Positions 1-47,600 of a stretch of DNA of 47,600 nucleotides are shown one piece after another. Where the stretch lies: assembly GCA_046538485.1 (NCBI GenBank), contig JBKHIT010000036.1, positions 1-47,600 of the forward strand, given 5' to 3'. The translations under genes were made by a program, and so were the position numbers. The stretch is from Candidatus Brocadiia bacterium. Its GTDB lineage: Bacteria > Planctomycetota > Brocadiia > SM23-32. The notes under the pieces were generated by a model. That model did no database searches. It was not told the origin of the DNA and saw nothing but the letters and a program-made list of their open reading frames with translations. Positions within the stretch are counted from its first letter, which is position 1. Each line of letters starts with the position of its first letter.

Positions 1-42
1 GCACCGTTTACGACTCGGTGCTCTATCACGACAATTCACGCC

Positions 43-171
43 GTAGCCCGGGGTGATCCCGCCCCGCGGGAGAACCCGGGGTATAAGAAGCGAGTTTCTG
101 GGAAGAGTGGATCGCACGAACGAAGTTCGTCGCAGCAATATGCTGCGCTCGCCTCCGGCGAGGCGATCCAC
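43..171 (+). repeat. Composite GTAG-REP + four-way-junction element, copy A
   Basis: GTAG-CCCGGGG...CCCGGGG hairpin (43-81), ~25 nt spacer, then GTGGATCGC/GCGATCCAC stem (107-171) enclosing three hairpins; homologous to 368-497 and 22085-22238. Confidence 0.8.
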
Positions 172-201
172 GCGGGCACTGTAGGTTGAAACATAAGGAT
201 C

Positions 202-225
202 CCCACCGCAGGGGTGGGTTTTTTT
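202..225 (+). terminator. Rho-independent terminator
   Basis: CCCACC-gcagg-GGTGGG followed by T7. Confidence 0.7.
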
Positions 226-309
226 CTGCCCGAGTGTGTGCCTCGAACTCAGCTCAGCCCGTCGTCTGGAACCTGTTTGGTCCGCGTTCTGAACTCCAGC
301 CTCCGGCTG

Positions 310-624
310 GTATGCGTTTGGCGTGTCGACTGCCGTTCCAAAAGAGGCCCGTAGGGCCGGAGCAGACGTAGCCCCGGCGATCCCGTGTTGTTGGGAGGAG
401 CCCGGGGTTAGGGGTTTAAGAGGCGTGCCGGCGGAGCGCGCGAACTATGTTCGCCGCGGCAAACTTGCCGCGCTCGCCTCCGGCGAAGCGATCCGCCTCC
501 TTCGGCTGCTCCCCAACGGTAACCCGGGGCTCGCTGGGCCAAACAGCGGCCTCATTTCGCCCCGGGCTACGTCTGCCCCGCCCGCTCCGCGGGCTTACCG
601 ACAGCACCAGCGCTAAACGCATAC
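310..624. repeat. Nested inverted-repeat (REPIN/BIME-like) element, copy B, with central four-way junction
   Basis: IRs 310-323/611-624 (GTATGCGTTTGGCG/CGCTAAACGCATAC) and 362-380/557-576 (GCAGACGTAGCCC.../...GGGCTACGTCTGC); junction at 430-497. Confidence 0.8.
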
Positions 625-629
625 TCCGG

Positions 630-693
630 CTGAAGTGCAGTCCGCTCGCGGGGATTGAGACTTGAGTTCAGCTGAGTCCGCCAACCGCGGGCG
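630..693 (+). repeat. Second dispersed repeat unit, near-identical to 22014-22076
   Basis: CTGAAGT(G/C)CAGTCCGCTC(G/A)CGGG...GAGTTCAG(C/T)TGAG(T/C)CCGC..CGCGGGCG at both loci. Confidence 0.75.
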
Positions 694-963
694 AAGCGGA
701 ATTTACTGTGGCCGAAGAGGACGGATAAATTTCGCCCATCTTACGATGGGCTCGCAATGAGCCGTGGAGCGGTATTTTTGGGCTAAACCCATGCTCCCCC
801 GGGGCGGGGGCTGAAGTCAGGTCCGCGCATGGGCCGGGCGACAGGGCAGAGAAGTGGGTCTTTTTGTTTGCATGCGATACGTACTGCTCTATACTTCACA
901 CAAATAAAAATCGGCTGGATTGAAATGCACAAGGCCGAAAGTATAGCAGCACAGGAGGAGAAA

Positions 964-2493
964 ATGTCTGCCCGCCCCAACGTTCTGTTCATCATTTCCG
1001 ATCAGCACAACGCGAAAGTTCTGGGACACAAAGACCACCCTGACGTAAAAACACCGAACCTGGATCGCATGGCAGCCGAGGGTGTGCGATTCGACAATGC
1101 GATTACGCAGAACCCGATCTGCACGCCCAGCCGGGTGTCGTACTTTTCGGGTCAGTATTGCCACAACCACGGCTATTATGGTCTTAGCGGGCCGAACCCG
1201 AACGGATTGCCGAATTTGATAGGACATTTTCGACGCAGTGGTTATCGCACCAGTGCGATCGGGAAGATCCATTGTCCTGAGTACTGGATCGAGGACGGGG
1301 CCGACAATTACCACGAAACCTGCGGTTGTTCCATCGGGGGCCGCTCCAACGCATACACAGCTTTTCTCGAAGAACGCGGAAAACTCGACCTTGAGGACCA
1401 TGGCCGGCTGACGGAGTTCGGAGACAAAGGGCGTCAGTCGATGGAGGGCCGCCCCTCACCGCTCGAATTCGAAGAAGCGCAGGAAGGGTGGATTGCCCAT
1501 CAGACCATTGAGTTCATGAAGAATTGCCTGGAGAATGATGAACCGTTTTTCGCCCACGCGAGTCTTCCCCGGCCGCATCAGTGCACGGCTCCCAGCGAGC
1601 CGTTCTGGTCGATGTACGAGGAGGAAGACATCCACCTGCCTCCCAATGCGGATTACGAGATGGTCCACAAAGCCCCGCATTTCACGAGGACGGCTGAGAG
1701 CTGGCGGGAACGGGACTGGACGCTTTTCGAACCACACACTTTTGAAGCGGGTCGGCTCCGAAAACTTCACGGCTATCTGGGCGCCGTCAGCCAGGTCGAT
1801 CATTCGGTGGGACTGATGCTCGATTGGCTGAAGGAAAATGGAATTGCCGAGAACACGATCGTTGTCTATGGGAGCGATCACGGGGATTACGCGGCCGAGC
1901 ACGGAATCATGGAGAAAGCCCCCGGAATCTGCGCCGATGCCATCACCCGGATTCCTTTCATCTGGCACTGGGCGGGCCATTTCGAATCGGGTCATGAGGC
2001 CGATGAGGTCGTGGAGACCGTGGATATGGCTCCGACTCTCTGCCGCCTCGCTGGTCTTGAACCACTTGAAACCTTCGATGGAAAAGACATCTCTCCGCTA
2101 TTGGAAGGCGAAAACCAGCCGATCCACAAAATCGGCGTGACAGAATTTGCCTGGTCGAAGAGCGTTCGAAAAGACCAGTGGCGATTCGTGTATTATCCAC
2201 CGGAGATGTTCAAAGAAGAATACCCGGCAGGATTCGGGGAACTTTACAATCTGACAGAAGATCCGTGGGAAATGCAAAATCTTTATTTTGAGCCGGAATA
2301 TCAGGATAAGGTCAGGGAACTGCGCGGCGATCTTCTCGAATGGTTGATCACCACGACACGTCCGACGACGGTGCATACGGCTCCCAATTGGAACAGCCCC
2401 CACTCTTACACACGCTACAGGCACACGGTGGCTGAGGATTGGAAATTGCCCTGGGAGAAAATTCGCGAGTCGCGCACGCAGAACTACCTCTGA
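964..2493 (+). CDS. Sulfatase (Cys-type, S1 family)
   Basis: RPNVLFIISDQH, CTPSR, GKIH, SDHGD motifs; AGGAGG RBS before ATG 964. Confidence 0.95.
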   Translation: MSARPNVLFIISDQHNAKVLGHKDHPDVKTPNLDRMAAEGVRFDNAITQNPICTPSRVSYFSGQYCHNHGYYGLSGPNPNGLPNLIGHFRRSGYRTSAIGKIHCPEYWIEDGADNYHETCGCSIGGRSNAYTAFLEERGKLDLEDHGRLTEFGDKGRQSMEGRPSPLEFEEAQEGWIAHQTIEFMKNCLENDEPFFAHASLPRPHQCTAPSEPFWSMYEEEDIHLPPNADYEMVHKAPHFTRTAESWRERDWTLFEPHTFEAGRLRKLHGYLGAVSQVDHSVGLMLDWLKENGIAENTIVVYGSDHGDYAAEHGIMEKAPGICADAITRIPFIWHWAGHFESGHEADEVVETVDMAPTLCRLAGLEPLETFDGKDISPLLEGENQPIHKIGVTEFAWSKSVRKDQWRFVYYPPEMFKEEYPAGFGELYNLTEDPWEMQNLYFEPEYQDKVRELRGDLLEWLITTTRPTTVHTAPNWNSPHSYTRYRHTVAEDWKLPWEKIRESRTQNYL

Positions 2494-2532
2494 TGCCAGG
2501 GCTAAAGGAAGCGCGCAAAGGGAGCCGCTGAT

Positions 2533-3996
2533 ATGTCTGAAGATAGAAAAAACGCTGAGCGCCCGAATGTCATTCTGGTCTATACGGACCAGCAACGCTA
2601 TGATACCCTCGGTATCAACGGGAACGATCTGATCCAGACGCCCAATCTTGATGCATTCGGGAGAACGGGCGTGCATTTCCGGCAGGGGTATGTCAACAGT
2701 CCCATCTGCTTGCCGAGCCGAGTTGCGCTTTTCACCGGCCGTTACACCCACACGAACCGCAGCTACCACAACGGGGCGTTTATGTCGAGCCGGGAAGATG
2801 ACATGGCCACCGCTTTTCGGGAGAGCGGTTACAGAACCGCGCTTATCGGGAAAGATCATTGTTTTGGCATTTGGGAGCAGAGCCGATTGCCGCAATTTTT
2901 CGATCACCTTTACACGGGCCATCATCTCAATCTCAACGATGCAGCTCTGCAAATTCGGGAGCGGCTGAGCGAGGTCCGTGACGGAACAATGCAGGTTCCA
3001 ATGGCCGACAATCCGCTCGACGCTGACCAGGATATAACGGGGTTGTTGTTTGCCGACGCCCGGAAATATCTGGAAGACCAGGCGGAGAAAGGCGGCCGGC
3101 CTTTTTTTCTGTGGCTTTCGATTCCCGATCCTCATCCGCCGTACATGGTCTGTGAACCCTACGGGAGCATGTACGATGATCTGGAAATGCCACGGCCGGC
3201 CTGGCGGGAAGGGGAAATGTCGAACAAGCCCTATCGCCAGGAACTGGTCGTCGAATGGGATCGGTACAACCGCGATTATCCGGGCGAAGGGATCGACAGA
3301 CTTCGCCGCCTCTACTGGGGCATGGTCAGTTATATTGACGACGAGTTTGGGAAACTGATGCAAACGCTGGAGGGGACCGGTCTTGACGAGACCACCATCG
3401 TGATTTTTACGGCCGATCACGGCGATTATATGGGCGATCACCGGATGATACGCAAAGGCCCCCACGTTTATGAATCGCTGGTTCACGTGCCGCTGATCAT
3501 ACGCTGGGGAGGTCGGTTCCCGGCCCGTTCGACAGATGCACTGGCGTGTAACGTCGATATTTTCCCCACGCTTTGCGACCTGTGCGGAGTGGAACAACCG
3601 GAAGGAGTGCAGGGGCATAATCTATCGCCGTTGCTGCGGGGAGAGGAAGAGACCGTGCGCGAGGCTCTTTTCTTTGAGCATGGTTTTCCGGGGCAACCGG
3701 TGCAACCCGGCGAGCTTTCGGCTGAAGAATATGCCAAACTCAAAGATGACACCGGTCACCACCTGTGTAGAACCATTTCGCGGGGACGATGTCGAGGCGT
3801 GCGCTGGGATAATTGGAAGTACGTTTATAATCAGGGGGATGTTGACGAACTTTACGATTTGGGCGAGGATTATGAGGAGCTTTTCAATCTTGCTGATCTT
3901 CCCGAATATGAGGAGGTTGTACGCGAAGGACGCGATCGAGTTTTAGCGTGGGAAGTTGAGACCGAAGATCCGATTCCGGCTCAGCCGGAACGATAA
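2533..3996 (+). CDS. Sulfatase (Cys-type, S1 family)
   Basis: RPNVILVYTDQQR, CLPSR, GKDH, PDPHPP, ADHGD. Confidence 0.95.
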   Translation: MSEDRKNAERPNVILVYTDQQRYDTLGINGNDLIQTPNLDAFGRTGVHFRQGYVNSPICLPSRVALFTGRYTHTNRSYHNGAFMSSREDDMATAFRESGYRTALIGKDHCFGIWEQSRLPQFFDHLYTGHHLNLNDAALQIRERLSEVRDGTMQVPMADNPLDADQDITGLLFADARKYLEDQAEKGGRPFFLWLSIPDPHPPYMVCEPYGSMYDDLEMPRPAWREGEMSNKPYRQELVVEWDRYNRDYPGEGIDRLRRLYWGMVSYIDDEFGKLMQTLEGTGLDETTIVIFTADHGDYMGDHRMIRKGPHVYESLVHVPLIIRWGGRFPARSTDALACNVDIFPTLCDLCGVEQPEGVQGHNLSPLLRGEEETVREALFFEHGFPGQPVQPGELSAEEYAKLKDDTGHHLCRTISRGRCRGVRWDNWKYVYNQGDVDELYDLGEDYEELFNLADLPEYEEVVREGRDRVLAWEVETEDPIPAQPER

Positions 3997-4053
3997 AGGC
4001 GGCAAATTTTTCGTTGGCCTGTGGTTTTTGCATTAGATACGGTTTAAAAAAAC

Positions 4054-5565
4054 ATGATATCAACCGAGCAACTCCGAGATTCCCTTGATCAGGACAAGTT
4101 TTACGCCCCGATTTTTGGGGATGACGGCGCCGTTCTTGAAAGGAAAAAAGGTCTGGTTCGTCGCACATACGAGACTTTCCTGGCGCAATACGGGGATGTG
4201 GATCGTGTGGCTGTTTTTCACGTGCCGGGAAGGCTTGAGTTTACCGCGGGCAAACATACAGATTACGTCGGGTTGCCAGTGCCGAATTTTGCAGTGGACC
4301 GCGGTTTTATTGTCATTGCGGCATCCGGGTCGGATGATGTGATATCTATGGTAGAAGCTGACGATCGATGGGCCAGAATTTCTTTCGAAAGGCGGCAGTT
4401 GAGCGCAAATGTCTCGGCGATGGATGTTCCTTACCACGCGGAAGGTCAGGGGGACACGAACTGGAGACGGTATCCTATGTCGGTGCTCCAACGGCTTCTC
4501 AGGGATTTTGACCGCGCCCATTCTTTTGGGGGAGCGCGTTTGGCTTTTAGCAGTGATCTGCCGCCGGCTTCGGGGATGAGCTCTTCGTCCGCACTCATGG
4601 TGATGACGCTGATAGCATATGGTTCCGCTACGGGTCTGCTGAGCAGCGATCATTTCCGCGAAATAATAGCCGGCAGAGATTATGAGGGAACTCTGCAAAA
4701 CCTGGCTTTATATGCGGCTTGTTGCGAGAATGGAGCCGATTTTCACAATGTTCATAAGAATATTTTGCTTGAGGGACGTGCCGGAGTGGGCACTTTTGGC
4801 GGTTCGCAGGACCACGTGGCGATGTTGCTGGGCCGGCGCGGATACCTGGGTATCAATGACTTTCGTCCCATCAGACATATTGAAGATATCCCTTGGCCGG
4901 ATGATCTTGCTGTTGTTGTTTGTTACGCGCAGCCGGCTTCGAAAACTGAATCGGCGCGCGAAGGTTTCAACCGGCTGAGAAGGCGTGCCGATGAGGTCGC
5001 GAAAGTTGTTGGAAAATGGGCCGGGAAAGATGGCGGCTACCAACATATCGGTGCGGTCATTGATGATATTCAGTCGCTTGAACGGTACAAAATCGAAAAT
5101 TTATTGCGCAGCAAAGCGGCATATCGAGAGGACAAATTACTGGCAAGGTGGGAAATGGCCTGCGTTCAAGCCGTTCGGCATCTGCCGGAGGTCATTGAAT
5201 GTCTGCGGGAGAGCAATTATCCGAGACTGGGCGAGGTCACCAACCGAGAACACGCTCTTTCGTATCTAAATCTTGAGAATATTTCGCCGCTTGTGGATAC
5301 ACTGCAAAAATGTGCTGTTGTGTCGGGAGCCTATGGGGCGAGTGGATTCGGAGGTGGGTTCGGCGGATCGCTGTTCTCTCTGGTGGGAAGCGAAGAGTCT
5401 GGTGAATTTATGCAGGAATGGTGCGAACGCGGGCGTCCCCATCTTGAGAAATTCCAGGAGACACGTCCAGATTTGCGTTACTCACCCACTTTCTTCCAGG
5501 TCAGACCTTCCTCGGGGGCGTGTCGATTGTTTGAAAAGGAAAGACGTCTGTTCCCTTCAGGATGA
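4054..5565 (+). CDS. GHMP-family (galactokinase-like) sugar kinase
   Basis: VPGRLEF..GKHTDY, LPPASGMSSSSA ATP-binding loop, GGGFGG. Confidence 0.88.
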   Translation: MISTEQLRDSLDQDKFYAPIFGDDGAVLERKKGLVRRTYETFLAQYGDVDRVAVFHVPGRLEFTAGKHTDYVGLPVPNFAVDRGFIVIAASGSDDVISMVEADDRWARISFERRQLSANVSAMDVPYHAEGQGDTNWRRYPMSVLQRLLRDFDRAHSFGGARLAFSSDLPPASGMSSSSALMVMTLIAYGSATGLLSSDHFREIIAGRDYEGTLQNLALYAACCENGADFHNVHKNILLEGRAGVGTFGGSQDHVAMLLGRRGYLGINDFRPIRHIEDIPWPDDLAVVVCYAQPASKTESAREGFNRLRRRADEVAKVVGKWAGKDGGYQHIGAVIDDIQSLERYKIENLLRSKAAYREDKLLARWEMACVQAVRHLPEVIECLRESNYPRLGEVTNREHALSYLNLENISPLVDTLQKCAVVSGAYGASGFGGGFGGSLFSLVGSEESGEFMQEWCERGRPHLEKFQETRPDLRYSPTFFQVRPSSGACRLFEKERRLFPSG

Positions 5566-5642
5566 TCAAAAAAGCTGTCGTTTGAGCGGCGAAGACTGGG
5601 CTGTTAAATTATACGTCTTTCGGACTCCAAGGAGAATGCACG

Positions 5643-7091
5643 ATGCGGATTCTTTACTACGATATTGATACGCTCAGACCCGACCATCTGGGTTGCTACG
5701 GTTACCTCAGGGATACATCGCCCAACATCGATAGGGTTGCAGCCGATGGCGTGCGATTCGATCAATGTTACGTCAGCGATGCCCCGTGTTTGCCTTCGCG
5801 GGCCTCTCTGTTCACCGGACGATTTGGCATTCATTCAGGGATAGTAAACCATGGCGGCAGCAATGCGGATCTGCGCATCGTCGGTCAGGAGAGGGGGTTT
5901 CGCTGGGGCCCTACAAGACAATCCTGGATCACGGGACTTCGTGATGGCGGGTATTACACCGTGAGCGTGAGTCCTTTCGCGGAGAGACACAGCGCGTACT
6001 GGTTCTATCATGGATTTCGGGAGATGCACAACCCCGGCAAAGGCGGAGGCGAAATTGCGTCCGATGTCGTACCTCAGGCTATCGATTGGTTGAAAAATCA
6101 TGGCGGAGAAGATGACTGGTTCCTGCATGTAAATGTATGGGATCCTCACTGCGCATATCGAACGCCACTGGATTTCGGGAATCCGTTCGAGAATGAACCG
6201 ATCGATGACTGGTTGAGCGAAGAACTCATTCGGGAACAGATGCAGGGTTTTGGCTCTCACAGCGCCCTGGATATCGGAGGTTTCGGTCCGGGACCGGATT
6301 TGCCGAGAGTCCCTTCCCAGATTACATCCATGGGCGATTTCAAGCGCTGGATTGATGGTTACGATACCGGAATCCGGTATGCGGATATGCATCTCGGGTT
6401 GATTCTGGATGAATTGCAGGAACAGGGCATTTTGGACGAAACCGCCATTATCATCAGTTCCGACCACGGTGAGAATCAGGGCGAACTCAATATCTACGGG
6501 GACCATCAGACGGCTGATCTGAACACAACCCGCGTGCCTCTCGTGATCCGATGGCCCGGCGTGCCGGCCGGGCGCGCGGACAGCGCGTTGCATTATGCGA
6601 CCGACATGTCCGCCACGGTTCTGGACCTCGTGGGTAGCGATATCCCGGAGAATTGGGACGGTCAGAGTTTCGCGGAGCCGTTTCAGGAAGGTCGTGAAGA
6701 CGGACGGGATTATCTGGTTTCTGCCAACTGTGCCTGGAGCTGTCAGCGAGCCGTGCGATGGGGTGACTGGCAGTTTCTGCGAACCTACCATGACGGGTTG
6801 AAGGATTTGCAGCCGAAGATGCTGTTCAACGTTGCGGAAGATCCGCATCTCATTCAGGATCTGACAGATAAGCGTCCGGAAATCGTTAATGAAGGGATGG
6901 CCAGGCTCGAACAGTGGAAGGCCGACATGATGGCCACTTCGGAATCGGCTGTTGATCCCATGTGGAATGTGATACGTGAAGGAGGCCCCTTCCACACCAG
7001 GGGACGACTGGAGCCGTACTGCCAGAGACTTCGCGAAACCGACCGAGGTCACCACGCCGCTGTGCTGGAGGCCCGCCATGCCGGCGAATAA
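5643..7091 (+). CDS. Sulfatase (Cys-type)
   Basis: DIDTLRPDHLGCYGY, CLPSR, WDPH, SDHGE; AAGGAG RBS. Confidence 0.95.
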   Translation: MRILYYDIDTLRPDHLGCYGYLRDTSPNIDRVAADGVRFDQCYVSDAPCLPSRASLFTGRFGIHSGIVNHGGSNADLRIVGQERGFRWGPTRQSWITGLRDGGYYTVSVSPFAERHSAYWFYHGFREMHNPGKGGGEIASDVVPQAIDWLKNHGGEDDWFLHVNVWDPHCAYRTPLDFGNPFENEPIDDWLSEELIREQMQGFGSHSALDIGGFGPGPDLPRVPSQITSMGDFKRWIDGYDTGIRYADMHLGLILDELQEQGILDETAIIISSDHGENQGELNIYGDHQTADLNTTRVPLVIRWPGVPAGRADSALHYATDMSATVLDLVGSDIPENWDGQSFAEPFQEGREDGRDYLVSANCAWSCQRAVRWGDWQFLRTYHDGLKDLQPKMLFNVAEDPHLIQDLTDKRPEIVNEGMARLEQWKADMMATSESAVDPMWNVIREGGPFHTRGRLEPYCQRLRETDRGHHAAVLEARHAGE

Positions 7092-7164
7092 GCCGGCGTG
7101 TCGCCATTGCGCGGACAGAAACCGCCCGTCTGAATGTCCTCGGTTAATTTAAAGAAAGAAGCCG

Positions 7165-8136
7165 ATGGAACGTTTTGATCGCGATCAGCTTGAAGCCGCT
7201 GTGCGGGTTCACCGACCCGGGATCCATGGAGATCTTGAGTTCGAGCCCATTCGCACGGGAAAATTTAACACATCGTACTACGTTCGGGGCGATGGGGAGC
7301 AAATGGTGTTGCGAATCGCGCCCTCACCTGAGAGCGTGTTTTGCTTCTACGAAAAAGATATGATGCGACAGGAGCCGGAGATCCATTCTCGGCTTCGTGA
7401 GGAAACCGAAGTGCCGGTGGCCGAGATTTTTGCGTTCGACGATACAAAAGAAACGATCGGTCGGGATTATCTCTTGATGGAAAGACTTCCCGGCCGTGCC
7501 CTTACAGATGCGCGGGGAGTGGATCAGTCCCGTGTGCTGCGTCAGGTCGGTGAATATCTTGCCCGGACGCATGAGTTGAGTATCGATCGTTACGGTTACG
7601 TTGGTCCACATAAACCCATGCGGCCTCAGGATAGCTGGGTGGAGGCGTTTCAGGTTATGTGGAATAAACTCATCGACGATGTTGTCGATGTGGGGCATTA
7701 CGATGAGGATGAAAGTTCACTGCTGCGGAGATTGCTGGAAGATAATCTTGAGTTGTTTGATCGAGATGAGCCCGCCAGGCTGCTGCACATGGATATCTGG
7801 TCTCAGAATATCCTCGTGGACAGCAAAAGCCGGGTTACGGGATTGGTCGATTGGGATCGCGCTTTGTGGGGTGATCCGGAGATTGAATTTGCCGTTCTTG
7901 ATTACTGCGGGATATCGCGACCGGCTTTCTGGGAAGGTTATGGCCGGCGGCGGGATGCGACCCGCGAGGCGCGAGTGAGGCAGATCTTCTATTTGTTGTA
8001 CGAACTGCAGAAATACATCGTCATTCGGGAAGGACGAGGCCATGATTCTGCCCGTGCCCGCTCTTACAAGAGACAGGTGATGGAGATGGTGCGACGCGAT
8101 TTGCTGAATACGGGTCAGACGGGTCTTTACCGATGA
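7165..8136 (+). CDS. APH/choline-kinase-family phosphotransferase
   Basis: VLRIAP, LLHMDIWSQNILV (Brenner motif), GLVDWD. Confidence 0.88.
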   Translation: MERFDRDQLEAAVRVHRPGIHGDLEFEPIRTGKFNTSYYVRGDGEQMVLRIAPSPESVFCFYEKDMMRQEPEIHSRLREETEVPVAEIFAFDDTKETIGRDYLLMERLPGRALTDARGVDQSRVLRQVGEYLARTHELSIDRYGYVGPHKPMRPQDSWVEAFQVMWNKLIDDVVDVGHYDEDESSLLRRLLEDNLELFDRDEPARLLHMDIWSQNILVDSKSRVTGLVDWDRALWGDPEIEFAVLDYCGISRPAFWEGYGRRRDATREARVRQIFYLLYELQKYIVIREGRGHDSARARSYKRQVMEMVRRDLLNTGQTGLYR

Positions 8137-8176
8137 ACTGAATAATGGTTTCCTTTTGACCGTTGGCCGGGACAAA

Positions 8177-9037
8177 ATGAACATTGAAATGATCGCAGAT
8201 TACGCGTGTGAAACCGGTGAGAATCCTCTCTGGCATCCGGATGAGAAGAAGTTGTACTGGGTGGATATTCCGAATGGACGGATGTTTCGATATGATCCTC
8301 AGAGCGGTGAACACGAGCCGTGCTACCAGGGCGAAGTCGTGGGAGGTTTTACCGTTCAGCAGGACGGCGCGCTGCTTTTATTTATGGCACGAGGTGCTGT
8401 TAAAACATGGCGCGAAGGCGTTCTTGAAACGATTATCCCGGAAATTCCGGGAGAACGCGATTCCCGCTTCAATGATGTGATTGCGGACCCGGAAGGTCGG
8501 GTTTTCTGCGGAACGATGTCGACTGACAAGCGGAAGGGCCGGCTCTATCGCCTGGATACGAATGGTGAGCTCAACGTTGTGGTTGAGGAGGTCGGCACCT
8601 CGAACGGGCTGGGCTTTACGCTCGATCGCAGCAAGATGTACCATACCGATACCCGAACGGGGAGGATTTATCTCTACGATTACGATCGGGAAAGTGGAGA
8701 GATCTCGGAACGACGCACGTTTTTACAGGCACCGCAGGAATCGGGAGGTCCTGACGGAATGACGGTCGATTCGGAAGGTTGCGTGTGGGTGGCTTTCTGG
8801 GGAGGCTCGCGGATCGCTCGTTATTCGCGCGACGGGGAGGAGCTGGAGCGGATTGAGTTTCCCGCGAAGAAAGTCTCGTCAGTAACATTTGGGGGCAAGG
8901 ATTACGGCGACTTGTATGTTACCACGGCCGGTGGCGACAACAAAGCAGAAGATGGCGAGGGTGCCGGGGCTTTGTTCCGCGTTGAGGGGAAAATCAAGGG
9001 GTTACCTGAATTCCGCTCCGCAATCGGTCAGCAATAA
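8177..9037 (+). CDS. SMP-30/gluconolactonase family protein
   Basis: TGENPLW, RFND, SNGLGF, PDGMTVD, SSVTFGG. Confidence 0.93.
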   Translation: MNIEMIADYACETGENPLWHPDEKKLYWVDIPNGRMFRYDPQSGEHEPCYQGEVVGGFTVQQDGALLLFMARGAVKTWREGVLETIIPEIPGERDSRFNDVIADPEGRVFCGTMSTDKRKGRLYRLDTNGELNVVVEEVGTSNGLGFTLDRSKMYHTDTRTGRIYLYDYDRESGEISERRTFLQAPQESGGPDGMTVDSEGCVWVAFWGGSRIARYSRDGEELERIEFPAKKVSSVTFGGKDYGDLYVTTAGGDNKAEDGEGAGALFRVEGKIKGLPEFRSAIGQQ

Positions 9038-9066
9038 AGCATTTTGCCGGGGCCGATTTCCCAGAC

Positions 9067-10299
9067 CTAATTCAGGAAAGCTTTTTCCACTTTGGCCAGG
9101 GCCGCAGCAATATCCTCGGCTTCTTTTTCGGTATAATTCTCATGCACCGCGATATTGAAGTTTGTGTTTGTTACGGCAATGGCATTGGGTAGTTCTGTGC
9201 GAAGGTCATTGCGTTTGGCGAAATCCCAGGGACACCAGCGGTTTTGCCTGTCCGCATACCAGGGTGCTTCGCACGGGATGTGGCGGTATGAGGCGTTGAC
9301 GGGAATTCCTTCGGCGGCGAGTGCGTCGACGAATTCATCTTTGTTTACCGTTAATTTTTCGGTTTCCAGAGTGATGCGCAGGAACCAGTAGGAAGATTTT
9401 GCTTTCTCAGGTTGCCAGCCGATAGATACGGTTTCAAGTTCTGCAATCTGATCTTCGATTTTTGAGACGATTTTTCGTCGCTTTTCCACGATTTCAGCAA
9501 GTTTTTGTAATTGGACGCGTCCGATAGCGGCTCCGAGATCGTTCTGATTCAGATTGAGGGAAGGGGCGACGTTCCCGCCGGCGTCTTCGAGCCCAAATGG
9601 TTTTCCCCGGTCAGCCAGACGTTTCGCTTTCCAGTAGAGGTCTTCATCTCGGGTAAAGGCCATGCCGCCTTGAGCACCTGAGGCGATATGTTTGCCGGAC
9701 ATTGTTGAGAAAGCAGCGATATCCCCGAACGTGCCGACCGGTTGGCCACCATAAGTTGCTCCGTGGCCCTGAGCACAGTCCTCGACTATACGAATATCGT
9801 GTTTTTCGGCAATATCAAGAACACCGTCCATTTCCACCGGCTCCCCGGCGATATGGGCCACAACCGCCGCGCTGGTGCGGGGTGTGACAACGGCTTCCAA
9901 TTGCTCAGGCCCGAGGTTGTAGCTGCTTGGATCGCAGTCCGCACAGACCGGTATACAATTCAGCAGGGCCACAGGCATCGCCCCACCGGGATCGGTGATA
10001 GGTGGGATGACGACCTCGCTTCCGCGGGGTAGTTGCAGGGCGGCAAGAGAGACAAACACCGCGCTGGTGCCGGAGTTAACCCCATCGGCGAACCCGCCGC
10101 CGAGGATATCAGCGAACTCTTGCTCAAATGCCTCTTCTTGTGGTCCGTTGTATCCAAATGGTGCTCCGGACTGAATGCTTTCGTCAAAAAGAGAGATTGC
10201 GGCATCCTTTTCCTCTTCTCCGAACAAGGCACGCGGAGGCATCGGATCGGAACGAACTGGTTCCCCGCCATGTGCGGCAAGATTGCTGTTTTTGCTCAA
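9067..10299 (-). CDS. DegT/DnrJ/EryC1/StrS PLP-dependent aminotransferase
   Basis: NSGTSA, VEDCAQGHGA, FSTMSGKH (PLP lysine); TTG start with GAGG RBS. Confidence 0.92.
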   Translation of the reverse strand: MSKNSNLAAHGGEPVRSDPMPPRALFGEEEKDAAISLFDESIQSGAPFGYNGPQEEAFEQEFADILGGGFADGVNSGTSAVFVSLAALQLPRGSEVVIPPITDPGGAMPVALLNCIPVCADCDPSSYNLGPEQLEAVVTPRTSAAVVAHIAGEPVEMDGVLDIAEKHDIRIVEDCAQGHGATYGGQPVGTFGDIAAFSTMSGKHIASGAQGGMAFTRDEDLYWKAKRLADRGKPFGLEDAGGNVAPSLNLNQNDLGAAIGRVQLQKLAEIVEKRRKIVSKIEDQIAELETVSIGWQPEKAKSSYWFLRITLETEKLTVNKDEFVDALAAEGIPVNASYRHIPCEAPWYADRQNRWCPWDFAKRNDLRTELPNAIAVTNTNFNIAVHENYTEKEAEDIAAALAKVEKAFLN

Positions 10300-10318
10300 A
10301 TTTGATCCTCTTTCGATT

Positions 10319-11080
10319 TCAACCGGGGAAGTTTACGAGCAGCAGCACATTGTAGATCACGTGAGTAAAGACCGCAATCCCGAGCCCCCTCGTGACGAAA
10401 ATCGTACCGAGGACGGCACCGCAGACGGCTCTGAAAATGAAGACATAACTTTCCACCGGTTCACTGCCAGGGCCGAGGTGGTGGGCGGCTGAGAAAAGCA
10501 GAGCAGAGATAGAGATCATGAGAACGCCGCTTACTACCGGTCCCCACATGAAAAGTTTTTTCAGCAAAAGCATCCCGCCGCCGATCAGAATAAGACGGAA
10601 CAGTAGTTCTTCGTAAACCCCCGCTCCAATACTCAGAAGTAGAGCCTGGGAGTCGATGGGGGTTTGGCTCAAGTAGCGCATGGCGAGTTCATGTATGAAA
10701 CAAGCCGCCGTCGAGACGCTTACCATAAGGAGCAAAGCGTACAGACAGCTTTCGAAAATTATTACGATCATGTAGCTGAACAAGAGGCGGCCATTTTTCT
10801 GCAGTTCCCACAGTGCATAGGCGAGTCCGGCTACGATCAGGATGTTGACTATGGTGGCGACCGGCACGTTGAGATCGGCGAGGTAATTGGTAATCCATAC
10901 CTCGGCCACGTTCCGAGTGGTGCTACCGTTACGCACTATTCCCACCTGATAAATAATCAACAATGGCAGAACTAACGGAATACTGAGGCCCAGTCGGCGC
11001 GACTCGCGCGTATAGCTGAGAAAATCAGCTTCGTTGATTGGCCCCGCTGCTTCGTTGTCTGCCGTGGTTTTGTCCGCCAT
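10319..11080 (-). CDS. CPBP/Abi-family intramembrane glutamic endopeptidase
   Basis: Multiple TM segments; YEELLFR, FSAAHH, HVIYN motifs. Confidence 0.88.
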   Translation of the reverse strand: MADKTTADNEAAGPINEADFLSYTRESRRLGLSIPLVLPLLIIYQVGIVRNGSTTRNVAEVWITNYLADLNVPVATIVNILIVAGLAYALWELQKNGRLLFSYMIVIIFESCLYALLLMVSVSTAACFIHELAMRYLSQTPIDSQALLLSIGAGVYEELLFRLILIGGGMLLLKKLFMWGPVVSGVLMISISALLFSAAHHLGPGSEPVESYVFIFRAVCGAVLGTIFVTRGLGIAVFTHVIYNVLLLVNFPG

Positions 11081-11544
11081 TTCTTCCTCGGAAAGACCAT
11101 TCGAAAGTACTTTTAACGAGTATAGTCGAACGAAACAGCGAATTTCACATTTTGGGGCCTATGGAATGACGGTATTTCCGAAGTGTTTTCGCACCACGGA
11201 AGGGATTGCTTTATTTTGCGCCTGCAGGTCGCTATCAGGGTAATATGGCTTTTTGCGGGGAGTTACCGTTACCCGTACAAACTGGAAAAAAGGGGGTTGT
11301 AAAAAGAATTATTCCAGCATGGATTTTGCAAAGTTTTGCTGTCCATAAATAGGGTGCCGGCCGGCCCTTTTCCGCAGTATTTAAAAATCCGATGCGAAGT
11401 TTGCCTTCGCTGGCAGGAGCGGAATTTGGAAAGGCGTTATCCCTCAATTCAAACAGGTGCCGGAACCACAGAGTTTTTTTCGGCAAACAGGAGGTGGAAT
11501 TTGACCGGCGCGGAGAGGTGATACGGAGCTTTTGAAAAATCCGA

Positions 11545-12378
11545 TCAGCCTGTCGTTTCTTCAAGCGGTGTCCAGGACATGTTCATCAGTTCGATGAAAC
11601 TGTCAGGATGTGTATCGCGGAAAACGCGCGCGGGATGATCCTCATCGGGACGGAGTCGTATCGTACGGACGTATGGCGGCTGCAGATCCGGGTAATGAAA
11701 CGAAGAAGGATCACTTTTGAGTTTTATGGCGGCCTTTTCAGCAGCCTCGTGGATCCGTCCTTGAGATTCTTTTGGGGAGAAATGGACGGCACTGAGTTTG
11801 GCGCGCCGATAGCTCGCCAAGTCCATATCTTCCAATCCATCGGGGAGCAAACCACGTTTGCCCCAGGCGGTGATCACCCCGAGAGTCAGCGCTTCCGCTT
11901 CTTCGATGAAAGCTTTTTCGCCGCACGCCAGAAATGTTGGCACTCCCAGTTGCCGAGCGCAGAGCGACAGTTGACCGTACTCTCCGATCGAGATCCCGTT
12001 GACGTCGAGATCGGCGTATGCGCATGACTGAGTATGAGTGAGGTGAGAATAGGGAGTTCCCGCTTTTGCGTGCTGACCTATCACACCCAGCCCATCGAAT
12101 GATTCATCCAGACCCCAGGGCCAGACCGGGGCGGGGGCTCCGCGCATGAGCTGAGCCCGTTCGTCAAGTAGCTCCGGATCAACTCCCCCGGCTCCGTGTC
12201 CATCCACGACCAACACTTCTTCGATGCCGTTTGCGCAAAGCCCTTCGATAGCGGCGTTCACCTCGGCGGTGAGGAACCGTTTGCCTTTTTCGTAATAACG
12301 GCCTTCCGGCCGGGTCCAGTCTTCGAAATTCAGGACTCCCGCCACCCCTTCCATGTCCGTCATGAGCATGACTTTCAT
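11545..12378 (-). CDS. M55 (DppA-like) metallopeptidase
   Basis: TDMEG, DGHG, GQHAKAG, LTHT, IGE; AAGGAGG RBS. Confidence 0.92.
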   Translation of the reverse strand: MKVMLMTDMEGVAGVLNFEDWTRPEGRYYEKGKRFLTAEVNAAIEGLCANGIEEVLVVDGHGAGGVDPELLDERAQLMRGAPAPVWPWGLDESFDGLGVIGQHAKAGTPYSHLTHTQSCAYADLDVNGISIGEYGQLSLCARQLGVPTFLACGEKAFIEEAEALTLGVITAWGKRGLLPDGLEDMDLASYRRAKLSAVHFSPKESQGRIHEAAEKAAIKLKSDPSSFHYPDLQPPYVRTIRLRPDEDHPARVFRDTHPDSFIELMNMSWTPLEETTG

Positions 12379-12449
12379 GTTTTCCTCCTTGTGCAGGTTC
12401 CCGCTGCATCATTTGATCCGTAAAAGCCGTATTTTATGAGACATTGCTT

Positions 12450-15326
12450 TCAGTCGCTTTCGGGCGAGAAACCGGTTTCTTCAACGGCTTTCACGCAACG
12501 CTCACAGAGGTCCGGCCAGTCGCTGTTTTCCCCGACGGACGGTCGCAGGTTCCAGCAACGTTCGCATTTTGCGTATTCGGAGGGAGTGGTGGAGATACGT
12601 AAACTGGTTTCTTTTTCCCCGGCGACCATTGGCTCGGCCTTTTGCGGTTCGGAATCGCCCTCAATGATTTCTAACTCGCTGAGAAGAAGTAGTTCCTGAA
12701 CGGTATCCGCGTATTGGTCGAAGATTTCGCTGAGGGTGTTGCTATCGGTCCAGAGCTCCACCGAGACTTCCATGCTGTTGGAGACATCCTTGCCTTCCCG
12801 CAGCTCCTCGATGGCGCGTGATACATCGTCGCGCACGTTCAGAATGCGCGTCCACCGTTCGTGCAGCTGGCCATCAAGCCAGCTGTTGGGTACCTGCGGC
12901 CAGCTGGCCAGATGAACGCTTTCAAGATCCTCGTCTTTATGCTCGATGTGCGCCCAGACTTCCTCAGCGGTGTGAACGAGAACAGGAGCGCAGAGGCGCG
13001 TCAGTGTCAGAAGCACATGATGCAATGCCGTCTGAGCGCTGCGGCGTTCCGGCCAGTTTTTGCCCGCGCAATAGAGCCGATCTTTCAGAGCGTCGAAATA
13101 GGTTGAACTCATCTGCACGGCGCAGAAATTATGCAGGAGCGTATAGACGCGGTGGAGGTCGTAGCTTTCCCAGGCGTCGGTGATATCTTCAATCAGACGC
13201 GCGGTTTCGTCGAGCGCCCAGCAGTCCATCTCCCGCAGCTCATCAATCGGAAGCGCATCGGTTTCTGGATTAAAATCGGAAAGATTGCCCAGCAAGAAAC
13301 GGAATGTGTTTCGAATTCTGCGGTAGGCATCGACCATATTTTTCCGGATGTAATCCGCCGAAACACTGATCGTATCACGGTAGTCGACGCTCAACATCCA
13401 GAGCCGAAGGACCTCGGCGTGGAAGTCTTCGACGGCTTCTTCGACACTGATGAAGTTGCCAGCGGATTTTGACATTTTTCGGCCCTCTTCGTCGACGACA
13501 AAACCGTGGGTGAGGACGGTATCGTAGGGAGGGCTCTGCCAGGCGGCCATTGAGGGCAGGAGCGAGAGCTGGAACCAGCCCCTGTATTGATCGGTGCCTT
13601 CAAGGTAGAGATCAACGGGAAATTTCAGTTCCGGGCGTTTGCGGCATACGCTATGGTGGCTTGAGCCACTCTCGAACCAGACGTCAAAAATATCTTTTTC
13701 TTTCCGCCAGTTCTGGCCGCCGCATTTCGGGCATGAGGTACCTTCCGGCAGGAAAGGGTGGACATCGTCGATTTCGAACCAGCTATCCGCGCCGCGTTCC
13801 GCAAAAACCTCGCCGACGTGGAGGACGCTCTCCCGGGTGAGCAAAACTTCGCCGCAACCTTCGCAGTAGAAAGCCGGGATGGGAACTCCCCACGATTTTT
13901 GCCGGGAGATACACCAGTCCGGTCTTTCCGAGACCATGCTTTTCATTCGTTTTTCTCCCCAGGCGGGGACCCAATCAACGTTTCCAACGGTTTCCAGAAC
14001 GCTTTCCCGGAATTCTTCGTGGTCGATACGCACAAACCACTGGTTAGTTGCGCGGAAGATGACCGGCTCGTGGCAACGCCAGCAATGGGGATAGGAGTGG
14101 GTATCTTCGCCCCACTGAAGCATATACCCTTCTTCGACGAGATGTTCGACGATCGTGCGATCACCTTCCTCGATGTGTTGTCCCGCAAACGGACCGGCTT
14201 CTTCGGTGAAATATCCCCTTTCATCGACAGGACTTAGGATATCGAGACCGTGATTAATGCCTGTTACGTAGTCTTCCAGCCCGTGTCCCGGGGCTGTATG
14301 AACGCAGCCGGTTCCATCTTCAAGCGTGACATATTGGGCAGGGACGACCGGGCATTCTCGGTCGATGAACGGATGCCGGTATTCCATTCCAACGAGGTCA
14401 TCGCCTTTGACGCGGCCCAGAAGTTCGTAATCTTCAACTCCCGCGCCACGGAGAACGCTATCGGTCGGGCCCTTGGCGAGGATACTGACGATCTTTTCGC
14501 CGGTTTGGGGGTGTTCGTAGCGAGCTGCAACGTAGTCAGCCCTCGGATGAACTGCGACCGCCAGATTCGCGGGAAGTGTCCACGGTGTGGTCGTCCAGAT
14601 CAGGATATGGACGGTGTCTTCGCCTTTAAGGTCGAAGAGTTTCCACGGATCGACGGCGGCGCCTTTTTCGGCATGCCGCAGGACCGGGAAATTGACGAAA
14701 ATAGAGGGACCTGATACGTCTTCGTATTCAAGTTCGGCTTCCGCGAGCACAGTGCGGCAGTGGTGGCACCAGTGGACCGGTTTGAGGTCGCGGTAGACAA
14801 ATCCGTTGCCGACCATTTCTGCGAAGACCTCAAGCGTGCCCTGTTCATATTGGTGGTTCAGAGTGAGGTATGGATTATCCCAATCTCCATCGATGCCGAG
14901 GGAGCGGAACTGCTGTTTTTGGACATCGACGTATGTCAGGGCATAATCGCGACATCGGGCTCGGATCTCGCTGCGGGGTGTGTTTTCACGGCCTTCGCCC
15001 AATTCTTCGAGAACTTTGACTTCAATGGGCAGACCGTGGCAGTCCCATCCCGGCACGTATGGTGCGTCGTACCCCTTCATGTTGTGGAAACGGACAAAGA
15101 AATCTTTGAGGACTTTGTTAAGCCCTGTGCCAACATGGAGTTCGCCCGTGGGGTAGGGGGGGCCGTCATGAAGCACATATTTTTCCTGCCCTTCGCGTGC
15201 TTCGCGCAGTTTCTCGTAGAGTCTGTTTTCTTTCCACTGACGCTGCATTTCGGGTTCGAGCCGCGCCAGTTTGGCCTTCATTGAGAAATCTGTATCCGGC
15301 AGGTTGATTGTTTCTTTATAGCTCAT
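12450..15326 (-). CDS. ileS: Isoleucine--tRNA ligase (type 1)
   Basis: LHDGPPY, GWDCHGLP, WTTTPWTLP, WCISRQ, KMSKS, C-terminal CERC..CERC zinc finger. Confidence 0.98.
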   Translation of the reverse strand: MSYKETINLPDTDFSMKAKLARLEPEMQRQWKENRLYEKLREAREGQEKYVLHDGPPYPTGELHVGTGLNKVLKDFFVRFHNMKGYDAPYVPGWDCHGLPIEVKVLEELGEGRENTPRSEIRARCRDYALTYVDVQKQQFRSLGIDGDWDNPYLTLNHQYEQGTLEVFAEMVGNGFVYRDLKPVHWCHHCRTVLAEAELEYEDVSGPSIFVNFPVLRHAEKGAAVDPWKLFDLKGEDTVHILIWTTTPWTLPANLAVAVHPRADYVAARYEHPQTGEKIVSILAKGPTDSVLRGAGVEDYELLGRVKGDDLVGMEYRHPFIDRECPVVPAQYVTLEDGTGCVHTAPGHGLEDYVTGINHGLDILSPVDERGYFTEEAGPFAGQHIEEGDRTIVEHLVEEGYMLQWGEDTHSYPHCWRCHEPVIFRATNQWFVRIDHEEFRESVLETVGNVDWVPAWGEKRMKSMVSERPDWCISRQKSWGVPIPAFYCEGCGEVLLTRESVLHVGEVFAERGADSWFEIDDVHPFLPEGTSCPKCGGQNWRKEKDIFDVWFESGSSHHSVCRKRPELKFPVDLYLEGTDQYRGWFQLSLLPSMAAWQSPPYDTVLTHGFVVDEEGRKMSKSAGNFISVEEAVEDFHAEVLRLWMLSVDYRDTISVSADYIRKNMVDAYRRIRNTFRFLLGNLSDFNPETDALPIDELREMDCWALDETARLIEDITDAWESYDLHRVYTLLHNFCAVQMSSTYFDALKDRLYCAGKNWPERRSAQTALHHVLLTLTRLCAPVLVHTAEEVWAHIEHKDEDLESVHLASWPQVPNSWLDGQLHERWTRILNVRDDVSRAIEELREGKDVSNSMEVSVELWTDSNTLSEIFDQYADTVQELLLLSELEIIEGDSEPQKAEPMVAGEKETSLRISTTPSEYAKCERCWNLRPSVGENSDWPDLCERCVKAVEETGFSPESD

Positions 15327-15437
15327 CGTTGGTCTCGGTCAGAACGAATGAATTCGGGGGAACATCGCTATCAGGTGCGGCCGGGTTTCAATGCCCTGTA
15401 TGCGTTCTGCGGGAGGGAGAGAAATTGGGAGCGGGGC

Positions 15438-15722
15438 TCAGATTATAATCTCATCGAGCGTGCGGGGAGAAACGCGCTCGATGAGCACCTCCTTTTCCCT
15501 GGAAGTCTGTCCGGACACGATTCGCACCTGCGATTTGCGCACACCCAACTCGCCGGCAAGGAACTTGCACAACGCCTCGTTCGCCTTCCCTCTTTCGGGC
15601 GCGGCACTGAGGGCTATTTTCGCGCGGCCGTTGTATTCTCCCCGGAGCTCATTCCGGCTGGCGCCCGGGGTGACGTGCACCGGCAGCACATAGCCCGCAT
15701 TTTTCTTTTGCAGTTTAATCAT
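15438..15722 (-). CDS. DUF167/YggU (UPF0235) family protein
   Basis: VHVTPGASRNE, APERGKANEAL, GQTSREK. Confidence 0.9.
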   Translation of the reverse strand: MIKLQKKNAGYVLPVHVTPGASRNELRGEYNGRAKIALSAAPERGKANEALCKFLAGELGVRKSQVRIVSGQTSREKEVLIERVSPRTLDEIII

Positions 15723-15985
15723 GATCCGGTCTCGTCTTAAATGGCCTCAGAAAGCCCGCTCCACACTGTTTTCAGGCCGGTAATTCTACTGTGAATGACC
15801 GGGGTCGTCAAACTATCGGCGCGGTGCCTCGCCAGTATGATGGCGTTGTGTATGGAGAGAAAAGCGGGAGTTTTTGGCCTGCAAGGGGTACCAAATGCTC
15901 GGTAAGTTATCGCTGAAAATTCTGGGAAAAGATGGTCCAGATGTCCGAGAGAGGTTGCCTGCCTGATGGGAGAAGTTTTCGTTTC

Positions 15986-16014
15986 TTGACAGGCGGTGAT
16001 GTGTCTGGTAGCGT
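15986..16014 (+). promoter_or_regulatory. Putative sigma70 promoter of M20 gene
   Basis: TTGACA-17 bp-TAGCGT with TGn extension, 60 bp upstream of ATG 16074. Confidence 0.5.
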
Positions 16015-16073
16015 CCGGCCAGCAGTTGTAACAACTTCCGCTGTCATTATTGCGTAATAGAAGGCAAAAAAAA

Positions 16074-17816
16074 ATGGGAAAAATATCCGGTGAAATTGCC
16101 GAGCAGCTTCAGACCGTGTTGGAACAAGCAGACATCCGGCAATGGGTCGTTCAAATGGTCGAAGAAATGGTGAATATTGATACAATTCCTTCTGAGGATC
16201 TCAAGACAGCGGCCGAGCAAGAAAGCCATGTTTTCGATCTGATAGAAGAGCACGTTCGCGATATTTACGGTACCGAATGCGAGGTGGAGCGCGCCCCGAT
16301 AGATCCTCGTATTCAAGAAGAACCAGCATATACACAGCCTTTTTATGCTGGTGGCGCAGATGGCGAAGTGCCATCTGCGGATATGGTTTACGAGAATCGT
16401 TGCAACCTTGTTGTCAGAATTCCCGGGCAAGAGAAAGGAATTATTGCGATTAACGCCCATGTCGATACGGTCGGACCCTTTTTCCCGTTTGAGAAAAAGG
16501 CAAACAGGTTGGTGGGGCGGGGAGCTGTGGATGACAAAGGCCAGATTGCGATGATTCTGGCGGCGGCGCGGATTCTGAAGCAGGTCGGGGAAGCTTCGGA
16601 AGAGGCGACGCATCCTGATTTGTGCCTTCAGTTTGTTATTGATGAAGAAATGGGAGGGAATGGTTCACTTTCCCTGGCGGCTGACCGCCAGAGACGATGG
16701 GATTGTGTGGTGGTCTGCGAGGCAACGGAACAAAAGGCCCATCCTGCTAACCGTGGCGCTACCTGGTACCGCATTGAGCTGTCCACCAATAGTCGGATTA
16801 ATGCTGGTTTGGTCGGAGCTGAGATTCTGCTCGCCTTGAGAAAAGAAGGGGAGACGATCCGTTCCGAGAGCGATCACCCGCTGTTCCCGGATCGTCCCGT
16901 TCAGACATGCAACGGTGAGTTCGGGTCGTGGGGAATGCATCCTTCGAGAGTATGCCCCATGATGGGACTTTCTGTGGTCAGCCGAGGCAATGGCTCGGAT
17001 GATTTGCGGGATCGCGTGGATTCCTGTTGTCAGAAGGGGTGTGATGCCTACTGCCAGAAGTACGGGGACGCGACCGAGAAACCAGATATCGATGCGCCCG
17101 GCCAACCGATGGTGATTCGGCATTACGATATTGTGGATGGGAACTCAGACGTGTTTGTCGCGGTGTACGGGCGTTCAGGACATATGGGCAAGATTCGTGA
17201 ACTTGACTGCGCGGCCACAAAAGCGGCCTATATTTTCCGCGAGTTGGCCGACGAGTTCGAGGATGATGAGGTTGAGCTTGTGCTGGCCGATGCCCCGCCG
17301 GCTGAACAACAAAGGCCTCCCCAAAGTCGCGACGACGAAACTTTGTATTTCGAGCCCAATCCGGATTCACAAGGGGGGCTGGTGTTGGAAGGCGGACAGG
17401 GTTTTGTGCCGACACACTCGATCGAGGATGTGCAGGCGAGGGTTGAAAATGCTGCGAGGGAGGCTATGAAAAAATATCTGGAAGAAAAAGGAGAAAGCCA
17501 GGATGCCGCCTCGCTGAGAGTTAGTTTTGAACGGTTGCATAATAATGCTTTTGAACGTCCCGTAGAATGCCCCTGTATGCGAGCAATGGTTGCTGCGCGA
17601 GAGGCAGCAGGTTGCAAGGCTCAAAAACCGATTCGTGGTTGGGAAGTCAGCTGCGACGCGCGGCTTTTCGCGGATTTGCGACCCGGATCCGATATCGTAA
17701 CGTTCGGAGCGGGCGAACTGCGCTACGCACACAGCGAAGAAGAAAGTGTGAGGACTGATGAGATCATGACGGGGGCGAAAGTCCTCGCGTACTTTGCACT
17801 GCTTTATGGCATCTGA
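16074..17816 (+). CDS. M20/ArgE-DapE family metallohydrolase
   Basis: NAHVDTV, GRGAVDDKG, DEE, CEAT, SCDA..., FGAG..AH. Confidence 0.88.
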   Translation: MGKISGEIAEQLQTVLEQADIRQWVVQMVEEMVNIDTIPSEDLKTAAEQESHVFDLIEEHVRDIYGTECEVERAPIDPRIQEEPAYTQPFYAGGADGEVPSADMVYENRCNLVVRIPGQEKGIIAINAHVDTVGPFFPFEKKANRLVGRGAVDDKGQIAMILAAARILKQVGEASEEATHPDLCLQFVIDEEMGGNGSLSLAADRQRRWDCVVVCEATEQKAHPANRGATWYRIELSTNSRINAGLVGAEILLALRKEGETIRSESDHPLFPDRPVQTCNGEFGSWGMHPSRVCPMMGLSVVSRGNGSDDLRDRVDSCCQKGCDAYCQKYGDATEKPDIDAPGQPMVIRHYDIVDGNSDVFVAVYGRSGHMGKIRELDCAATKAAYIFRELADEFEDDEVELVLADAPPAEQQRPPQSRDDETLYFEPNPDSQGGLVLEGGQGFVPTHSIEDVQARVENAAREAMKKYLEEKGESQDAASLRVSFERLHNNAFERPVECPCMRAMVAAREAAGCKAQKPIRGWEVSCDARLFADLRPGSDIVTFGAGELRYAHSEEESVRTDEIMTGAKVLAYFALLYGI

Positions 17817-17837
17817 TAGGAAGTGCAGATCGGTCTG

Positions 17838-18299
17838 TCAGTGGACCCCCTGGATGTGCAGCAGCTGCCAGACAAGAAAGATAATTGTCCCGAGGAAAAT
17901 CGCACCGGCAATAAGATGCGCCCACAGCAGGTGCTTCATTTTTTCGTCGCGCTTTTGTTCTTCGCGACGCAATTCAGCCATTGCCTGACGCAACACGATT
18001 ACGTGTCGTTTCACAGCTTCTTTCAGCCTCTTGTTATCGGCCTCCGTCTCGACGTTTTTTCCCGGCGAAATATCTTTTTGGCGGGGAATGATTCCCGTGC
18101 GTTCTTTGAGAGACCTGAGCACATCTTCCTTCCGATACCGCCGTGCGGATGCCTGATCTCTTGCGGTTAAGTGGACGCGCGAGGGCCAGCAATCTTCGCG
18201 GGCCCAAACTGTCAGTTCCTGGAGAGACTGTCCTGTCATAGCCGAGGCCTCGGCTGCGGTGACCCAATCGTCCGGTTCTCTTTTTCTCGCCGTTGACAT
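17838..18299 (-). CDS. MerR/HTH_17-like DNA-binding protein with coiled coil and C-terminal TM helix
   Basis: WVTAAEASAMTG...WAR...RRYRKEDV; hydrophobic C-terminus LLWAHLIAGAIFLGTIIFLVWQLL. Confidence 0.65.
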   Translation of the reverse strand: MSTARKREPDDWVTAAEASAMTGQSLQELTVWAREDCWPSRVHLTARDQASARRYRKEDVLRSLKERTGIIPRQKDISPGKNVETEADNKRLKEAVKRHVIVLRQAMAELRREEQKRDEKMKHLLWAHLIAGAIFLGTIIFLVWQLLHIQGVH

Positions 18300-18528
18300 G
18301 TGTTGAAATCATAACGAGATCGGGAGGCGGAAAACAAGAATTTCTCAAGATCACGGTTTCAGCCGGGGGGTTTCGAGCGGATAGTGACTTTAAAAACGCA
18401 GTGCTAAACGACAGGAGATCTGGGAACTGTGAGCTGAGGATTAGACAGCAGGATCTGGACGGGCTATCATGAGATACGATAAGATCTCTTCCAGCTTTTT
18501 TTGTTTCTTTACTGACGGTACATGATTA

Positions 18529-19215
18529 ATGCCTCAACGCGTTCCATTCGGTTGTCTGGCCCTGGCGGTCATCATGGGCATGCTTGTGATTTTCCCGCTT
18601 CTCCTGGCCGATCTGGCTTTGCATGCGCTGGCAAAGCTCGGCTTAACGGGTCCTGTTTCTCTTCTGGTGATTTTGGGGGTTCTATTTGGTGGGTTCATAA
18701 ATATTCCGGTCAAAAAAATTCCGCGCGAGGAGAAAATTCAGGTGCCGCGGATCGCACTTTTCGGGATTGGACAATTCCTCCCGAGTCTCGTAACCCGGCG
18801 CACATATACCATAATCGCAATCAATTTCGGTGGTTGCATCATCCCGACGGGTATTGCTTTTTATGAGCTCTGGCGTCTTGGGATCGAAGGAACGGGACCA
18901 CTTTTGATCGGGTTACTGGCCGTTGCGATCAATATTGTGGTGTGCTATTACGCCTCACGTCCGGTGCCGAATGTCGGGATCGCAATGCGACCGTTCATTC
19001 CTGCGATCATTGCCGCACTGTGCGGTATTTTGCTGCTTCCCCAACTGGCTCCGCCGGTGGCGTGTGCGGCCGGAGTGCTGGGTCCGCTCATCGGAGCCGA
19101 CCTGTTCCATTTGAAAGATATCGGTGGCGTAAGGACGGGGGTTGCGAGCATCGGGGGAGCGGGCACTTTCGACGGCATCGTTCTCTCGGGTTTTATTGCA
19201 ACATTGCTGGCCTGA
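18529..19215 (+). CDS. DUF1614 membrane protein
   Basis: GGFINIPV, IAINFGGCIIP, GVLGPLIGADL, SIGGAGTFDGI. Confidence 0.9.
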   Translation: MPQRVPFGCLALAVIMGMLVIFPLLLADLALHALAKLGLTGPVSLLVILGVLFGGFINIPVKKIPREEKIQVPRIALFGIGQFLPSLVTRRTYTIIAINFGGCIIPTGIAFYELWRLGIEGTGPLLIGLLAVAINIVVCYYASRPVPNVGIAMRPFIPAIIAALCGILLLPQLAPPVACAAGVLGPLIGADLFHLKDIGGVRTGVASIGGAGTFDGIVLSGFIATLLA

Positions 19216-19255
19216 GGGAACAAATAGCGAATTAAATGTGCGCAAGGAGAATCTC

Positions 19256-20038
19256 ATGAAAATCTACATAATGACAGATCTGGAAGGGCCGGCTCTCGTC
19301 AGCCGCTGGTCCCAAACTCGGGACTACGACGAGGAGCCGGAGAGAAAACGGGAGGCGATGCGGTTCCTGACCGGGGAGGTTAGCGCCGCCGTTGACGGCA
19401 TACTCGACGCCGCGCCGGAAGCCGAAGTGGTCGTCTGGGACGCGCACGGCAGCGGAGGAATTGATCTGCAAGAGTTTCATTCAGGAGCGAAGCTGATCAG
19501 CCGAGGACCCATCAGCCCACCGTATTATCTGGACGACAGTTATGATGCATTGTTCTTCGTTGGCCAGCACGCCATGGCCGGGACGGAAAACGCAAACCTC
19601 TGCCACACCTATTCTTCGAGAACTATCGAATACTTTAAACTGAACGACCAATTCGTGGGCGAGTTTGGTGCGCGGGCCGTTATGGCCGGCACTTTCGATG
19701 TGCCTGCTGTCTTTATCTCCGGCGACGATAAAGCTGTGGACGAGGCGAAAGCTCTTTGCCCATCAATTTATGGGGCCGTGGTGAAATGGAGCCTGGGGGA
19801 GGAGCTTGCGCTTCATCTTTCTCATCAGGCCGCGCGTGCAAAAATCCAGAAAACGGCCTCAAGTGCCGTCCATGATATTGATTCTGTGCCGCCCATTCAG
19901 ATGGACCCGCCGTTCGAACTGGAAATACGGGTGAAAGAAGGGTGTGAATCGCGACATTACGTCGAACAAGGGGCCGGACGTCTGGATGAAAGAACGGTCG
20001 TGTTTCGCAGTGAAGATATCTGCGACCTCCCGATTTGA
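19256..20038 (+). CDS. M55 (DppA-like) metallopeptidase
   Basis: MTDLEG, DAHG, GQHAMAG, LCHT, VGE; AAGGAG RBS. Confidence 0.92.
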   Translation: MKIYIMTDLEGPALVSRWSQTRDYDEEPERKREAMRFLTGEVSAAVDGILDAAPEAEVVVWDAHGSGGIDLQEFHSGAKLISRGPISPPYYLDDSYDALFFVGQHAMAGTENANLCHTYSSRTIEYFKLNDQFVGEFGARAVMAGTFDVPAVFISGDDKAVDEAKALCPSIYGAVVKWSLGEELALHLSHQAARAKIQKTASSAVHDIDSVPPIQMDPPFELEIRVKEGCESRHYVEQGAGRLDERTVVFRSEDICDLPI

Positions 20039-20117
20039 GCAGGAACCGCCGGTCGTGCCCCCGATTCGTTTATCATCCAGAGAAAAAACAAGGGATCGGC
20101 GCTGCAGAACACGCTAT

Positions 20118-21632
20118 TCACCATGAACTCAATCTGCACAGGCGGGGCGTTGTGTGGGAAGGGGCTATTCCCCGAAGATGATCAAGAAGTTCATCGCGAA
20201 CATCGCGGTGGGCCGGATCAGTTGCGAGATTCTGGGTTTCCCCGGGATCTTTGCGGTGATCGTAGAGTTCCGTATGGGACAGAACGGGATAGTGAGTCAA
20301 TCTATAATTGTCGTCGTAAACGGTGAAATTCCCACCCCTCCCATCGGGCGTGAAGCAGTAAGCCAGGGCACGGTGTTGCCGACCGGATCGATGGATTTCA
20401 AGAATGTCTTCCCCGTGGATGTCGCATGGAGGCTTGAGGCCGCACAGGTTTAAAAGAGTCGGCAGCACATCGCAGTTGCTCATTGCCGCTTCAATCCTCC
20501 TGGGAAGATTTTTCCCGGGTACGTGAAGGACGAACGGCACGTGCAGTAAGCTGTCAGCGGCGGCAAGCGCTTTATAAATCAGGCCATGGTCACCCATAAA
20601 ATCGCCGTGATCACTTGTAAAAATCACAATCGTGCGGTTTTCGAGTTTCTCATGCTCGAGACTGGCCATTATCTCACCGACGGCACGATCTATGTTGTGG
20701 ACCATGATATCGTAGTAGCGGATGATCTCGCGCCGCTGTGTGGTCGTCAGGTCGAGCACGGATCGGTCTTCGTTAATAACAGTGTCTTGGAGGGGCGATC
20801 CCTGCCACCATGCGCCTTCGGGGTCAACGGGTTCGAGCACGCTCTTATCCTTGAGTTCCTCGACGAGATCACGGGGTGGGGTGAGGGAATGGTGCGGATC
20901 GGGAAAACCTATGAACGAGAAGAAAGGTTCCTCAGGGTTTTTGCGATTTTTCAACCACTGAGCGAAACGGTTCGCGAGCCATTCTGAGTGGTGGACATCG
21001 CTCGTAATTTCGGAAGCGTAGAGGTCATTTTTCCCTTCGATTGGATGTTGCGTTTTCGCATTTTGCATTCGTTCAAGGACTTCCGGATGTTTGGACTGCA
21101 GCCATTCTCCGTAGTGCCCGCCGCGTGATGGTCCTTCGCCATGTCCGCGTGTTTGTTCCACGTGTTGGAAGCCGTAGTAGGGACCATGCCAGTCGGAGAG
21201 TGCGCCGGAATCCGCGAGTTCAAAAGATTCTCCAAATCCATAGCGCGGGTCGGCGAGATTTGGGGTGAGATGGAGTTTGCCAAATGCGGCCGTATCGTAA
21301 CCGGCATCCGCAAACAAATCCGCCATTGTTGTGTAGTTGCCCGTGGCGGGGATCGGCCATTTACGTTGGGCCTCGGGTCCATAATCGTCTTCGCGAGCGA
21401 GAGGGACGCCGTTGGTCCAGACGTTGTGCCCGGGCGGATAAAGCCCGGTCATGAGACTGGCCCGAGAAGGTTCGCTGATTGTATTGCTTACGATATGACG
21501 GCTGAAGAGGCAACCTTTGTCCGCAAGGGCATCGAGATTCGGGGTGCGTGCGGTCGGGTTTCCGGTGCACCCGAGGCTCGGATACCGTTGCTGATCGGTG
21601 TGCAAAATCAGAACATTTGGCTGTTCGCTCAT
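20118..21632 (-). CDS. Sulfatase, Ser-type (SEPSR)
   Basis: QPNVLILHTDQQR, SEPSRASLMTG, GKLH, PDPHH, SDHGD. Confidence 0.92.
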   Translation of the reverse strand: MSEQPNVLILHTDQQRYPSLGCTGNPTARTPNLDALADKGCLFSRHIVSNTISEPSRASLMTGLYPPGHNVWTNGVPLAREDDYGPEAQRKWPIPATGNYTTMADLFADAGYDTAAFGKLHLTPNLADPRYGFGESFELADSGALSDWHGPYYGFQHVEQTRGHGEGPSRGGHYGEWLQSKHPEVLERMQNAKTQHPIEGKNDLYASEITSDVHHSEWLANRFAQWLKNRKNPEEPFFSFIGFPDPHHSLTPPRDLVEELKDKSVLEPVDPEGAWWQGSPLQDTVINEDRSVLDLTTTQRREIIRYYDIMVHNIDRAVGEIMASLEHEKLENRTIVIFTSDHGDFMGDHGLIYKALAAADSLLHVPFVLHVPGKNLPRRIEAAMSNCDVLPTLLNLCGLKPPCDIHGEDILEIHRSGRQHRALAYCFTPDGRGGNFTVYDDNYRLTHYPVLSHTELYDHRKDPGETQNLATDPAHRDVRDELLDHLRGIAPSHTTPRLCRLSSW

Positions 21633-21769
21633 GGTTTTCTCAAATCTGGAGAAGAAGCAGGAGCCTGTCTGATGGTGAACATTTGAGCGAATATTGTCAA
21701 GGAAGATCCCGGTCCGAGGAGTTTGCGCCGTGGATCATTTCGTGGTTTGGAGCGCAAGCTCCGGGGTAG

Positions 21770-22320
21770 CATGCCCCACAACATAAAAGCCCCCGACGGG
21801 GGCGGAGCAGAGTTAGCCCTGGTTGAACGGAGTGAGCCCGGGGGAAAAGCCGCAACTTTGCAAAATGCGGGAGAGCTGTAGGTCCGGATCGCCGAGCCGG
21901 ACCTGCCGTTTGGCCCCGCTGGCGCGTGGTTGTCCCAACACCGGGCCAGCGCTCCGTCGCGAAACCACCAGGTTTCCGGGCCGTGTTCTGAATTCCAGTC
22001 CCGCAGGGCGGTTCTGAAGTCCAGTCCGCTCACGGGAAATGTAGATTCGAGTTCAGTTGAGCCCGCAACGCGGGCGCCTCAGAAGTAGCCCCGGCCGACC
22101 CTGCGGAGCGGGGGAGTCCGGGGTTGAGGGTGAGGGTCTGGTAATGGAGCGGATCGCACGAACTATGTTCGTGGCGGCAACCTTCGAGGGCCGGGGCCAT
22201 CGAAGGTTGCGGCCCTCGCCTCCGGCGAGGCGATCCGCGGTTGATGGGCTTGCTCTGCCCCCGGGGTTCGCTCGGCCACATAGTGGCCTCTAACTCTGAA
22301 ACGCCCGCCTCCGGCAGGCT
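21770..22320. repeat. Second REP cluster incl. four-way-junction copy C (22149-22238)
   Basis: GTAGGTCCGG..CCGGACC (~21878-21905), unit 22014-22076, GTAGCCCCGG..CCGGGG (22085-22124), junction 22149-22238, and 22260-22290 matching 523-553. Confidence 0.8.
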
Positions 22321-22552
22321 AACCGGGCTCATGACGCTCTAAAAGTTGTAAAATGAGTGTCAAGAATGATGTGTTCTGGTCCGACCCCTATAACCGTCAT
22401 TCGCCCCGTTACGTTTGATTTAAGGGGGGGGAAATCGCTTCTAAGCCCTCTGAGAGACCCCTTAAAATACGTAAGTATATCCTGAGCAAGGAGGTGCGAT
22501 GGTACGTCCCCCTTTCCCGGAATTGCTCTAACCCCATGCCGTTACATATAAA

Positions 22553-23434
22553 CTACCATTGGCGGCGTATCCAAGACAAAACTAGTAACGCGCCAAGAAA
22601 TGCGATTGACATCATAATCGTAATGAACACGACGAAAGTTTCCGCGCCTAATACAAGACGCAAAAGCAATATAAGCCCAATTAATATCAGAAGAACCGTA
22701 GAACACGCAAATGTAGCACATACGGATGCTTCATAGCTATCCTGTTCCGCTTTTGAAGCATGGGAGGGGTGCGTTTCGTGCGATGAATTATTTGTCACCT
22801 TTTCTCTGGCGGATTTCCTCGACCGTGGGTGTTTTTTGTGCGACGTACGCATCTCGATCCTCTTCCCCGTTGTGGACCAGTCAGTCACCGTGTAGGCGAC
22901 AATCAGAATGTTCTTATACAGTTCCTTTGTATACTCCTTCCTGTTGACATCGGTTTTGCGGAGTGCATTCCTAATGCTGATGAGTTTGTCAACGGCGTTT
23001 TTTGCGGTGGTGATCGTACAGTAATGTGGTTTGGGTACCTTTGGCGGTACCGCGAACGAAACGTCGTTTTCCATTTTGTGGGGAACGACCAGATCAGCAG
23101 CTAAATGGGTGAAGACGCCGAAATAAAATGCGGCCAGTGCTTTTTCCCGTGCTTTCCAATGCGTACGCGCCTTTCTCACGAGCTCAAGCAACTTTCTCTT
23201 CAACACAGCGTCGGGTTGCTCCGGCTCGTGGTGACTCTCCCACCTACGTTCTCGTTTTTCACCGGTATATACTTCTGCAGCTTCGATCGGCAGATCGCTG
23301 AGCATTTCTTGTTTTTCTGAGTAGTCCGTAAGATCTGGATATGCCGCGCCGTTCTCAAGGGATACACGGGGGAAAGAGGGATCAAGCTGGGTGTTAATTC
23401 TTCTGACAAGCTCCTGGTGGGTCTCTCTGTTCAC
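22553..23434 (-). CDS. Zn-dependent phospholipase C/P1-nuclease-like protein with two C-terminal TM helices
   Basis: N-terminal THQ, GAAYPD, SHH, AAFYFGVFTHLAAD..PH..E pattern; hydrophobic C-terminus; GTG start with AGGAG RBS. Confidence 0.65.
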   Translation of the reverse strand: MNRETHQELVRRINTQLDPSFPRVSLENGAAYPDLTDYSEKQEMLSDLPIEAAEVYTGEKRERRWESHHEPEQPDAVLKRKLLELVRKARTHWKAREKALAAFYFGVFTHLAADLVVPHKMENDVSFAVPPKVPKPHYCTITTAKNAVDKLISIRNALRKTDVNRKEYTKELYKNILIVAYTVTDWSTTGKRIEMRTSHKKHPRSRKSAREKVTNNSSHETHPSHASKAEQDSYEASVCATFACSTVLLILIGLILLLRLVLGAETFVVFITIMMSIAFLGALLVLSWIRRQW

Positions 23435-23747
23435 TGCTTCTCCTGCTCCGCTCTTGTAATGCGCGCCAAGGCCTTCAATTGCTCAACAGGTTAGTCTTGC
23501 ACGTACAAACTGAAAAAGCGATTGCAACTTTGGCGACGTCATACTTTTTTACGACAACTCCTGTCACATGCTACTGCCAACAACCCCTACACGTAAAGAG
23601 TTCCGGTGGGCAGAGAACGTTATGGGTTTCCAGTGACAGCTGGGGACGGACATTCTCGTTGATTTAGGGACCGACTGATTGCCGGGGAGACCGAGTCATG
23701 GAAGAATGTTTACGTTTGGGCCGGTGACGTTGAACGGCCGGAGCGAT

Positions 23748-23769
23748 AAAAAAGGCGCATCCTGTCGCC
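23748..23769 (-). terminator. Putative terminator of retron operon
   Basis: Minus strand GGCG-a-CA-gga-TG-CGCC then T6, ~77 nt after RT stop; short stem. Confidence 0.45.
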
Positions 23770-23845
23770 GTAATTCGTTGTCAGCATACCATGAAACTTT
23801 GCCGGGTTTCTTTGATATCCCGTAGAAACTTAAATCAACGCGTTA

Positions 23846-24841
23846 TCAGTTAGTTGCCGCCGTCAAATCCTCGCAACTGAGAAACAGAGCATAGGCTTCT
23901 TCCATTTCCTGCTCGGTACCTCCCCAATCAATACCGTTGAGTCTGCCCCTGAGCTTTTTCCCTAAATCAGGATCGAACCGTTCGACGTGCTGGACACGGC
24001 CATTGATTTTCTGCTTTGCTTTTCCCACGGATAGTCCGTTAATAACTGCATATGCAGCAGCGCCGTTTTCCAGACAGAACCAGATGTCGTCCTTTAAATC
24101 CTGCAGGAATGATTTCGTTGGACGGAGCTTATTGTTGACGACAAGTCCAGTCACAACTTGTCTCTCCCACTCTGGAGTTGCCTTAACCTTCTCAGGTGCG
24201 ACGGTGTAGCCAGTCGATTCTATTCTGTCTACGAAGGCCTGGCACATTGAACGCAGATCGAGTTGCCCTGAGACCGCTATGTCATCGACGTATCGTCCGT
24301 AATTAAGGTTTTCTTGGCCAGAACGCTGACACAGATATAGGCATTCTTCATCTGCTGGCAAAAACGCCACATTAGCGAGCAGGGGGCTGGTTGGTGCACC
24401 TTGAGGCAAACAGCTTTCGTGGGTTGTAAGACGACCCACCAACGATGCTGCGTCCTGGGTGAATCCTCTGCGGCAAAGAGTGTTCTCGACCCGAGCTAAT
24501 GATGTAGAAGGAAAAAAGGACCTTATATCCAACGCCAAAAGCCACCTTTGCCCCACGTGAGGTTGCGCATATTCTTTGATCGAACGGCCTGGTATCCCTC
24601 CAAACATATATTTCGGTGCAGGCAAAAAAGCATCTTTGAGAATATCAAGAAGTTTGTATTGCGTTTCTTTGAGCCAGGGATAAGGGGGGTGAATAATTCT
24701 CAGCTTACCGCTATCTTTTTCAAGCTCCAATCTTCCGTAAGCGTTGGGCGCTTTGTCCGCTTGTTGTCGCAGGTGCAATAGAGATGCTTCGCATCGGCTG
24801 GCTATCTCAACCGCGTCAATTTTGCGTTTTTTGTTCCTCAT
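23846..24841 (-). CDS. Retron-type reverse transcriptase
   Basis: KDSGKLRIIHPP, LDIRSFFPS, LPQGAPTSP, catalytic YVDD, retron region Y QVVTGLVVN, region X variant YAQPH; ATG 24841 preferred (ORF extends to 24871). Confidence 0.93.
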   Translation of the reverse strand: MRNKKRKIDAVEIASRCEASLLHLRQQADKAPNAYGRLELEKDSGKLRIIHPPYPWLKETQYKLLDILKDAFLPAPKYMFGGIPGRSIKEYAQPHVGQRWLLALDIRSFFPSTSLARVENTLCRRGFTQDAASLVGRLTTHESCLPQGAPTSPLLANVAFLPADEECLYLCQRSGQENLNYGRYVDDIAVSGQLDLRSMCQAFVDRIESTGYTVAPEKVKATPEWERQVVTGLVVNNKLRPTKSFLQDLKDDIWFCLENGAAAYAVINGLSVGKAKQKINGRVQHVERFDPDLGKKLRGRLNGIDWGGTEQEMEEAYALFLSCEDLTAATN

Positions 24842-25130
24842 CTTGGCGTCCGTTTTCCCAAACTTTCTCAACGATCAGCTCTGCTGCCTGTATCAGAAGT
24901 TTTTGATCGTTAGGTAACTCTTCTGGCATATCCAGGGACTTCCAGAGAATTACCTCTGGCTCCGTTTCCAGTGCTTCGGATACGGAACGCAACCTGTTCA
25001 TACTAATATCTCTATCACCCGATTCAATCAGACTAATTGTCGCCTGACTGACACCAGCCGCGTCCGCAAGTTCCACTTGCGTTAGCCCGCGTTTTTTCCG
25101 CAATCTTCTTATCGTATCGCCTATATCCAT
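24816..25130 (-). CDS. XRE/Cro-C1 HTH protein, retron-associated
   Basis: IGDTIRRLRKKRGLTQVELADAAGVSQATISLIESG; overlaps RT start. Confidence 0.92.
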   Translation of the reverse strand: MDIGDTIRRLRKKRGLTQVELADAAGVSQATISLIESGDRDISMNRLRSVSEALETEPEVILWKSLDMPEELPNDQKLLIQAAELIVEKVWENGRQDEEQKTQN

Positions 25131-25185
25131 CTTCGCGTTGTTTTATGGGTTAGTTGCTGTTATTTGTTTTCGCCCAACTCGCCAA

Positions 25186-25422
25186 CTATGTCGCCGTTTT
25201 GATTAGTTCTAATGCGAACATGGCTGTCTTTAGGATGACGCTAACAGCTGCACCATCCAAGCGCAATTTGGAATGATCCCGCAATTCTCGGCGGAGATCT
25301 TTCTCCAAATTACGGAGACAGGCCCTCTGCTGGAGATTAAGATCGCTACTCTTGGCTGCGATGGTGATCGCAGCAAGAACAAGATTAGCGTCTTCATCCG
25401 TTAATACTATTTTGCCACTCAT
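25186..25422 (-). CDS. Small helical protein (78 aa), candidate type VI retron effector (SP)
   Basis: Strong SD GAAAGGAGGT 6 nt before ATG; sits between ncRNA and HTH; hydrophobic N- and C-terminal helices. Confidence 0.8.
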   Translation of the reverse strand: MSGKIVLTDEDANLVLAAITIAAKSSDLNLQQRACLRNLEKDLRRELRDHSKLRLDGAAVSVILKTAMFALELIKTAT

Positions 25423-25733
25423 ATGTAAACCTCCTTTCTATCTTGAAATCCCAACTGAGTTAAACATCCCAGTTTCGCTTGAGCGAATTGCTGGGGAAAG
25501 TCTTACCCATCTGCGAAACGATTTTGGCAAATACGACATCGCTCGCAGTGACCGTAAGGGGCACTTTGCTTCAATGGCGAGGCGTAACCAAGTTCCTCGG
25601 GACACAAGGCTACATCGTCAATTGTGCACCCCTGGCCGCAGTGGAGAAGGAAGCCCCGCTCCACGTCGCGAAAGGAGGTATCTGTTTGAGCGGCGGACGA
25701 ATGTCAAAGATCCGAACCACTTGGTTCGTATTA
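25414..25733 (-). ncRNA. Retron msr-msd ncRNA (overlapping SP translation start)
   Basis: Terminal IR 25670-25694/25414-25438; G directly 3' of the 5' arm (25669); internal hairpins 25641-25664, 25578-25599, 25502-25558, 25468-25495; promoter upstream; ends approximate. Confidence 0.8.
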
Positions 25734-25739
25734 CTCTCA

Positions 25740-25768
25740 ATAATAATATATGGGTGACTCTTTGTCAA
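25740..25768 (-). promoter_or_regulatory. Sigma70 promoter of retron operon
   Basis: TTGACA (25768-25763)-17 bp-TATTAT (25745-25740). Confidence 0.75.
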
Positions 25769-25902
25769 GAGAAAAGTAATATTTATTTATACGCCCATAT
25801 GTCCCGGAAGGGTGTCACATACAGTAGGGTTTAAGGGTAGCAGATTATTACTGACCGGACCAAGATGACAACGAAAAGCTGAGAATCCTTCTGAGAAAAA
25901 GC

Positions 25903-25930
25903 TTGACATAGTAGTTTTTAATGGTAAAAT
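25903..25930 (+). promoter_or_regulatory. Sigma70 promoter of R-M operon
   Basis: TTGACA-16 bp-TAAAAT with TGn extended -10. Confidence 0.7.
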
Positions 25931-25936
25931 ATTCGC

Positions 25937-25954
25937 ATGGGTCAAATGACCCAT
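25937..25954. promoter_or_regulatory. Palindromic operator at R-M transcription start
   Basis: Perfect ATGGGTCA-aa-TGACCCAT 6 bp after the -10 box. Confidence 0.6.
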
Positions 25955-25985
25955 CGCCTTTTCGGTTATTTTGTGAGGATGGAAA

Positions 25986-27809
25986 ATGAGTCTGATCGAT
26001 GATGATGCCTGCCGGGATATCCTGATGGCGCTGATGAAGTATCCGCCCTCCCGTGAGTTCAGCCGGCGGAAAGTGGCCGAAATTGCCGATGTGCCGCAAT
26101 CCACCGCGAACCGTAAACTCGAAACGCTCGCCAAACAGGGCGTTATCGATGTGCGGCCGATCGAAGGGGGGAACACCCACCTGGTGTCCATCAACGAAGA
26201 CAGCCCCCACTACGGCGAGCTGAAATCCGCCTTCGAAAAACAACGCGATAAAGAACTGGAAGACGAAAAACAGAAAGGCACCGACTCCGGGCAGACCATC
26301 ACCCTCCACGTGCTCGAATCCTACCTGTGGCAGGCCGCCGACATTCTGCGTGGCAGCATCGACTCATCCGACTATAAAAGCTACATTTTCGGGCTGCTTT
26401 TCCTCAAACGCCTGAGCGATCGGTACGAGGAGGAGGCCGAAGAGTTGATCGAGGAGGGCATTCCGGAGAAGATTGCCTTCGATGATGAGGACCTGCACAC
26501 GTTCTATCTCCCGCCGCGTGCGCGATGGGAACACGTCCAGAAACAGAACCGCGATATCGGCGCCACCATCAATAAGGCCTTCGAGGAGGTGGAGAACCGT
26601 AACGATACCATCGAGAACGGCGTCCTGACCAGCATCGATTTCAACGATAAGGAACGTCTTCCCGATCCGGTGCTGGAGGAGCTGATCGTTCATTTCAGCC
26701 AGAAAAGTTTCCGGAACGAGAATCTGGCCGATCCCGATATCTTTGGCCGGGCCTACGAATATCTCATCCGTCAGTTCGCCGACGACGCCGGGAAGAAGGG
26801 CGGGGAGTTCTACACGCCTCGGGGCGTGGTGCAGGCTCTGGTGAAGATCCTCGACCCGCAGCCGGGCATGCGCGTCTATGATCCGTGCTGCGGCTCGGGC
26901 GGGATGCTCATCTACTCGGCATCCCACATTCGCGAGGACAACGGCGGAAGCATGGAGGACATCTCACTCTACGGTCAGGAGCGGAACCTCAACACCTGGG
27001 CCATCGCCGAGATGAACATACTGCTTCACAACCTCCCGGATGCCCGTATCGCCAAGGGCGACACCATGCGGGAGCCGAAGTTCCTGGACAACGCCGGTGG
27101 CCTGATGGTCTTCGACCGGGTCATTGCCAATCCGATGTGGAATCAGAAGCGGTGGAGCAAGGAGTTTATCAAGGAGAACCAGCCGTTCAACCGTTTCCCC
27201 TACGGTCTGCCCCCCAAAAACTCCGCCGACTGGGCCTGGGTGCAGCACATGCTGGCCAGTCTCAACCAGACCGGCAAGATGGGCGTGGTGCTGGACAACG
27301 GCGTGCTGTTCCGGAGCCGTTCGGAGGGCAAGATACGTCGCAAGGCGCTGGAGGACGATCTGGTGGAGGCAGTGATCGCCCTGCCGGGCAACCTCTTCTA
27401 CAACACCTCCTCCCCGGGCTGCATCATGATCCTGAACAAGGACAAGCCGGAGGAGCGACGGGGCAGAGTCCTGTTCATCTACGCCGAGGATCAGGAGGCA
27501 CGCGAATCCGGCACGCTGCTCTACGAGGAGCTGTCGAACCAGAACCGTCTGCTGGACAGCGGCATCGAGAAAATCGTCGAGACCTATCAGGAACTGGCGG
27601 AGGAAGACCACTTCAGTCGGCTGGTCGGGCTGGAGGAGATCGAGGAGAACGACTGGAATCTGAATGTCCCGCGTTACGTCGATACAACCGAGCCGGAGGA
27701 GCCCATCGATGTAAGCGAGAAGCGCCAGGAACTGCAGGAACTGGAAGGGAAGCGAGATCAGATCAATACTGAGCTGAATACATTTCTTGAGGAGCTTGGG
27801 TACGAATGA
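25986..27809 (+). CDS. hsdM: Type I R-M methyltransferase HsdM with N-terminal winged HTH extension
   Basis: LWQAADILRG, GEFYTP, YDPCCGSGGML, motif IV NPMW, WNLNVPRY; first ~95 aa wHTH-like (FSRRKVAEIADVPQSTANRKLETLAKQGVI). Confidence 0.95.
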   Translation: MSLIDDDACRDILMALMKYPPSREFSRRKVAEIADVPQSTANRKLETLAKQGVIDVRPIEGGNTHLVSINEDSPHYGELKSAFEKQRDKELEDEKQKGTDSGQTITLHVLESYLWQAADILRGSIDSSDYKSYIFGLLFLKRLSDRYEEEAEELIEEGIPEKIAFDDEDLHTFYLPPRARWEHVQKQNRDIGATINKAFEEVENRNDTIENGVLTSIDFNDKERLPDPVLEELIVHFSQKSFRNENLADPDIFGRAYEYLIRQFADDAGKKGGEFYTPRGVVQALVKILDPQPGMRVYDPCCGSGGMLIYSASHIREDNGGSMEDISLYGQERNLNTWAIAEMNILLHNLPDARIAKGDTMREPKFLDNAGGLMVFDRVIANPMWNQKRWSKEFIKENQPFNRFPYGLPPKNSADWAWVQHMLASLNQTGKMGVVLDNGVLFRSRSEGKIRRKALEDDLVEAVIALPGNLFYNTSSPGCIMILNKDKPEERRGRVLFIYAEDQEARESGTLLYEELSNQNRLLDSGIEKIVETYQELAEEDHFSRLVGLEEIEENDWNLNVPRYVDTTEPEEPIDVSEKRQELQELEGKRDQINTELNTFLEELGYE

Positions 27810-29134
27810 GTGATGATGGTTACAAAGAAGTGCACGTAGGACCGCAGAGACTGCAAATTCCCATCGAATGGGAAGTAAAGCTTATCAAAGATTGTTGCCG
27901 TTACGTTTCTGGGTCAGGATTTCCAGAAGAATATCAAGGCAAAAAAAGGGGGGATTATCCATTTTATAAAGTGAGTGATATGAACAATTACACCAAGTTC
28001 ATGGGTGATTCTAACAATTACGTTGGAGAGGTGGAGGTTGAAAAATTAAATCTCAAAACGGCACCTAAGGACGCCGTAATTTTTCCCAAACTTGGAGCGG
28101 CTTTGGAAACTAACAAGAGACGCATACTCTCAAGAGAGTCAATTTTTGATAATAATATTGCTGCCCTTATCGCGACAGACATAAATAATAGGTTCCTGTA
28201 TTATGTCCTGCAGACAATAGATTTGGGCATATTGGGGAATTCCGGAACAGTTCCGTCAATCAACAAATCCACGATTGAAAAATTGCAATTACTCTGCCCA
28301 CCATTGCCCGAACAGAAGAAAATCGCCGCCATCCTTTCCCGTGTGGACGAGGCGATCCGGACCACCGAGGAGATCATCGACAGGACGGAGGAGCTGAAAA
28401 AAGGCCTGATGCAGGACTTGCTCACCCGCGGGATCGGACATGATGAGTTCAAGGAAGTGCAGATTGGGCCGAAGAGGTTGTCGGCACCTGCGTGCTGGGA
28501 GAAAGTAAAGGCGGGAGATCTATGTAAAGTTAAAGGCGGTAAAAGACTGCCAAAAGGTGAGGGATATGCTGAAGAGAAAACGGAATTCCCGTATTTGCGT
28601 GTAGTAGATTTCAGTAATGGTTCTATCGATCCTTCCGAACTGCAGTATCTCAAACCGGACACTCAGCAGAAAATAGCTAGGTATACCATAACTTGTAAGG
28701 ACGTGTTCATATCGATTGCGGGCACGATAGGGGTAGTCGGAATTGTTCCTGATTTCCTGGATAACGCCAACCTAACGGAGAATGCCGCCAAGTTGTACGA
28801 TCTTCAAGTAGACCAGAAGTATCTGTATTATTATCTCAGCGGCAAACTGGGACAGGATGAAATAGACCGGTTCACGATCGGTAGTACCCAGCCTAAGCTG
28901 GCTCTCAAAAGAATAAAGAAGATTAATGTGCTAGTCCCGCCCAAAAAAGAACAGAAACAAATCGCATCCATCCTGTCCCGAGTGGATGAAAAGCTCCAGA
29001 CCGAACGGGAATATCGGGAGGAGCTCACCGAACTGAAGAGGGGCCTGATGCAGGACCTGCTGACCGGCAAGGTGCGCGTGACGGATTTGCCGGATGACTT
29101 ATTTGAAGGGATGGATTGTGCCGAATTGGCCTGA
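27806..29134 (+). CDS. hsdS: Type I R-M specificity subunit
   Basis: Two TRDs; PPLPEQKKIAAIL..LKKGLMQDLL repeated as PPKKEQKQIASIL..LKRGLMQDLLTG; ATGA overlap with hsdM. Confidence 0.95.
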   Translation: MSDDGYKEVHVGPQRLQIPIEWEVKLIKDCCRYVSGSGFPEEYQGKKRGDYPFYKVSDMNNYTKFMGDSNNYVGEVEVEKLNLKTAPKDAVIFPKLGAALETNKRRILSRESIFDNNIAALIATDINNRFLYYVLQTIDLGILGNSGTVPSINKSTIEKLQLLCPPLPEQKKIAAILSRVDEAIRTTEEIIDRTEELKKGLMQDLLTRGIGHDEFKEVQIGPKRLSAPACWEKVKAGDLCKVKGGKRLPKGEGYAEEKTEFPYLRVVDFSNGSIDPSELQYLKPDTQQKIARYTITCKDVFISIAGTIGVVGIVPDFLDNANLTENAAKLYDLQVDQKYLYYYLSGKLGQDEIDRFTIGSTQPKLALKRIKKINVLVPPKKEQKQIASILSRVDEKLQTEREYREELTELKRGLMQDLLTGKVRVTDLPDDLFEGMDCAELA

Positions 29135-29303
29135 AAGGTGATGCAGCGCAACGTTACGGCGTTCGGCCTGAAAAGCCGGTTCACCGTAGCCCGACCGGGA
29201 GAGGGTGGAGGTCCTCGCAGGGTTGATGGCTTGTTGGCAACGCAGACAGGCGATAATGGGCTTCGACATCGAATGAATTTGAGAGTTAGACGGGTTTTAG
29301 GCA

Positions 29304-32300
29304 ATGGCATTATCTGATGCAGCAAAGGAGCACGCTGAAGAGTTAGGACGGCAATTAGCCAAGGATAAACTATGCATCATTGCTGGTGCCGGTGTATCCC
29401 GGAACCCGCCCGCAGAGCTGCCCAACTGGCTTAATTTAGTCAAAAGAGTGAATGAGAATCTTGATGCGGGATTAGAAGAAGATACCCTCGCCAAACCGAT
29501 GATGGCCATGGGGATCATGGAAGTCCGCAAGGATCGTGGGAGCGTGGTCTCTGCTATGAGGGAAGTGCTCCCCGACAACACTCCGACCACTCATATTCAC
29601 CGGCGCCTTGTATCGCTTGGTTGCCCGATCTATACAACAAATGTCGACCAACTCTTTGAGAAGGCTGCGGAAGATCAGGATATCCCGATACGAGTCCTCA
29701 AATGCGACCAGGATTTTGCGCATGATGTGCAAGGACAAATCATCTGTAAGCTTCATGGGGATCTGCAGGCTCCGGATACACTTGTCCTGTCGCAAGGTGA
29801 CTACCATGAGGTCATGAAGCAAGAGAAAGCACGGGGATTATTCACTAAATTTCGTGCCCAATTGCAGGATTCGTATGTGCTTATGGTGGGGCATAGTGCC
29901 AATGATCCCGATTTGCAATGGACAGTAGATTACGTCAAGGAACTGCTTGGTAGAGAGGCGCGTCCAATCCGTGTCATCACAGCCACGCCTCGCCAGGATG
30001 ATATAACACGCCTTAAGGGTGTTCTTGGCCTGACCCCTGTGGTGCTTGATAATTACGATCAGCTGCCGGAATTACTCAGGACTTTGGAAGACTCGGCTCG
30101 GGAGCAAGGGAGCGCTTCTTCCCCACCAGAGTCTATTACCCTCCTAGAGGAGAATACCGTTGACATTGTGGAAGATATTTGGGCTGAGAAATCAGAGGAG
30201 ATAAACGAACTGCTCCGTCGTTGTGACTATGAACAGGCTTTAAGCCGTGCTGAAACCTGGGAGCAGCGAATCATGGACATTGATGGGGTCTCCTCCAATA
30301 CGGTTGCCAGAATATATCGCATTAAAGCAATTTGCCACCGCCAACAAGGCGACGAGGACGCAGCGCTTGTGGAAATTAATGCAGCCCTGGAAGAAGCCCC
30401 CGACAATCCCCAGAACCAGGTGGAACTTGCAACCATCAGGCTTATGTCAGGTGGACAGGAAGAAGCTTCCCACGCCCTAAAAAATGAGCAAGATTTGGAT
30501 ACTCGGCGATTCCAAGCCATGCTGGGGCTTATGTCGGATGATCTGGAGCCTACAGCAGAGCTGTTAGAGGACCCCGAAGCTCAAGAAGACGCGAACTGCC
30601 AAAGCCTCTTCGCGACTTATTATTACCGTACGGCCCGTTTTCCTGAAGCGGTTCAGGCGGCGCGTAAAGTGGCAGAGTTTGGAGATACAGTGCACGCCCA
30701 CGAACGTGCGGGAGATATAATTTATACCGTTGCAGTAAGGGGTGTGCAGGAAATGATAAACGAGAATCTACTCCTGAAACCTGATCAGTTTGAAGTGCCG
30801 ATGGGAGGAGTAGTGGACTGTCAACTGCTCGAAGAGGCTACTGAATTCTACAAGACAGCCCGTGATATGGCAGCGGAATCAGCGCGATGGGTTCGAACTG
30901 TCTTATCCAAAAAGATAGCTAGATCGGCTTGGATGGTTGGCGACAGGGAATCAGCCGACCAGAGTATTTCGCGGATACCTGAACTTGATGATTTGGAGGG
31001 CTTTTTCGAAAGAGGGAGTAGCCTTACAGAAACAGATGTCGAGGAACTGGTCGAGCAACTGAAAGAAGGGCCGCATCGCCGACGGGAGGATCCGGTATCA
31101 GCATTGATCAACGTAGCCGAGCAACTGCTGGAGCACAATAAGTCAACACTGGCGCTGCGGCTGCTGGATAAGGCTAAACAGATGGTTCCTGACGGAATTA
31201 TGCTCTTTTGGCGGAATCTGCGAGCTCGAGCATTGCTGCAGGATAGAGGTCTCCGGTCAGCAATGCGAGAGTTGAATCGGGCTAGATCCACACCCCAAGG
31301 CGAAGCTGCTGTCCACCAGTTCAAAGCGCAGTTGCAGGCACAAGCTGGAAAGCCAGAATCAGCAAAAAAATGGTTCGCACGTGCACTGAAGTCCGGGAGA
31401 TTCCGCGTATCAGCGCTCTACAGGTATGGGATGTTCGCATTGTCAGAACTGCAAGATTACGAAAAGGCAGCTGACCTTTTAGGGGAACTCATCCAATTGG
31501 TTCCAAGCCAGAAAATACAGGAGGTCTACTGCGAAGCCGCAATTGCTACAAACAAAGGGGACCTTATTCGACGGGCCAGAGCGGAATTGGAGGGATTGCG
31601 GGCCAAAGGGCAAGCGGACAAACAGGCTCTACGAGGGCTGATTGCATGTTACCAGAAAGAAACAGATTGGAAGAGAGCCCGAGAAATCGCCGAAGAGTAT
31701 CTGAAACGGTGGCCAGAAGATAAACCCATTCGGAACAACTACGCACTGTTCCTTGACAGATGCGGCGAAATAGATCTGGCATTAATGCAACTGGAAAAGC
31801 TTCGGACTTTATCTGATTTGGAGCCTGATGAGCGGTTCGGGATGCTTGTCAATAGAGCACAAATCCTTCTGAATGCGGAACGCTACCGAAAGGGTTACCG
31901 CACGGCTCTTGAGGCAAAGCAAGACTTCGAAAGCCGGGCCGAGGGTTGGCTGATGCTTATGCGCGCTTGCCGTATGCTGGGGAGGGATGACGAGCTGGCT
32001 TCAGTCATGGTAAATTTCCACAGTCGTTTCCCTGACCATCCAGCAGTCTGTGCTGAAACGGATGTGAAAAAGCTCGTTCATCTGCAGGAGACTCTTAGCA
32101 AACGAAGTCAAAAATGCAGGGAGAAATACGAGTCCCGGGAAATTCCTATACACCTGTTGGCAGAATGTTGGGGAATGCCATTGCCGGTTATCTGGGCCTA
32201 TTTAGCAAAGAACGAGGCCGTGCTTTGTGGCCTCCATGATGAGGAGACTATAGAGGCTCAAATGCAACGGATTGACGGGGGGACGCTGATTCTTGATTAC

Positions 32301-35300
32301 ACTGCCTTGCTTGCCATCAGAGAGTTGGATCTATGGGATCACCTATCCAAACTTCCAAATGTGATTGTGTCTCAAGCCCTCCTTGATCAGCTGCAAGAGG
32401 ATTCGCATGATCTCCAGGGGCGTCTGCGGATAGAACACCGGGAACGTTACGAGCATATGCAAGAAACACTTGAAGGGAGTGGCAGCGTCTCCATTCATGA
32501 CCAGAATCCCCGTCAGGATATACCCGATCCATGGATTGAGGAGCATGGCTGGATCACGGCGGCTGACCTATGGCACGCAGAACAGGCAGAAGGAGTGGTG
32601 CTTGATGACATATCTGATACGCTCCCGCCCAGCAGGATTCTCAGAACAGACCAGTTGCTCCAGTGTTTACACAGGGAAGGCTGGTTGTCCCGTTCTGATT
32701 TGGACGACGCAATAGAAGAAATCAATCAGTGGCCCAGCCATATACAAGGGGGTACGGAAGCTCCACTCGTTGTGAAGGACACCCAGATGACGACTCCCAT
32801 CGTGCTGTCAATAAACGCGATCGAATCACTTGAGAGGTTGGACATGCTGGAGCTGGTCGCATCCCGCTGCAGTCAAGCTATTGTTTCCTCAGCAACCTGG
32901 AGTCATTTTGCGTCTGAACTTGCGCAACTGCGCTTTTTCAAACGTACAAAAGAAAACCAAGACCATCTTCGCAATCGGGCCACAAGCATAGACGTCACGG
33001 CGGTAGAAAAGCGCGAAGTGCAGGCCGCTGGCCTGAAAGCCGATGCAGATTCGGCATACCTACAACACAACTGGTGTCTTGCGAGAAAAGATCAGAGTCT
33101 CCTTTGGACGGACGACGCAGTGCTCCGGGCATATACCGAAAAGAGGCCGGTTGTAGAAGACGGCATGGCCGTGACTACTATAGCCGTGTTGCATTGGTTA
33201 AAAGAGAATGGCCATCTGGATGAAGAGGATTTTCGAAGGCGAATTCAAACTCTGACTAGACTCCAATATCAGTACGTCGTTCCGGAGGCAGATGACTTGC
33301 TTTGGACAATGCGGGAGTACAATTGGCAAATTACTGAAGAAGCTGCGGAAACCTTACGTTACTATGGAGGACTTTTTGAACACGTCAAGCCCAATGTGAG
33401 GAATCTGAATTGTTTTTTCCAATCTATCGAGGAACTGTTGTGCGAATGTTGGCAGTTATCTGGACGTTCACAGACAGAAAAGGCGGACCTCGCAAACTGG
33501 ATATTAGAGAATATCATGCATCCACGATGGTACGAAGAGAGGCCGGAAAAGGTTAGGCGCGTCTTCCTCGACCGCATGCTTCTTGTGTTATGGAGGATGC
33601 CTGTCGCGGGAGCTCGACGTTTTGGAATATGGTTGCGGGATTACTTTATGCAAGAGGGAATGCCAGCAAAGGAATTTGCTGAAGCATTAGGGGATTTGCT
33701 GAGGGAGATATCGCAGACAGAAACAGAAAAAGAGGAAAAAGAAAAAGCAATAGTCAACATCCTCGTTCGCTTGCCTGTGTGTCTTAGACGAATGATTCCT
33801 GAAAAAATCTTTTTCAGAATATCGCATTTATTGGAACAGAGTGAAGGTACACTTCAAGTGCTTGAAGCTAAAACTGCTCAGGGCACGTTCTCTTTGGCTC
33901 AAAACGATGTGAAGATGCTCGCAGAGGATCAGGTTGAGCGTCATGGAGCTGAAGCTATAAATGAGAATCTAAGAGTTGAAATATCAGCCGACGTCACCCG
34001 GTATGCATTCTGTGAAGAAGAGGACGGTGTCTTGCGATGGCCCTCATATCCTTCCGGCCTGCGACAGGAGTTTTACGTCGATGCGACTGAACTATTGACC
34101 AGTTGGTCGCAAGGTGTTCGAAAGAGCACGGCTGCAGGTATCGCCAGTCGAATTAATGATTCTTCTGTAAGTTTTGTTGCGCTAAATAGCAGTCTGCATA
34201 ACACGAACGAGTGGAATGATGAACAAATTCGCGATCTCCGGACAATTGCTCATTCCCCAGCAGTCCGTCTTCTATTCCACGGTGGGGAGTCCAACGAACA
34301 GTGGATCAGGGAGCTTCTCGGAACATCATGGGAAACCATACAAAATGCCTATGGATACCTACCGAACGCGCCTCAAGATGTTTTCCTTAGCGGAAATGAC
34401 TGGCCTGAATGTATTCGTTCTGCATTTCCGACTCGTGGCGCTTTTGCGAACACAATACGGGAAGTGAGTCATGCTGGCGGCGACAGTTGTTTGGACGATC
34501 TACTTGGACAGCTAACCCACACGCACGATCCTTTTACATTTGCAGCGAGTCTGGAGGCGATCTTCGAACGGGTAGATGTGGGATCAGGCGTGGAACCCGA
34601 TCAGAAAGACACCATTTCCAATCAAATCCATCACGGACTGACTGTATTTGGGGATTCGGGCGACCGGCATGCCAGGCACACTGCATTCGTAGAGATACTG
34701 CGCGCTGTGGCGTGGATTTCGATCCAAAAAGGTTACATCTATCGAAGCAATAACTCGCAACGGCTCACAAACGCGGAACTACTGGTGCCGGTTATACCGT
34801 TGGCCCGGGATATTGCTGAGATCGTCGATCTTTCGTCTGCAACTCAAAAAGAATGCCAGGGCATCAAGAAGTCCTTTGTCAGGATTGTGGATATCGCGGC
34901 TCAGAACAGCATGCGTAACGGTGTTGTTGCAGTAACCAACGATGTTGCAGATTTCCGTTGTATAACTCCCAGAGAGTTGCTCCCGGCGATAACCATGAGC
35001 GTCTTGGAGCAATCCCCAAAGACCAGCAAGAAATTTGTGGATTACCATCAAATCAAAGAAGAGGTCGTTACCCTATTGTTACCCCCTGTCTCTGTGCTAT
35101 CGCTCCCGCGACGGACTCAGAATAGGCTCGACATGTATCCATCAGCATCCCTACCGGAATGCGCTCAGAGACTTCTGACCGAATTCTTGCGCAAAAGCAA
35201 GCTAAAAGAAGCAATCGGGGATTGGGAACGACCTACTTGGCGAAAAATTCCACCTACCGTTCGCGTTATGGAAGCGGACGTTCAAGACGTCACATTTGGG

Positions 35301-35753
35301 CTGCTCCAGCATAAGGTCCCTTTCATACCGGCAAGCATAGCCAATCAGCTATATACCGATGCAAAGGATCCACAAGAACTGTGGCACCGTGCTGAGAATG
35401 AGATGCCAAATGCTCTCTCATTTTTCTGGTCTTGTGTAACGCTGTTGGATGAAGACAACCGCCGTGAGCTGTGTGAAGGTACCTGTGCAGCTGCTGAAAT
35501 GTCGCTGGATGCCCAAAACTTGGAACGGGCCATTTGGGGCATAAATCTGATAATCAGACATCTTCAAGACTTGAGCGAGGCCGAGTGGAGCACTTTATCA
35601 TTGCTTCTCTTTCGTACCCTCGAAGATGAGGCTGTTGATGAAGACATCCGACGAAGCATTGCGCGATCTATGAGCAACCTACCGGAGAATATTGGACGGC
35701 TTAACCGAGAAATCGCAGCAGATTTTGCCTCGGATATTTTTCCTGGGTTATAA
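29304..35753 (+). CDS. SIR2-like NADase domain + TPR repeats + PIN-like domain(s), 2149 aa
   Basis: IIAGAGVS..LPNW, TTNVD, KLHGD, VGHSANDPD; TPR-like helices aa ~300-900; LILDYTALL and LLWTDD PIN-like motifs. Confidence 0.85.
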   Translation: MALSDAAKEHAEELGRQLAKDKLCIIAGAGVSRNPPAELPNWLNLVKRVNENLDAGLEEDTLAKPMMAMGIMEVRKDRGSVVSAMREVLPDNTPTTHIHRRLVSLGCPIYTTNVDQLFEKAAEDQDIPIRVLKCDQDFAHDVQGQIICKLHGDLQAPDTLVLSQGDYHEVMKQEKARGLFTKFRAQLQDSYVLMVGHSANDPDLQWTVDYVKELLGREARPIRVITATPRQDDITRLKGVLGLTPVVLDNYDQLPELLRTLEDSAREQGSASSPPESITLLEENTVDIVEDIWAEKSEEINELLRRCDYEQALSRAETWEQRIMDIDGVSSNTVARIYRIKAICHRQQGDEDAALVEINAALEEAPDNPQNQVELATIRLMSGGQEEASHALKNEQDLDTRRFQAMLGLMSDDLEPTAELLEDPEAQEDANCQSLFATYYYRTARFPEAVQAARKVAEFGDTVHAHERAGDIIYTVAVRGVQEMINENLLLKPDQFEVPMGGVVDCQLLEEATEFYKTARDMAAESARWVRTVLSKKIARSAWMVGDRESADQSISRIPELDDLEGFFERGSSLTETDVEELVEQLKEGPHRRREDPVSALINVAEQLLEHNKSTLALRLLDKAKQMVPDGIMLFWRNLRARALLQDRGLRSAMRELNRARSTPQGEAAVHQFKAQLQAQAGKPESAKKWFARALKSGRFRVSALYRYGMFALSELQDYEKAADLLGELIQLVPSQKIQEVYCEAAIATNKGDLIRRARAELEGLRAKGQADKQALRGLIACYQKETDWKRAREIAEEYLKRWPEDKPIRNNYALFLDRCGEIDLALMQLEKLRTLSDLEPDERFGMLVNRAQILLNAERYRKGYRTALEAKQDFESRAEGWLMLMRACRMLGRDDELASVMVNFHSRFPDHPAVCAETDVKKLVHLQETLSKRSQKCREKYESREIPIHLLAECWGMPLPVIWAYLAKNEAVLCGLHDEETIEAQMQRIDGGTLILDYTALLAIRELDLWDHLSKLPNVIVSQALLDQLQEDSHDLQGRLRIEHRERYEHMQETLEGSGSVSIHDQNPRQDIPDPWIEEHGWITAADLWHAEQAEGVVLDDISDTLPPSRILRTDQLLQCLHREGWLSRSDLDDAIEEINQWPSHIQGGTEAPLVVKDTQMTTPIVLSINAIESLERLDMLELVASRCSQAIVSSATWSHFASELAQLRFFKRTKENQDHLRNRATSIDVTAVEKREVQAAGLKADADSAYLQHNWCLARKDQSLLWTDDAVLRAYTEKRPVVEDGMAVTTIAVLHWLKENGHLDEEDFRRRIQTLTRLQYQYVVPEADDLLWTMREYNWQITEEAAETLRYYGGLFEHVKPNVRNLNCFFQSIEELLCECWQLSGRSQTEKADLANWILENIMHPRWYEERPEKVRRVFLDRMLLVLWRMPVAGARRFGIWLRDYFMQEGMPAKEFAEALGDLLREISQTETEKEEKEKAIVNILVRLPVCLRRMIPEKIFFRISHLLEQSEGTLQVLEAKTAQGTFSLAQNDVKMLAEDQVERHGAEAINENLRVEISADVTRYAFCEEEDGVLRWPSYPSGLRQEFYVDATELLTSWSQGVRKSTAAGIASRINDSSVSFVALNSSLHNTNEWNDEQIRDLRTIAHSPAVRLLFHGGESNEQWIRELLGTSWETIQNAYGYLPNAPQDVFLSGNDWPECIRSAFPTRGAFANTIREVSHAGGDSCLDDLLGQLTHTHDPFTFAASLEAIFERVDVGSGVEPDQKDTISNQIHHGLTVFGDSGDRHARHTAFVEILRAVAWISIQKGYIYRSNNSQRLTNAELLVPVIPLARDIAEIVDLSSATQKECQGIKKSFVRIVDIAAQNSMRNGVVAVTNDVADFRCITPRELLPAITMSVLEQSPKTSKKFVDYHQIKEEVVTLLLPPVSVLSLPRRTQNRLDMYPSASLPECAQRLLTEFLRKSKLKEAIGDWERPTWRKIPPTVRVMEADVQDVTFGLLQHKVPFIPASIANQLYTDAKDPQELWHRAENEMPNALSFFWSCVTLLDEDNRRELCEGTCAAAEMSLDAQNLERAIWGINLIIRHLQDLSEAEWSTLSLLLFRTLEDEAVDEDIRRSIARSMSNLPENIGRLNREIAADFASDIFPGL

Positions 35754-36149
35754 GAGTTTCGACAAGGATCAGACCATGATGAGTGTTTGCTGAGACATTG
35801 AACTTGTCAAAGATGCCCATTAGGTGCCATTTTGGTAATATATTTTCGTATTGTAAGCCCATCGCGACCTACACTGGAAGGAAGGATGTCGACGCTTGGC
35901 GAGATTATGTGGAAGGCAACCGTGCTGGAGTCGTGCAGGCTCGTTGAGGTGGGCCATGCGCAAAATATATAAACTTAGAGCTCCGGTTAATGTTTTTGAA
36001 AGCTGGTAACGAAATTTGCGGTAAGGTCATCCCGTCCGGGCTATATGCCATCCCGACCTAAAAGCCCGGTCGCTGGCGACTATAGTTTGCTCGTCGTACC
36101 CATTACAATAACACCCATATCATTCCCATAAACCGGTCGGCAACAACAC

Positions 36150-39100
36150 ATGGTTCATCCGCATAACAGCACCGAATACACCCATTCCGAACGCCCCGCG
36201 CTGGATACGCTGGGCGCCCTCGGGTACGAGGTCCATGACTGCACCGGCACAGGGGATAAACCAGCCCCGGATAATCGCTCCGATGAAACCTCGGTGATAC
36301 TGCAGGATCGTCTTCGCGCGGCCATCCGGCGGCTCAACCCCTGGATCAACGACAACAACCTGAACCGCTCCGTCAACCAGCTCCGGCGACTCCAGGCCGT
36401 CGACACCATGCACGCCAACCGGGATATCCACCGGCTGCTGGTGAGCCATACGTCATTCCGCCAGGATCTGGGGCACGGGAAGAAAAAACAGACCGTCCGT
36501 TACGTCGATTACGAGCACCCGGAAAACAACGATTTCCTCACCCTCAATCAGTTCCGGGTGGCCGGCCCCAACGAAGTGATCAAGCCCGATATCGTGCTGT
36601 TCGTGAACGGTCTGCCGCTCGGCGTGATCGAGTGCAAAAGTCCAACCATCACCCAGCCCGATTCCAAAGCGCTCGATCAAATCACGCGATATCAGAACAC
36701 CCGCGGCGGCGATGACGAAGGCGCGGAACAGCTCTTTCGCTACAACCAGTTCACCGCCGCCATCTGGGAAGTCGGCGGCATTTACGGCACCTACGGCACG
36801 CCCCGAGATCAATACAAAGCCTGGAAGGATCTCTATCCGGTCACGGACAAGTATATCCAGAAAACGCTGGGCAAGAGCAAACTCGCCGAGCAGGATCGCG
36901 TGCTGTATGCGCTTTTCGAGCCGCGGCGACTGCTCGATCTGCTGCAGCACTACACGGTGTTTGCCGACGACGGGCAGAACCTCAGCAAACTGGTGGCGCG
37001 GTATCAGCAGTATCGCGCGGTGCAAAAAGCGCTCAAACGCATCGAGGAATGGGAAAACGAAGAGGCCGAAACGAACGGCGGGGTGGTGTGGCACACGCAG
37101 GGCTCGGGAAAATCGCTGACTATGCTGTTCTTGGCGCTCAAATTGCGGCGGCTCAAAGAGAATCCGACCCTTCTGCTGGTGACCGACCGGACGGTGCTCG
37201 ATAACCAGATCCACGCGACTTTCCAGGACTGTGGCTATCCCAATCCCAAACAGGCCCGGGGCGTAGCGGACCTGAAGAAAAAGCTTCGCGGGCCGGCCGG
37301 GCAGACCATCACCACACTCATTCAGAAGTTCCAGGAGAATGAGAAAGAGAAATTCCCGGTTCTGTCACGCTCCCGGGACATTTTTGTGATGGTGGACGAG
37401 GCGCATCGAACGCAATACAAAGACCTCGCCAACAACATGCGGACCGGTCTGCCGAACGCTTTCTACATCGGTTTCACGGGCACGCCGATAGAAAAAGACA
37501 AACGCAACACGCGTCGCACATTCGGCAATTACATCGATCAGTATACGATCGACCAGTCGATCGAGGACGGGGCGACGAAACGCATCTTCTACCAGGGCCG
37601 GCTGGCGGATATTCATCTGGATGGCGTGGATTTGGACGATGTTTTCGACCGCGTTTTCTCCGACAAAACGGACGAGGAAAAACGTGAGATCCGAAAACGG
37701 TATGCCCGCGAGCAAGATCTGGCGGAAGCCCCCAAACGCATCGAGACCGTGACGCTGGATCTGATCGAACATTTTGAGAGCCGCGTGGCCGAACCCTTCA
37801 AGGGATTGGTGGTTACCAGCAGCCGGGATGCCGCCGTTGCCTACAAACAGGCCCTCGACAGATTCAACGGGCCCGAATCGGCCGTGGTAATTTCCGGGGA
37901 CAATAACGATCGACAGGAACTGAAGCGGCATACGCCATCGGATGCGCAGAAACGGACGCTGAAGAAAAGGTTCAAAGATCCGGCGGACCCGCTGAAATTG
38001 CTGGTGGTCTGCGATATGCTTCTGACGGGGTTCGACGCGCCGATTGCCCAGGTGATGTATCTCGATCGGCCTCTGAAAGGCCACAACCTGCTGCAGGCGA
38101 TCGCGCGGGTGAACCGGCCGTATGAGGAAAAGACGTGCGGACTGATCGTGGATTACTACGGCGTCTCGGAGGACCTGCAGGCCGCGCTGGCGCAGTTCAG
38201 CAGTCAGGATGTGGAATCGGCAATGCAGCCGCTGGAGGAGGAGATGCCGCACCTGGAGGCCGCCCACCAGCGGGCCATTTCGTTTTTCGCGGATACGTCT
38301 CTTGACGATCTGGAAGGGTGCGTGGAACGGCTGGAGGAGGAAGAGAAACGGATCCATTTCAACGGGGCGTTCAAGGCCTTTTCGCGTGCCATGGATATCG
38401 TCCTGCCGGATCCCATGGCGAATCCCTATAAAGGCGATCTGCGGAAGTTGGGGGATATTTACACGGCGGCGCGGAACCGATACCGCGACGAAACGATGGA
38501 CCTGCGGGGCTGCGGGCAGAAAGTGAAACAGATCATCAAAGATCACATATCCTCCACGGGGATCCAGGTCCTCAACCAGGAGCCGGTATCGATCCTTGAT
38601 CGGGGCGAGTGGGAAGAACACATAGGACAGCTCGATACCGACGAAGCGAAAGCCAGTGAAATGGCGAACGCCGTCAAACACGAGATACGCGTCCGGTACG
38701 GCGAGGATCCGGTCTATTACGAATCACTCCAGAAGAAAGTGGAAGAACTGATCGCTCGGTACAAACAAAAAAGTCTTTCGGCGAAGCAGTTCCTGCGTCG
38801 GATGGGTGAGGCGATTGAAGATATTCGCCAGAGGGACCAGCGTGCGCAGGAGAAAGGACTCGACAACCGAAAAGAGCTGGCCTTTTACAACGCAATTGAG
38901 AATGCGTTCGAAACCAGCGACGCGGCGGAAGTCGGCCCCGACGGACACAACATCAAAGAAAACGGGCGTGGATATGTGGCGTGCGATGTGGCGGGAATGA
39001 CCAAAGATGTGACGTCGCTGATCAATAAGGAGACGGTTGTGGACTGGAAGCGGAAGGTGAAGGTGCAGAAACAGATGCGGCGGACGTTGAAGATTTATCT

Positions 39101-39185
39101 GTTCAAGAACCTGGGGGCTTTGGGCAGAGAGAAGATCGACGAGTTGGTGAACAGTTTCATTGAACTGGCGCGGGAGCATTTCTGA
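36150..39185 (+). CDS. hsdR: Type I restriction endonuclease subunit R
   Basis: PDIVLFVNGLPLGVIECK, HTQGSGKS, DEAHR, GFTGTP, MLLTGFD, QAIARVNR. Confidence 0.97.
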   Translation: MVHPHNSTEYTHSERPALDTLGALGYEVHDCTGTGDKPAPDNRSDETSVILQDRLRAAIRRLNPWINDNNLNRSVNQLRRLQAVDTMHANRDIHRLLVSHTSFRQDLGHGKKKQTVRYVDYEHPENNDFLTLNQFRVAGPNEVIKPDIVLFVNGLPLGVIECKSPTITQPDSKALDQITRYQNTRGGDDEGAEQLFRYNQFTAAIWEVGGIYGTYGTPRDQYKAWKDLYPVTDKYIQKTLGKSKLAEQDRVLYALFEPRRLLDLLQHYTVFADDGQNLSKLVARYQQYRAVQKALKRIEEWENEEAETNGGVVWHTQGSGKSLTMLFLALKLRRLKENPTLLLVTDRTVLDNQIHATFQDCGYPNPKQARGVADLKKKLRGPAGQTITTLIQKFQENEKEKFPVLSRSRDIFVMVDEAHRTQYKDLANNMRTGLPNAFYIGFTGTPIEKDKRNTRRTFGNYIDQYTIDQSIEDGATKRIFYQGRLADIHLDGVDLDDVFDRVFSDKTDEEKREIRKRYAREQDLAEAPKRIETVTLDLIEHFESRVAEPFKGLVVTSSRDAAVAYKQALDRFNGPESAVVISGDNNDRQELKRHTPSDAQKRTLKKRFKDPADPLKLLVVCDMLLTGFDAPIAQVMYLDRPLKGHNLLQAIARVNRPYEEKTCGLIVDYYGVSEDLQAALAQFSSQDVESAMQPLEEEMPHLEAAHQRAISFFADTSLDDLEGCVERLEEEEKRIHFNGAFKAFSRAMDIVLPDPMANPYKGDLRKLGDIYTAARNRYRDETMDLRGCGQKVKQIIKDHISSTGIQVLNQEPVSILDRGEWEEHIGQLDTDEAKASEMANAVKHEIRVRYGEDPVYYESLQKKVEELIARYKQKSLSAKQFLRRMGEAIEDIRQRDQRAQEKGLDNRKELAFYNAIENAFETSDAAEVGPDGHNIKENGRGYVACDVAGMTKDVTSLINKETVVDWKRKVKVQKQMRRTLKIYLFKNLGALGREKIDELVNSFIELAREHF

Positions 39186-39922
39186 TGCGACGGTTGAACA
39201 TCGGTCAGATAAGTCTGCCGTATGAGATTCGCTGGAGTCCCGATCGCAAATCGATCGGGCTGAGTCTGTCCAACTCCAGCGAACTGACGGTGAACGCGCC
39301 GAGTTCGGCGGCACTTGATGAGATCGAGGCGACGCTTGAGAGGAAAAAACCGTGGTTGCTACGCAAATTGAGGGCGGTGGACAGCCAGGAAGAAGCGCCG
39401 GGACCGAAGGAATACCTCAGCGGCGAGAAACTCCTCTACAACGGGCGGCAACATCGGATCGAGGCGCTGGAGAAGCCAGGGCTGGACGAACCGGAGGTGG
39501 AATTTGCGGACGGCAGGTTCCGGATCGAGGCACCGTCGTATGAGAGGGATGCGGATCGGGTGGAGGCGGTCCGGGGCGCTTTAAAGGAATGGTATTGGTG
39601 TGTTGCTGAGGAGAACTTGCCCGAGCGCGCCTGCAAATACGCCCGCAAGCTCGGATTGGGGTCGGTGGAAGTGCTGATTTACGATTCCGACACCAAGTGG
39701 GGCGAGAGCAAAGGCGATAGCATTCGTTTGAACTGGCGTTTGATGTTGGCGCCGACGCGGATCCAGGACTACATAATCGTCCACGAACTCTCCCACCTGA
39801 AACACCCCGAGACCCCCACTCACCATTCAAAGCCCTTCTGGCACACGGTCGGATCGCTGCTGCCCGATTATGAAGAGCGGAAGGAGTGGTTGCGGCTGGA
39901 GGGGAGCATCCTCAGCTTGTAG
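39185..39922 (+). CDS. M48/YgjP (SprT-like) metallopeptidase associated with type I R-M
   Basis: KEYLSGE, IRLNWRL, YIIVHELSHL, HSKPFW; TGATG overlap with hsdR. Confidence 0.92.
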   Translation: MRRLNIGQISLPYEIRWSPDRKSIGLSLSNSSELTVNAPSSAALDEIEATLERKKPWLLRKLRAVDSQEEAPGPKEYLSGEKLLYNGRQHRIEALEKPGLDEPEVEFADGRFRIEAPSYERDADRVEAVRGALKEWYWCVAEENLPERACKYARKLGLGSVEVLIYDSDTKWGESKGDSIRLNWRLMLAPTRIQDYIIVHELSHLKHPETPTHHSKPFWHTVGSLLPDYEERKEWLRLEGSILSL

Positions 39923-39985
39923 GAACTGCCCTTCTCCCCGGTCCGACGGCAAGTCTTGGAGATGTTTCGAGCACGGAGAGTCGAT

Positions 39986-41308
39986 ATGCCGAAAAGAACA
40001 AATAGATTTCAGAAGCTGGTTAAGCAAATAAACGAAGCTTTAGTGGGACAAGACGCGGAGGTTGAAGAATCCGCTATGGAGCCCGTGTTGGGCGACGACG
40101 ATTTTAGAGAGATTGATGTCCTCATAAGGAATGAACTGGGACCGTATCGGGTTAAAATTGCCGTTGAAGCAAAGAACGAAAGTAGGCCGCTGGCAGTGGG
40201 GAAAATCGACTCAATCGTGGGGAAGTATAGGGGACCCCGCCGCGTTGAAGTAAACGACGTTTATGTTGTTTCCAGTCGGGGCTTTACGTCCGGGGCAGAA
40301 AAAGCGGCTGCCGCAGCAGGCATTAAGCTGCTAACTCTTAGCGAAGCTGAGACATATGATTGGGGGAAACTCTCGCTGAAAAACCTGATGGACAATGGAC
40401 AATGGACAATACCCATTGAGGAATTCCACATAGAACCGGAGCCAGGTGTGGAAATAACTGAAGGGGTTTTGGATGAGGCGAGAATACGTTGCTCTTGCGA
40501 TGAGTGCAAGAATGCAGAGTCTGAAGATAAGGGAACCTTAAGACAAGTTGCGCAACGATTGTTCATGCGTAAATTCTATTCTGACAGGAACCTCCAAGAG
40601 GAATTCATGGAGATGTACGAGCCGGAAAAAGACGGATTATTTTTCACGTTAAATCAGGGCTGGCAATCTGCAGTTTTGAATTATGAGGGAGATGAATTCC
40701 CTGTACAGAAGGTGCGAATCAAGATCGGCAGGCTAACTCCGCATGAAATCCCGCCTTCTCCATTTTCCGGCGCGCGATTTCGTTTCAGAAAAAGAATGCG
40801 TATTACAAGAGTGCAGATAAAACCGGACATTCAAAACGATAATTTTGATCTGGAAAAAGCTCATCTGGTTTGTACGTGTAAAAAGGGTCAAAAAGATCTT
40901 GGGAGTATCGCCGACTATATCGTGGAGGTGATCAACGAACATATCCCGGAGAAGAATCCAGAAATTATCCGTCGCACGTTCGAAGAGATGCGAGAGACAG
41001 ACGGGCCAGTTGTCGTTCAGGTTCATGTGCCCTTGAATCATCACTACGTAGAATTCGAAGGTGAGCGGTATCCCATCACCGAATTGGTCATTTTTGTCCA
41101 AGGAGAAGAGTCCGAAGGGTCACTGCGTTTTGAAAGTTTCCAGATGCGAGGTGACCAATTATCACTGCCTAATGTAGTAGTAGGAGAAGCGAAAGCGGGC
41201 GGAAAGCGGTTTAGAATAGTTATGCCGCAGTCGCTTGAGTCTCCGCGGATTTCCGTTGACATGACAGAACTGGAGAATGGCGAGGAAACAGATGCTTCGG
41301 GTCAATAA
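39986..41308 (+). CDS. Mrr-like PD-(D/E)xK endonuclease with tandem C-terminal repeat
   Basis: REIDVLI...IAVEAKN, VVSSRGFTSGA; GGAG RBS before ATG 39986. Confidence 0.8.
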   Translation: MPKRTNRFQKLVKQINEALVGQDAEVEESAMEPVLGDDDFREIDVLIRNELGPYRVKIAVEAKNESRPLAVGKIDSIVGKYRGPRRVEVNDVYVVSSRGFTSGAEKAAAAAGIKLLTLSEAETYDWGKLSLKNLMDNGQWTIPIEEFHIEPEPGVEITEGVLDEARIRCSCDECKNAESEDKGTLRQVAQRLFMRKFYSDRNLQEEFMEMYEPEKDGLFFTLNQGWQSAVLNYEGDEFPVQKVRIKIGRLTPHEIPPSPFSGARFRFRKRMRITRVQIKPDIQNDNFDLEKAHLVCTCKKGQKDLGSIADYIVEVINEHIPEKNPEIIRRTFEEMRETDGPVVVQVHVPLNHHYVEFEGERYPITELVIFVQGEESEGSLRFESFQMRGDQLSLPNVVVGEAKAGGKRFRIVMPQSLESPRISVDMTELENGEETDASGQ

Positions 41309-41629
41309 TTGGTCACGTAAAATGGCTTTGGATATTTGAATTGGCGTTGAAAGGTTACTCCGAAAGGGGCCCGACCCGCTGCGAGGAAATGTCACCGCAA
41401 AAGTACACGACAAATAGGACTCCGCATACGCGCATTAGAGGAGATTCCCGCGGGGCTTCTAACGCCGTGGAACTTGTTGCGGCGGTGGAATGAAGCTTTT
41501 CACGGCAACTTCAAAAGGGGAGGCTCAGACGTTTTTTCTAGAGCCGTGCCGCATACAGCATTTCAGAGAAGTTGTGGCTGAGCTTGACTGCTTTTTGTAA
41601 GTAACATTAATAGGAAGGAATTTTAATAC

Positions 41630-42517
41630 ATGTTTCTTTGTTATGTAGATGAAAGCGGTCACTGTGGGCGGAGCTATAATGAGAGTCAACCGGTAGAGGT
41701 TTTGGCAGGAGTCCTAATCAATACATACAAGCTAAAAAAGACCCTCCGCGAACAGACCGAGTTGCTTGAATTGCTACGAAACAATGGCATTCCTATCGAG
41801 GAATTTAAAGCTTCCGACATTTACCGAGGGCGTCGTGCTTGGGAACAGGTAGATCCAGAGGTTCGGGTGGCTGTCTTTGATTATCTTCTCAGGTGGATGA
41901 ATGATAGGGCATGCAAGCTAGCCATCTGTCCTGTTGATACCGATTTGTTTTTTGCGCTTAAAAAAAATGAAGGCAAGACGGCAACTCTCATGGAGTTCCC
42001 TTTCGAAGCGGGCGCATTAAACGTTGTGCTGGCCGTCCAGCGTGAGCACAGAAATAAAAAGCGGAATAAGGGGAATACGATTTTCATCTTTGATGAACAG
42101 CATGATCATTCAAGTCATTTATTAGAACTGTTTGACCGCGATCTGAGGTATACAGACGCGTACGTTTTATACGAACCTAAACCGCGGGCAAAGAAACAGC
42201 CGGAACGCCTGGATCAGGTTATAGATGTACCGCATTTTACAAAGTCGCATCTTGCGCTTCCCGTTCAACTAGCTGACGCAGTAGCTTTCATCGTTCGCCG
42301 TTATCTTGAACTTACGCTATATGAATCACCCGAGCGTTACGCAGGGGAACAGGACCAGCTTCACAAGTGGTACAAAAACGTTGGTGAATGCATGATCACC
42401 CATACGTCCATTGATCCACCCGTCAAGAAAAGAGATCCGCTTTGCCAGTTTTATGACGACGTGCGGCCGGAGGGCTGGTCGGCCCACCGCATGAAGGATT
42501 ATAGCTGTGCCCCCTAA
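41630..42517 (+). CDS. DUF3800 family protein
   Basis: YVDESG, EFKAS, FIFDE, QLADAVAF. Confidence 0.85.
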   Translation: MFLCYVDESGHCGRSYNESQPVEVLAGVLINTYKLKKTLREQTELLELLRNNGIPIEEFKASDIYRGRRAWEQVDPEVRVAVFDYLLRWMNDRACKLAICPVDTDLFFALKKNEGKTATLMEFPFEAGALNVVLAVQREHRNKKRNKGNTIFIFDEQHDHSSHLLELFDRDLRYTDAYVLYEPKPRAKKQPERLDQVIDVPHFTKSHLALPVQLADAVAFIVRRYLELTLYESPERYAGEQDQLHKWYKNVGECMITHTSIDPPVKKRDPLCQFYDDVRPEGWSAHRMKDYSCAP

Positions 42518-42872
42518 GGCCAGAAAGAACCGGTCCTTACGCAGAATCTGGCTGATCAGCTTGTAACTGCTATTACCGAGTACATCCGCAAAAGACCCCC
42601 CGGAAAACGCATTTAAGCCTGTATATGGAGCTTCATTTGTGTTAAGTTATTGGTGAGTCAAGAGTTGTTATGGTGATACCAAAAGGGCCGTAAGTTGAGC
42701 ACCTGCTGAACAGTGTGTATGTGCTGCCGAAGAAGAAAGACGCCCTGCCAGACCATGGTAATCCGTAACTGTCCCTCCAGCGGCAGGGCCTAAGTCTTGG
42801 GCAGAAGTGGCGATAGTCGAACAGAGAAATTTCCAGGTCTTCCGACAAACTGTAAAGATACGGGAAACAAGG

Positions 42873-43739
42873 ATGAGCAGCTTTTTATTGGACACCTCAG
42901 CTTTCAGAGCCATTTCTCGCAAAAACCTCGTAAATTGGTCAGAACGGTGCCGGATATCCATCTCACCCGTTACGTTTTATGAGCTGATCCGCCACCTTGA
43001 TGAGGGCGGTGAATGTCACTTTAGACGCTACAGGGGGCAGGTGCTCAAATGCCGACAAGTGAAAATTCTTGAGGACCCGTTTTTGGAAACAGCTGAATCC
43101 CCGGGTATGCAGTGGGATTTCAATCCATCAAGGCGTGACGATAGAAAAATAATCGTGCGGCTTATTGATCAACTTAAAGATGCTGATACTTTAGATGACT
43201 TCTATTCCAGATCCATCAAAACTCCATCTTGGGGAATTATGGATCTCCGTCATCTATGCGAGCGAATGCGAGCTAACATTAAGAGGGATGAAAGAGGTTA
43301 TTCTATCATGTTCCAGCGGATAGCCAGGCTACTTCAAAAAAAATATCCCGTGAAGGTTTTGAGGGGATATAAGACGATAGATATCGTAAAGGAAGTCATG
43401 TTTTCATCCGCTTCCAAATCAGCCGAGAAACATGCCCCGGATTCAAATGCGGTCGTCGACGCTGTACATTGCTTCCGCGGATACGTATGTGCCAGAGCCA
43501 AAGATTGTTTGACGGCCGCTGGCTCAGTAACGGAGATGAAATTGCCAAAAAACGATATGAGGGACGGGTGGATATGTGTGCATCTTAAAATGGATACCGA
43601 TAGAACTCTTGTGACGAGCGACAAAAAGATGCGCGAGGCCGTTAGGATAGCCTTGCGTGCTTACGCTGAGTTCTACAATAAAAAACCAATGGCGAAAGTA
43701 ATCAGTAATATAGAGTTCCGGAACAAAATGAAGTGTTGA
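42873..43739 (+). CDS. PIN-like domain protein
   Basis: FLLDTSAF, ISPVTFYEL, NDMRD, LVTSDK acidic pattern; start uncertain (GTG 42807 alternative). Confidence 0.7.
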   Translation: MSSFLLDTSAFRAISRKNLVNWSERCRISISPVTFYELIRHLDEGGECHFRRYRGQVLKCRQVKILEDPFLETAESPGMQWDFNPSRRDDRKIIVRLIDQLKDADTLDDFYSRSIKTPSWGIMDLRHLCERMRANIKRDERGYSIMFQRIARLLQKKYPVKVLRGYKTIDIVKEVMFSSASKSAEKHAPDSNAVVDAVHCFRGYVCARAKDCLTAAGSVTEMKLPKNDMRDGWICVHLKMDTDRTLVTSDKKMREAVRIALRAYAEFYNKKPMAKVISNIEFRNKMKC

Positions 43740-43827
43740 TACCGACGAGAGACGGGCACTGCGGTCTGGACAGTTGCATTATCGCAGTCTGCAAAACTTG
43801 ACGCCCGAGAAAGAGGGAAGGTTAAAG

Positions 43828-44586
43828 ATGACAAATATGTTGAAGCCTGAATATGAGACTTACCAAGACGTCAAGGATACGCTCGCCCGATGGACGGTCC
43901 CTGTTTGGTTTTGTGTCTTAGCATCGTTCTGGTATGTGGTATTGCTTCCTGCCCACCGAAATGCTGTAACGCAATTGCCAGGCATGGAAAGCTGGGTCAG
44001 ACAGGTAGGGCCAATAGCAGCCATGGTGGTTCTTTCGATGTTGGTTGCGCATCTCATGACCCACATTCTCGAGGTCCATGACCACGTGTACGATCGCTTT
44101 GTAATAAGATGGCGGTATCATTACGCACGGGACAAAATCATTCCGAAATTGCTTAGCCCATACAAAGAGAACCTGCCGGAGGGTTTTTGCGCTCAGGCCG
44201 CCTCTTCAACTCGTGAAAGTCTTCGCAGGCTATTTTATCCGTTTGCCGGAGATCGTGATCCTCAGATTAGCCAGAATCTATTGGTTCGATTCTACGAGCG
44301 AGTGACGAAGTACTGGTTTCTCCAGATGAACGAAGTAGCTCTTTTGATACTGGTGTTTGGTTCTGGGATATACGCATCTCCGTTTCTTGGGTGGCCCTGG
44401 CCGTCACGGTTTTGTTGGCTAACCCTCGTAGTTGCTGTGCTGTTTACGCTGAACCGGTTACTGGCTGTACCCGCTCGACGTAGTGTGTGGAAAGCAACCG
44501 AAGCCGAGATCGAAGCAATACACACGGAATGCGAGGACTCTTTTGAAGAAGCTCTCAATGGGCTCGTGGAAGATTATGGATTCTGA
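43828..44586 (+). CDS. Hypothetical 4-TM membrane protein
   Basis: Two pairs of hydrophobic helices separated by a soluble segment (EVHDHVYDRF..WR); overlaps next gene. Confidence 0.75.
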   Translation: MTNMLKPEYETYQDVKDTLARWTVPVWFCVLASFWYVVLLPAHRNAVTQLPGMESWVRQVGPIAAMVVLSMLVAHLMTHILEVHDHVYDRFVIRWRYHYARDKIIPKLLSPYKENLPEGFCAQAASSTRESLRRLFYPFAGDRDPQISQNLLVRFYERVTKYWFLQMNEVALLILVFGSGIYASPFLGWPWPSRFCWLTLVVAVLFTLNRLLAVPARRSVWKATEAEIEAIHTECEDSFEEALNGLVEDYGF

Positions 44587-45250
44587 ATCAATCAGGAAGA
44601 ATCTTCGGCCCGAATACTCGGCGCAGGCGATGGGTTTTGCGCCAAACCCCATGGTGTCGAGGGCAATAGAGGTAAGCAAGGAAGAGACAACAGACCCTGA
44701 CAGGATCGCTGACCAGGGTTGCGGCAAGTTGCGACATCTTAGGTTATTCATGAGCAATTATACGGAAATATTTCTTGTTGAAACCCAACGTCAGCTGCGG
44801 CGACGCATAACCCTCAACGGTCAGAAACAGACAATTCCCGAGTATCTTCACACGTTGCCATCGTCACAGCAGGACCGTATTGAAGTTGTCTCATCTGCCG
44901 AATTTTCTGATTGCACGATGAATCTTGACGCTATTTTCAGCATATGCGTTTATGACGTTGTCAGACAAAGCACTCGGCAGAGGCTTGCAAATGCCGCAAG
45001 GCGCAACCTACGCCCCGGTGGATTGTACGTCGTCATAGCTCCGAGGAACGACAGTAGCATCCTGAAACGGTGCAGTAAAGAGAATGAGTTCGAAGATGGA
45101 CACTATTTTCAACATCACGGTATAGTTACTTTCTACCGTAATTTCAGGAGGCATGAACTCATTGTGGACATGGTTCAGAGCTATGGCTTCAAGCTCCTAA
45201 CAGACATGTCACGGTATCGACAGGTATGCATGGTTTTTGTTCGTGAGTAG
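44576..45250 (+). CDS. Class I SAM-dependent methyltransferase-like protein
   Basis: Motif I IADQGCGKLRH, LVET, DAIFSICVYDVV, LRPGGLYVV. Confidence 0.75.
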   Translation: MDSESIRKNLRPEYSAQAMGFAPNPMVSRAIEVSKEETTDPDRIADQGCGKLRHLRLFMSNYTEIFLVETQRQLRRRITLNGQKQTIPEYLHTLPSSQQDRIEVVSSAEFSDCTMNLDAIFSICVYDVVRQSTRQRLANAARRNLRPGGLYVVIAPRNDSSILKRCSKENEFEDGHYFQHHGIVTFYRNFRRHELIVDMVQSYGFKLLTDMSRYRQVCMVFVRE

Positions 45251-45427
45251 AAAGGAAAAACATTGCCGTCATGTACGGACAGAGTTGACACGAATGCACC
45301 GGTTGACTGCTTTTGTTTGACGGTCGATCGGGAAAGGAATGAACCTCTTTTTGTGACCGATGGTATGTATGCCAAGGGGGCTCCATCGTCCCGTATGCTG
45401 CTATGGACGCCATGAGCGGAGATTGCA

Positions 45428-46762
45428 ATGTCAGATACGCGAAAGACAGATGAAAGACTCAGAGGTTGGCTGGACTCAAACCAGGTCCAGAGGGAGCGAC
45501 TTTGCGCCCACCTGCTACCACTGCTTGGGCCTTACTCCCACGTGGAATGTCGACGTCCAAAAGGTGGGCCTGACGGTGGACGCGACATGGAGGCAAAGTA
45601 TAAGGAAGACTACTGCGTCTGGTGCGCCGTGGGATTCCGGAACTCAGCGAGAGACGATAAAGAGGACAAAAGATGGGTGGAGAATAAGTTTACAGACGAT
45701 TTGCGTAGGGCACTGGAAGAAGACGAGACGCTTCAGGGCTTCGTGTTTTTTACAAATATTGATCTGACGCCAGGTGAAACTGACGCGCTGAAAGAATTCG
45801 GTAAAAAAGAAGGTGTAGGGCACATCGATATCTTTGCGCGAGAGCGATTGCGCCTGGCGCTCGATAGCGTAGAGGGCTGGGGTTATCGGCTTCGGTTCCT
45901 CGACATTGCTATGTCCAAGGAAGAGCAAATTGCGTTCACGGACCGCTTTGGAGCACGACTCGAATCTCTTCTGGAAGACCAGAAAACAGAACTTCGTGAA
46001 CAACAGAATGAGATAAACGAGAAGCTTCGTCGTATCGAGTTCTTTCATGATTGCTCAAAACCTGCCCGGGGAGTTCGGTTTGGCATTTTTCTGAAAGGTG
46101 CGAAGACTCCAGAGGATCTTGGACATTTCCGCATTCTGCTTGAGGCGATGAAGTTCTCTAAAGAAGGACCCCATTCGACAATTTGGTTCGGGGCTCGCGA
46201 CGCCTATTCCACCTGGCATAGTGGTGATTCTGAAACGCGCCTCTTTGGGGTGAAGACCCTTGTGTGGTCGGAAAATCCGGATGAAGATATCCAAGAAACG
46301 ATCATTGGGGCAAGTGCCCCTGCAGGACAGGTGATCGCCTCGAGTGCACACCTGTATGGAACCGGCCCTGTTCAGGAACTCGGCGACTTCGATGGACTAT
46401 GCATTCGTGTCTGGGTGACCAAACCCTTGGTGGAACATATTCGTTACTTAGGGTTCACTGTGAATAAGTACCTGCTCATCGGAGTCCCTGAAGAGCATAT
46501 TGCAACAAGGGAGCAGATTTTGGGGCGAGTACACGCCAATGTTGGCGAGGTAGACTGGATGGAAGATTTGTCACCCGCTGAGTCCGAAGTGGAATGGATA
46601 GAACTATGCATAAAGGGGCCCGACGCAAATGTGCCGATGGACGCTGAGCACCCGCCCGGTGCATACGAGCGGACGGTGCCGTGGGATATACATTTTGACG
46701 ATTATGCGCCTGTCAAACTTTCGGCCAAACAGAATACCACCGTAATGGAAGCTGATTCTTAG
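45428..46762 (+). CDS. Restriction-endonuclease-like N-terminal domain + coiled coil + unknown C-terminal domain
   Basis: RERLC, PKGGPDGGRD, KFTDDL, FVFFTN; GGAG RBS. Confidence 0.7.
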   Translation: MSDTRKTDERLRGWLDSNQVQRERLCAHLLPLLGPYSHVECRRPKGGPDGGRDMEAKYKEDYCVWCAVGFRNSARDDKEDKRWVENKFTDDLRRALEEDETLQGFVFFTNIDLTPGETDALKEFGKKEGVGHIDIFARERLRLALDSVEGWGYRLRFLDIAMSKEEQIAFTDRFGARLESLLEDQKTELREQQNEINEKLRRIEFFHDCSKPARGVRFGIFLKGAKTPEDLGHFRILLEAMKFSKEGPHSTIWFGARDAYSTWHSGDSETRLFGVKTLVWSENPDEDIQETIIGASAPAGQVIASSAHLYGTGPVQELGDFDGLCIRVWVTKPLVEHIRYLGFTVNKYLLIGVPEEHIATREQILGRVHANVGEVDWMEDLSPAESEVEWIELCIKGPDANVPMDAEHPPGAYERTVPWDIHFDDYAPVKLSAKQNTTVMEADS

Positions 46763-46805
46763 AGCGTTTGAATCGTCCGCGAGAGCACAGGCATTCCGAG
46801 GAAAC

Positions 46806-47024
46806 ATGGTGATGGAGTGGGTTCTGATTCTGGCGTTTTTGGTGAAGGCTATTGGGCCGGCGGTGGCGACCGGGGTGCTGTCCTCGCAGCTCACCGATCT
46901 GTTCTCCAAACTCCGGCGCATGGCACGGGGCGATGAGGAACTGTCCGCCGAACTCGTCCGGGAGATCGTCGAAGATGCGCTGCCCCAGGAGGTCTGCGAG
47001 CAGATCGAGTGCAGCACAGCATAG
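46806..47024 (+). CDS. Small hypothetical protein with hydrophobic N-terminus
   Basis: GAGG RBS before ATG, GC-rich codon pattern; no recognisable motif. Confidence 0.35.
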   Translation: MVMEWVLILAFLVKAIGPAVATGVLSSQLTDLFSKLRRMARGDEELSAELVREIVEDALPQEVCEQIECSTA

Positions 47025-47061
47025 TAAGCATTCGGTAAAGTGCGTTGCAGCAGGGAGGAAA

Positions 47062-47600
47062 TCAGGCGCTGCAGAGTGCTTGGCGGAAGTCCTGCGTGAG
47101 GGGATATAGGAAGATTTTTTTGATCGGAACTGCATTTTTGTGCTCGCTGTCGAGTTTGCCTCGACCTTTCGTCTCACCCACCTCCACCCAGTTCGCCGCC
47201 TTGTAGCAGGTTCCCTCAAAACGCTGCTTCTCCACGAAAGTCTCCAGAAGCACCGGCTTCTGGCCGTAGCGCTCCTGCCAGTCGGAGGAGAGCCGCTTTG
47301 ATACCGTCGAGAGAATGCGGCTGGCCAGGTTGTGGGACCGGACCCAGGGCAGGATCAGAAATCGAGCATTGTTGGTGATAAGCGGGAGGTTGGCCTTTCT
47401 TTGTGAGTGCGTCCAGCCGATGTACTCATCCCGCGGGGCCACCTTCCAGGCGGCCGCCCCGAATCCCAGTGCCGCCAGAAGTCGCTGGCCGTGCTCCGCC
47501 CCGCTGTGCACCAGATATCGCATCTGCGCTCCCGGCAGAGGGTTGTACCCCAGATAATGATAACGCTCGATCAGTTCGTTCCACAGCCCCGAGCGGTTGC
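47062..47600 (-). CDS. DUF4338 (DruA-like) protein, 5' part outside window
   Basis: Frame open to window edge: LWNELIERYHYLGY..GAQMRYL, NNARFLILPW, LLETFVE, GTCYKAANW, IFLYPL. Confidence 0.88.
   Translation of the reverse strand, partial: NRSGLWNELIERYHYLGYNPLPGAQMRYLVHSGAEHGQRLLAALGFGAAAWKVAPRDEYIGWTHSQRKANLPLITNNARFLILPWVRSHNLASRILSTVSKRLSSDWQERYGQKPVLLETFVEKQRFEGTCYKAANWVEVGETKGRGKLDSEHKNAVPIKKIFLYPLTQDFRQALCSA

Follow-up and report, generated by a model that had tools for sequence, protein, structure and literature searches.

The 47.6-kb stretch of DNA analysed here (the window) comes from an uncultured planctomycete. The original prediction ascribed it to a poorly sampled lineage, and the host indeed has no close sequenced relative, the best non-self match of its IleRS being only 75% identical. 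An operon for a small protein (SP), a helix-turn-helix (HTH) protein and a reverse transcriptase (RT), preceded by a leader RNA, lies on the minus strand throughout, from 25768 to 23846. Its neighbours are hsdM and a phospholipase-C-like gene. The operon adjoins a type I restriction-modification system and a SIR2-TPR gene, which were counted as supporting context. In sequencing-run contigs, the identical DNA is present whole in the probable source run, and three other runs, belonging to two studies, contain it in short pieces at low depth, with neither variants nor joints in any of these contigs; none of the runs listed with the locus is an RNA sequencing run. The features, from the promoter onwards, are as follows.

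25740..25768, minus strand: sigma-70-type promoter, TTGACA (25768-25763), 17 nt, TATTAT (25745-25740), 11/12 matches
25755..25767, minus strand: dyad TGAC-N5-GTCA, overlapping the -35 hexamer, candidate HTH operator
25713..25728, minus strand: 5' stem-loop, CGAACC, loop AAGU, GGUUCG
25694..25710, minus strand: conserved box UCUUUGACA (25710-25702) together with the flank 3' of it, forming the 5' side of a long-range helix to SP codons 8-11
25670..25694, minus strand: 5' arm of the inverted repeat, containing the anti-SD CCUCCUUUC (25678-25670)
25669-25664, minus strand: conserved GCGACG, directly after the anti-SD arm
25439..25669, minus strand: structured leader core, candidate msr-msd (reverse-transcription template), from folds
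25414..25438, minus strand: 3' arm of the inverted repeat, spanning the SD GAAAGGAGG (25438-25430), the AUG (25422-25420) and the next two SP codons
25186..25422, minus strand: SP, small helical protein of 78 aa, presumed toxic effector, with GAAAGGAGG 7 nt before the ATG
24816..25130, minus strand: XRE/Cro-C1 HTH protein of 104 aa, N-terminal HTH and C-terminal helical extension, Pfam HTH_3 (2.9e-16)
23846..24871, minus strand: retron RT, 341 aa with TTG 24871 as start or 331 aa with ATG 24841, RVT_1 (5.2e-17)
23748..23769, minus strand: weak terminator-like element read from the sequence, GGCGACAGGAUGCGCC followed by UUUUUU, GC stem of 4-5 bp and U6

The 331-aa form of the RT, from ATG 24841, is the protein-database entry. 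Retron RTs are described as having an NAXXH motif in region X, with the H most conserved, a YXDD motif, and VTG in region Y (PMC7736814). All three are found in the window RT, as YAQPH at 101-105 (with Y in place of N, but A and H preserved) and, in agreement with the original prediction, as YVDD at 194-197 and VTG at 240-242. Across the 22 closest RTs, A92, H95, D186-D187, T231 and G232 are invariant, and Y in YVDD and V in VTG are kept in at least 90%. PADLOC matches the RT to 63 families, and the best 25 of these 63 are all retron RT models. The possibility that the RT would group with non-retron classes, raised by the original prediction itself, was checked, and it does not.

The assignment to a retron type draws on several lines of evidence. 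The top PADLOC score is for RT_III-A (PDLC02946, 193 bits), compared to 161 for RT_VI, 72 for RT_IV and 63 for RT_V, and most clade members scanned are also best on RT_III-A. The window RT is also similar in length to type III-A RTs. In the tree, its clade does not fall within the type VI references. The scores and the tree position could be read as a sign of a retron lineage in its own right, either sister to type VI or outside it and perhaps nearer to III-A, that has gained or kept the HTH and small-protein module and works in a type VI-like manner. We regard this as distinctly unlikely. Type III-A retrons have a phosphoribosyltransferase-like effector beside the RT, in line with a published abstract (10.1101/2024.02.09.579579), but the operon contains no such gene, its accessory genes being only the SP (which has no family) and the HTH, and the latter belongs to the HTH family typical of type VI. 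On RT_III-A, true III-A RTs reach 398-456 bits, about twice the score of the window RT. Gammaproteobacterial type VI RTs score 224-298 bits on RT_VI, but low scores are typical of type VI, because it accounts for 91 of the 195 reference RTs that fall under the 160-bit cut-off in the SPIRE retron survey (PMC13712802).

In a tree of 65 RTs, the window sequence lies inside a mostly planctomycete clade of 28 rows (SH-aLRT 98). The tree separates it from III-A, which is found behind another branch (98) together with six other types, in a group of 22 RTs of II-A, III-A, Ec107-like, X, XI, XII and XIII/other. Type VI RTs are reported to form RT clade 3, which is monophyletic and has types IV and V as sister groups (Mestre 2020, PMC7736814). 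Among 300 gammaproteobacterial genomes, no type IV reference was found at E <= 1e-70, and the two type V matches were both SP-HTH-RT loci already taken as type VI. With no usable references of either type, the tree has neither outgroup; the window clade, two type VI reference groups and L034 share an unresolved node, which accommodates a position inside type VI as well as one beside it.

The HTH protein was predicted to overlap the RT, and does so; the overlap is 26 nt with the RT start at ATG 24841 and 56 nt with the one at TTG 24871. Its best PADLOC family is HTH_VI (62.2 bits, E 1e-17, residues 3-88 against positions 2-86 of the 92 in the profile), with the next family at 36 bits, and this match over the full length again speaks for type VI rather than a separate lineage. 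The type VI HTH is described as a Cro/C1-type protein of cluster 2_1, with 91-110 aa, just 5' of the RT or overlapping it (Mestre 2020, PMC7736814). The window protein agrees in length, family and overlap, and probably belongs to cluster 2_1, for which the PADLOC model is named. It is 23-37% identical to 20 HTH proteins of the clade.

The promoter is close to consensus, as predicted. In a scan of 2.6 kb, 6 promoter-like sites were found, against 2.7 expected from shuffles, and relatives have a promoter-like pair in the equivalent position, just 5' of a conserved hairpin. Transcription would start near 25735-25732. The dyad at the -35 hexamer may be an operator for the HTH protein. By eye, similar dyads are present at the -35 position of the gammaproteobacterial type VI loci L164 and L165 (TTGACTcacAGTCA(A/C)), of the clade loci L010 and L092 (TTGCACT-N3-AGTGCAA) and, in the related form TGACTG-c-CAGTCA, of the gammaproteobacterial locus L169. 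At the other end of the operon, the terminator of the original prediction is present as a short GC stem with U6, but the terminator scan does not call this element, and it folds no better than shuffles (z = 0.03).

The leader, of about 300 nt, had been predicted to be structured and to have a terminal inverted repeat, and both are found. The segment 25735-25423 folds to -109.4 kcal/mol (z = -2.85), and none of 100 shuffles is as stable; over the 612 nt between the transcription start and the beginning of the HTH gene, z is -6.74, with 0/20 shuffles as good. The repeat, 25694-25670 against 25438-25414, is 25 nt long and 76% complementary, and its duplex (-34.3 kcal/mol) encloses the SD GGAGG (25434-25430) and the AUG (25422-25420). 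A mononucleotide-shuffle test of this anti-SD duplex was uninformative at most loci and was replaced by a comparison of cognate with non-cognate pairs. In 20 loci, the cognate arm-SD duplexes are the more stable (mean -23.9 vs -21.9, permutation p = 0.006), and the stem of the window, at -34.3, is second only to that of L009 (-35.2).

At least 20 relatives share the SP-HTH-RT order and the conserved leader. The gene order is found in 8 genome loci, in 12 further distinct metagenome loci, and in 12/12 gammaproteobacterial loci that were fetched with the RT_VI model. The leader features common to the relatives are a covarying 5' hairpin, a box, an anti-SD arm on the SD and initiation codon of the SP, and a helix between the box and SP codons. 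For the hairpin, in an alignment of 21 loci (A2), 94.3% of cells pair, compared to 49.2% in shuffles and 33-49% in slid controls, and 48 cells have changed on both sides, compared to 18.7 in shuffles (reached by 0/500). The box, UCUUUGNCA, is invariant in the leader of at least 20 relatives sharing SP-HTH-RT; in 22 related loci, it is located 864-1041 nt 5' of the RT ORF. By inspection, most relatives also have a hairpin immediately after a CGNCG motif. When anchored on the protein alignment, the pairing of the box with the SP-coding region involves 80.8% of cells, against 72.8 +/- 1.1% after permutation (0/2000 permutations). In the window itself, the helix 25702-25694 x 25401-25392 has -10.9 kcal/mol, which is equalled by 7.6% of random windows. 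The pairing of the 5' end onto the SP start region, the putative RNA lock, is thus evident from sequence, folds and covariation in relatives.

A covariance model built from 16 relatives with the window excluded (R1) has one match in the 47.6 kb, at 25734-25660 (41.6 bits, E 5.7e-9; next 0.94). An Rfam scan of 3.5 kb spanning the locus, with E values up to 10 admitted, gave just chance snoRNA-like matches, on the plus strand near hsdM. With respect to the relation to type VI, the leader data point in two directions. In 19 further loci, R1 has no match at the expected places, and nothing in the proteobacterial type VI loci is matched, as might be expected for a separate lineage. Against this, hairpin and box are also seen by eye in 7 gammaproteobacterial loci, and the helix between box and SP codons is present in 5/6 gammaproteobacterial type VI loci (-12 to -15 kcal/mol). 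A short model, R2, gives marginal matches at the expected sites of L169 (0.04), L025 (0.36), L170 (0.89), L168 (1.8) and L166 (2.8). The type VI hyRNA was taken to be a structured RNA 5' of the SP gene, with terminal repeats that sequester the SP ribosome binding site and a stem-loop 5' of the first repeat; repeat, fold, covariation and the R1 match identify the window leader as such an RNA.

Two further features were considered and rejected. The best Vpa2-style direct repeat between the msd and the SP start has 10/12 matches in the window (25529-25518 vs 25417-25406), which 13/100 shuffles equal, and there is no excess of such repeats in the other 19 loci. Pairing of the box with the HTH start appears in the minimum-free-energy fold of the window, but is not conserved in the clade, where the cognate mean is -5.5 kcal/mol, compared to -9.2 for random segments.

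The 78-aa ORF with a strong SD is present as predicted. Its product has no match in Pfam or PADLOC, and single-sequence searches, both word-indexed and by exhaustive phmmer against 1.84 billion representatives, returned the query alone. Conversely, a profile of 22 syntenic SPs recovers the window SP (19.7 bits, E 7e-4; next ORF 0.49), which thus belongs, distantly, to the SP family found beside the closest RTs. An AF2 model (pLDDT 81) has three helices; it has no Foldseek match in the PDB at E <= 0.001, and the top feature scores in a protein atlas (0.80-0.81) are at chance level by the tool's own calibration. Type VI SPs are described as 75-79 aa long (Mestre 2020, PMC7736814) and as three-helix proteins encoded 5' of the HTH, from clusters 2075, 2760, 3272 and 3897 or, in the 'Large' lineage, outside any cluster (Mestre 2020; Garcia-Rodriguez 2026). 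Size, position and the three-helix model agree with this description, and the SP is one of a family of at least 22 syntenic SPs. The match of the window SP family to look-alike gammaproteobacterial SPs is weak (hhalign probability 16%, P = 0.0016).

It might be argued that the 78-codon frame is not translated and that the region acts as RNA only, as a part of the retron ncRNA, since the SP coding region is itself engaged in conserved RNA helices and the protein has no sequence match beyond the reach of profiles. We consider this highly improbable. The open frame and its strong SD are conserved in more than 20 loci (the SD in 20/21 clade SPs listed with candidate starts), while the neighbouring HTH genes in the phylum have no SD. 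In three close pairs of SP genes, changes at third codon positions are about twice as frequent as those at first or second positions. The model and the predicted complex with the HTH protein, both confident, also favour a protein, and the SPs of Vpa2 (10.1101/2025.10.22.683967) and Sen3 (10.64898/2026.04.27.721009) have been reported to be toxic proteins. By analogy, the window SP is presumed to be a toxic effector.

In the predicted SP-HTH complex, the C-terminal helix of the HTH protein binds the SP, with contacts between HTH residues 55-93 and SP residues 1-27 and 55-75. The ipSAE is 0.61, compared to 0.01 for the best of 3 controls; this mark was reached by 116/157 solved complexes and 2/215 mismatched pairs, counts that hold roughly, because the alignments were made for this analysis. 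At least 95% of contacts are shared between runs, and the partner pLDDT is at least 79. In the AlphaFold3 model described for Sen3, helix 6 of the HTH (76-91) likewise contacts SP helices 1 and 3 (10.64898/2026.04.27.721009). The suggestion of the original prediction that the 78-aa protein might represent a new effector family is therefore not upheld: the protein has the position and size of the type VI SP toxin, it is a distant member of the SP family beside the closest RTs, and its predicted fold and HTH contact match those published for Retron-Sen3.

The window SP is the shortest and most divergent member of its family (12-24% identical); the basic tail at the N-terminus and some 15 residues at the C-terminus, present in its relatives, are missing from it. 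The outer helix of the leader is shorter and weaker than in relatives, and the box departs from the consensus (CAUUC for CAAC). The operon could accordingly be decaying or inactive, with the SP a truncated, drifting remnant and the defence lost. This appears very unlikely, as all three reading frames are uninterrupted, catalytic and retron motifs are preserved, and the promoter is near consensus. The SD/anti-SD stem ranks near the top of the 20 loci, the altered box is matched by a compensatory change of the SP codons (A-U to U-A), and an SP-HTH interface is confidently predicted.

The original prediction of an intact retron operon with the gene order of type VI and a structured RNA is thus supported, and the minus-strand operon 25768-23846 is very probably a type VI-style retron defence system. 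As an intact retron of the recently characterised type VI, the operon is most probably a divergent new member of that type, of the Vpa2 and Sen3 kind, and reveals neither a new kind of defence system nor a new effector class.

To judge from the near-consensus promoter, a single promoter would give rise to a long 'hybrid' RNA, with a structured, non-coding RT template in its 5' part and SP, HTH and RT encoded in its 3' part. The 5' end would pair back onto the SD, the start codon and the first ~10 codons of the SP, so that hairpin, UCUUUGACA box and anti-SD arm would jointly lock SP translation in an a1/a2-like basal stem. According to analogy and structure prediction, SP that escapes the lock would be neutralised by binding of the C-terminal HTH helix to SP helices 1 and 3. 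The HTH probably also acts together with the RT on the RNA, and on the -35 dyad. The trigger, which we take entirely from the published Vpa2 and Sen3 work, may be phage RecBCD blockers or single-stranded DNA binders. RT-made DNA would then accumulate, or the RT-HTH-RNA complex would be upset, the SP would be translated or released, and the infected cell would be stopped. A Vpa2-like release step, with SP translation dependent on msDNA (the retron's single-stranded DNA product), has a little less than an even chance by analogy. A Sen3-like, post-translational release is possible, though we hold it to be rather doubtful, and a mechanism different from both is unlikely.

Among the type VI retrons that have been characterised experimentally, Vpa2/Eco12 (10.1101/2025.10.22.683967) and Sen3 (10.64898/2026.04.27.721009), the operon resembles each in part. 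Retron-Sen3/cl2075 likewise has its genes in the order SP-HTH-RT and an HTH that overlaps the RT, a helical SP of 79 aa (78 aa here) whose C-terminal helix is hydrophobic, a structured ncRNA no more than ~280-300 nt away from the SP start, an SP coding sequence that is part of the RNA structure, and the same predicted contact between the HTH C-terminal helix and SP helices 1 and 3 (10.64898/2026.04.27.721009). In contrast to the window operon from Planctomycetota, the Sen3 group is described there from Beta- and Gammaproteobacteria, and the box-to-HTH-RBS pairing described for Sen3 (10.64898/2026.04.27.721009) is not conserved in the window clade. The window RT is in a separate clade, and the SPs are not alignable by ordinary means (the 16% in hhalign was obtained with the look-alike gammaproteobacterial SPs, not with cl2075 itself). 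With the 'Large' lineage of Vpa2/Eco12, the operon shares a hybrid RNA that combines the RT template with a translationally masked SP gene, the location of SD and AUG within stems, a 5' region that anneals downstream on its own transcript, and the components RT, HTH and RNA (10.1101/2025.10.22.683967). It differs from Vpa2 in the length of the SP (78 aa, compared to 55 aa in Vpa2), and the conserved msd-riboregulator direct repeats described for Vpa2 (10.1101/2025.10.22.683967) find no support here.

If best-hit PADLOC RT models are used, the RT would be called III-A, and the system may be missed or mislabelled. It is also conceivable, though on balance improbable, that the planctomycete-centred clade forms a retron lineage distinct from type VI and next to it, with an SP toxin family of its own. 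If so, the lock, with the 5' box on the toxin codons stacked on the anti-SD/SD stem, would be a general switch of all SP-HTH-RT retrons. The first codons of the toxin would be the a2 arm that primes reverse transcription, and cDNA initiation itself would open the toxin ribosome binding site. The -35 dyad, common across phyla, would be an HTH operator that couples transcription to the same sensor.

On the preferred reading, the operon is a divergent type VI retron. How type VI retrons work has been established only very recently, and the two members studied, Vpa2 and Sen3, seem to differ in their control logic. The locus and its at least 20 relatives would extend type VI to Planctomycetota, Nitrospirota and related uncultured lineages. 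The features that survive this distance are the hairpin at the 5' end, the box UCUUUGNCA, the arm with the anti-SD and the pairing of the 5' end with the toxin codons; they are natural targets for studying how reverse transcription and toxin release are coupled.

The retron of the original prediction is confirmed, with promoter, leader, small protein (SP), XRE/Cro-C1 protein (HTH) and reverse transcriptase (RT) all on the minus strand. The features of the locus and its defence neighbours are as follows.

25768-25763 and 25745-25740, minus strand: promoter, -35 TTGACA and -10 TATTAT separated by 17 nt (promoter scan, 11/12 matches)
25755-25767, minus strand: dyad TGAC-N5-GTCA over the -35 hexamer, found by eye
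25694-25670 and 25438-25414, minus strand: terminal inverted repeat
25422-25186, minus strand: SP ORF, 78 aa, with GAAAGGAGG 7 nt 5' of the ATG (ORF listing)
25130-24816, minus strand: HTH ORF, 104 aa
24871 (TTG, 341 aa) or 24841 (ATG, 331 aa) to 23846, minus strand: RT ORF
23769-23748, minus strand: weak terminator-like element
25986-27809, plus strand: hsdM, type I R-M methylase (HsdM_N and N6_Mtase), divergent from the retron
27806-29134, plus strand: hsdS, specificity subunit
29304-35753, plus strand: SIR2-TPR protein, 2149 aa, N-terminal SIR2_2 and TPR repeats

The protein-database form of the RT has 331 aa. The terminator had also been predicted, and this part stands incompletely: a 4-5 bp stem and U6 are present at 23769-23748, but a terminator scan does not call the element, and the region folds no better than shuffles.

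The type VI-like assignment is upheld by the HTH protein, the gene order and the leader features shared with the published Sen3 and Vpa2 retrons. HTH belongs to Pfam HTH_3 (2.9e-16), and its best PADLOC family is HTH_VI, matched over nearly the full length with 62.2 bits, against at most 36 bits for other HTH families. The order of a 76-98-aa ORF, a 94-109-aa HTH and an RT recurs in 8 genome loci and 12 further distinct metagenome loci. A small ORF, HTH and RT also follow each other in 12/12 gammaproteobacterial loci fetched by the RT_VI model, which matches in 12/400 genomes at E <= 1e-60.

The RT is a Pfam RVT_1 protein with the motifs YAQPH, YVDD and VTG, by which the available text of Mestre et al. 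2020 (PMC7736814) describes region X, the catalytic box and region Y of retron RTs. It is matched by 63 PADLOC families, of which the best 25 are all retron RT models, with RT_III-A on top (193 bits) and RT_VI at 161 bits. In a comparison of 55 scanned RTs, true III-A enzymes (L014, L016, L043) score 398-456 bits on RT_III-A, and true II-A, X, XI, XII and Ec107-like enzymes reach 350-633 bits with the model of their own type. The relatives of the window RT reach 189-247 bits on their respective best model. The III-A label is thus an artefact of best-hit ranking, and by its profile scores the window RT belongs closely to none of the PADLOC models. RT_VI is the best model for the relatives L089, L090, L092 and L094 and for the more distant loci L025 and L101. 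Low scores are typical of type VI, since 91 of the 195 reference RTs under the 160-bit cut-off of the SPIRE survey are of this type, according to the accessible part of that paper (PMC13712802). Two gammaproteobacterial loci with clear SP-HTH-RT order, L169 (G089:C2) and L170 (G158:C119), score higher on RT_V (264 and 274 bits) than on RT_VI (234 and 230 bits). Assignment of RTs by best hit is unreliable in the region of types V, VI and III-A.

The nearest RTs share 43-47% identity with the window RT. A protein search retained 419 of 4416 candidates at E <= 1e-10, and RT scans returned 80 genome loci (295/327 candidate stretches confirmed) and 80 metagenome loci (461/595). The closest named loci come from Pirellulales, Planctomycetaceae, Phycisphaerales, Brocadiales, Planctomycetota and one Nitrospirae MAG. 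A tree of 65 RT domains (IQ-TREE 'quick', support as SH-aLRT only) comprised the window RT, 30 near relatives, 12 type VI references from Gammaproteobacteria and a further 22 RTs assigned to other types by their PADLOC scores. The window RT lies inside a 28-row clade (support 98), adjoining L003 (87). The 22 other RTs (II-A, III-A, Ec107-like, X, XI, XII, XIII/other) form one group set apart by a branch with support 98, and the tree rejects a III-A placement. One unresolved node joins the window clade, L034 and two type VI reference groups, one of them including L025 and L101. The tree was built without type IV and type V outgroups: type IV RTs were found in 0/300 gammaproteobacterial genomes, and type V RTs matched in 2/300, both SP-HTH-RT loci already in the set. 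The topology fits type VI for the window RT, and falls short of proving that it nests within that type.

The original prediction had proposed SP as a possible new effector family, a reading that does not hold in view of the following evidence. With SP alone, a word-indexed search and phmmer against 1.84 billion representatives each return only SP itself. Of 948 window ORFs, SP scores best against a profile made from 8 syntenic SPs (E 0.011). Searched against 15,841 ORFs from all loci and the window, this profile picks out 24 SP ORFs at E < 1e-5, each lying 5' of an RT on the same strand, with the window SP next in rank (E 0.18). A profile of 22 distinct SPs matches it with 19.7 bits (E 7e-4; next ORF 0.49), collinearly from profile 7-78 to protein 7-76. 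In the SP alignment the window protein is 12-24% identical to the others, retains the L-x(4)-R motif (invariant L28, nearly invariant R33), and lacks the basic N-terminal tail and the ~15 C-terminal residues of other members. An AlphaFold2 model from this alignment (pLDDT 81.2, pTM 0.60) has the order strand, helix 9-23, helix 30-49, strand, helix 57-77. It agrees with the type VI auxiliary proteins, described in the accessible text as 'small (75-79 aa) ... three-helix' (PMC7736814), and with the SP description in the available part of the Sen3 preprint (10.64898/2026.04.27.721009). In a profile-profile comparison, seven gammaproteobacterial SPs match weakly but collinearly (probability 16%, P = 0.0016, 62 columns). 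In the published type VI work, the Sen3 and Vpa2 SPs are 1.9% identical with a common fold, so missing sequence similarity is expected and is no sign of a new family.

The SP family looks translated, in view of a strong SD at 20/21 SPs listed with candidate starts, the pyrimidine-rich leaders without Shine-Dalgarno site of the clade HTH genes (L001-L010, L081-L098), and third-position changes about twice as frequent as first- or second-position ones in 3 close SP pairs. The presence of the SD at SP and its absence at HTH genes fit a role in RNA structure as plausibly as a ribosome site.

We show here an RNA lock on the SP translation start. The predicted terminal inverted repeat is real, and its arms form a duplex of -34.3 kcal/mol that buries the SD and AUG of SP. 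The leader (25735-25423) folds with -109.4 kcal/mol (z = -2.85; 0/100 shuffles equal), and the stretch from start site to HTH start with z = -6.74 (0/20). The aligned regions upstream of SP share a plan of promoter, 5-6 bp hairpin with CAAG-like loop and invariant UCUUUG(A/G)CAAC box, then, after 25-35 nt, the anti-SD CCUCCUUUC, CGNCG, a hairpin, a variable core, and SD with AUG. In 22 loci, the distance from the box to the RT ORF downstream is 864-1041 nt; a loose 9-mer of it has 90 matches in 1.7 Mb, both strands counted. In the leader alignment (21 loci), the hairpin is paired in 94.3% of cells, against 49.2% in shuffles, with two-sided changes in 48 cells, against 18.7; none of 500 shuffles reaches this covariation, and slid controls give 33-49%. 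The 5' arm pairs better with cognate than with non-cognate SD regions in 20 loci (-23.9 vs -21.9 kcal/mol; permutation p = 0.006). A long covariance model, built from 16 relatives with the window left out, matches the window once (25734-25660, minus strand, 41.6 bits, E 5.7e-9; next E 0.94).

The box and its 3' flank also pair with SP codons about 33-46 nt past the start, in 11/20 loci by free search. When the protein alignment is used to fix the partner independently, pairing is seen in 80.8% of cells, compared with 72.8 +/- 1.1% after permuting the partners (0/2000 permutations reach it; slid controls 24-65%). The variable flank shows compensatory changes, for example in L003 (box CAAUCG, partner CGAUUG) and in the window (A-U to U-A). 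The window helix (25702-25694 with 25401-25392, -10.9 kcal/mol; 7.6% of random windows equal) stacks on the anti-SD/SD stem, so that SD, AUG and about 10 codons lie in one long basal stem. A corresponding helix is found in 5/6 gammaproteobacterial type VI loci (-12.2 to -14.7 kcal/mol, equalled by at most 3% of random windows in the same locus). The first codons of the toxin seem to be one arm of the outermost helix in type VI retron RNAs generally. In L164, L165, L166, L169 and L170, the box follows a 5' stem-loop and pairs over 12-14 bp with SP codons 3-10, and the loci covary. The hairpin and a UCUUU(G/A)A box are seen by eye in 7 gammaproteobacterial type VI loci; the long covariance model does not reach these loci, and a short one is marginal at the expected sites (L169 0.04, L025 0.36, L170 0.89, L168 1.8, L166 2.8). 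The clade leader features match the Vpa2 hybrid RNA, as far as it is described in the accessible preprint text (10.1101/2025.10.22.683967), and cl2075 in the available part of the Sen3 preprint, where a stem-loop is conserved immediately before the 5' repeat, the basal stem contains the RBS, and the SP coding sequence is under selection for RNA structure (10.64898/2026.04.27.721009).

By analogy with Vpa2 and Sen3, SP would be a toxin and HTH its neutraliser, RT, HTH and RNA would form the sensor, and phage recombination or anti-RecBCD functions would trigger release. Control may be Vpa2-like, with msDNA-dependent SP translation, which the very stable RNA lock favours. Alternatively, as in Sen3, SP may be made constitutively and controlled post-translationally, which would fit the confident predicted SP-HTH interface. 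The complex prediction passed with an ipSAE of 0.61 (best of 3 controls 0.01); the mark is reached by 116/157 solved complexes and 2/215 mismatched pairs, counts that are only rough here because our own alignments were used. At least 95% of contacts agree between runs, with partner pLDDT of at least 79. In the predicted interface, the C-terminal extension of HTH (residues 55-93) contacts SP residues 1-27 and 55-75, most tightly at HTH 78-87. This is the arrangement of the Sen3 AlphaFold3 model as given in the available preprint text, where HTH helix 6 (76-91) faces SP helix 3 (53-79) and helix 1 (1-23) (10.64898/2026.04.27.721009). The complex prediction supports, rather than demonstrates, binding between SP and HTH.

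The -35 dyad, shared across phyla as judged by eye, is a candidate operator for HTH. At the -35, clade members L010 and L092 carry TTGCACT-N3-AGTGCAA, and the gammaproteobacterial type VI loci L164 and L165 carry TTGACTcacAGTCA(A/C), with a related TGACTG-c-CAGTCA in L169. The similarity suggests that HTH may autoregulate the retron promoter through this dyad.

The host lineage is poorly sampled, as originally noted. The best non-self match of the window IleRS is 75% identical, and named matches from Planctomycetota and Candidatus Brocadiia are at 67-71%, which points to an uncultured planctomycete without close sequenced relative. Its genome, 88% complete with 5.19 Mb in 143 contigs, contains one retron RT; two weak RT-like matches (G000:C99:9029-9412 and G000:C120:7635-8159, 28-29 bits on RT_VIII) are probably non-retron RTs. 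DNA identical to 23700-25900 also occurs in three more public runs, on short contigs of low depth; one run belongs to a second study and is labelled salt lake metagenome. No variants were seen. Together with the type I R-M genes and the SIR2-TPR gene, the retron forms a small defence island, with housekeeping genes on the other flank. A second near-consensus promoter (25903-25930, plus strand; TTGACA, 16 nt, TAAAAT, extended -10 TG) points toward hsdM, 135 nt from the retron -35.

The window retron is a divergent member of the type VI kind, from a Planctomycetota-centred clade. This kind is already characterised in two preprints from 2025-2026 (10.1101/2025.10.22.683967, 10.64898/2026.04.27.721009), and the value of the window retron is comparative.

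Follow-up and report, generated by a model that had tools for sequence, protein, structure and literature searches.

The mRNAs of the type I toxin-antitoxin systems hok, tisB and zorO are held translationally inert by long-range 5′-3′ or 5′ UTR pairing until they are processed. Two recent preprints describe Type VI retrons in which the translation initiation region of a small protein (SP) is likewise base-paired. According to the text of the first (Zhang ... Shipman, bioRxiv 10.1101/2025.10.22.683967; hereafter the Vpa2 preprint), retron Vpa2 makes a hybrid RNA that combines the msr-msd with the gene for a toxic SP, whose translation is repressed until msDNA accumulates, as a first-pass annotation of the DNA studied here had correctly stated. 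A separate arm of the Vpa2 RNA holds the RBS and the AUG in two local stem-loops, and the first arm is joined by a1/a2-like repeats to the 3′ end, past the SP gene. The text of the second preprint (Garcia-Rodriguez, Martinez-Abarca, Molina and Toro, bioRxiv 10.64898/2026.04.27.721009; hereafter the Sen3 preprint) describes the Sen3/cl2075 systems. In the cl2075 lineage the ncRNA lies within ~280 nt of the SP start; it carries terminal inverted repeats, and a stem-loop immediately precedes the 5′ one. The basal stem of this RNA sequesters the SP RBS. Two alternative conformations are described, as is an alternative IR1-IR2 pairing to sequence past the SP stop. In Sen3, tagged SP was detected under basal conditions despite the position of its RBS in the basal stem, the HTH protein neutralised SP post-translationally without the ncRNA or the RT, and ssDNA levels were unchanged on infection (Sen3 preprint).

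We analyzed a retron locus in a 47,600-nt stretch of DNA (the window) from an 88%-complete metagenome-assembled genome (MAG) of a Candidatus Brocadiia bacterium. On the minus strand the order is promoter, ncRNA, SP, HTH and retron RT, which is the layout of a Type VI retron:

25740..25768, minus strand: σ70-like promoter TTGACA-17-TATTAT, 11 of 12 consensus matches by consensus scan only; likely start of the hybrid RNA
25186..25422, minus strand: gene for SP, 78 aa, a presumed toxin and a divergent member of the SP family of the relatives
24816..25130, minus strand: gene for the HTH protein, 104 aa; Pfam HTH_3 at 2.9e-16, best PADLOC model HTH_VI at 1e-17
23846..24841, minus strand: gene for a retron-type reverse transcriptase, 331 aa from ATG, the ORF opening at TTG 24871; RVT_1 at 5.2e-17, catalytic motif YVDD

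The locus has the hallmarks of a retron, namely an RT of the retron clade and, upstream, an ncRNA that shows terminal inverted repeats and internal stem-loops in predicted folds and by family covariation. Two further features are those of Type VI in the Mestre 2020 scheme, which both preprints summarise: a Cro/C1-type HTH gene that overlaps the RT gene, here by 26 nt, and a small-protein gene between the ncRNA and the HTH gene. The overlap of the HTH and RT genes and the HTH_VI pattern were also found in two relatives (L001 and L094). PADLOC models of 60 families matched the RT, and the 25 of 60 listed were all retron RT models; RT_III-A scored best (1.6e-57, 193 bits), and RT_VI reached 9e-48 and 161 bits, versus 206-334 bits for bona fide enterobacterial loci. 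Rfam, searched over 23500-26500 at E up to 1, gave no family, and three matches on the opposite strand, upstream, were set aside as chance snoRNA matches.

The surroundings of the retron are likely a defence island. The regions 25986-29134 (+) and 29304-35753 (+), upstream and divergent, encode a type I restriction-modification pair, with HsdM matching N6_Mtase (1.6e-103) and HsdS matching Methylase_S (1.6e-49), followed by a protein of 2149 aa that combines an N-terminal SIR2_2 domain (1.2e-19) with TPR repeats. Facing hsdM is another near-consensus promoter (25903-25930, plus strand; TTGACA-16-TAAAAT, TG-extended), which stands back to back with the retron promoter. On the other side, 412 nt downstream of the RT gene and on the same strand, the ORF 22553-23434 (-) encodes a protein with a weak match to Zn-dependent phospholipase C (6.7e-08), a hydrophobic C-terminus and no PADLOC match.

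The SP had no Pfam or PADLOC match, and neither had the SPs of the relatives. Searches of large protein databases for SP homologues gave only the protein of the window itself, and phmmer found no match between it and the ORFs of the 160 loci fetched for comparison. The syntenic SPs of the 19 relatives retained below are 87-98 aa long and are preceded by strong SDs. Only a profile comparison linked the window SP to them: with a profile of 20 syntenic SPs (the 19 family loci plus L083), hhalign gave a probability of 81% and an E value of 1.2e-5 over residues 2-49. The window SP aligned with those of the relatives over its full length, and the last 10-24 residues of the family are missing from it. 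When SP was modelled in complex with the HTH protein, the ipSAE was 0.61 (median of three runs), as compared to 0.00 for the best of three controls; the runs agreed in at least 94% of contacts, with a partner pLDDT of at least 79. The ipSAE mark that this model passed is reached by 116 of 157 solved complexes and by 2 of 215 mismatched pairs, counts that hold only roughly here because our own alignments were used. The modelled interface is formed by residues 55-93 of the HTH protein, its C-terminal extension, together with the first and the last helix of SP, and it is likely, going by this model, that the HTH protein binds SP as a protein-level safety.

Sen3/cl2075 is the closest published architecture, as matched to the text description in the Sen3 preprint and not by sequence alignment. 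Both have the order SP-HTH-RT with the HTH gene overlapping the RT gene, and the HTH protein of the window is predicted to bind SP; in both, a structured ncRNA lies within ~280 nt of the SP start (here 273 nt). By contrast, the RT is distant from those of 13 enterobacterial RT_VI loci (206-334 bits), with phmmer E values of 1e-11 to 3e-31, and its best PADLOC model is RT_III-A. Likewise unlike Sen3/cl2075, the window SP is without detectable sequence relatives in database searches, and the hosts belong to Planctomycetota, which the text of the Sen3 preprint does not mention, and to other environmental phyla.

The initiation region of SP is paired with the distant 5′ leader through the following segments:

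25670..25679, minus strand: anti-SD arm b, ACCUCCUUUC, read from the strand and from the minimum free energy (MFE) fold
25429..25438, minus strand: Shine-Dalgarno region d of SP, GAAAGGAGGU; duplex with an anti-SD probe at -12.3 kcal/mol
25687..25694, minus strand: outer 5′ arm GCCGCUCA in the MFE, part of the second helix of the first-pass annotation
25414..25421, minus strand: outer 3′ arm UGAGUGGC, over the UG of the AUG and codons 2-3
25695..25701, minus strand: outermost 5′ arm UUCGUCC, which pairs with GGAUGAA 25399-25393 (codons 8-10) in the MFE only

Consistent with the perfect complementarity claimed in the first-pass annotation, ACCUCCUUUC (25679-25670) and GAAAGGAGGU (25438-25429) form 10 bp on the minus strand, every pair of which is Watson-Crick. 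After an internal loop of 7 nt per side (25686-25680 and 25428-25422), as the annotation had also described, GCCGCUCA (25694-25687) and UGAGUGGC (25421-25414) pair over 8 bp, and this second helix spans the U and G of the AUG (25422-25420) plus codons 2-3. It includes one G-U pair (G25691-U25417), which would be a C-A mismatch if the other strand were transcribed, so that the annotation was right to call this pair valid only on the transcribed strand. The 5′ strand of the helix lies ~250-275 nt upstream, with the 5′ arm beginning 273 nt before the SP start, and the pairing partners of the SD are located in the 5′ leader, 232-241 nt upstream.

The unconstrained MFE of 25705-25405 reproduced this bipartite helix exactly (-113.2 kcal/mol, z -4.6, equalled by 0 of 100 shuffles), as did the fold of the 616-nt transcript up to the HTH start (-218.8 kcal/mol, z -6.1, 0 of 20 shuffles). 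The MFE also had a third helix segment outside the coordinates of the first-pass annotation, between 25701-25695 and 25399-25393. The arm duplex energy of -31.9 kcal/mol was matched by none of 200 shuffles of the upstream region, and the 10-bp SD helix by itself gave p = 0.013 (300 dinucleotide shuffles). In the transcript 25733-25120, opening the stretch from the SD through AUG+3 cost 19.0 kcal/mol, as compared to 5.8 kcal/mol without the 5′ arm and 4.6 without the ncRNA; the corresponding cost for the HTH initiation region was 5.1 kcal/mol. In these folding models, the SD/AUG helix closes a structured ncRNA domain and the SP initiation region is costly to open.

The rest of the ncRNA and its surroundings contain these elements:

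25713..25728, minus strand: 5′ hairpin CGAACC-AAGU-GGUUCG in predicted folds, just upstream of the conserved leader
25704..25711, minus strand: motif a, AUCUUUGA (family consensus CUCUUUGACAAC), conserved in the ncRNA alignment
25447..25669, minus strand: structured interior, the presumed msr/msd template, with five stem-loops predicted by MFE
25479..25487, minus strand: IR1-like segment UUCGCUCAA, 9 bp (1 G-U) with 25177-25169
25440..25446, minus strand: motif c, UCAAGAU, which lies 1 nt before the SD; family consensus UCAAAGAG
25169..25177, minus strand: IR2-like segment UUGGGCGAA, 9 nt past the SP stop codon
25129..25135, minus strand: CGAAGAU at the start codon of the HTH gene; pairs with motif a when the full-length transcript is folded

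The closest RTs were 35-47% identical to that of the window and came mostly from Planctomycetota MAGs and metagenomes. In 40 related genomes no orthologue of the window RT was found; six had RT matches at E up to 1e-20, with 30-37% identity. Sequencing runs likewise yielded DNA contigs only, one run possibly being that of the source sample; the contigs from four runs were short, of low depth and identical to each other. An HTH homologue adjoined the RT in 34 of the 160 fetched loci, and 19 of these 34 plus the window made up the family of 20 loci used below. The 15 left out were duplicates (L087, L091, L101 and L084), loci whose upstream region was cut short (L082, L083, L092 and L093), loci where the SP start was not clear (L081, L085 and L105) and loci with a weak HTH match and no SP-like ORF (L025, L107, L127 and L154). 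Three further loci (L161-L163) were ruled out as Type VI on account of their long fused RTs.

All 20 loci share one order of elements: the 5′ hairpin, motif a (CUCUUUGACAAC), a variable arm, the anti-SD (consensus CCUCCUUUC), the structured interior, motif c (UCAAAGAG), the SD 0-6 nt further on, the AUG and, in codons 2-8, a segment complementary to the variable arm. An equivalent of the 5′ hairpin was present in the MFE of 19 of the 20 members and also aligned in the whole-ncRNA alignment, and in motif a TCTTT was invariant and G/C/A nearly invariant across the family. The pairing of motif a with the HTH start (25135-25129), which echoes a remark in the text of the Sen3 preprint, had no clear counterpart in the relatives and was set aside. 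A G just 3′ of the anti-SD arm was considered as a branch-point marker; by eye it lay within 4 nt in 18 of 20 loci, and we did not use it because this frequency is close to that expected from base composition. As a separate observation, the first stem-loop past the anti-SD arm in the window (25664-25641, GUGGAG...CUCCAC), whose stem is equivalent to GAAGG/CCUUC in one clade of relatives, holds in its loop a second anti-SD-like run, GGGCUUCCUU, that could pair with the SD over 10 bp including 4 G-U.

To score the helix across the family we used contiguous-helix and windowed tests in place of unrestricted RNAduplex over 260 nt, which gave mostly loop-rich artefacts in the relatives. An SD helix of at least 8 contiguous bp was found in 16 of the 20 loci, the exceptions being L003, L007, L090 and L097, and at most 10 of 200 shuffles were as good in 14 of 20. 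A helix of at least 7 bp into SP codons 2-8 was found in 15 of 20 loci, and the same shuffle criterion held in 13. Single-locus p values (dinucleotide shuffles of a 270-nt region) were at most 0.05 in 10 of 20 loci and at most 0.01 in one, and the observed helix beat an opposite-strand control in 18 of 20. The helices recurred with differing sequences between loci, as illustrated by the compensatory arm pairs CCUCCAGG/CCUGGAGG (L102), CACCUCCUCU/AGAGGGGGUG (L100) and GCCUCCCUUC/GAAGGGAGGU (L095). Since a MAFFT alignment of whole ncRNAs lost the register of the anti-SD arm, the covariation check across homologues that the first-pass annotation had proposed was run on the 20 loci as a cognate versus non-cognate permutation, and the cognate arms came out ahead: each leader paired with its own tail at -31.5 kcal/mol versus -23.6 with non-cognate tails (0 of 10,000 permutations), and with the SD excluded the values were -18.7 and -13.1 kcal/mol (0 of 10,000), the cognate combination topping its column in 12 of 20. 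In unconstrained MFEs at least 7 of 11 SD nucleotides were paired with the 5′ arm in 12 of 20 loci, and with any partner in 15; in the full-length transcript MFEs, computed for eight loci, the SD was paired elsewhere in three (L008, L094 and L100). The pairing is real, prevails in the predicted ensemble and has been preserved in relatives through compensatory changes; the family counts together with the cognate versus non-cognate permutations indicate a conserved structure and not a chance one.

At the level of the ncRNA, comparison with the text of the Sen3 preprint extends the likeness to the cl2075 ncRNA, with the RBS in the basal stem and a stem-loop upstream of the 5′ repeat, and to the long-range pairing with sequence past the SP stop in Sen3/cl2075; the helix probably corresponds to stem SL1 of the Sen3/cl2075 ncRNA as published. 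Unlike in the structure described there, an additional pairing between motifs a and c crosses the basal stem in the window. The locus resembles Vpa2, as described in the text of that preprint, in having the retron template and the SP coding sequence on one transcript, a base-paired RBS and start codon, HTH and RT partners, and a small (here presumed) toxin with a hydrophobic C-terminal helix, whereas its SD pairs with the far 5′ leader and not within local stem-loops of a separate arm. Both modes occur among Enterobacterales, where strong RT_VI matches were present in 13 of 401 genomes: L171, which has a strong PADLOC RT_VI score, showed a nested two-part closing stem directly past the 5′ hairpin, as in the window, and the RT_VI-scoring loci L164, L169 and L170 showed local SD hairpins as in Vpa2. 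As for hok, tisB and zorO, the toxin RBS is predicted to be closed by distant pairing and to require remodelling for translation; unlike in type I systems, an antisense RNA antitoxin is absent, the strand that closes the RBS is part of a reverse-transcription template, and the system includes an RT and an HTH protein.

We put the probability at about 0.6 that the helix, as the basal stem of the retron ncRNA, holds the SP initiation region shut on the hybrid RNA, which would have to be remodelled before toxin can be made. On this account the helix would be the basal closing stem of a Type VI-like retron ncRNA, the far 5′ strand of which pairs with the SD, the start codon and the first codons of SP; because the 5′ arm occupies all three, SP initiation would be closed and translation of the presumed toxic effector held low on the full-length hybrid RNA. 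One candidate route for remodelling is an RT- or msDNA-dependent event as in Vpa2, and another is a switch to the competing conserved pairings (a:c and IR1:IR2) described below. That release would come specifically from reverse transcription or RNase H is a tentative proposal, made by analogy with Vpa2. As in Sen3, binding of the HTH protein to SP may be a further restraint, at the level of protein. The first-pass annotation had taken the helix for the a1/a2 priming stem of the retron doubling as a translational lock. The retron locus with SP, HTH and RT genes, the costly SP initiation (19.0 versus 5.8 kcal/mol) and the covariation speak in part for this idea; the identification of the helix as a1/a2 is uncertain, the a:c and IR1:IR2 pairings both crossing it.

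A less probable account, although one that deserves serious weight, is that the helix is a scaffold first and a lock second, as in Sen3. It would mainly close the ncRNA for RT binding and priming, the overlap with the SD would only dampen translation, and SP would be made constitutively at a low level and held by the HTH protein, so that phage sensing would act on proteins and not on translation. The detection of Sen3 SP under basal conditions, although its RBS lies in the basal stem, means that occlusion need not mean silence, and the HTH-dependent neutralisation and unchanged ssDNA described in the text of the Sen3 preprint point the same way, as does the HTH-SP complex model obtained here (0.61 versus 0.00 for the best control). 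This account fits less well with the large opening cost in the window (19 kcal/mol) and with the extension of the helix well into the coding region with locus-specific covariation, which is more than a priming stem seems to need.

Two other pairings recur in the family and bear on the reading of the helix as basal stem and lock. Motif a (CUCUUUGA) and motif c (UCAAAGAG) could pair over at least 7 bp in 14 of the 20 loci, with a compensatory change of GCUC/GAGC versus GUUC/GAAC. This pairing crosses the SD helix, since the anti-SD is preceded by a and the SD by c; from the order of the elements in the sequence, a:c and the SD helix together would form either a pseudoknot or alternative states. 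The second pairing also crosses the SD helix and joins IR1, 64-106 nt before the SP start, to IR2, which begins 2-10 nt past the SP stop; it reached at least 8 bp in 16 of 20 loci, with cognate pairs at -22.1 and non-cognate pairs at -19.0 kcal/mol (0 of 10,000 permutations). In the window IR1:IR2 is weak alone (20 of 200 shuffles as good), yet it lies at the homologous position of the family. When IR1:IR2 was enforced in eight full-length transcripts, at a cost of 0-25 kcal/mol, 2-9 of 11 SD nucleotides stayed paired, none of them with the 5′ arm. Given two crossing conserved pairings, the SD helix may be one of several states, or may not be the priming stem.

Two side observations concern these elements. 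Within the first 10-30 nt past the SP stop, a C-rich and then U-rich tract (CCCUCCCUUUU-like) is present in ten loci (L005, L008, L009, L010, L088, L094, L095, L098, L099 and L100) and absent from the window; this tract forms the IR2 arm, resembles an anti-SD itself and could double as a terminator tail, and the SP SD is its partner in the MFEs of the full-length L094 and L100 transcripts. In L001 (L001:1834-1845 and L001:2252-2263) a second copy of the a-like motif (GCUCUUUGA) occurs in the leader and pairs with a c-like motif in SP codons 3-6, which makes that a/c pairing nested in the closing stem and not crossing.

These pairings give rise to another account, which we regard as rather unlikely: a:c (CUCUUUGA/UCAAAGAG) would be the true priming stem, the SD helix a separate crossing lock and IR1:IR2 a third state, with SD opening set by a change of partner or by a pseudoknot. 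Equally doubtful is the fuller form of this idea, in which the hybrid RNA would be a multi-state translational switch with three SD-like and three anti-SD-like elements and three mutually crossing pairings (a:c, anti-SD:SD with the coding-region helix, and IR1:IR2), the choice among which would depend on reverse transcription of the template and on the termination of ribosomes at IR2 and would decide toxin translation. The recurrence of both pairings, the compensatory change in a:c, the loss of all contacts between the SD and the 5′ arm when IR1:IR2 is enforced, and the two alternative conformations described in the text of the Sen3 preprint are consistent with such a switch. Against it, a:c was present in none of the 20 MFEs and is weak in the window (7 bp plus one bulge, 26 kcal/mol to enforce), where enforcing IR1:IR2 also costs 25 kcal/mol and the SD helix dominates the fold over both. 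Moreover, motif a is without its G in L003, and the nested closing stem of L171, L001 and L002 simply takes in the a-like motif. Motifs a and c are conserved in sequence and could therefore be protein sites instead. Finally, it is highly improbable that a purine-rich SD and a pyrimidine-rich tract are complementary here by chance and without function: anti-SD-like tracts are common and the single-locus shuffle p is only ~0.01-0.1, but in most of the 20 loci the arms recur at one position of the leader, their flanks and the coding-region helix covary, and the opposite-strand control was beaten in 18 of 20.

The locus is a new, divergent representative of an already described Type VI-like design, and it opens no new kind of mechanism because the core idea is contained in the 2025-2026 preprints on Type VI retrons. 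What it adds is reach: the design of a toxin gene embedded in the retron RNA extends to a deep, uncharacterised lineage, found mostly in Planctomycetota MAGs, with RTs at most 47% identical to that of the window and an SP family without annotation, and the burial of the toxin initiation region in the closing stem of the ncRNA is maintained by covariation across this lineage. The crossing conserved pairings deserve to be followed up, and the natural compensatory variants, together with the two competing pairings, could help to explain why SP is controlled at the level of translation in Vpa2 and at the level of protein in Sen3.

Follow-up and report, generated by a model that had tools for sequence, protein, structure and literature searches.

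The window, our term for the whole 47,600-nucleotide stretch analysed here from a Candidatus Brocadiia bacterium, carries a Type I restriction-modification (R-M) operon in which a gene for a protein of 2149 amino acids lies between hsdS and hsdR. This arrangement raises the question of what so large a protein does, and whether it serves the R-M system in which it is lodged. The sequence-only reading had proposed a single-gene NADase/RNase abortive system, possibly guarding the R-M complex. Our findings favour, on balance, a stand-alone anti-phage protein, a single polypeptide derived from the TPR-GreA/B-C-PIN (TGP) class and acquired as cargo within the operon. The abortive NADase/RNase function is plausible, and it is homology and context, these only, that make it so.

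Genomic context and composition of the giant gene

The operon order is hsdM-hsdS-giant gene-hsdR-YgjP. Pfam and PADLOC place hsdM and hsdS ahead of the giant gene and hsdR after it, so that the hsdS-hsdR slot named from sequence is indeed the one occupied:

25986..27809, + strand: hsdM, Type I methyltransferase (Pfam N6_Mtase, E 1.6e-103, and HsdM_N; PADLOC MTase_I, E 1.4e-142; GC3 0.785)
27806..29134, + strand: hsdS, specificity subunit (Pfam Methylase_S, E 1.6e-49, two stretches)
29304..35753, + strand: giant gene (ORF list and translation; 2149 amino acids and a stop codon)
36150..39185, + strand: hsdR, Type I restriction subunit (Pfam SWI2_SNF2, E 4e-83, and HSDR_N, E 2.5e-38; PADLOC REase_I, E 1.5e-158; GC3 0.732)
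39185..39922, + strand: YgjP-like metallopeptidase gene (PF01863, E 1.2e-43; GC3 0.748, as in hsdM and hsdR)

The start of the YgjP-like gene overlaps the stop of hsdR. The hsdM product has about 100 surplus residues at its N-terminus, where weak HTH matches are found. Also nearby in the window are a retron-type RT, an Mrr-like gene and DUF3800.

The start of the giant gene is confirmed by an MALS N-terminus common to its product (P0001) and to the homolog P0002. All motifs quoted in the sequence-only reading were recovered at their places, namely GAGVS (aa 28), TTNVD (aa 111), LHGD (aa 150), FPDH (aa 909), IPIHLLA (aa 947), LILDYTALL (aa 995), IVLSINAIE (aa 1166) and LLWTDD (aa 1266), and a motif scan of the 2149-aa protein found no Walker A motif, as had been noted. 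The GC3 of the giant gene is 0.494, whereas hsdM, hsdR and the YgjP-like gene have values of 0.73-0.79, and this difference marks it as acquired cargo, of an origin separate from that of hsdM and hsdR.

Rarity and conservation of the family

A search of 1,835,955,588 representative proteins with the giant protein gave 14 matches, and its family comprises there one further full-length homolog (P0002) and fragments; in a search of 60 related genomes, none carries the family except the window's own. P0002 has 2161 amino acids and aligns to P0001 from end to end, at 35% identity and with only 32 gap columns. Given this alignment, the giant gene can be regarded as a genuine gene, far beyond chance, and the full-length collinearity of the two proteins speaks for selection acting on their entire architecture.

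The P0002 gene is flanked upstream by Tiamat TmtA (E 3e-159) and a 265-aa ORF, and its 12,006-bp contig holds no hsd gene. Since P0002 adjoins a Tiamat gene and not hsd genes, the defence context recurs between the two loci compared, whereas the R-M link does not.

These observations bear directly on the suggestion that the protein guards the R-M complex. In such a PrrC-like role, it would dock on HsdM/S/R and fire its NADase and nuclease when a phage anti-restriction protein disables the complex. The giant gene is on the same strand as its hsd neighbours, and no terminator-like site is found on the + strand from the promoter-like site of hsdM (25903-25930) to 40242, scan totals being at chance level. 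In addition, PrrC offers a precedent for a guard lodged within a Type I locus, according to PMC12707154, and is described as occurring almost exclusively inside Type I R-M systems (10.1101/2024.01.29.577857). Against this, the single other full-length locus has a Tiamat gene and no hsd gene, the GC3 difference points to separate acquisition, and the PrrC-like ABC ATPase is absent along with Walker A. Type I R-M loci are moreover reported often to contain independent embedded defence genes (PMC11411939, 10.1101/2024.01.29.577857), one of which, TgvAB, is described as protecting on its own (PMC11411939), and TGP-type systems are given as mostly standalone genes in PMC8195603. We thus consider a guard role of the PrrC kind rather unlikely and rank it below the stand-alone reading; this part of the earlier proposal is not upheld.

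The N-terminal SIR2 domain

The N-terminus is occupied by a domain in which intact SIR2-like motifs had been noted, a reading that profile searches sustain:

29325..30002, + strand: SIR2 (SIR2_2/ThsA/DSR2-type) NADase-like domain, aa 8-233 (PF13289, PADLOC ThsA)

PF13289 (SIR2_2) matches aa 109-230 with 71.3 bits vs a cut-off of 24.5, and the PADLOC ThsA profile matches at E 7e-24, in its SIR2 part only (profile positions 7-230 of 478). In the alignment to ThsA 6lhx, the TTN of the query stands opposite TTN and its KLHGD opposite KMHGD; N113 and H151 are thereby kept at the positions that we take to be catalytic in SIR2. In this regard, the PDB entry names 'DSR2 H171A' and 'KomC(H146N)' agree with a catalytic role of the His. 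Of the solved structures, ThsA, DSR2 and KomC come closest, all of them defence NADases, and the best matches are not sirtuin deacetylases. With a domain above cut-off and both Asn and His in place, the N-terminus can be assigned to the SIR2_2 defence-NADase type, with NADase activity predicted.

It could be argued that the protein is not an immune one at all, and that it acts as a housekeeping or regulatory NAD-dependent enzyme, as an RNA-processing scaffold or as a selfish addiction module stabilising the island. The roles of TPR and helical-repeat proteins are varied, and deacylases do occur within the SIR2 superfamily. The best SIR2 matches being defence NADases speaks against this view, however, as do the extreme rarity of the family, the defence context of both known loci and a composition foreign to the neighbouring genes. 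We regard a non-immune function as very improbable.

TPR array, HTH-like module and PIN pair

The SIR2 domain is followed by the long TPR array expected from sequence, here matched by several TPR Pfam families, and then by a helical module and two PIN-like units:

30201..32003, + strand: TPR/helical repeat array, about aa 300-900, roughly 600 aa (TPR_14, E 6e-13, five stretches; TPR_19, TPR_16, ANAPC3)
32016..32273, + strand: HTH-like helical module before the PINs, aa 905-990 (PF24407, hhalign, all-helical model)
32274..32783, + strand: PIN-like unit 1, aa 991-1160 (PF20698 sub-threshold, hhalign to TGP PIN, fold matches)
32784..33308, + strand: PIN-like unit 2, aa 1161-1335 (hhalign to unit 1 and TGP PIN)

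For comparison, a TGP profile was built from four TPR-GreA/B-C-PIN proteins of the same phylum (1253-1476 aa). The HTH region resembles the pre-PIN region of these proteins (hhalign probability 96.6%, E 6e-10), and the predicted structure is all-helical at aa 900-993. PF24407 (HTH_upst_double_PIN) scores 29.6 bits on P0002 and a sub-threshold 14.8 on P0001, the cut-off being 27.

Unit 1 was matched to the PIN alignment of the four TGP proteins (PF20698) with a probability of 96.1% (E 3e-9, 150 columns), and unit 2 with 98.2% (E 3.6e-14). Aligned with each other by hhalign, the two units prove homologous (probability 98.2%, E 2e-13), in agreement with the second PIN-like unit seen earlier. PF20698 itself reaches E 0.003 on P0001, with 18.2 bits vs a cut-off of 27.8, and a genome-wide search with it in the window's own genome returned nothing at E<=0.01. 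Because PF20698 and PF24407 miss their cut-offs on P0001 and the own-genome search was empty, the proposed family placement is one of transitive and profile-profile evidence. The aa 900-1400 region was modelled with a pLDDT of 86.1; in a structure search with this model the top 32 rows are all PIN-domain entries, the best being 1o4w (Z 9.9, rmsd 2.6, 111 aligned). These matches, at Z 8-10, are only modestly above the background quoted for the tool, and they extend over both units (ranges 92 to about 400); a Foldseek search of the PDB returned nothing at E<=0.001. Taken together, the Pfam matches of relatives, the profile-profile matches and the PIN fold uphold the resemblance to the PIN of TPR-GreAB-C-PIN systems, and identify by sequence and model a tandemly duplicated PIN domain of TGP type, in which unit 1 has the full acidic set and the active sites are predicted.

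By column conservation, the conserved polar residues of unit 1 are D998, Q1029, D1033, D1088 and D1102. In unit 2, S1169 replaces the first Asp, equivalent to D998 of unit 1 and found as Asp in TGP PINs as well. This substitution, and the presence of Q1029 at a nearly invariant helix position, which leaves the second acidic residue not placed with certainty, would fit a protein with SIR2 as its sole effector, the PIN pair being dead or regulatory, that is, a sensor binding nucleic acid or protein, or a scaffold. Composite or inactive PIN pairs are a model for this, and the composite SMG5-SMG6 PIN of eukaryotes has been described (PMC12923823), as an analogy only. Unit 1 nevertheless retains D998, D1033, D1088 and D1102, and D1270, D1271 and T1292 of unit 2 are invariant across distant relatives, which fits catalysis. 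Furthermore, an active-site mutant in the PIN of Agp is reported to have lost defence, but its protein level was also lower (10.1101/2024.11.07.622273). A non-catalytic PIN pair is in our view unlikely.

The GreA/B-C domain that characterizes the TGP class could not be detected, in line with what had been remarked from sequence. At E<=10, PF01272 (GreA_GreB) is absent from the matches listed for aa 280-930, 900-1360, 1341-2149 and 1500-1619, and a GreA/B-C profile from three TGP proteins gave a probability of 0.04% against the P0001 and P0002 alignment. As positive controls, Pfam detects the domain in three of the four phylum TGP proteins, and the profile detects it in the fourth (L030) with 92.6%. 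A small alpha/beta region at aa 1515-1600, of low confidence in the model, has no GreA/B-C match either.

The C-terminal part

Two further regions complete the protein:

33309..33803, + strand: post-PIN helical region, aa 1336-1500 (whole-TGP profile reaches aa 1396; pLDDT about 65-80)
33804..35750, + strand: family-specific C-terminal extension, aa 1501-2149 (no Pfam; shared with P0002 and fragments)

The first is possibly equivalent to the tail of about 160-180 aa of TGP proteins, a tail-only comparison giving a weak match (probability 40%). The extension (about 700 residues) has no Pfam match at E<=10 except noise, and in the 1.84-billion search it was matched only by P0002 and the fragments P0003, P0004 and P0007-9. 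The helical C-terminus described earlier is also mostly helical in the predicted structure, though poorly modelled (pLDDT 57.4 overall) except for the last 170 aa or so, which resemble a HEAT/ARM-like solenoid; the structure matches there (Z 9-11) are those of generic helical repeats.

One could imagine that this C-terminus replaces GreA/B-C and monitors the Hsd complex or an anti-restriction protein, so that sabotage of restriction would set off a double suicide response, in which SIR2 exhausts NAD+ and the PIN pair cleaves nucleic acid. As a guardian of Type I restriction it would be of a new kind, the first R-M guard built on SIR2 and PIN domains; we consider this quite improbable.

A model for the giant protein

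Under the preferred stand-alone reading, the enzyme domains would be kept inactive by the TPR array, by the helical C-terminal extension or by both repeat regions together, until these bind a cue, which could be a phage-made protein or nucleic acid. Once triggered, the HTH-PIN module would cleave nucleic acid, most likely RNA, and the SIR2 domain would hydrolyse NAD+; infection would be halted, and the cell would pay for this by ceasing to grow or by dying. Canonical TGP proteins have been proposed to dock on RNA polymerase; without GreA/B-C, the giant protein probably does not do so. Its additional C-terminus may instead offer another surface for sensing, a role that we purely infer.

Comparison with known systems

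In lying within a Type I R-M operon, the giant gene resembles PrrC/EcoprrI, TgvAB and the 'guilt-by-embedding' candidates. Unlike PrrC, the giant protein has no ABC ATPase, anticodon-nuclease domain or Walker A, and its homolog at the only other full-length locus lacks a link to hsd genes; PrrC is not among the eight PADLOC families listed for it.

Like DSR2, the protein is a single large polypeptide in which an extended helical-repeat region follows an N-terminal SIR2 NADase-type domain, the sequence match between the two covering the SIR2 part. The helical C-terminus of DSR2 binds the phage tail tube protein, and DSR2 has neither PIN nor HTH. An identity with DSR2 was rejected: the NCBIfam Dsr2 model NF041819 gives 27.7 bits vs a cut-off of 1400, over aa 10-219 only, and the PADLOC Dsr2 match covers aa 9-219 only, with a profile of 1222 positions. 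By sequence, the SIR2 domain is most closely related to Thoeris ThsA (PADLOC; PDB 6lhx, 8bto), with Asn and His conserved. ThsA has a SLOG domain as its C-terminal part and needs its partner ThsB. An identity with ThsA was likewise rejected, as its models match the SIR2 half only and no SLOG Pfam match was found.

The TPR-HTH-double-PIN proteins (PF24407 with PF20698; P0010, P0012-P0015) also have a TPR array, an HTH and two tandem PIN-like units. In the 1.84-billion search they match P0001 at aa 995-1359 (E 2e-7 to 6e-4, 21-25% identity); P0010 and P0014 exceed the PF20698 cut-off, and four of the five tested also have no GreA/B-C. Their architecture, with an HTH directly upstream of two tandem PINs, is by these sequence comparisons present in the giant protein. 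Unlike it, they measure 755-1414 aa and end soon after the second PIN, and Pfam searches of their N-termini showed no domain, whether SIR2 or another.

The broadest correspondence is with the TGP class. The whole-protein TGP profile is collinear with aa 139-1396 of P0001 (probability 98.1%, E 8.6e-14, 1044 columns), and one of the four phylum proteins (L030) is likewise SIR2-headed, BLASTP of P0001 against it aligning the SIR2 part only, at 27% identity. Both combine a variable N-terminal effector (here SIR2) with TPR repeats, an HTH-like part and a PIN of the PF20698 type, encoded by a single large gene found in defence contexts. These profile matches indicate that the giant protein derives from the TGP class, with aa 1 to about 1400 corresponding. 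The variable effectors of the system are given as EAD10, TIR, PNPase, SIR2, nucleases and peptidases (PMC8195603). Since Kaur 2021 (eLife; PMC8195603) already names SIR2 as one of 13 alternative N-terminal effectors of the TPR-GreA/B-C-PIN system, SIR2-headed forms have been described in silico and the novelty is lower than the sequence-only reading implied. Agp, the TGP protein of E. coli Bab/Agp, is reported as part of a tested anti-T5 abortive system (10.1101/2024.11.07.622273); unlike there, the giant gene has no Bab-like partner. What sets the giant protein apart from known TGP forms is thus the absence of a detectable GreA/B-C domain, a doubled PIN with Ser in the second copy, and about 700 additional C-terminal residues found in its own family only, which bring it to 2149 aa vs 1253-1476 aa.

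The giant gene and its genomic context

The giant protein studied here, P0001, is encoded by a single ORF, and the flanking hsd genes confirm its placement between hsdS and hsdR, as proposed by the sequence-only reading. The operon comprises the following features:

25986-27809, plus strand: hsdM, upstream of the giant gene
27806-29134, plus strand: hsdS, upstream of the giant gene
29304-35753, plus strand: giant gene, single ORF of 2149 aa (P0001)
36150-39185: hsdR, downstream of the giant gene
downstream, after hsdR: YgjP-like metallopeptidase gene, its start overlapping the hsdR stop

All motifs quoted in that reading were found at the residues assigned to them (GAGVS 28, TTNVD 111, LHGD 150, FPDH 909, IPIHLLA 947, LILDYTALL 995, IVLSINAIE 1166 and LLWTDD 1266), and its statement that P0001 lacks a Walker A motif agrees with our motif check. 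That the gene is real follows from P0002 (2161 aa), the sole other full-length homolog, which aligns with P0001 end to end at 35% identity, from a shared MALS start through the end, with only 32 gap columns. By region, identity between the two is 41-45% in the SIR2, TPR-B and HTH parts, and is lowest in the C-terminal extension (28-33%) and in aa 471-600 (22%).

Neither tRNAs nor Rfam families were found in the window, and promoter and terminator scan totals were at or below chance. Shortly before hsdM, at 25903-25930, there is a strong sigma-70-like site (11/12, with TG), and the HsdM N-terminus (window 25986-26300) carries ~100 extra residues with sub-threshold HTH matches (HTH_20, TrmB).

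Domain architecture of P0001

The Pfam family SIR2_2 matches aa 109-230 (71.3 bits; cut-off 24.5). The best PADLOC models, namely ThsA (E 7e-24), LmuA, Dsr2 and Dsr1, are all confined to this SIR2 part, and the Dsr2 NCBIfam model reaches 27.7 bits on P0001 against a cut-off of 1400. The closest solved chains are those of ThsA, KomC and DSR2. In the printed alignment, TTN(113) and KLHGD(151) of P0001 stand opposite TTN and KMHGD of ThsA 6lhx, while in ThsA entry 8bto, whose printed sequence is otherwise that of the same ThsA, N113 faces an Ala. We take N113 and H151 to be the positions of the catalytic Asn and His of SIR2. Matches to TPR families fall within aa 305-900.

After the TPR array come two sub-threshold Pfam matches, PF24407 HTH_upst_double_PIN at aa 924-965 (E 0.038) and PF20698 PIN-TPR-GreABC at aa 996-1037 (E 0.003); P0002 lies above the PF24407 cut-off (29.6 versus 27 bits). 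When aa 900-1400 were modelled with AlphaFold from a 10-sequence alignment, pLDDT was 86.1 and pTM 0.79. Foldseek against the PDB returned nothing for this model at E<=0.001, and the first 32 rows of a VIA-align comparison with 48,161 chains were PIN-domain entries, some of which we take to be PIN proteins from their titles. The best example is 1o4w (Z 9.9, rmsd 2.6, 111 aligned); several VapC toxins also appear, as does SMG6/EST1A (2dok, Z 8.4), and the ranges of the PIN matches span both PIN-like units. These matches support a PIN fold for the predicted module, as a statement on fold only and not on active-site geometry. PDB profile searches returned OAS1 alone with alignment A4 (E 0.02) and TPR proteins alone with alignment A3.

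Unit 1 (aa 991-1150) and unit 2 (aa 1160-1335) match each other by hhalign (probability 98.2%, E 2e-13, 155 columns), which reveals an internal duplication and, together with the PIN matches of the model, supports the earlier proposal of two PIN-like units. The hhalign pairs between them are D998-S1169, D1088-N1256, D1102-D1270 and T1115-T1292. Over an alignment of ten sequences, four positions (D1088, D1270, D1271 and T1292) never vary and two others (Q1029 and D1033) hardly do, while D998 is kept wherever the region is present.

The C-terminal extension is matched only by P0002 and the fragments P0003, P0004 and P0007-9. It has no Pfam family at E<=10, one noise-level match aside, and no PADLOC family. 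Its structural model is poor (pLDDT 57.4, pTM 0.31), the better parts being aa 1360-1500 and the last ~170 residues; in the model, the latter resemble HEAT/ARM solenoids (VIA-align Z 9-11). We rejected these matches as evidence of a specific fold, since such Z values correspond to generic helical repeats and fall below the ~13 advised for helical folds. DUF7825, suggested for P0001 by the protein Atlas (0.91, 144 shared features, low recognition), was likewise rejected because it is unsupported by Pfam. By analogy with DSR2, the extension might act as a sensor or scaffold.

A derived branch of the TGP class

To our knowledge, the TPR-GreA/B-C-PIN (TGP) conflict proteins are known almost solely from comparative genomics, Agp being the one tested member. 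The class is set out in Kaur 2021 (PMC8195603) and is absent from the 2020 eLife paper (PMC7159879). Its constant core combines TPR with GreA/B-C and a novel PIN domain, the N-terminal EAD10 being swapped elsewhere for one of 13 effectors, SIR2 included, and the systems are mostly standalone genes (PMC8195603). According to the mechanism put forward there, the protein attaches to RNA polymerase through GreA/B-C, the transcript is cleaved by PIN, and the effector at the N-terminus serves as a suicide back-up (PMC8195603). In E. coli, Agp and Bab jointly provide protection from T5 through abortive infection, as shown in 10.1101/2024.11.07.622273. Our literature search found no description of a double-PIN or enlarged TGP form.

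PF20698 was found in 4/401 same-phylum genomes, the window's own genome not being among them by this model. The four corresponding ORFs encode 1309, 1253, 1476 and 1253 aa; Pfam detects GreA_GreB in three of the four proteins (E 1.6e-4 to 1e-3), and the fourth, encoded at locus L030, has a SIR2_2 head (E 5e-24). These four proteins served as same-phylum controls and were compared with P0001 as follows.

Profile comparisons between TGP proteins and P0001 (probability; E; extent)
PIN unit 1 versus four TGP PINs: 96.1%; 3e-9; 150 columns
PIN unit 2 versus four TGP PINs: 98.2%; 3.6e-14; 151 columns
P0001 aa 905-990 versus TGP pre-PIN region: 96.6%; 6e-10; 85 columns
Whole TGP alignment versus P0001 and P0002: 98.1%; 8.6e-14; 1044 columns, P0001 aa 139-1396
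TGP tail versus P0001 aa 1289-1439: 40%; 2.9e-4; 138 columns

A GreA/B-C profile built from three TGP proteins found nothing in P0001 and P0002 (probability 0.04%). The same profile finds the domain in the L030 protein at 975-1031 (92.6%), where Pfam misses it. The sequence-only reading had already noted a PIN resembling that of TGP proteins and no obvious GreA/B-C, and its domain reading (SIR2, TPR, two PINs, no GreA/B-C) holds for the most part. On account of the profile matches and the negative GreA/B-C profile, P0001 is, as judged from sequence, a derived TGP branch in which GreA/B-C was lost, PIN was duplicated and ~aa 1440-2149 were added.

Among five distant double-PIN relatives, with the 558-aa piece P0011 left out, one was positive with the GreA/B-C profile. 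This protein, P0014 (1234 aa), retains, at aa 771-845, a segment resembling GreA/B-C (hhalign 84%) and may be an intermediate from canonical TGP proteins to double-PIN forms without GreA/B-C. By BLASTP, only the SIR2 part of P0001 matches the L030 protein (27% over 232 aa). At L030 (4998-9428 and 10328-11908), the TGP gene adjoins a large serine recombinase gene, suggesting a mobile element.

Rarity of the giant protein

An exhaustive phmmer search with P0001 aa 950-2149 against 1,835,955,588 representatives returned 14 proteins at E<=0.001. One is the query, seven (P0003-P0009) are fragments or short stretches from close relatives, and six (P0010-P0015) are distant. The distant six match aa 995-1359 only and are TPR proteins with PF20698, which is above cut-off in P0010 and P0014; two of them have PF24407. 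The homologous-protein index search with aa 1-950 returned the query alone, and was not exhaustive, given that it missed P0002. A genome-contig scan for related loci gave just two matches, to SIR2 only (L003, L004), and the giant gene is present in one of 61 related genomes searched, the window's own. Near-identical pieces of the gene also lie on contigs of three other runs from this study; no joint skipping it was found in them, and no RNA holder was among those listed. Three close-homolog fragments (P0003, P0005 and P0006; 38-55% identity) have tails that look out-of-frame, which may reflect frameshifts or assembly errors in their genes; P0003 is encoded on an 87,972-bp contig.

Acquisition of the gene and relation to the R-M operon

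The GC3 of the giant gene is 0.494, whereas hsdM, hsdR and the YgjP-like gene have values of 0.785, 0.732 and 0.748; the giant gene was therefore acquired separately. No direct or inverted repeats flanking it were found as an insertion mark. At E<=1e-100, hsdR homologs occur in 17 of 132 genomes of the class, the window's own included; the best reach just 45-46% identity and are located at the ends of contigs.

As described in the respective papers, Type I loci host a true guard, PrrC (PMC12707154), as well as independent embedded systems, among them TgvAB (PMC11411939) and thousands of embedded genes (10.1101/2024.01.29.577857). The sequence-only reading had suggested that P0001 might guard the surrounding R-M complex, a role for which PrrC offers a precedent. 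However, the gene has a different origin from hsdM and hsdR by GC3, and the P0002 locus, a 12,006-bp contig (L002), has no hsd gene; upstream are a 265-aa ORF and Tiamat TmtA, whose full-length gene (641-3979, PADLOC E 3e-159) adjoins that of P0002. With one hsd-embedded and one Tiamat-adjacent locus, association with defence recurs, whereas association with hsd does not. The guard role thus found no support and seems to us quite unlikely.

The surrounding defence island

Positions 829-21632 of the window are ordinary chromosome (GC 0.545) with five sulfatase genes, IleRS and peptidases, and the defence island starts at ~22 kb. Within 23846-25130 (minus strand), the gene of a 341-aa retron-type reverse transcriptase (PADLOC RT_III-A, E 1.6e-57; RT_VI, E 9e-48) overlaps that of an HTH protein of 104 aa. 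The best PADLOC model for the latter is HTH_VI (E 1e-17), the partner in type VI retrons; Rfam gave no RNA here. Just downstream, at 22553-23434 (minus strand), a 293-aa protein with Zn_dep_PLPC (phospholipase C-like) and DUF2207_C matches, and no PADLOC match, is possibly a membrane-acting retron effector.

Beyond hsdR and the YgjP-like gene, 39956-42517 encodes two proteins, one of 450 aa that matches Mrr_cat marginally (22.3 bits, cut-off 21) and one with DUF3800. Both are unmatched by PADLOC, and both genes have low GC3, like the giant gene (Mrr-like 0.472). Four ORFs at 42807-46762 (310, 270, 255 and 444 aa), with no Pfam match and one weak PADLOC match (mad2, E 1.7e-4), may extend the island.

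Function and comparison with known systems

Together, our findings suggest that P0001 probably acts on its own, as an abortive-infection NADase/nuclease belonging to the TGP lineage. If it is active, docking on RNA polymerase would not be essential to the TGP chassis, a natural single-chain protein would be at hand for studying the coordination of NADase and nuclease, and the list of genes found inside Type I R-M operons would gain a giant cargo type. Being so rare, the protein is of limited general importance. P0001 is an extremely rare variant of an already known, mostly in-silico class, and it demonstrates that TGP proteins can lose their supposed sensing domain (GreA/B-C), duplicate the nuclease and gain a large new helical region while keeping the SIR2 head.
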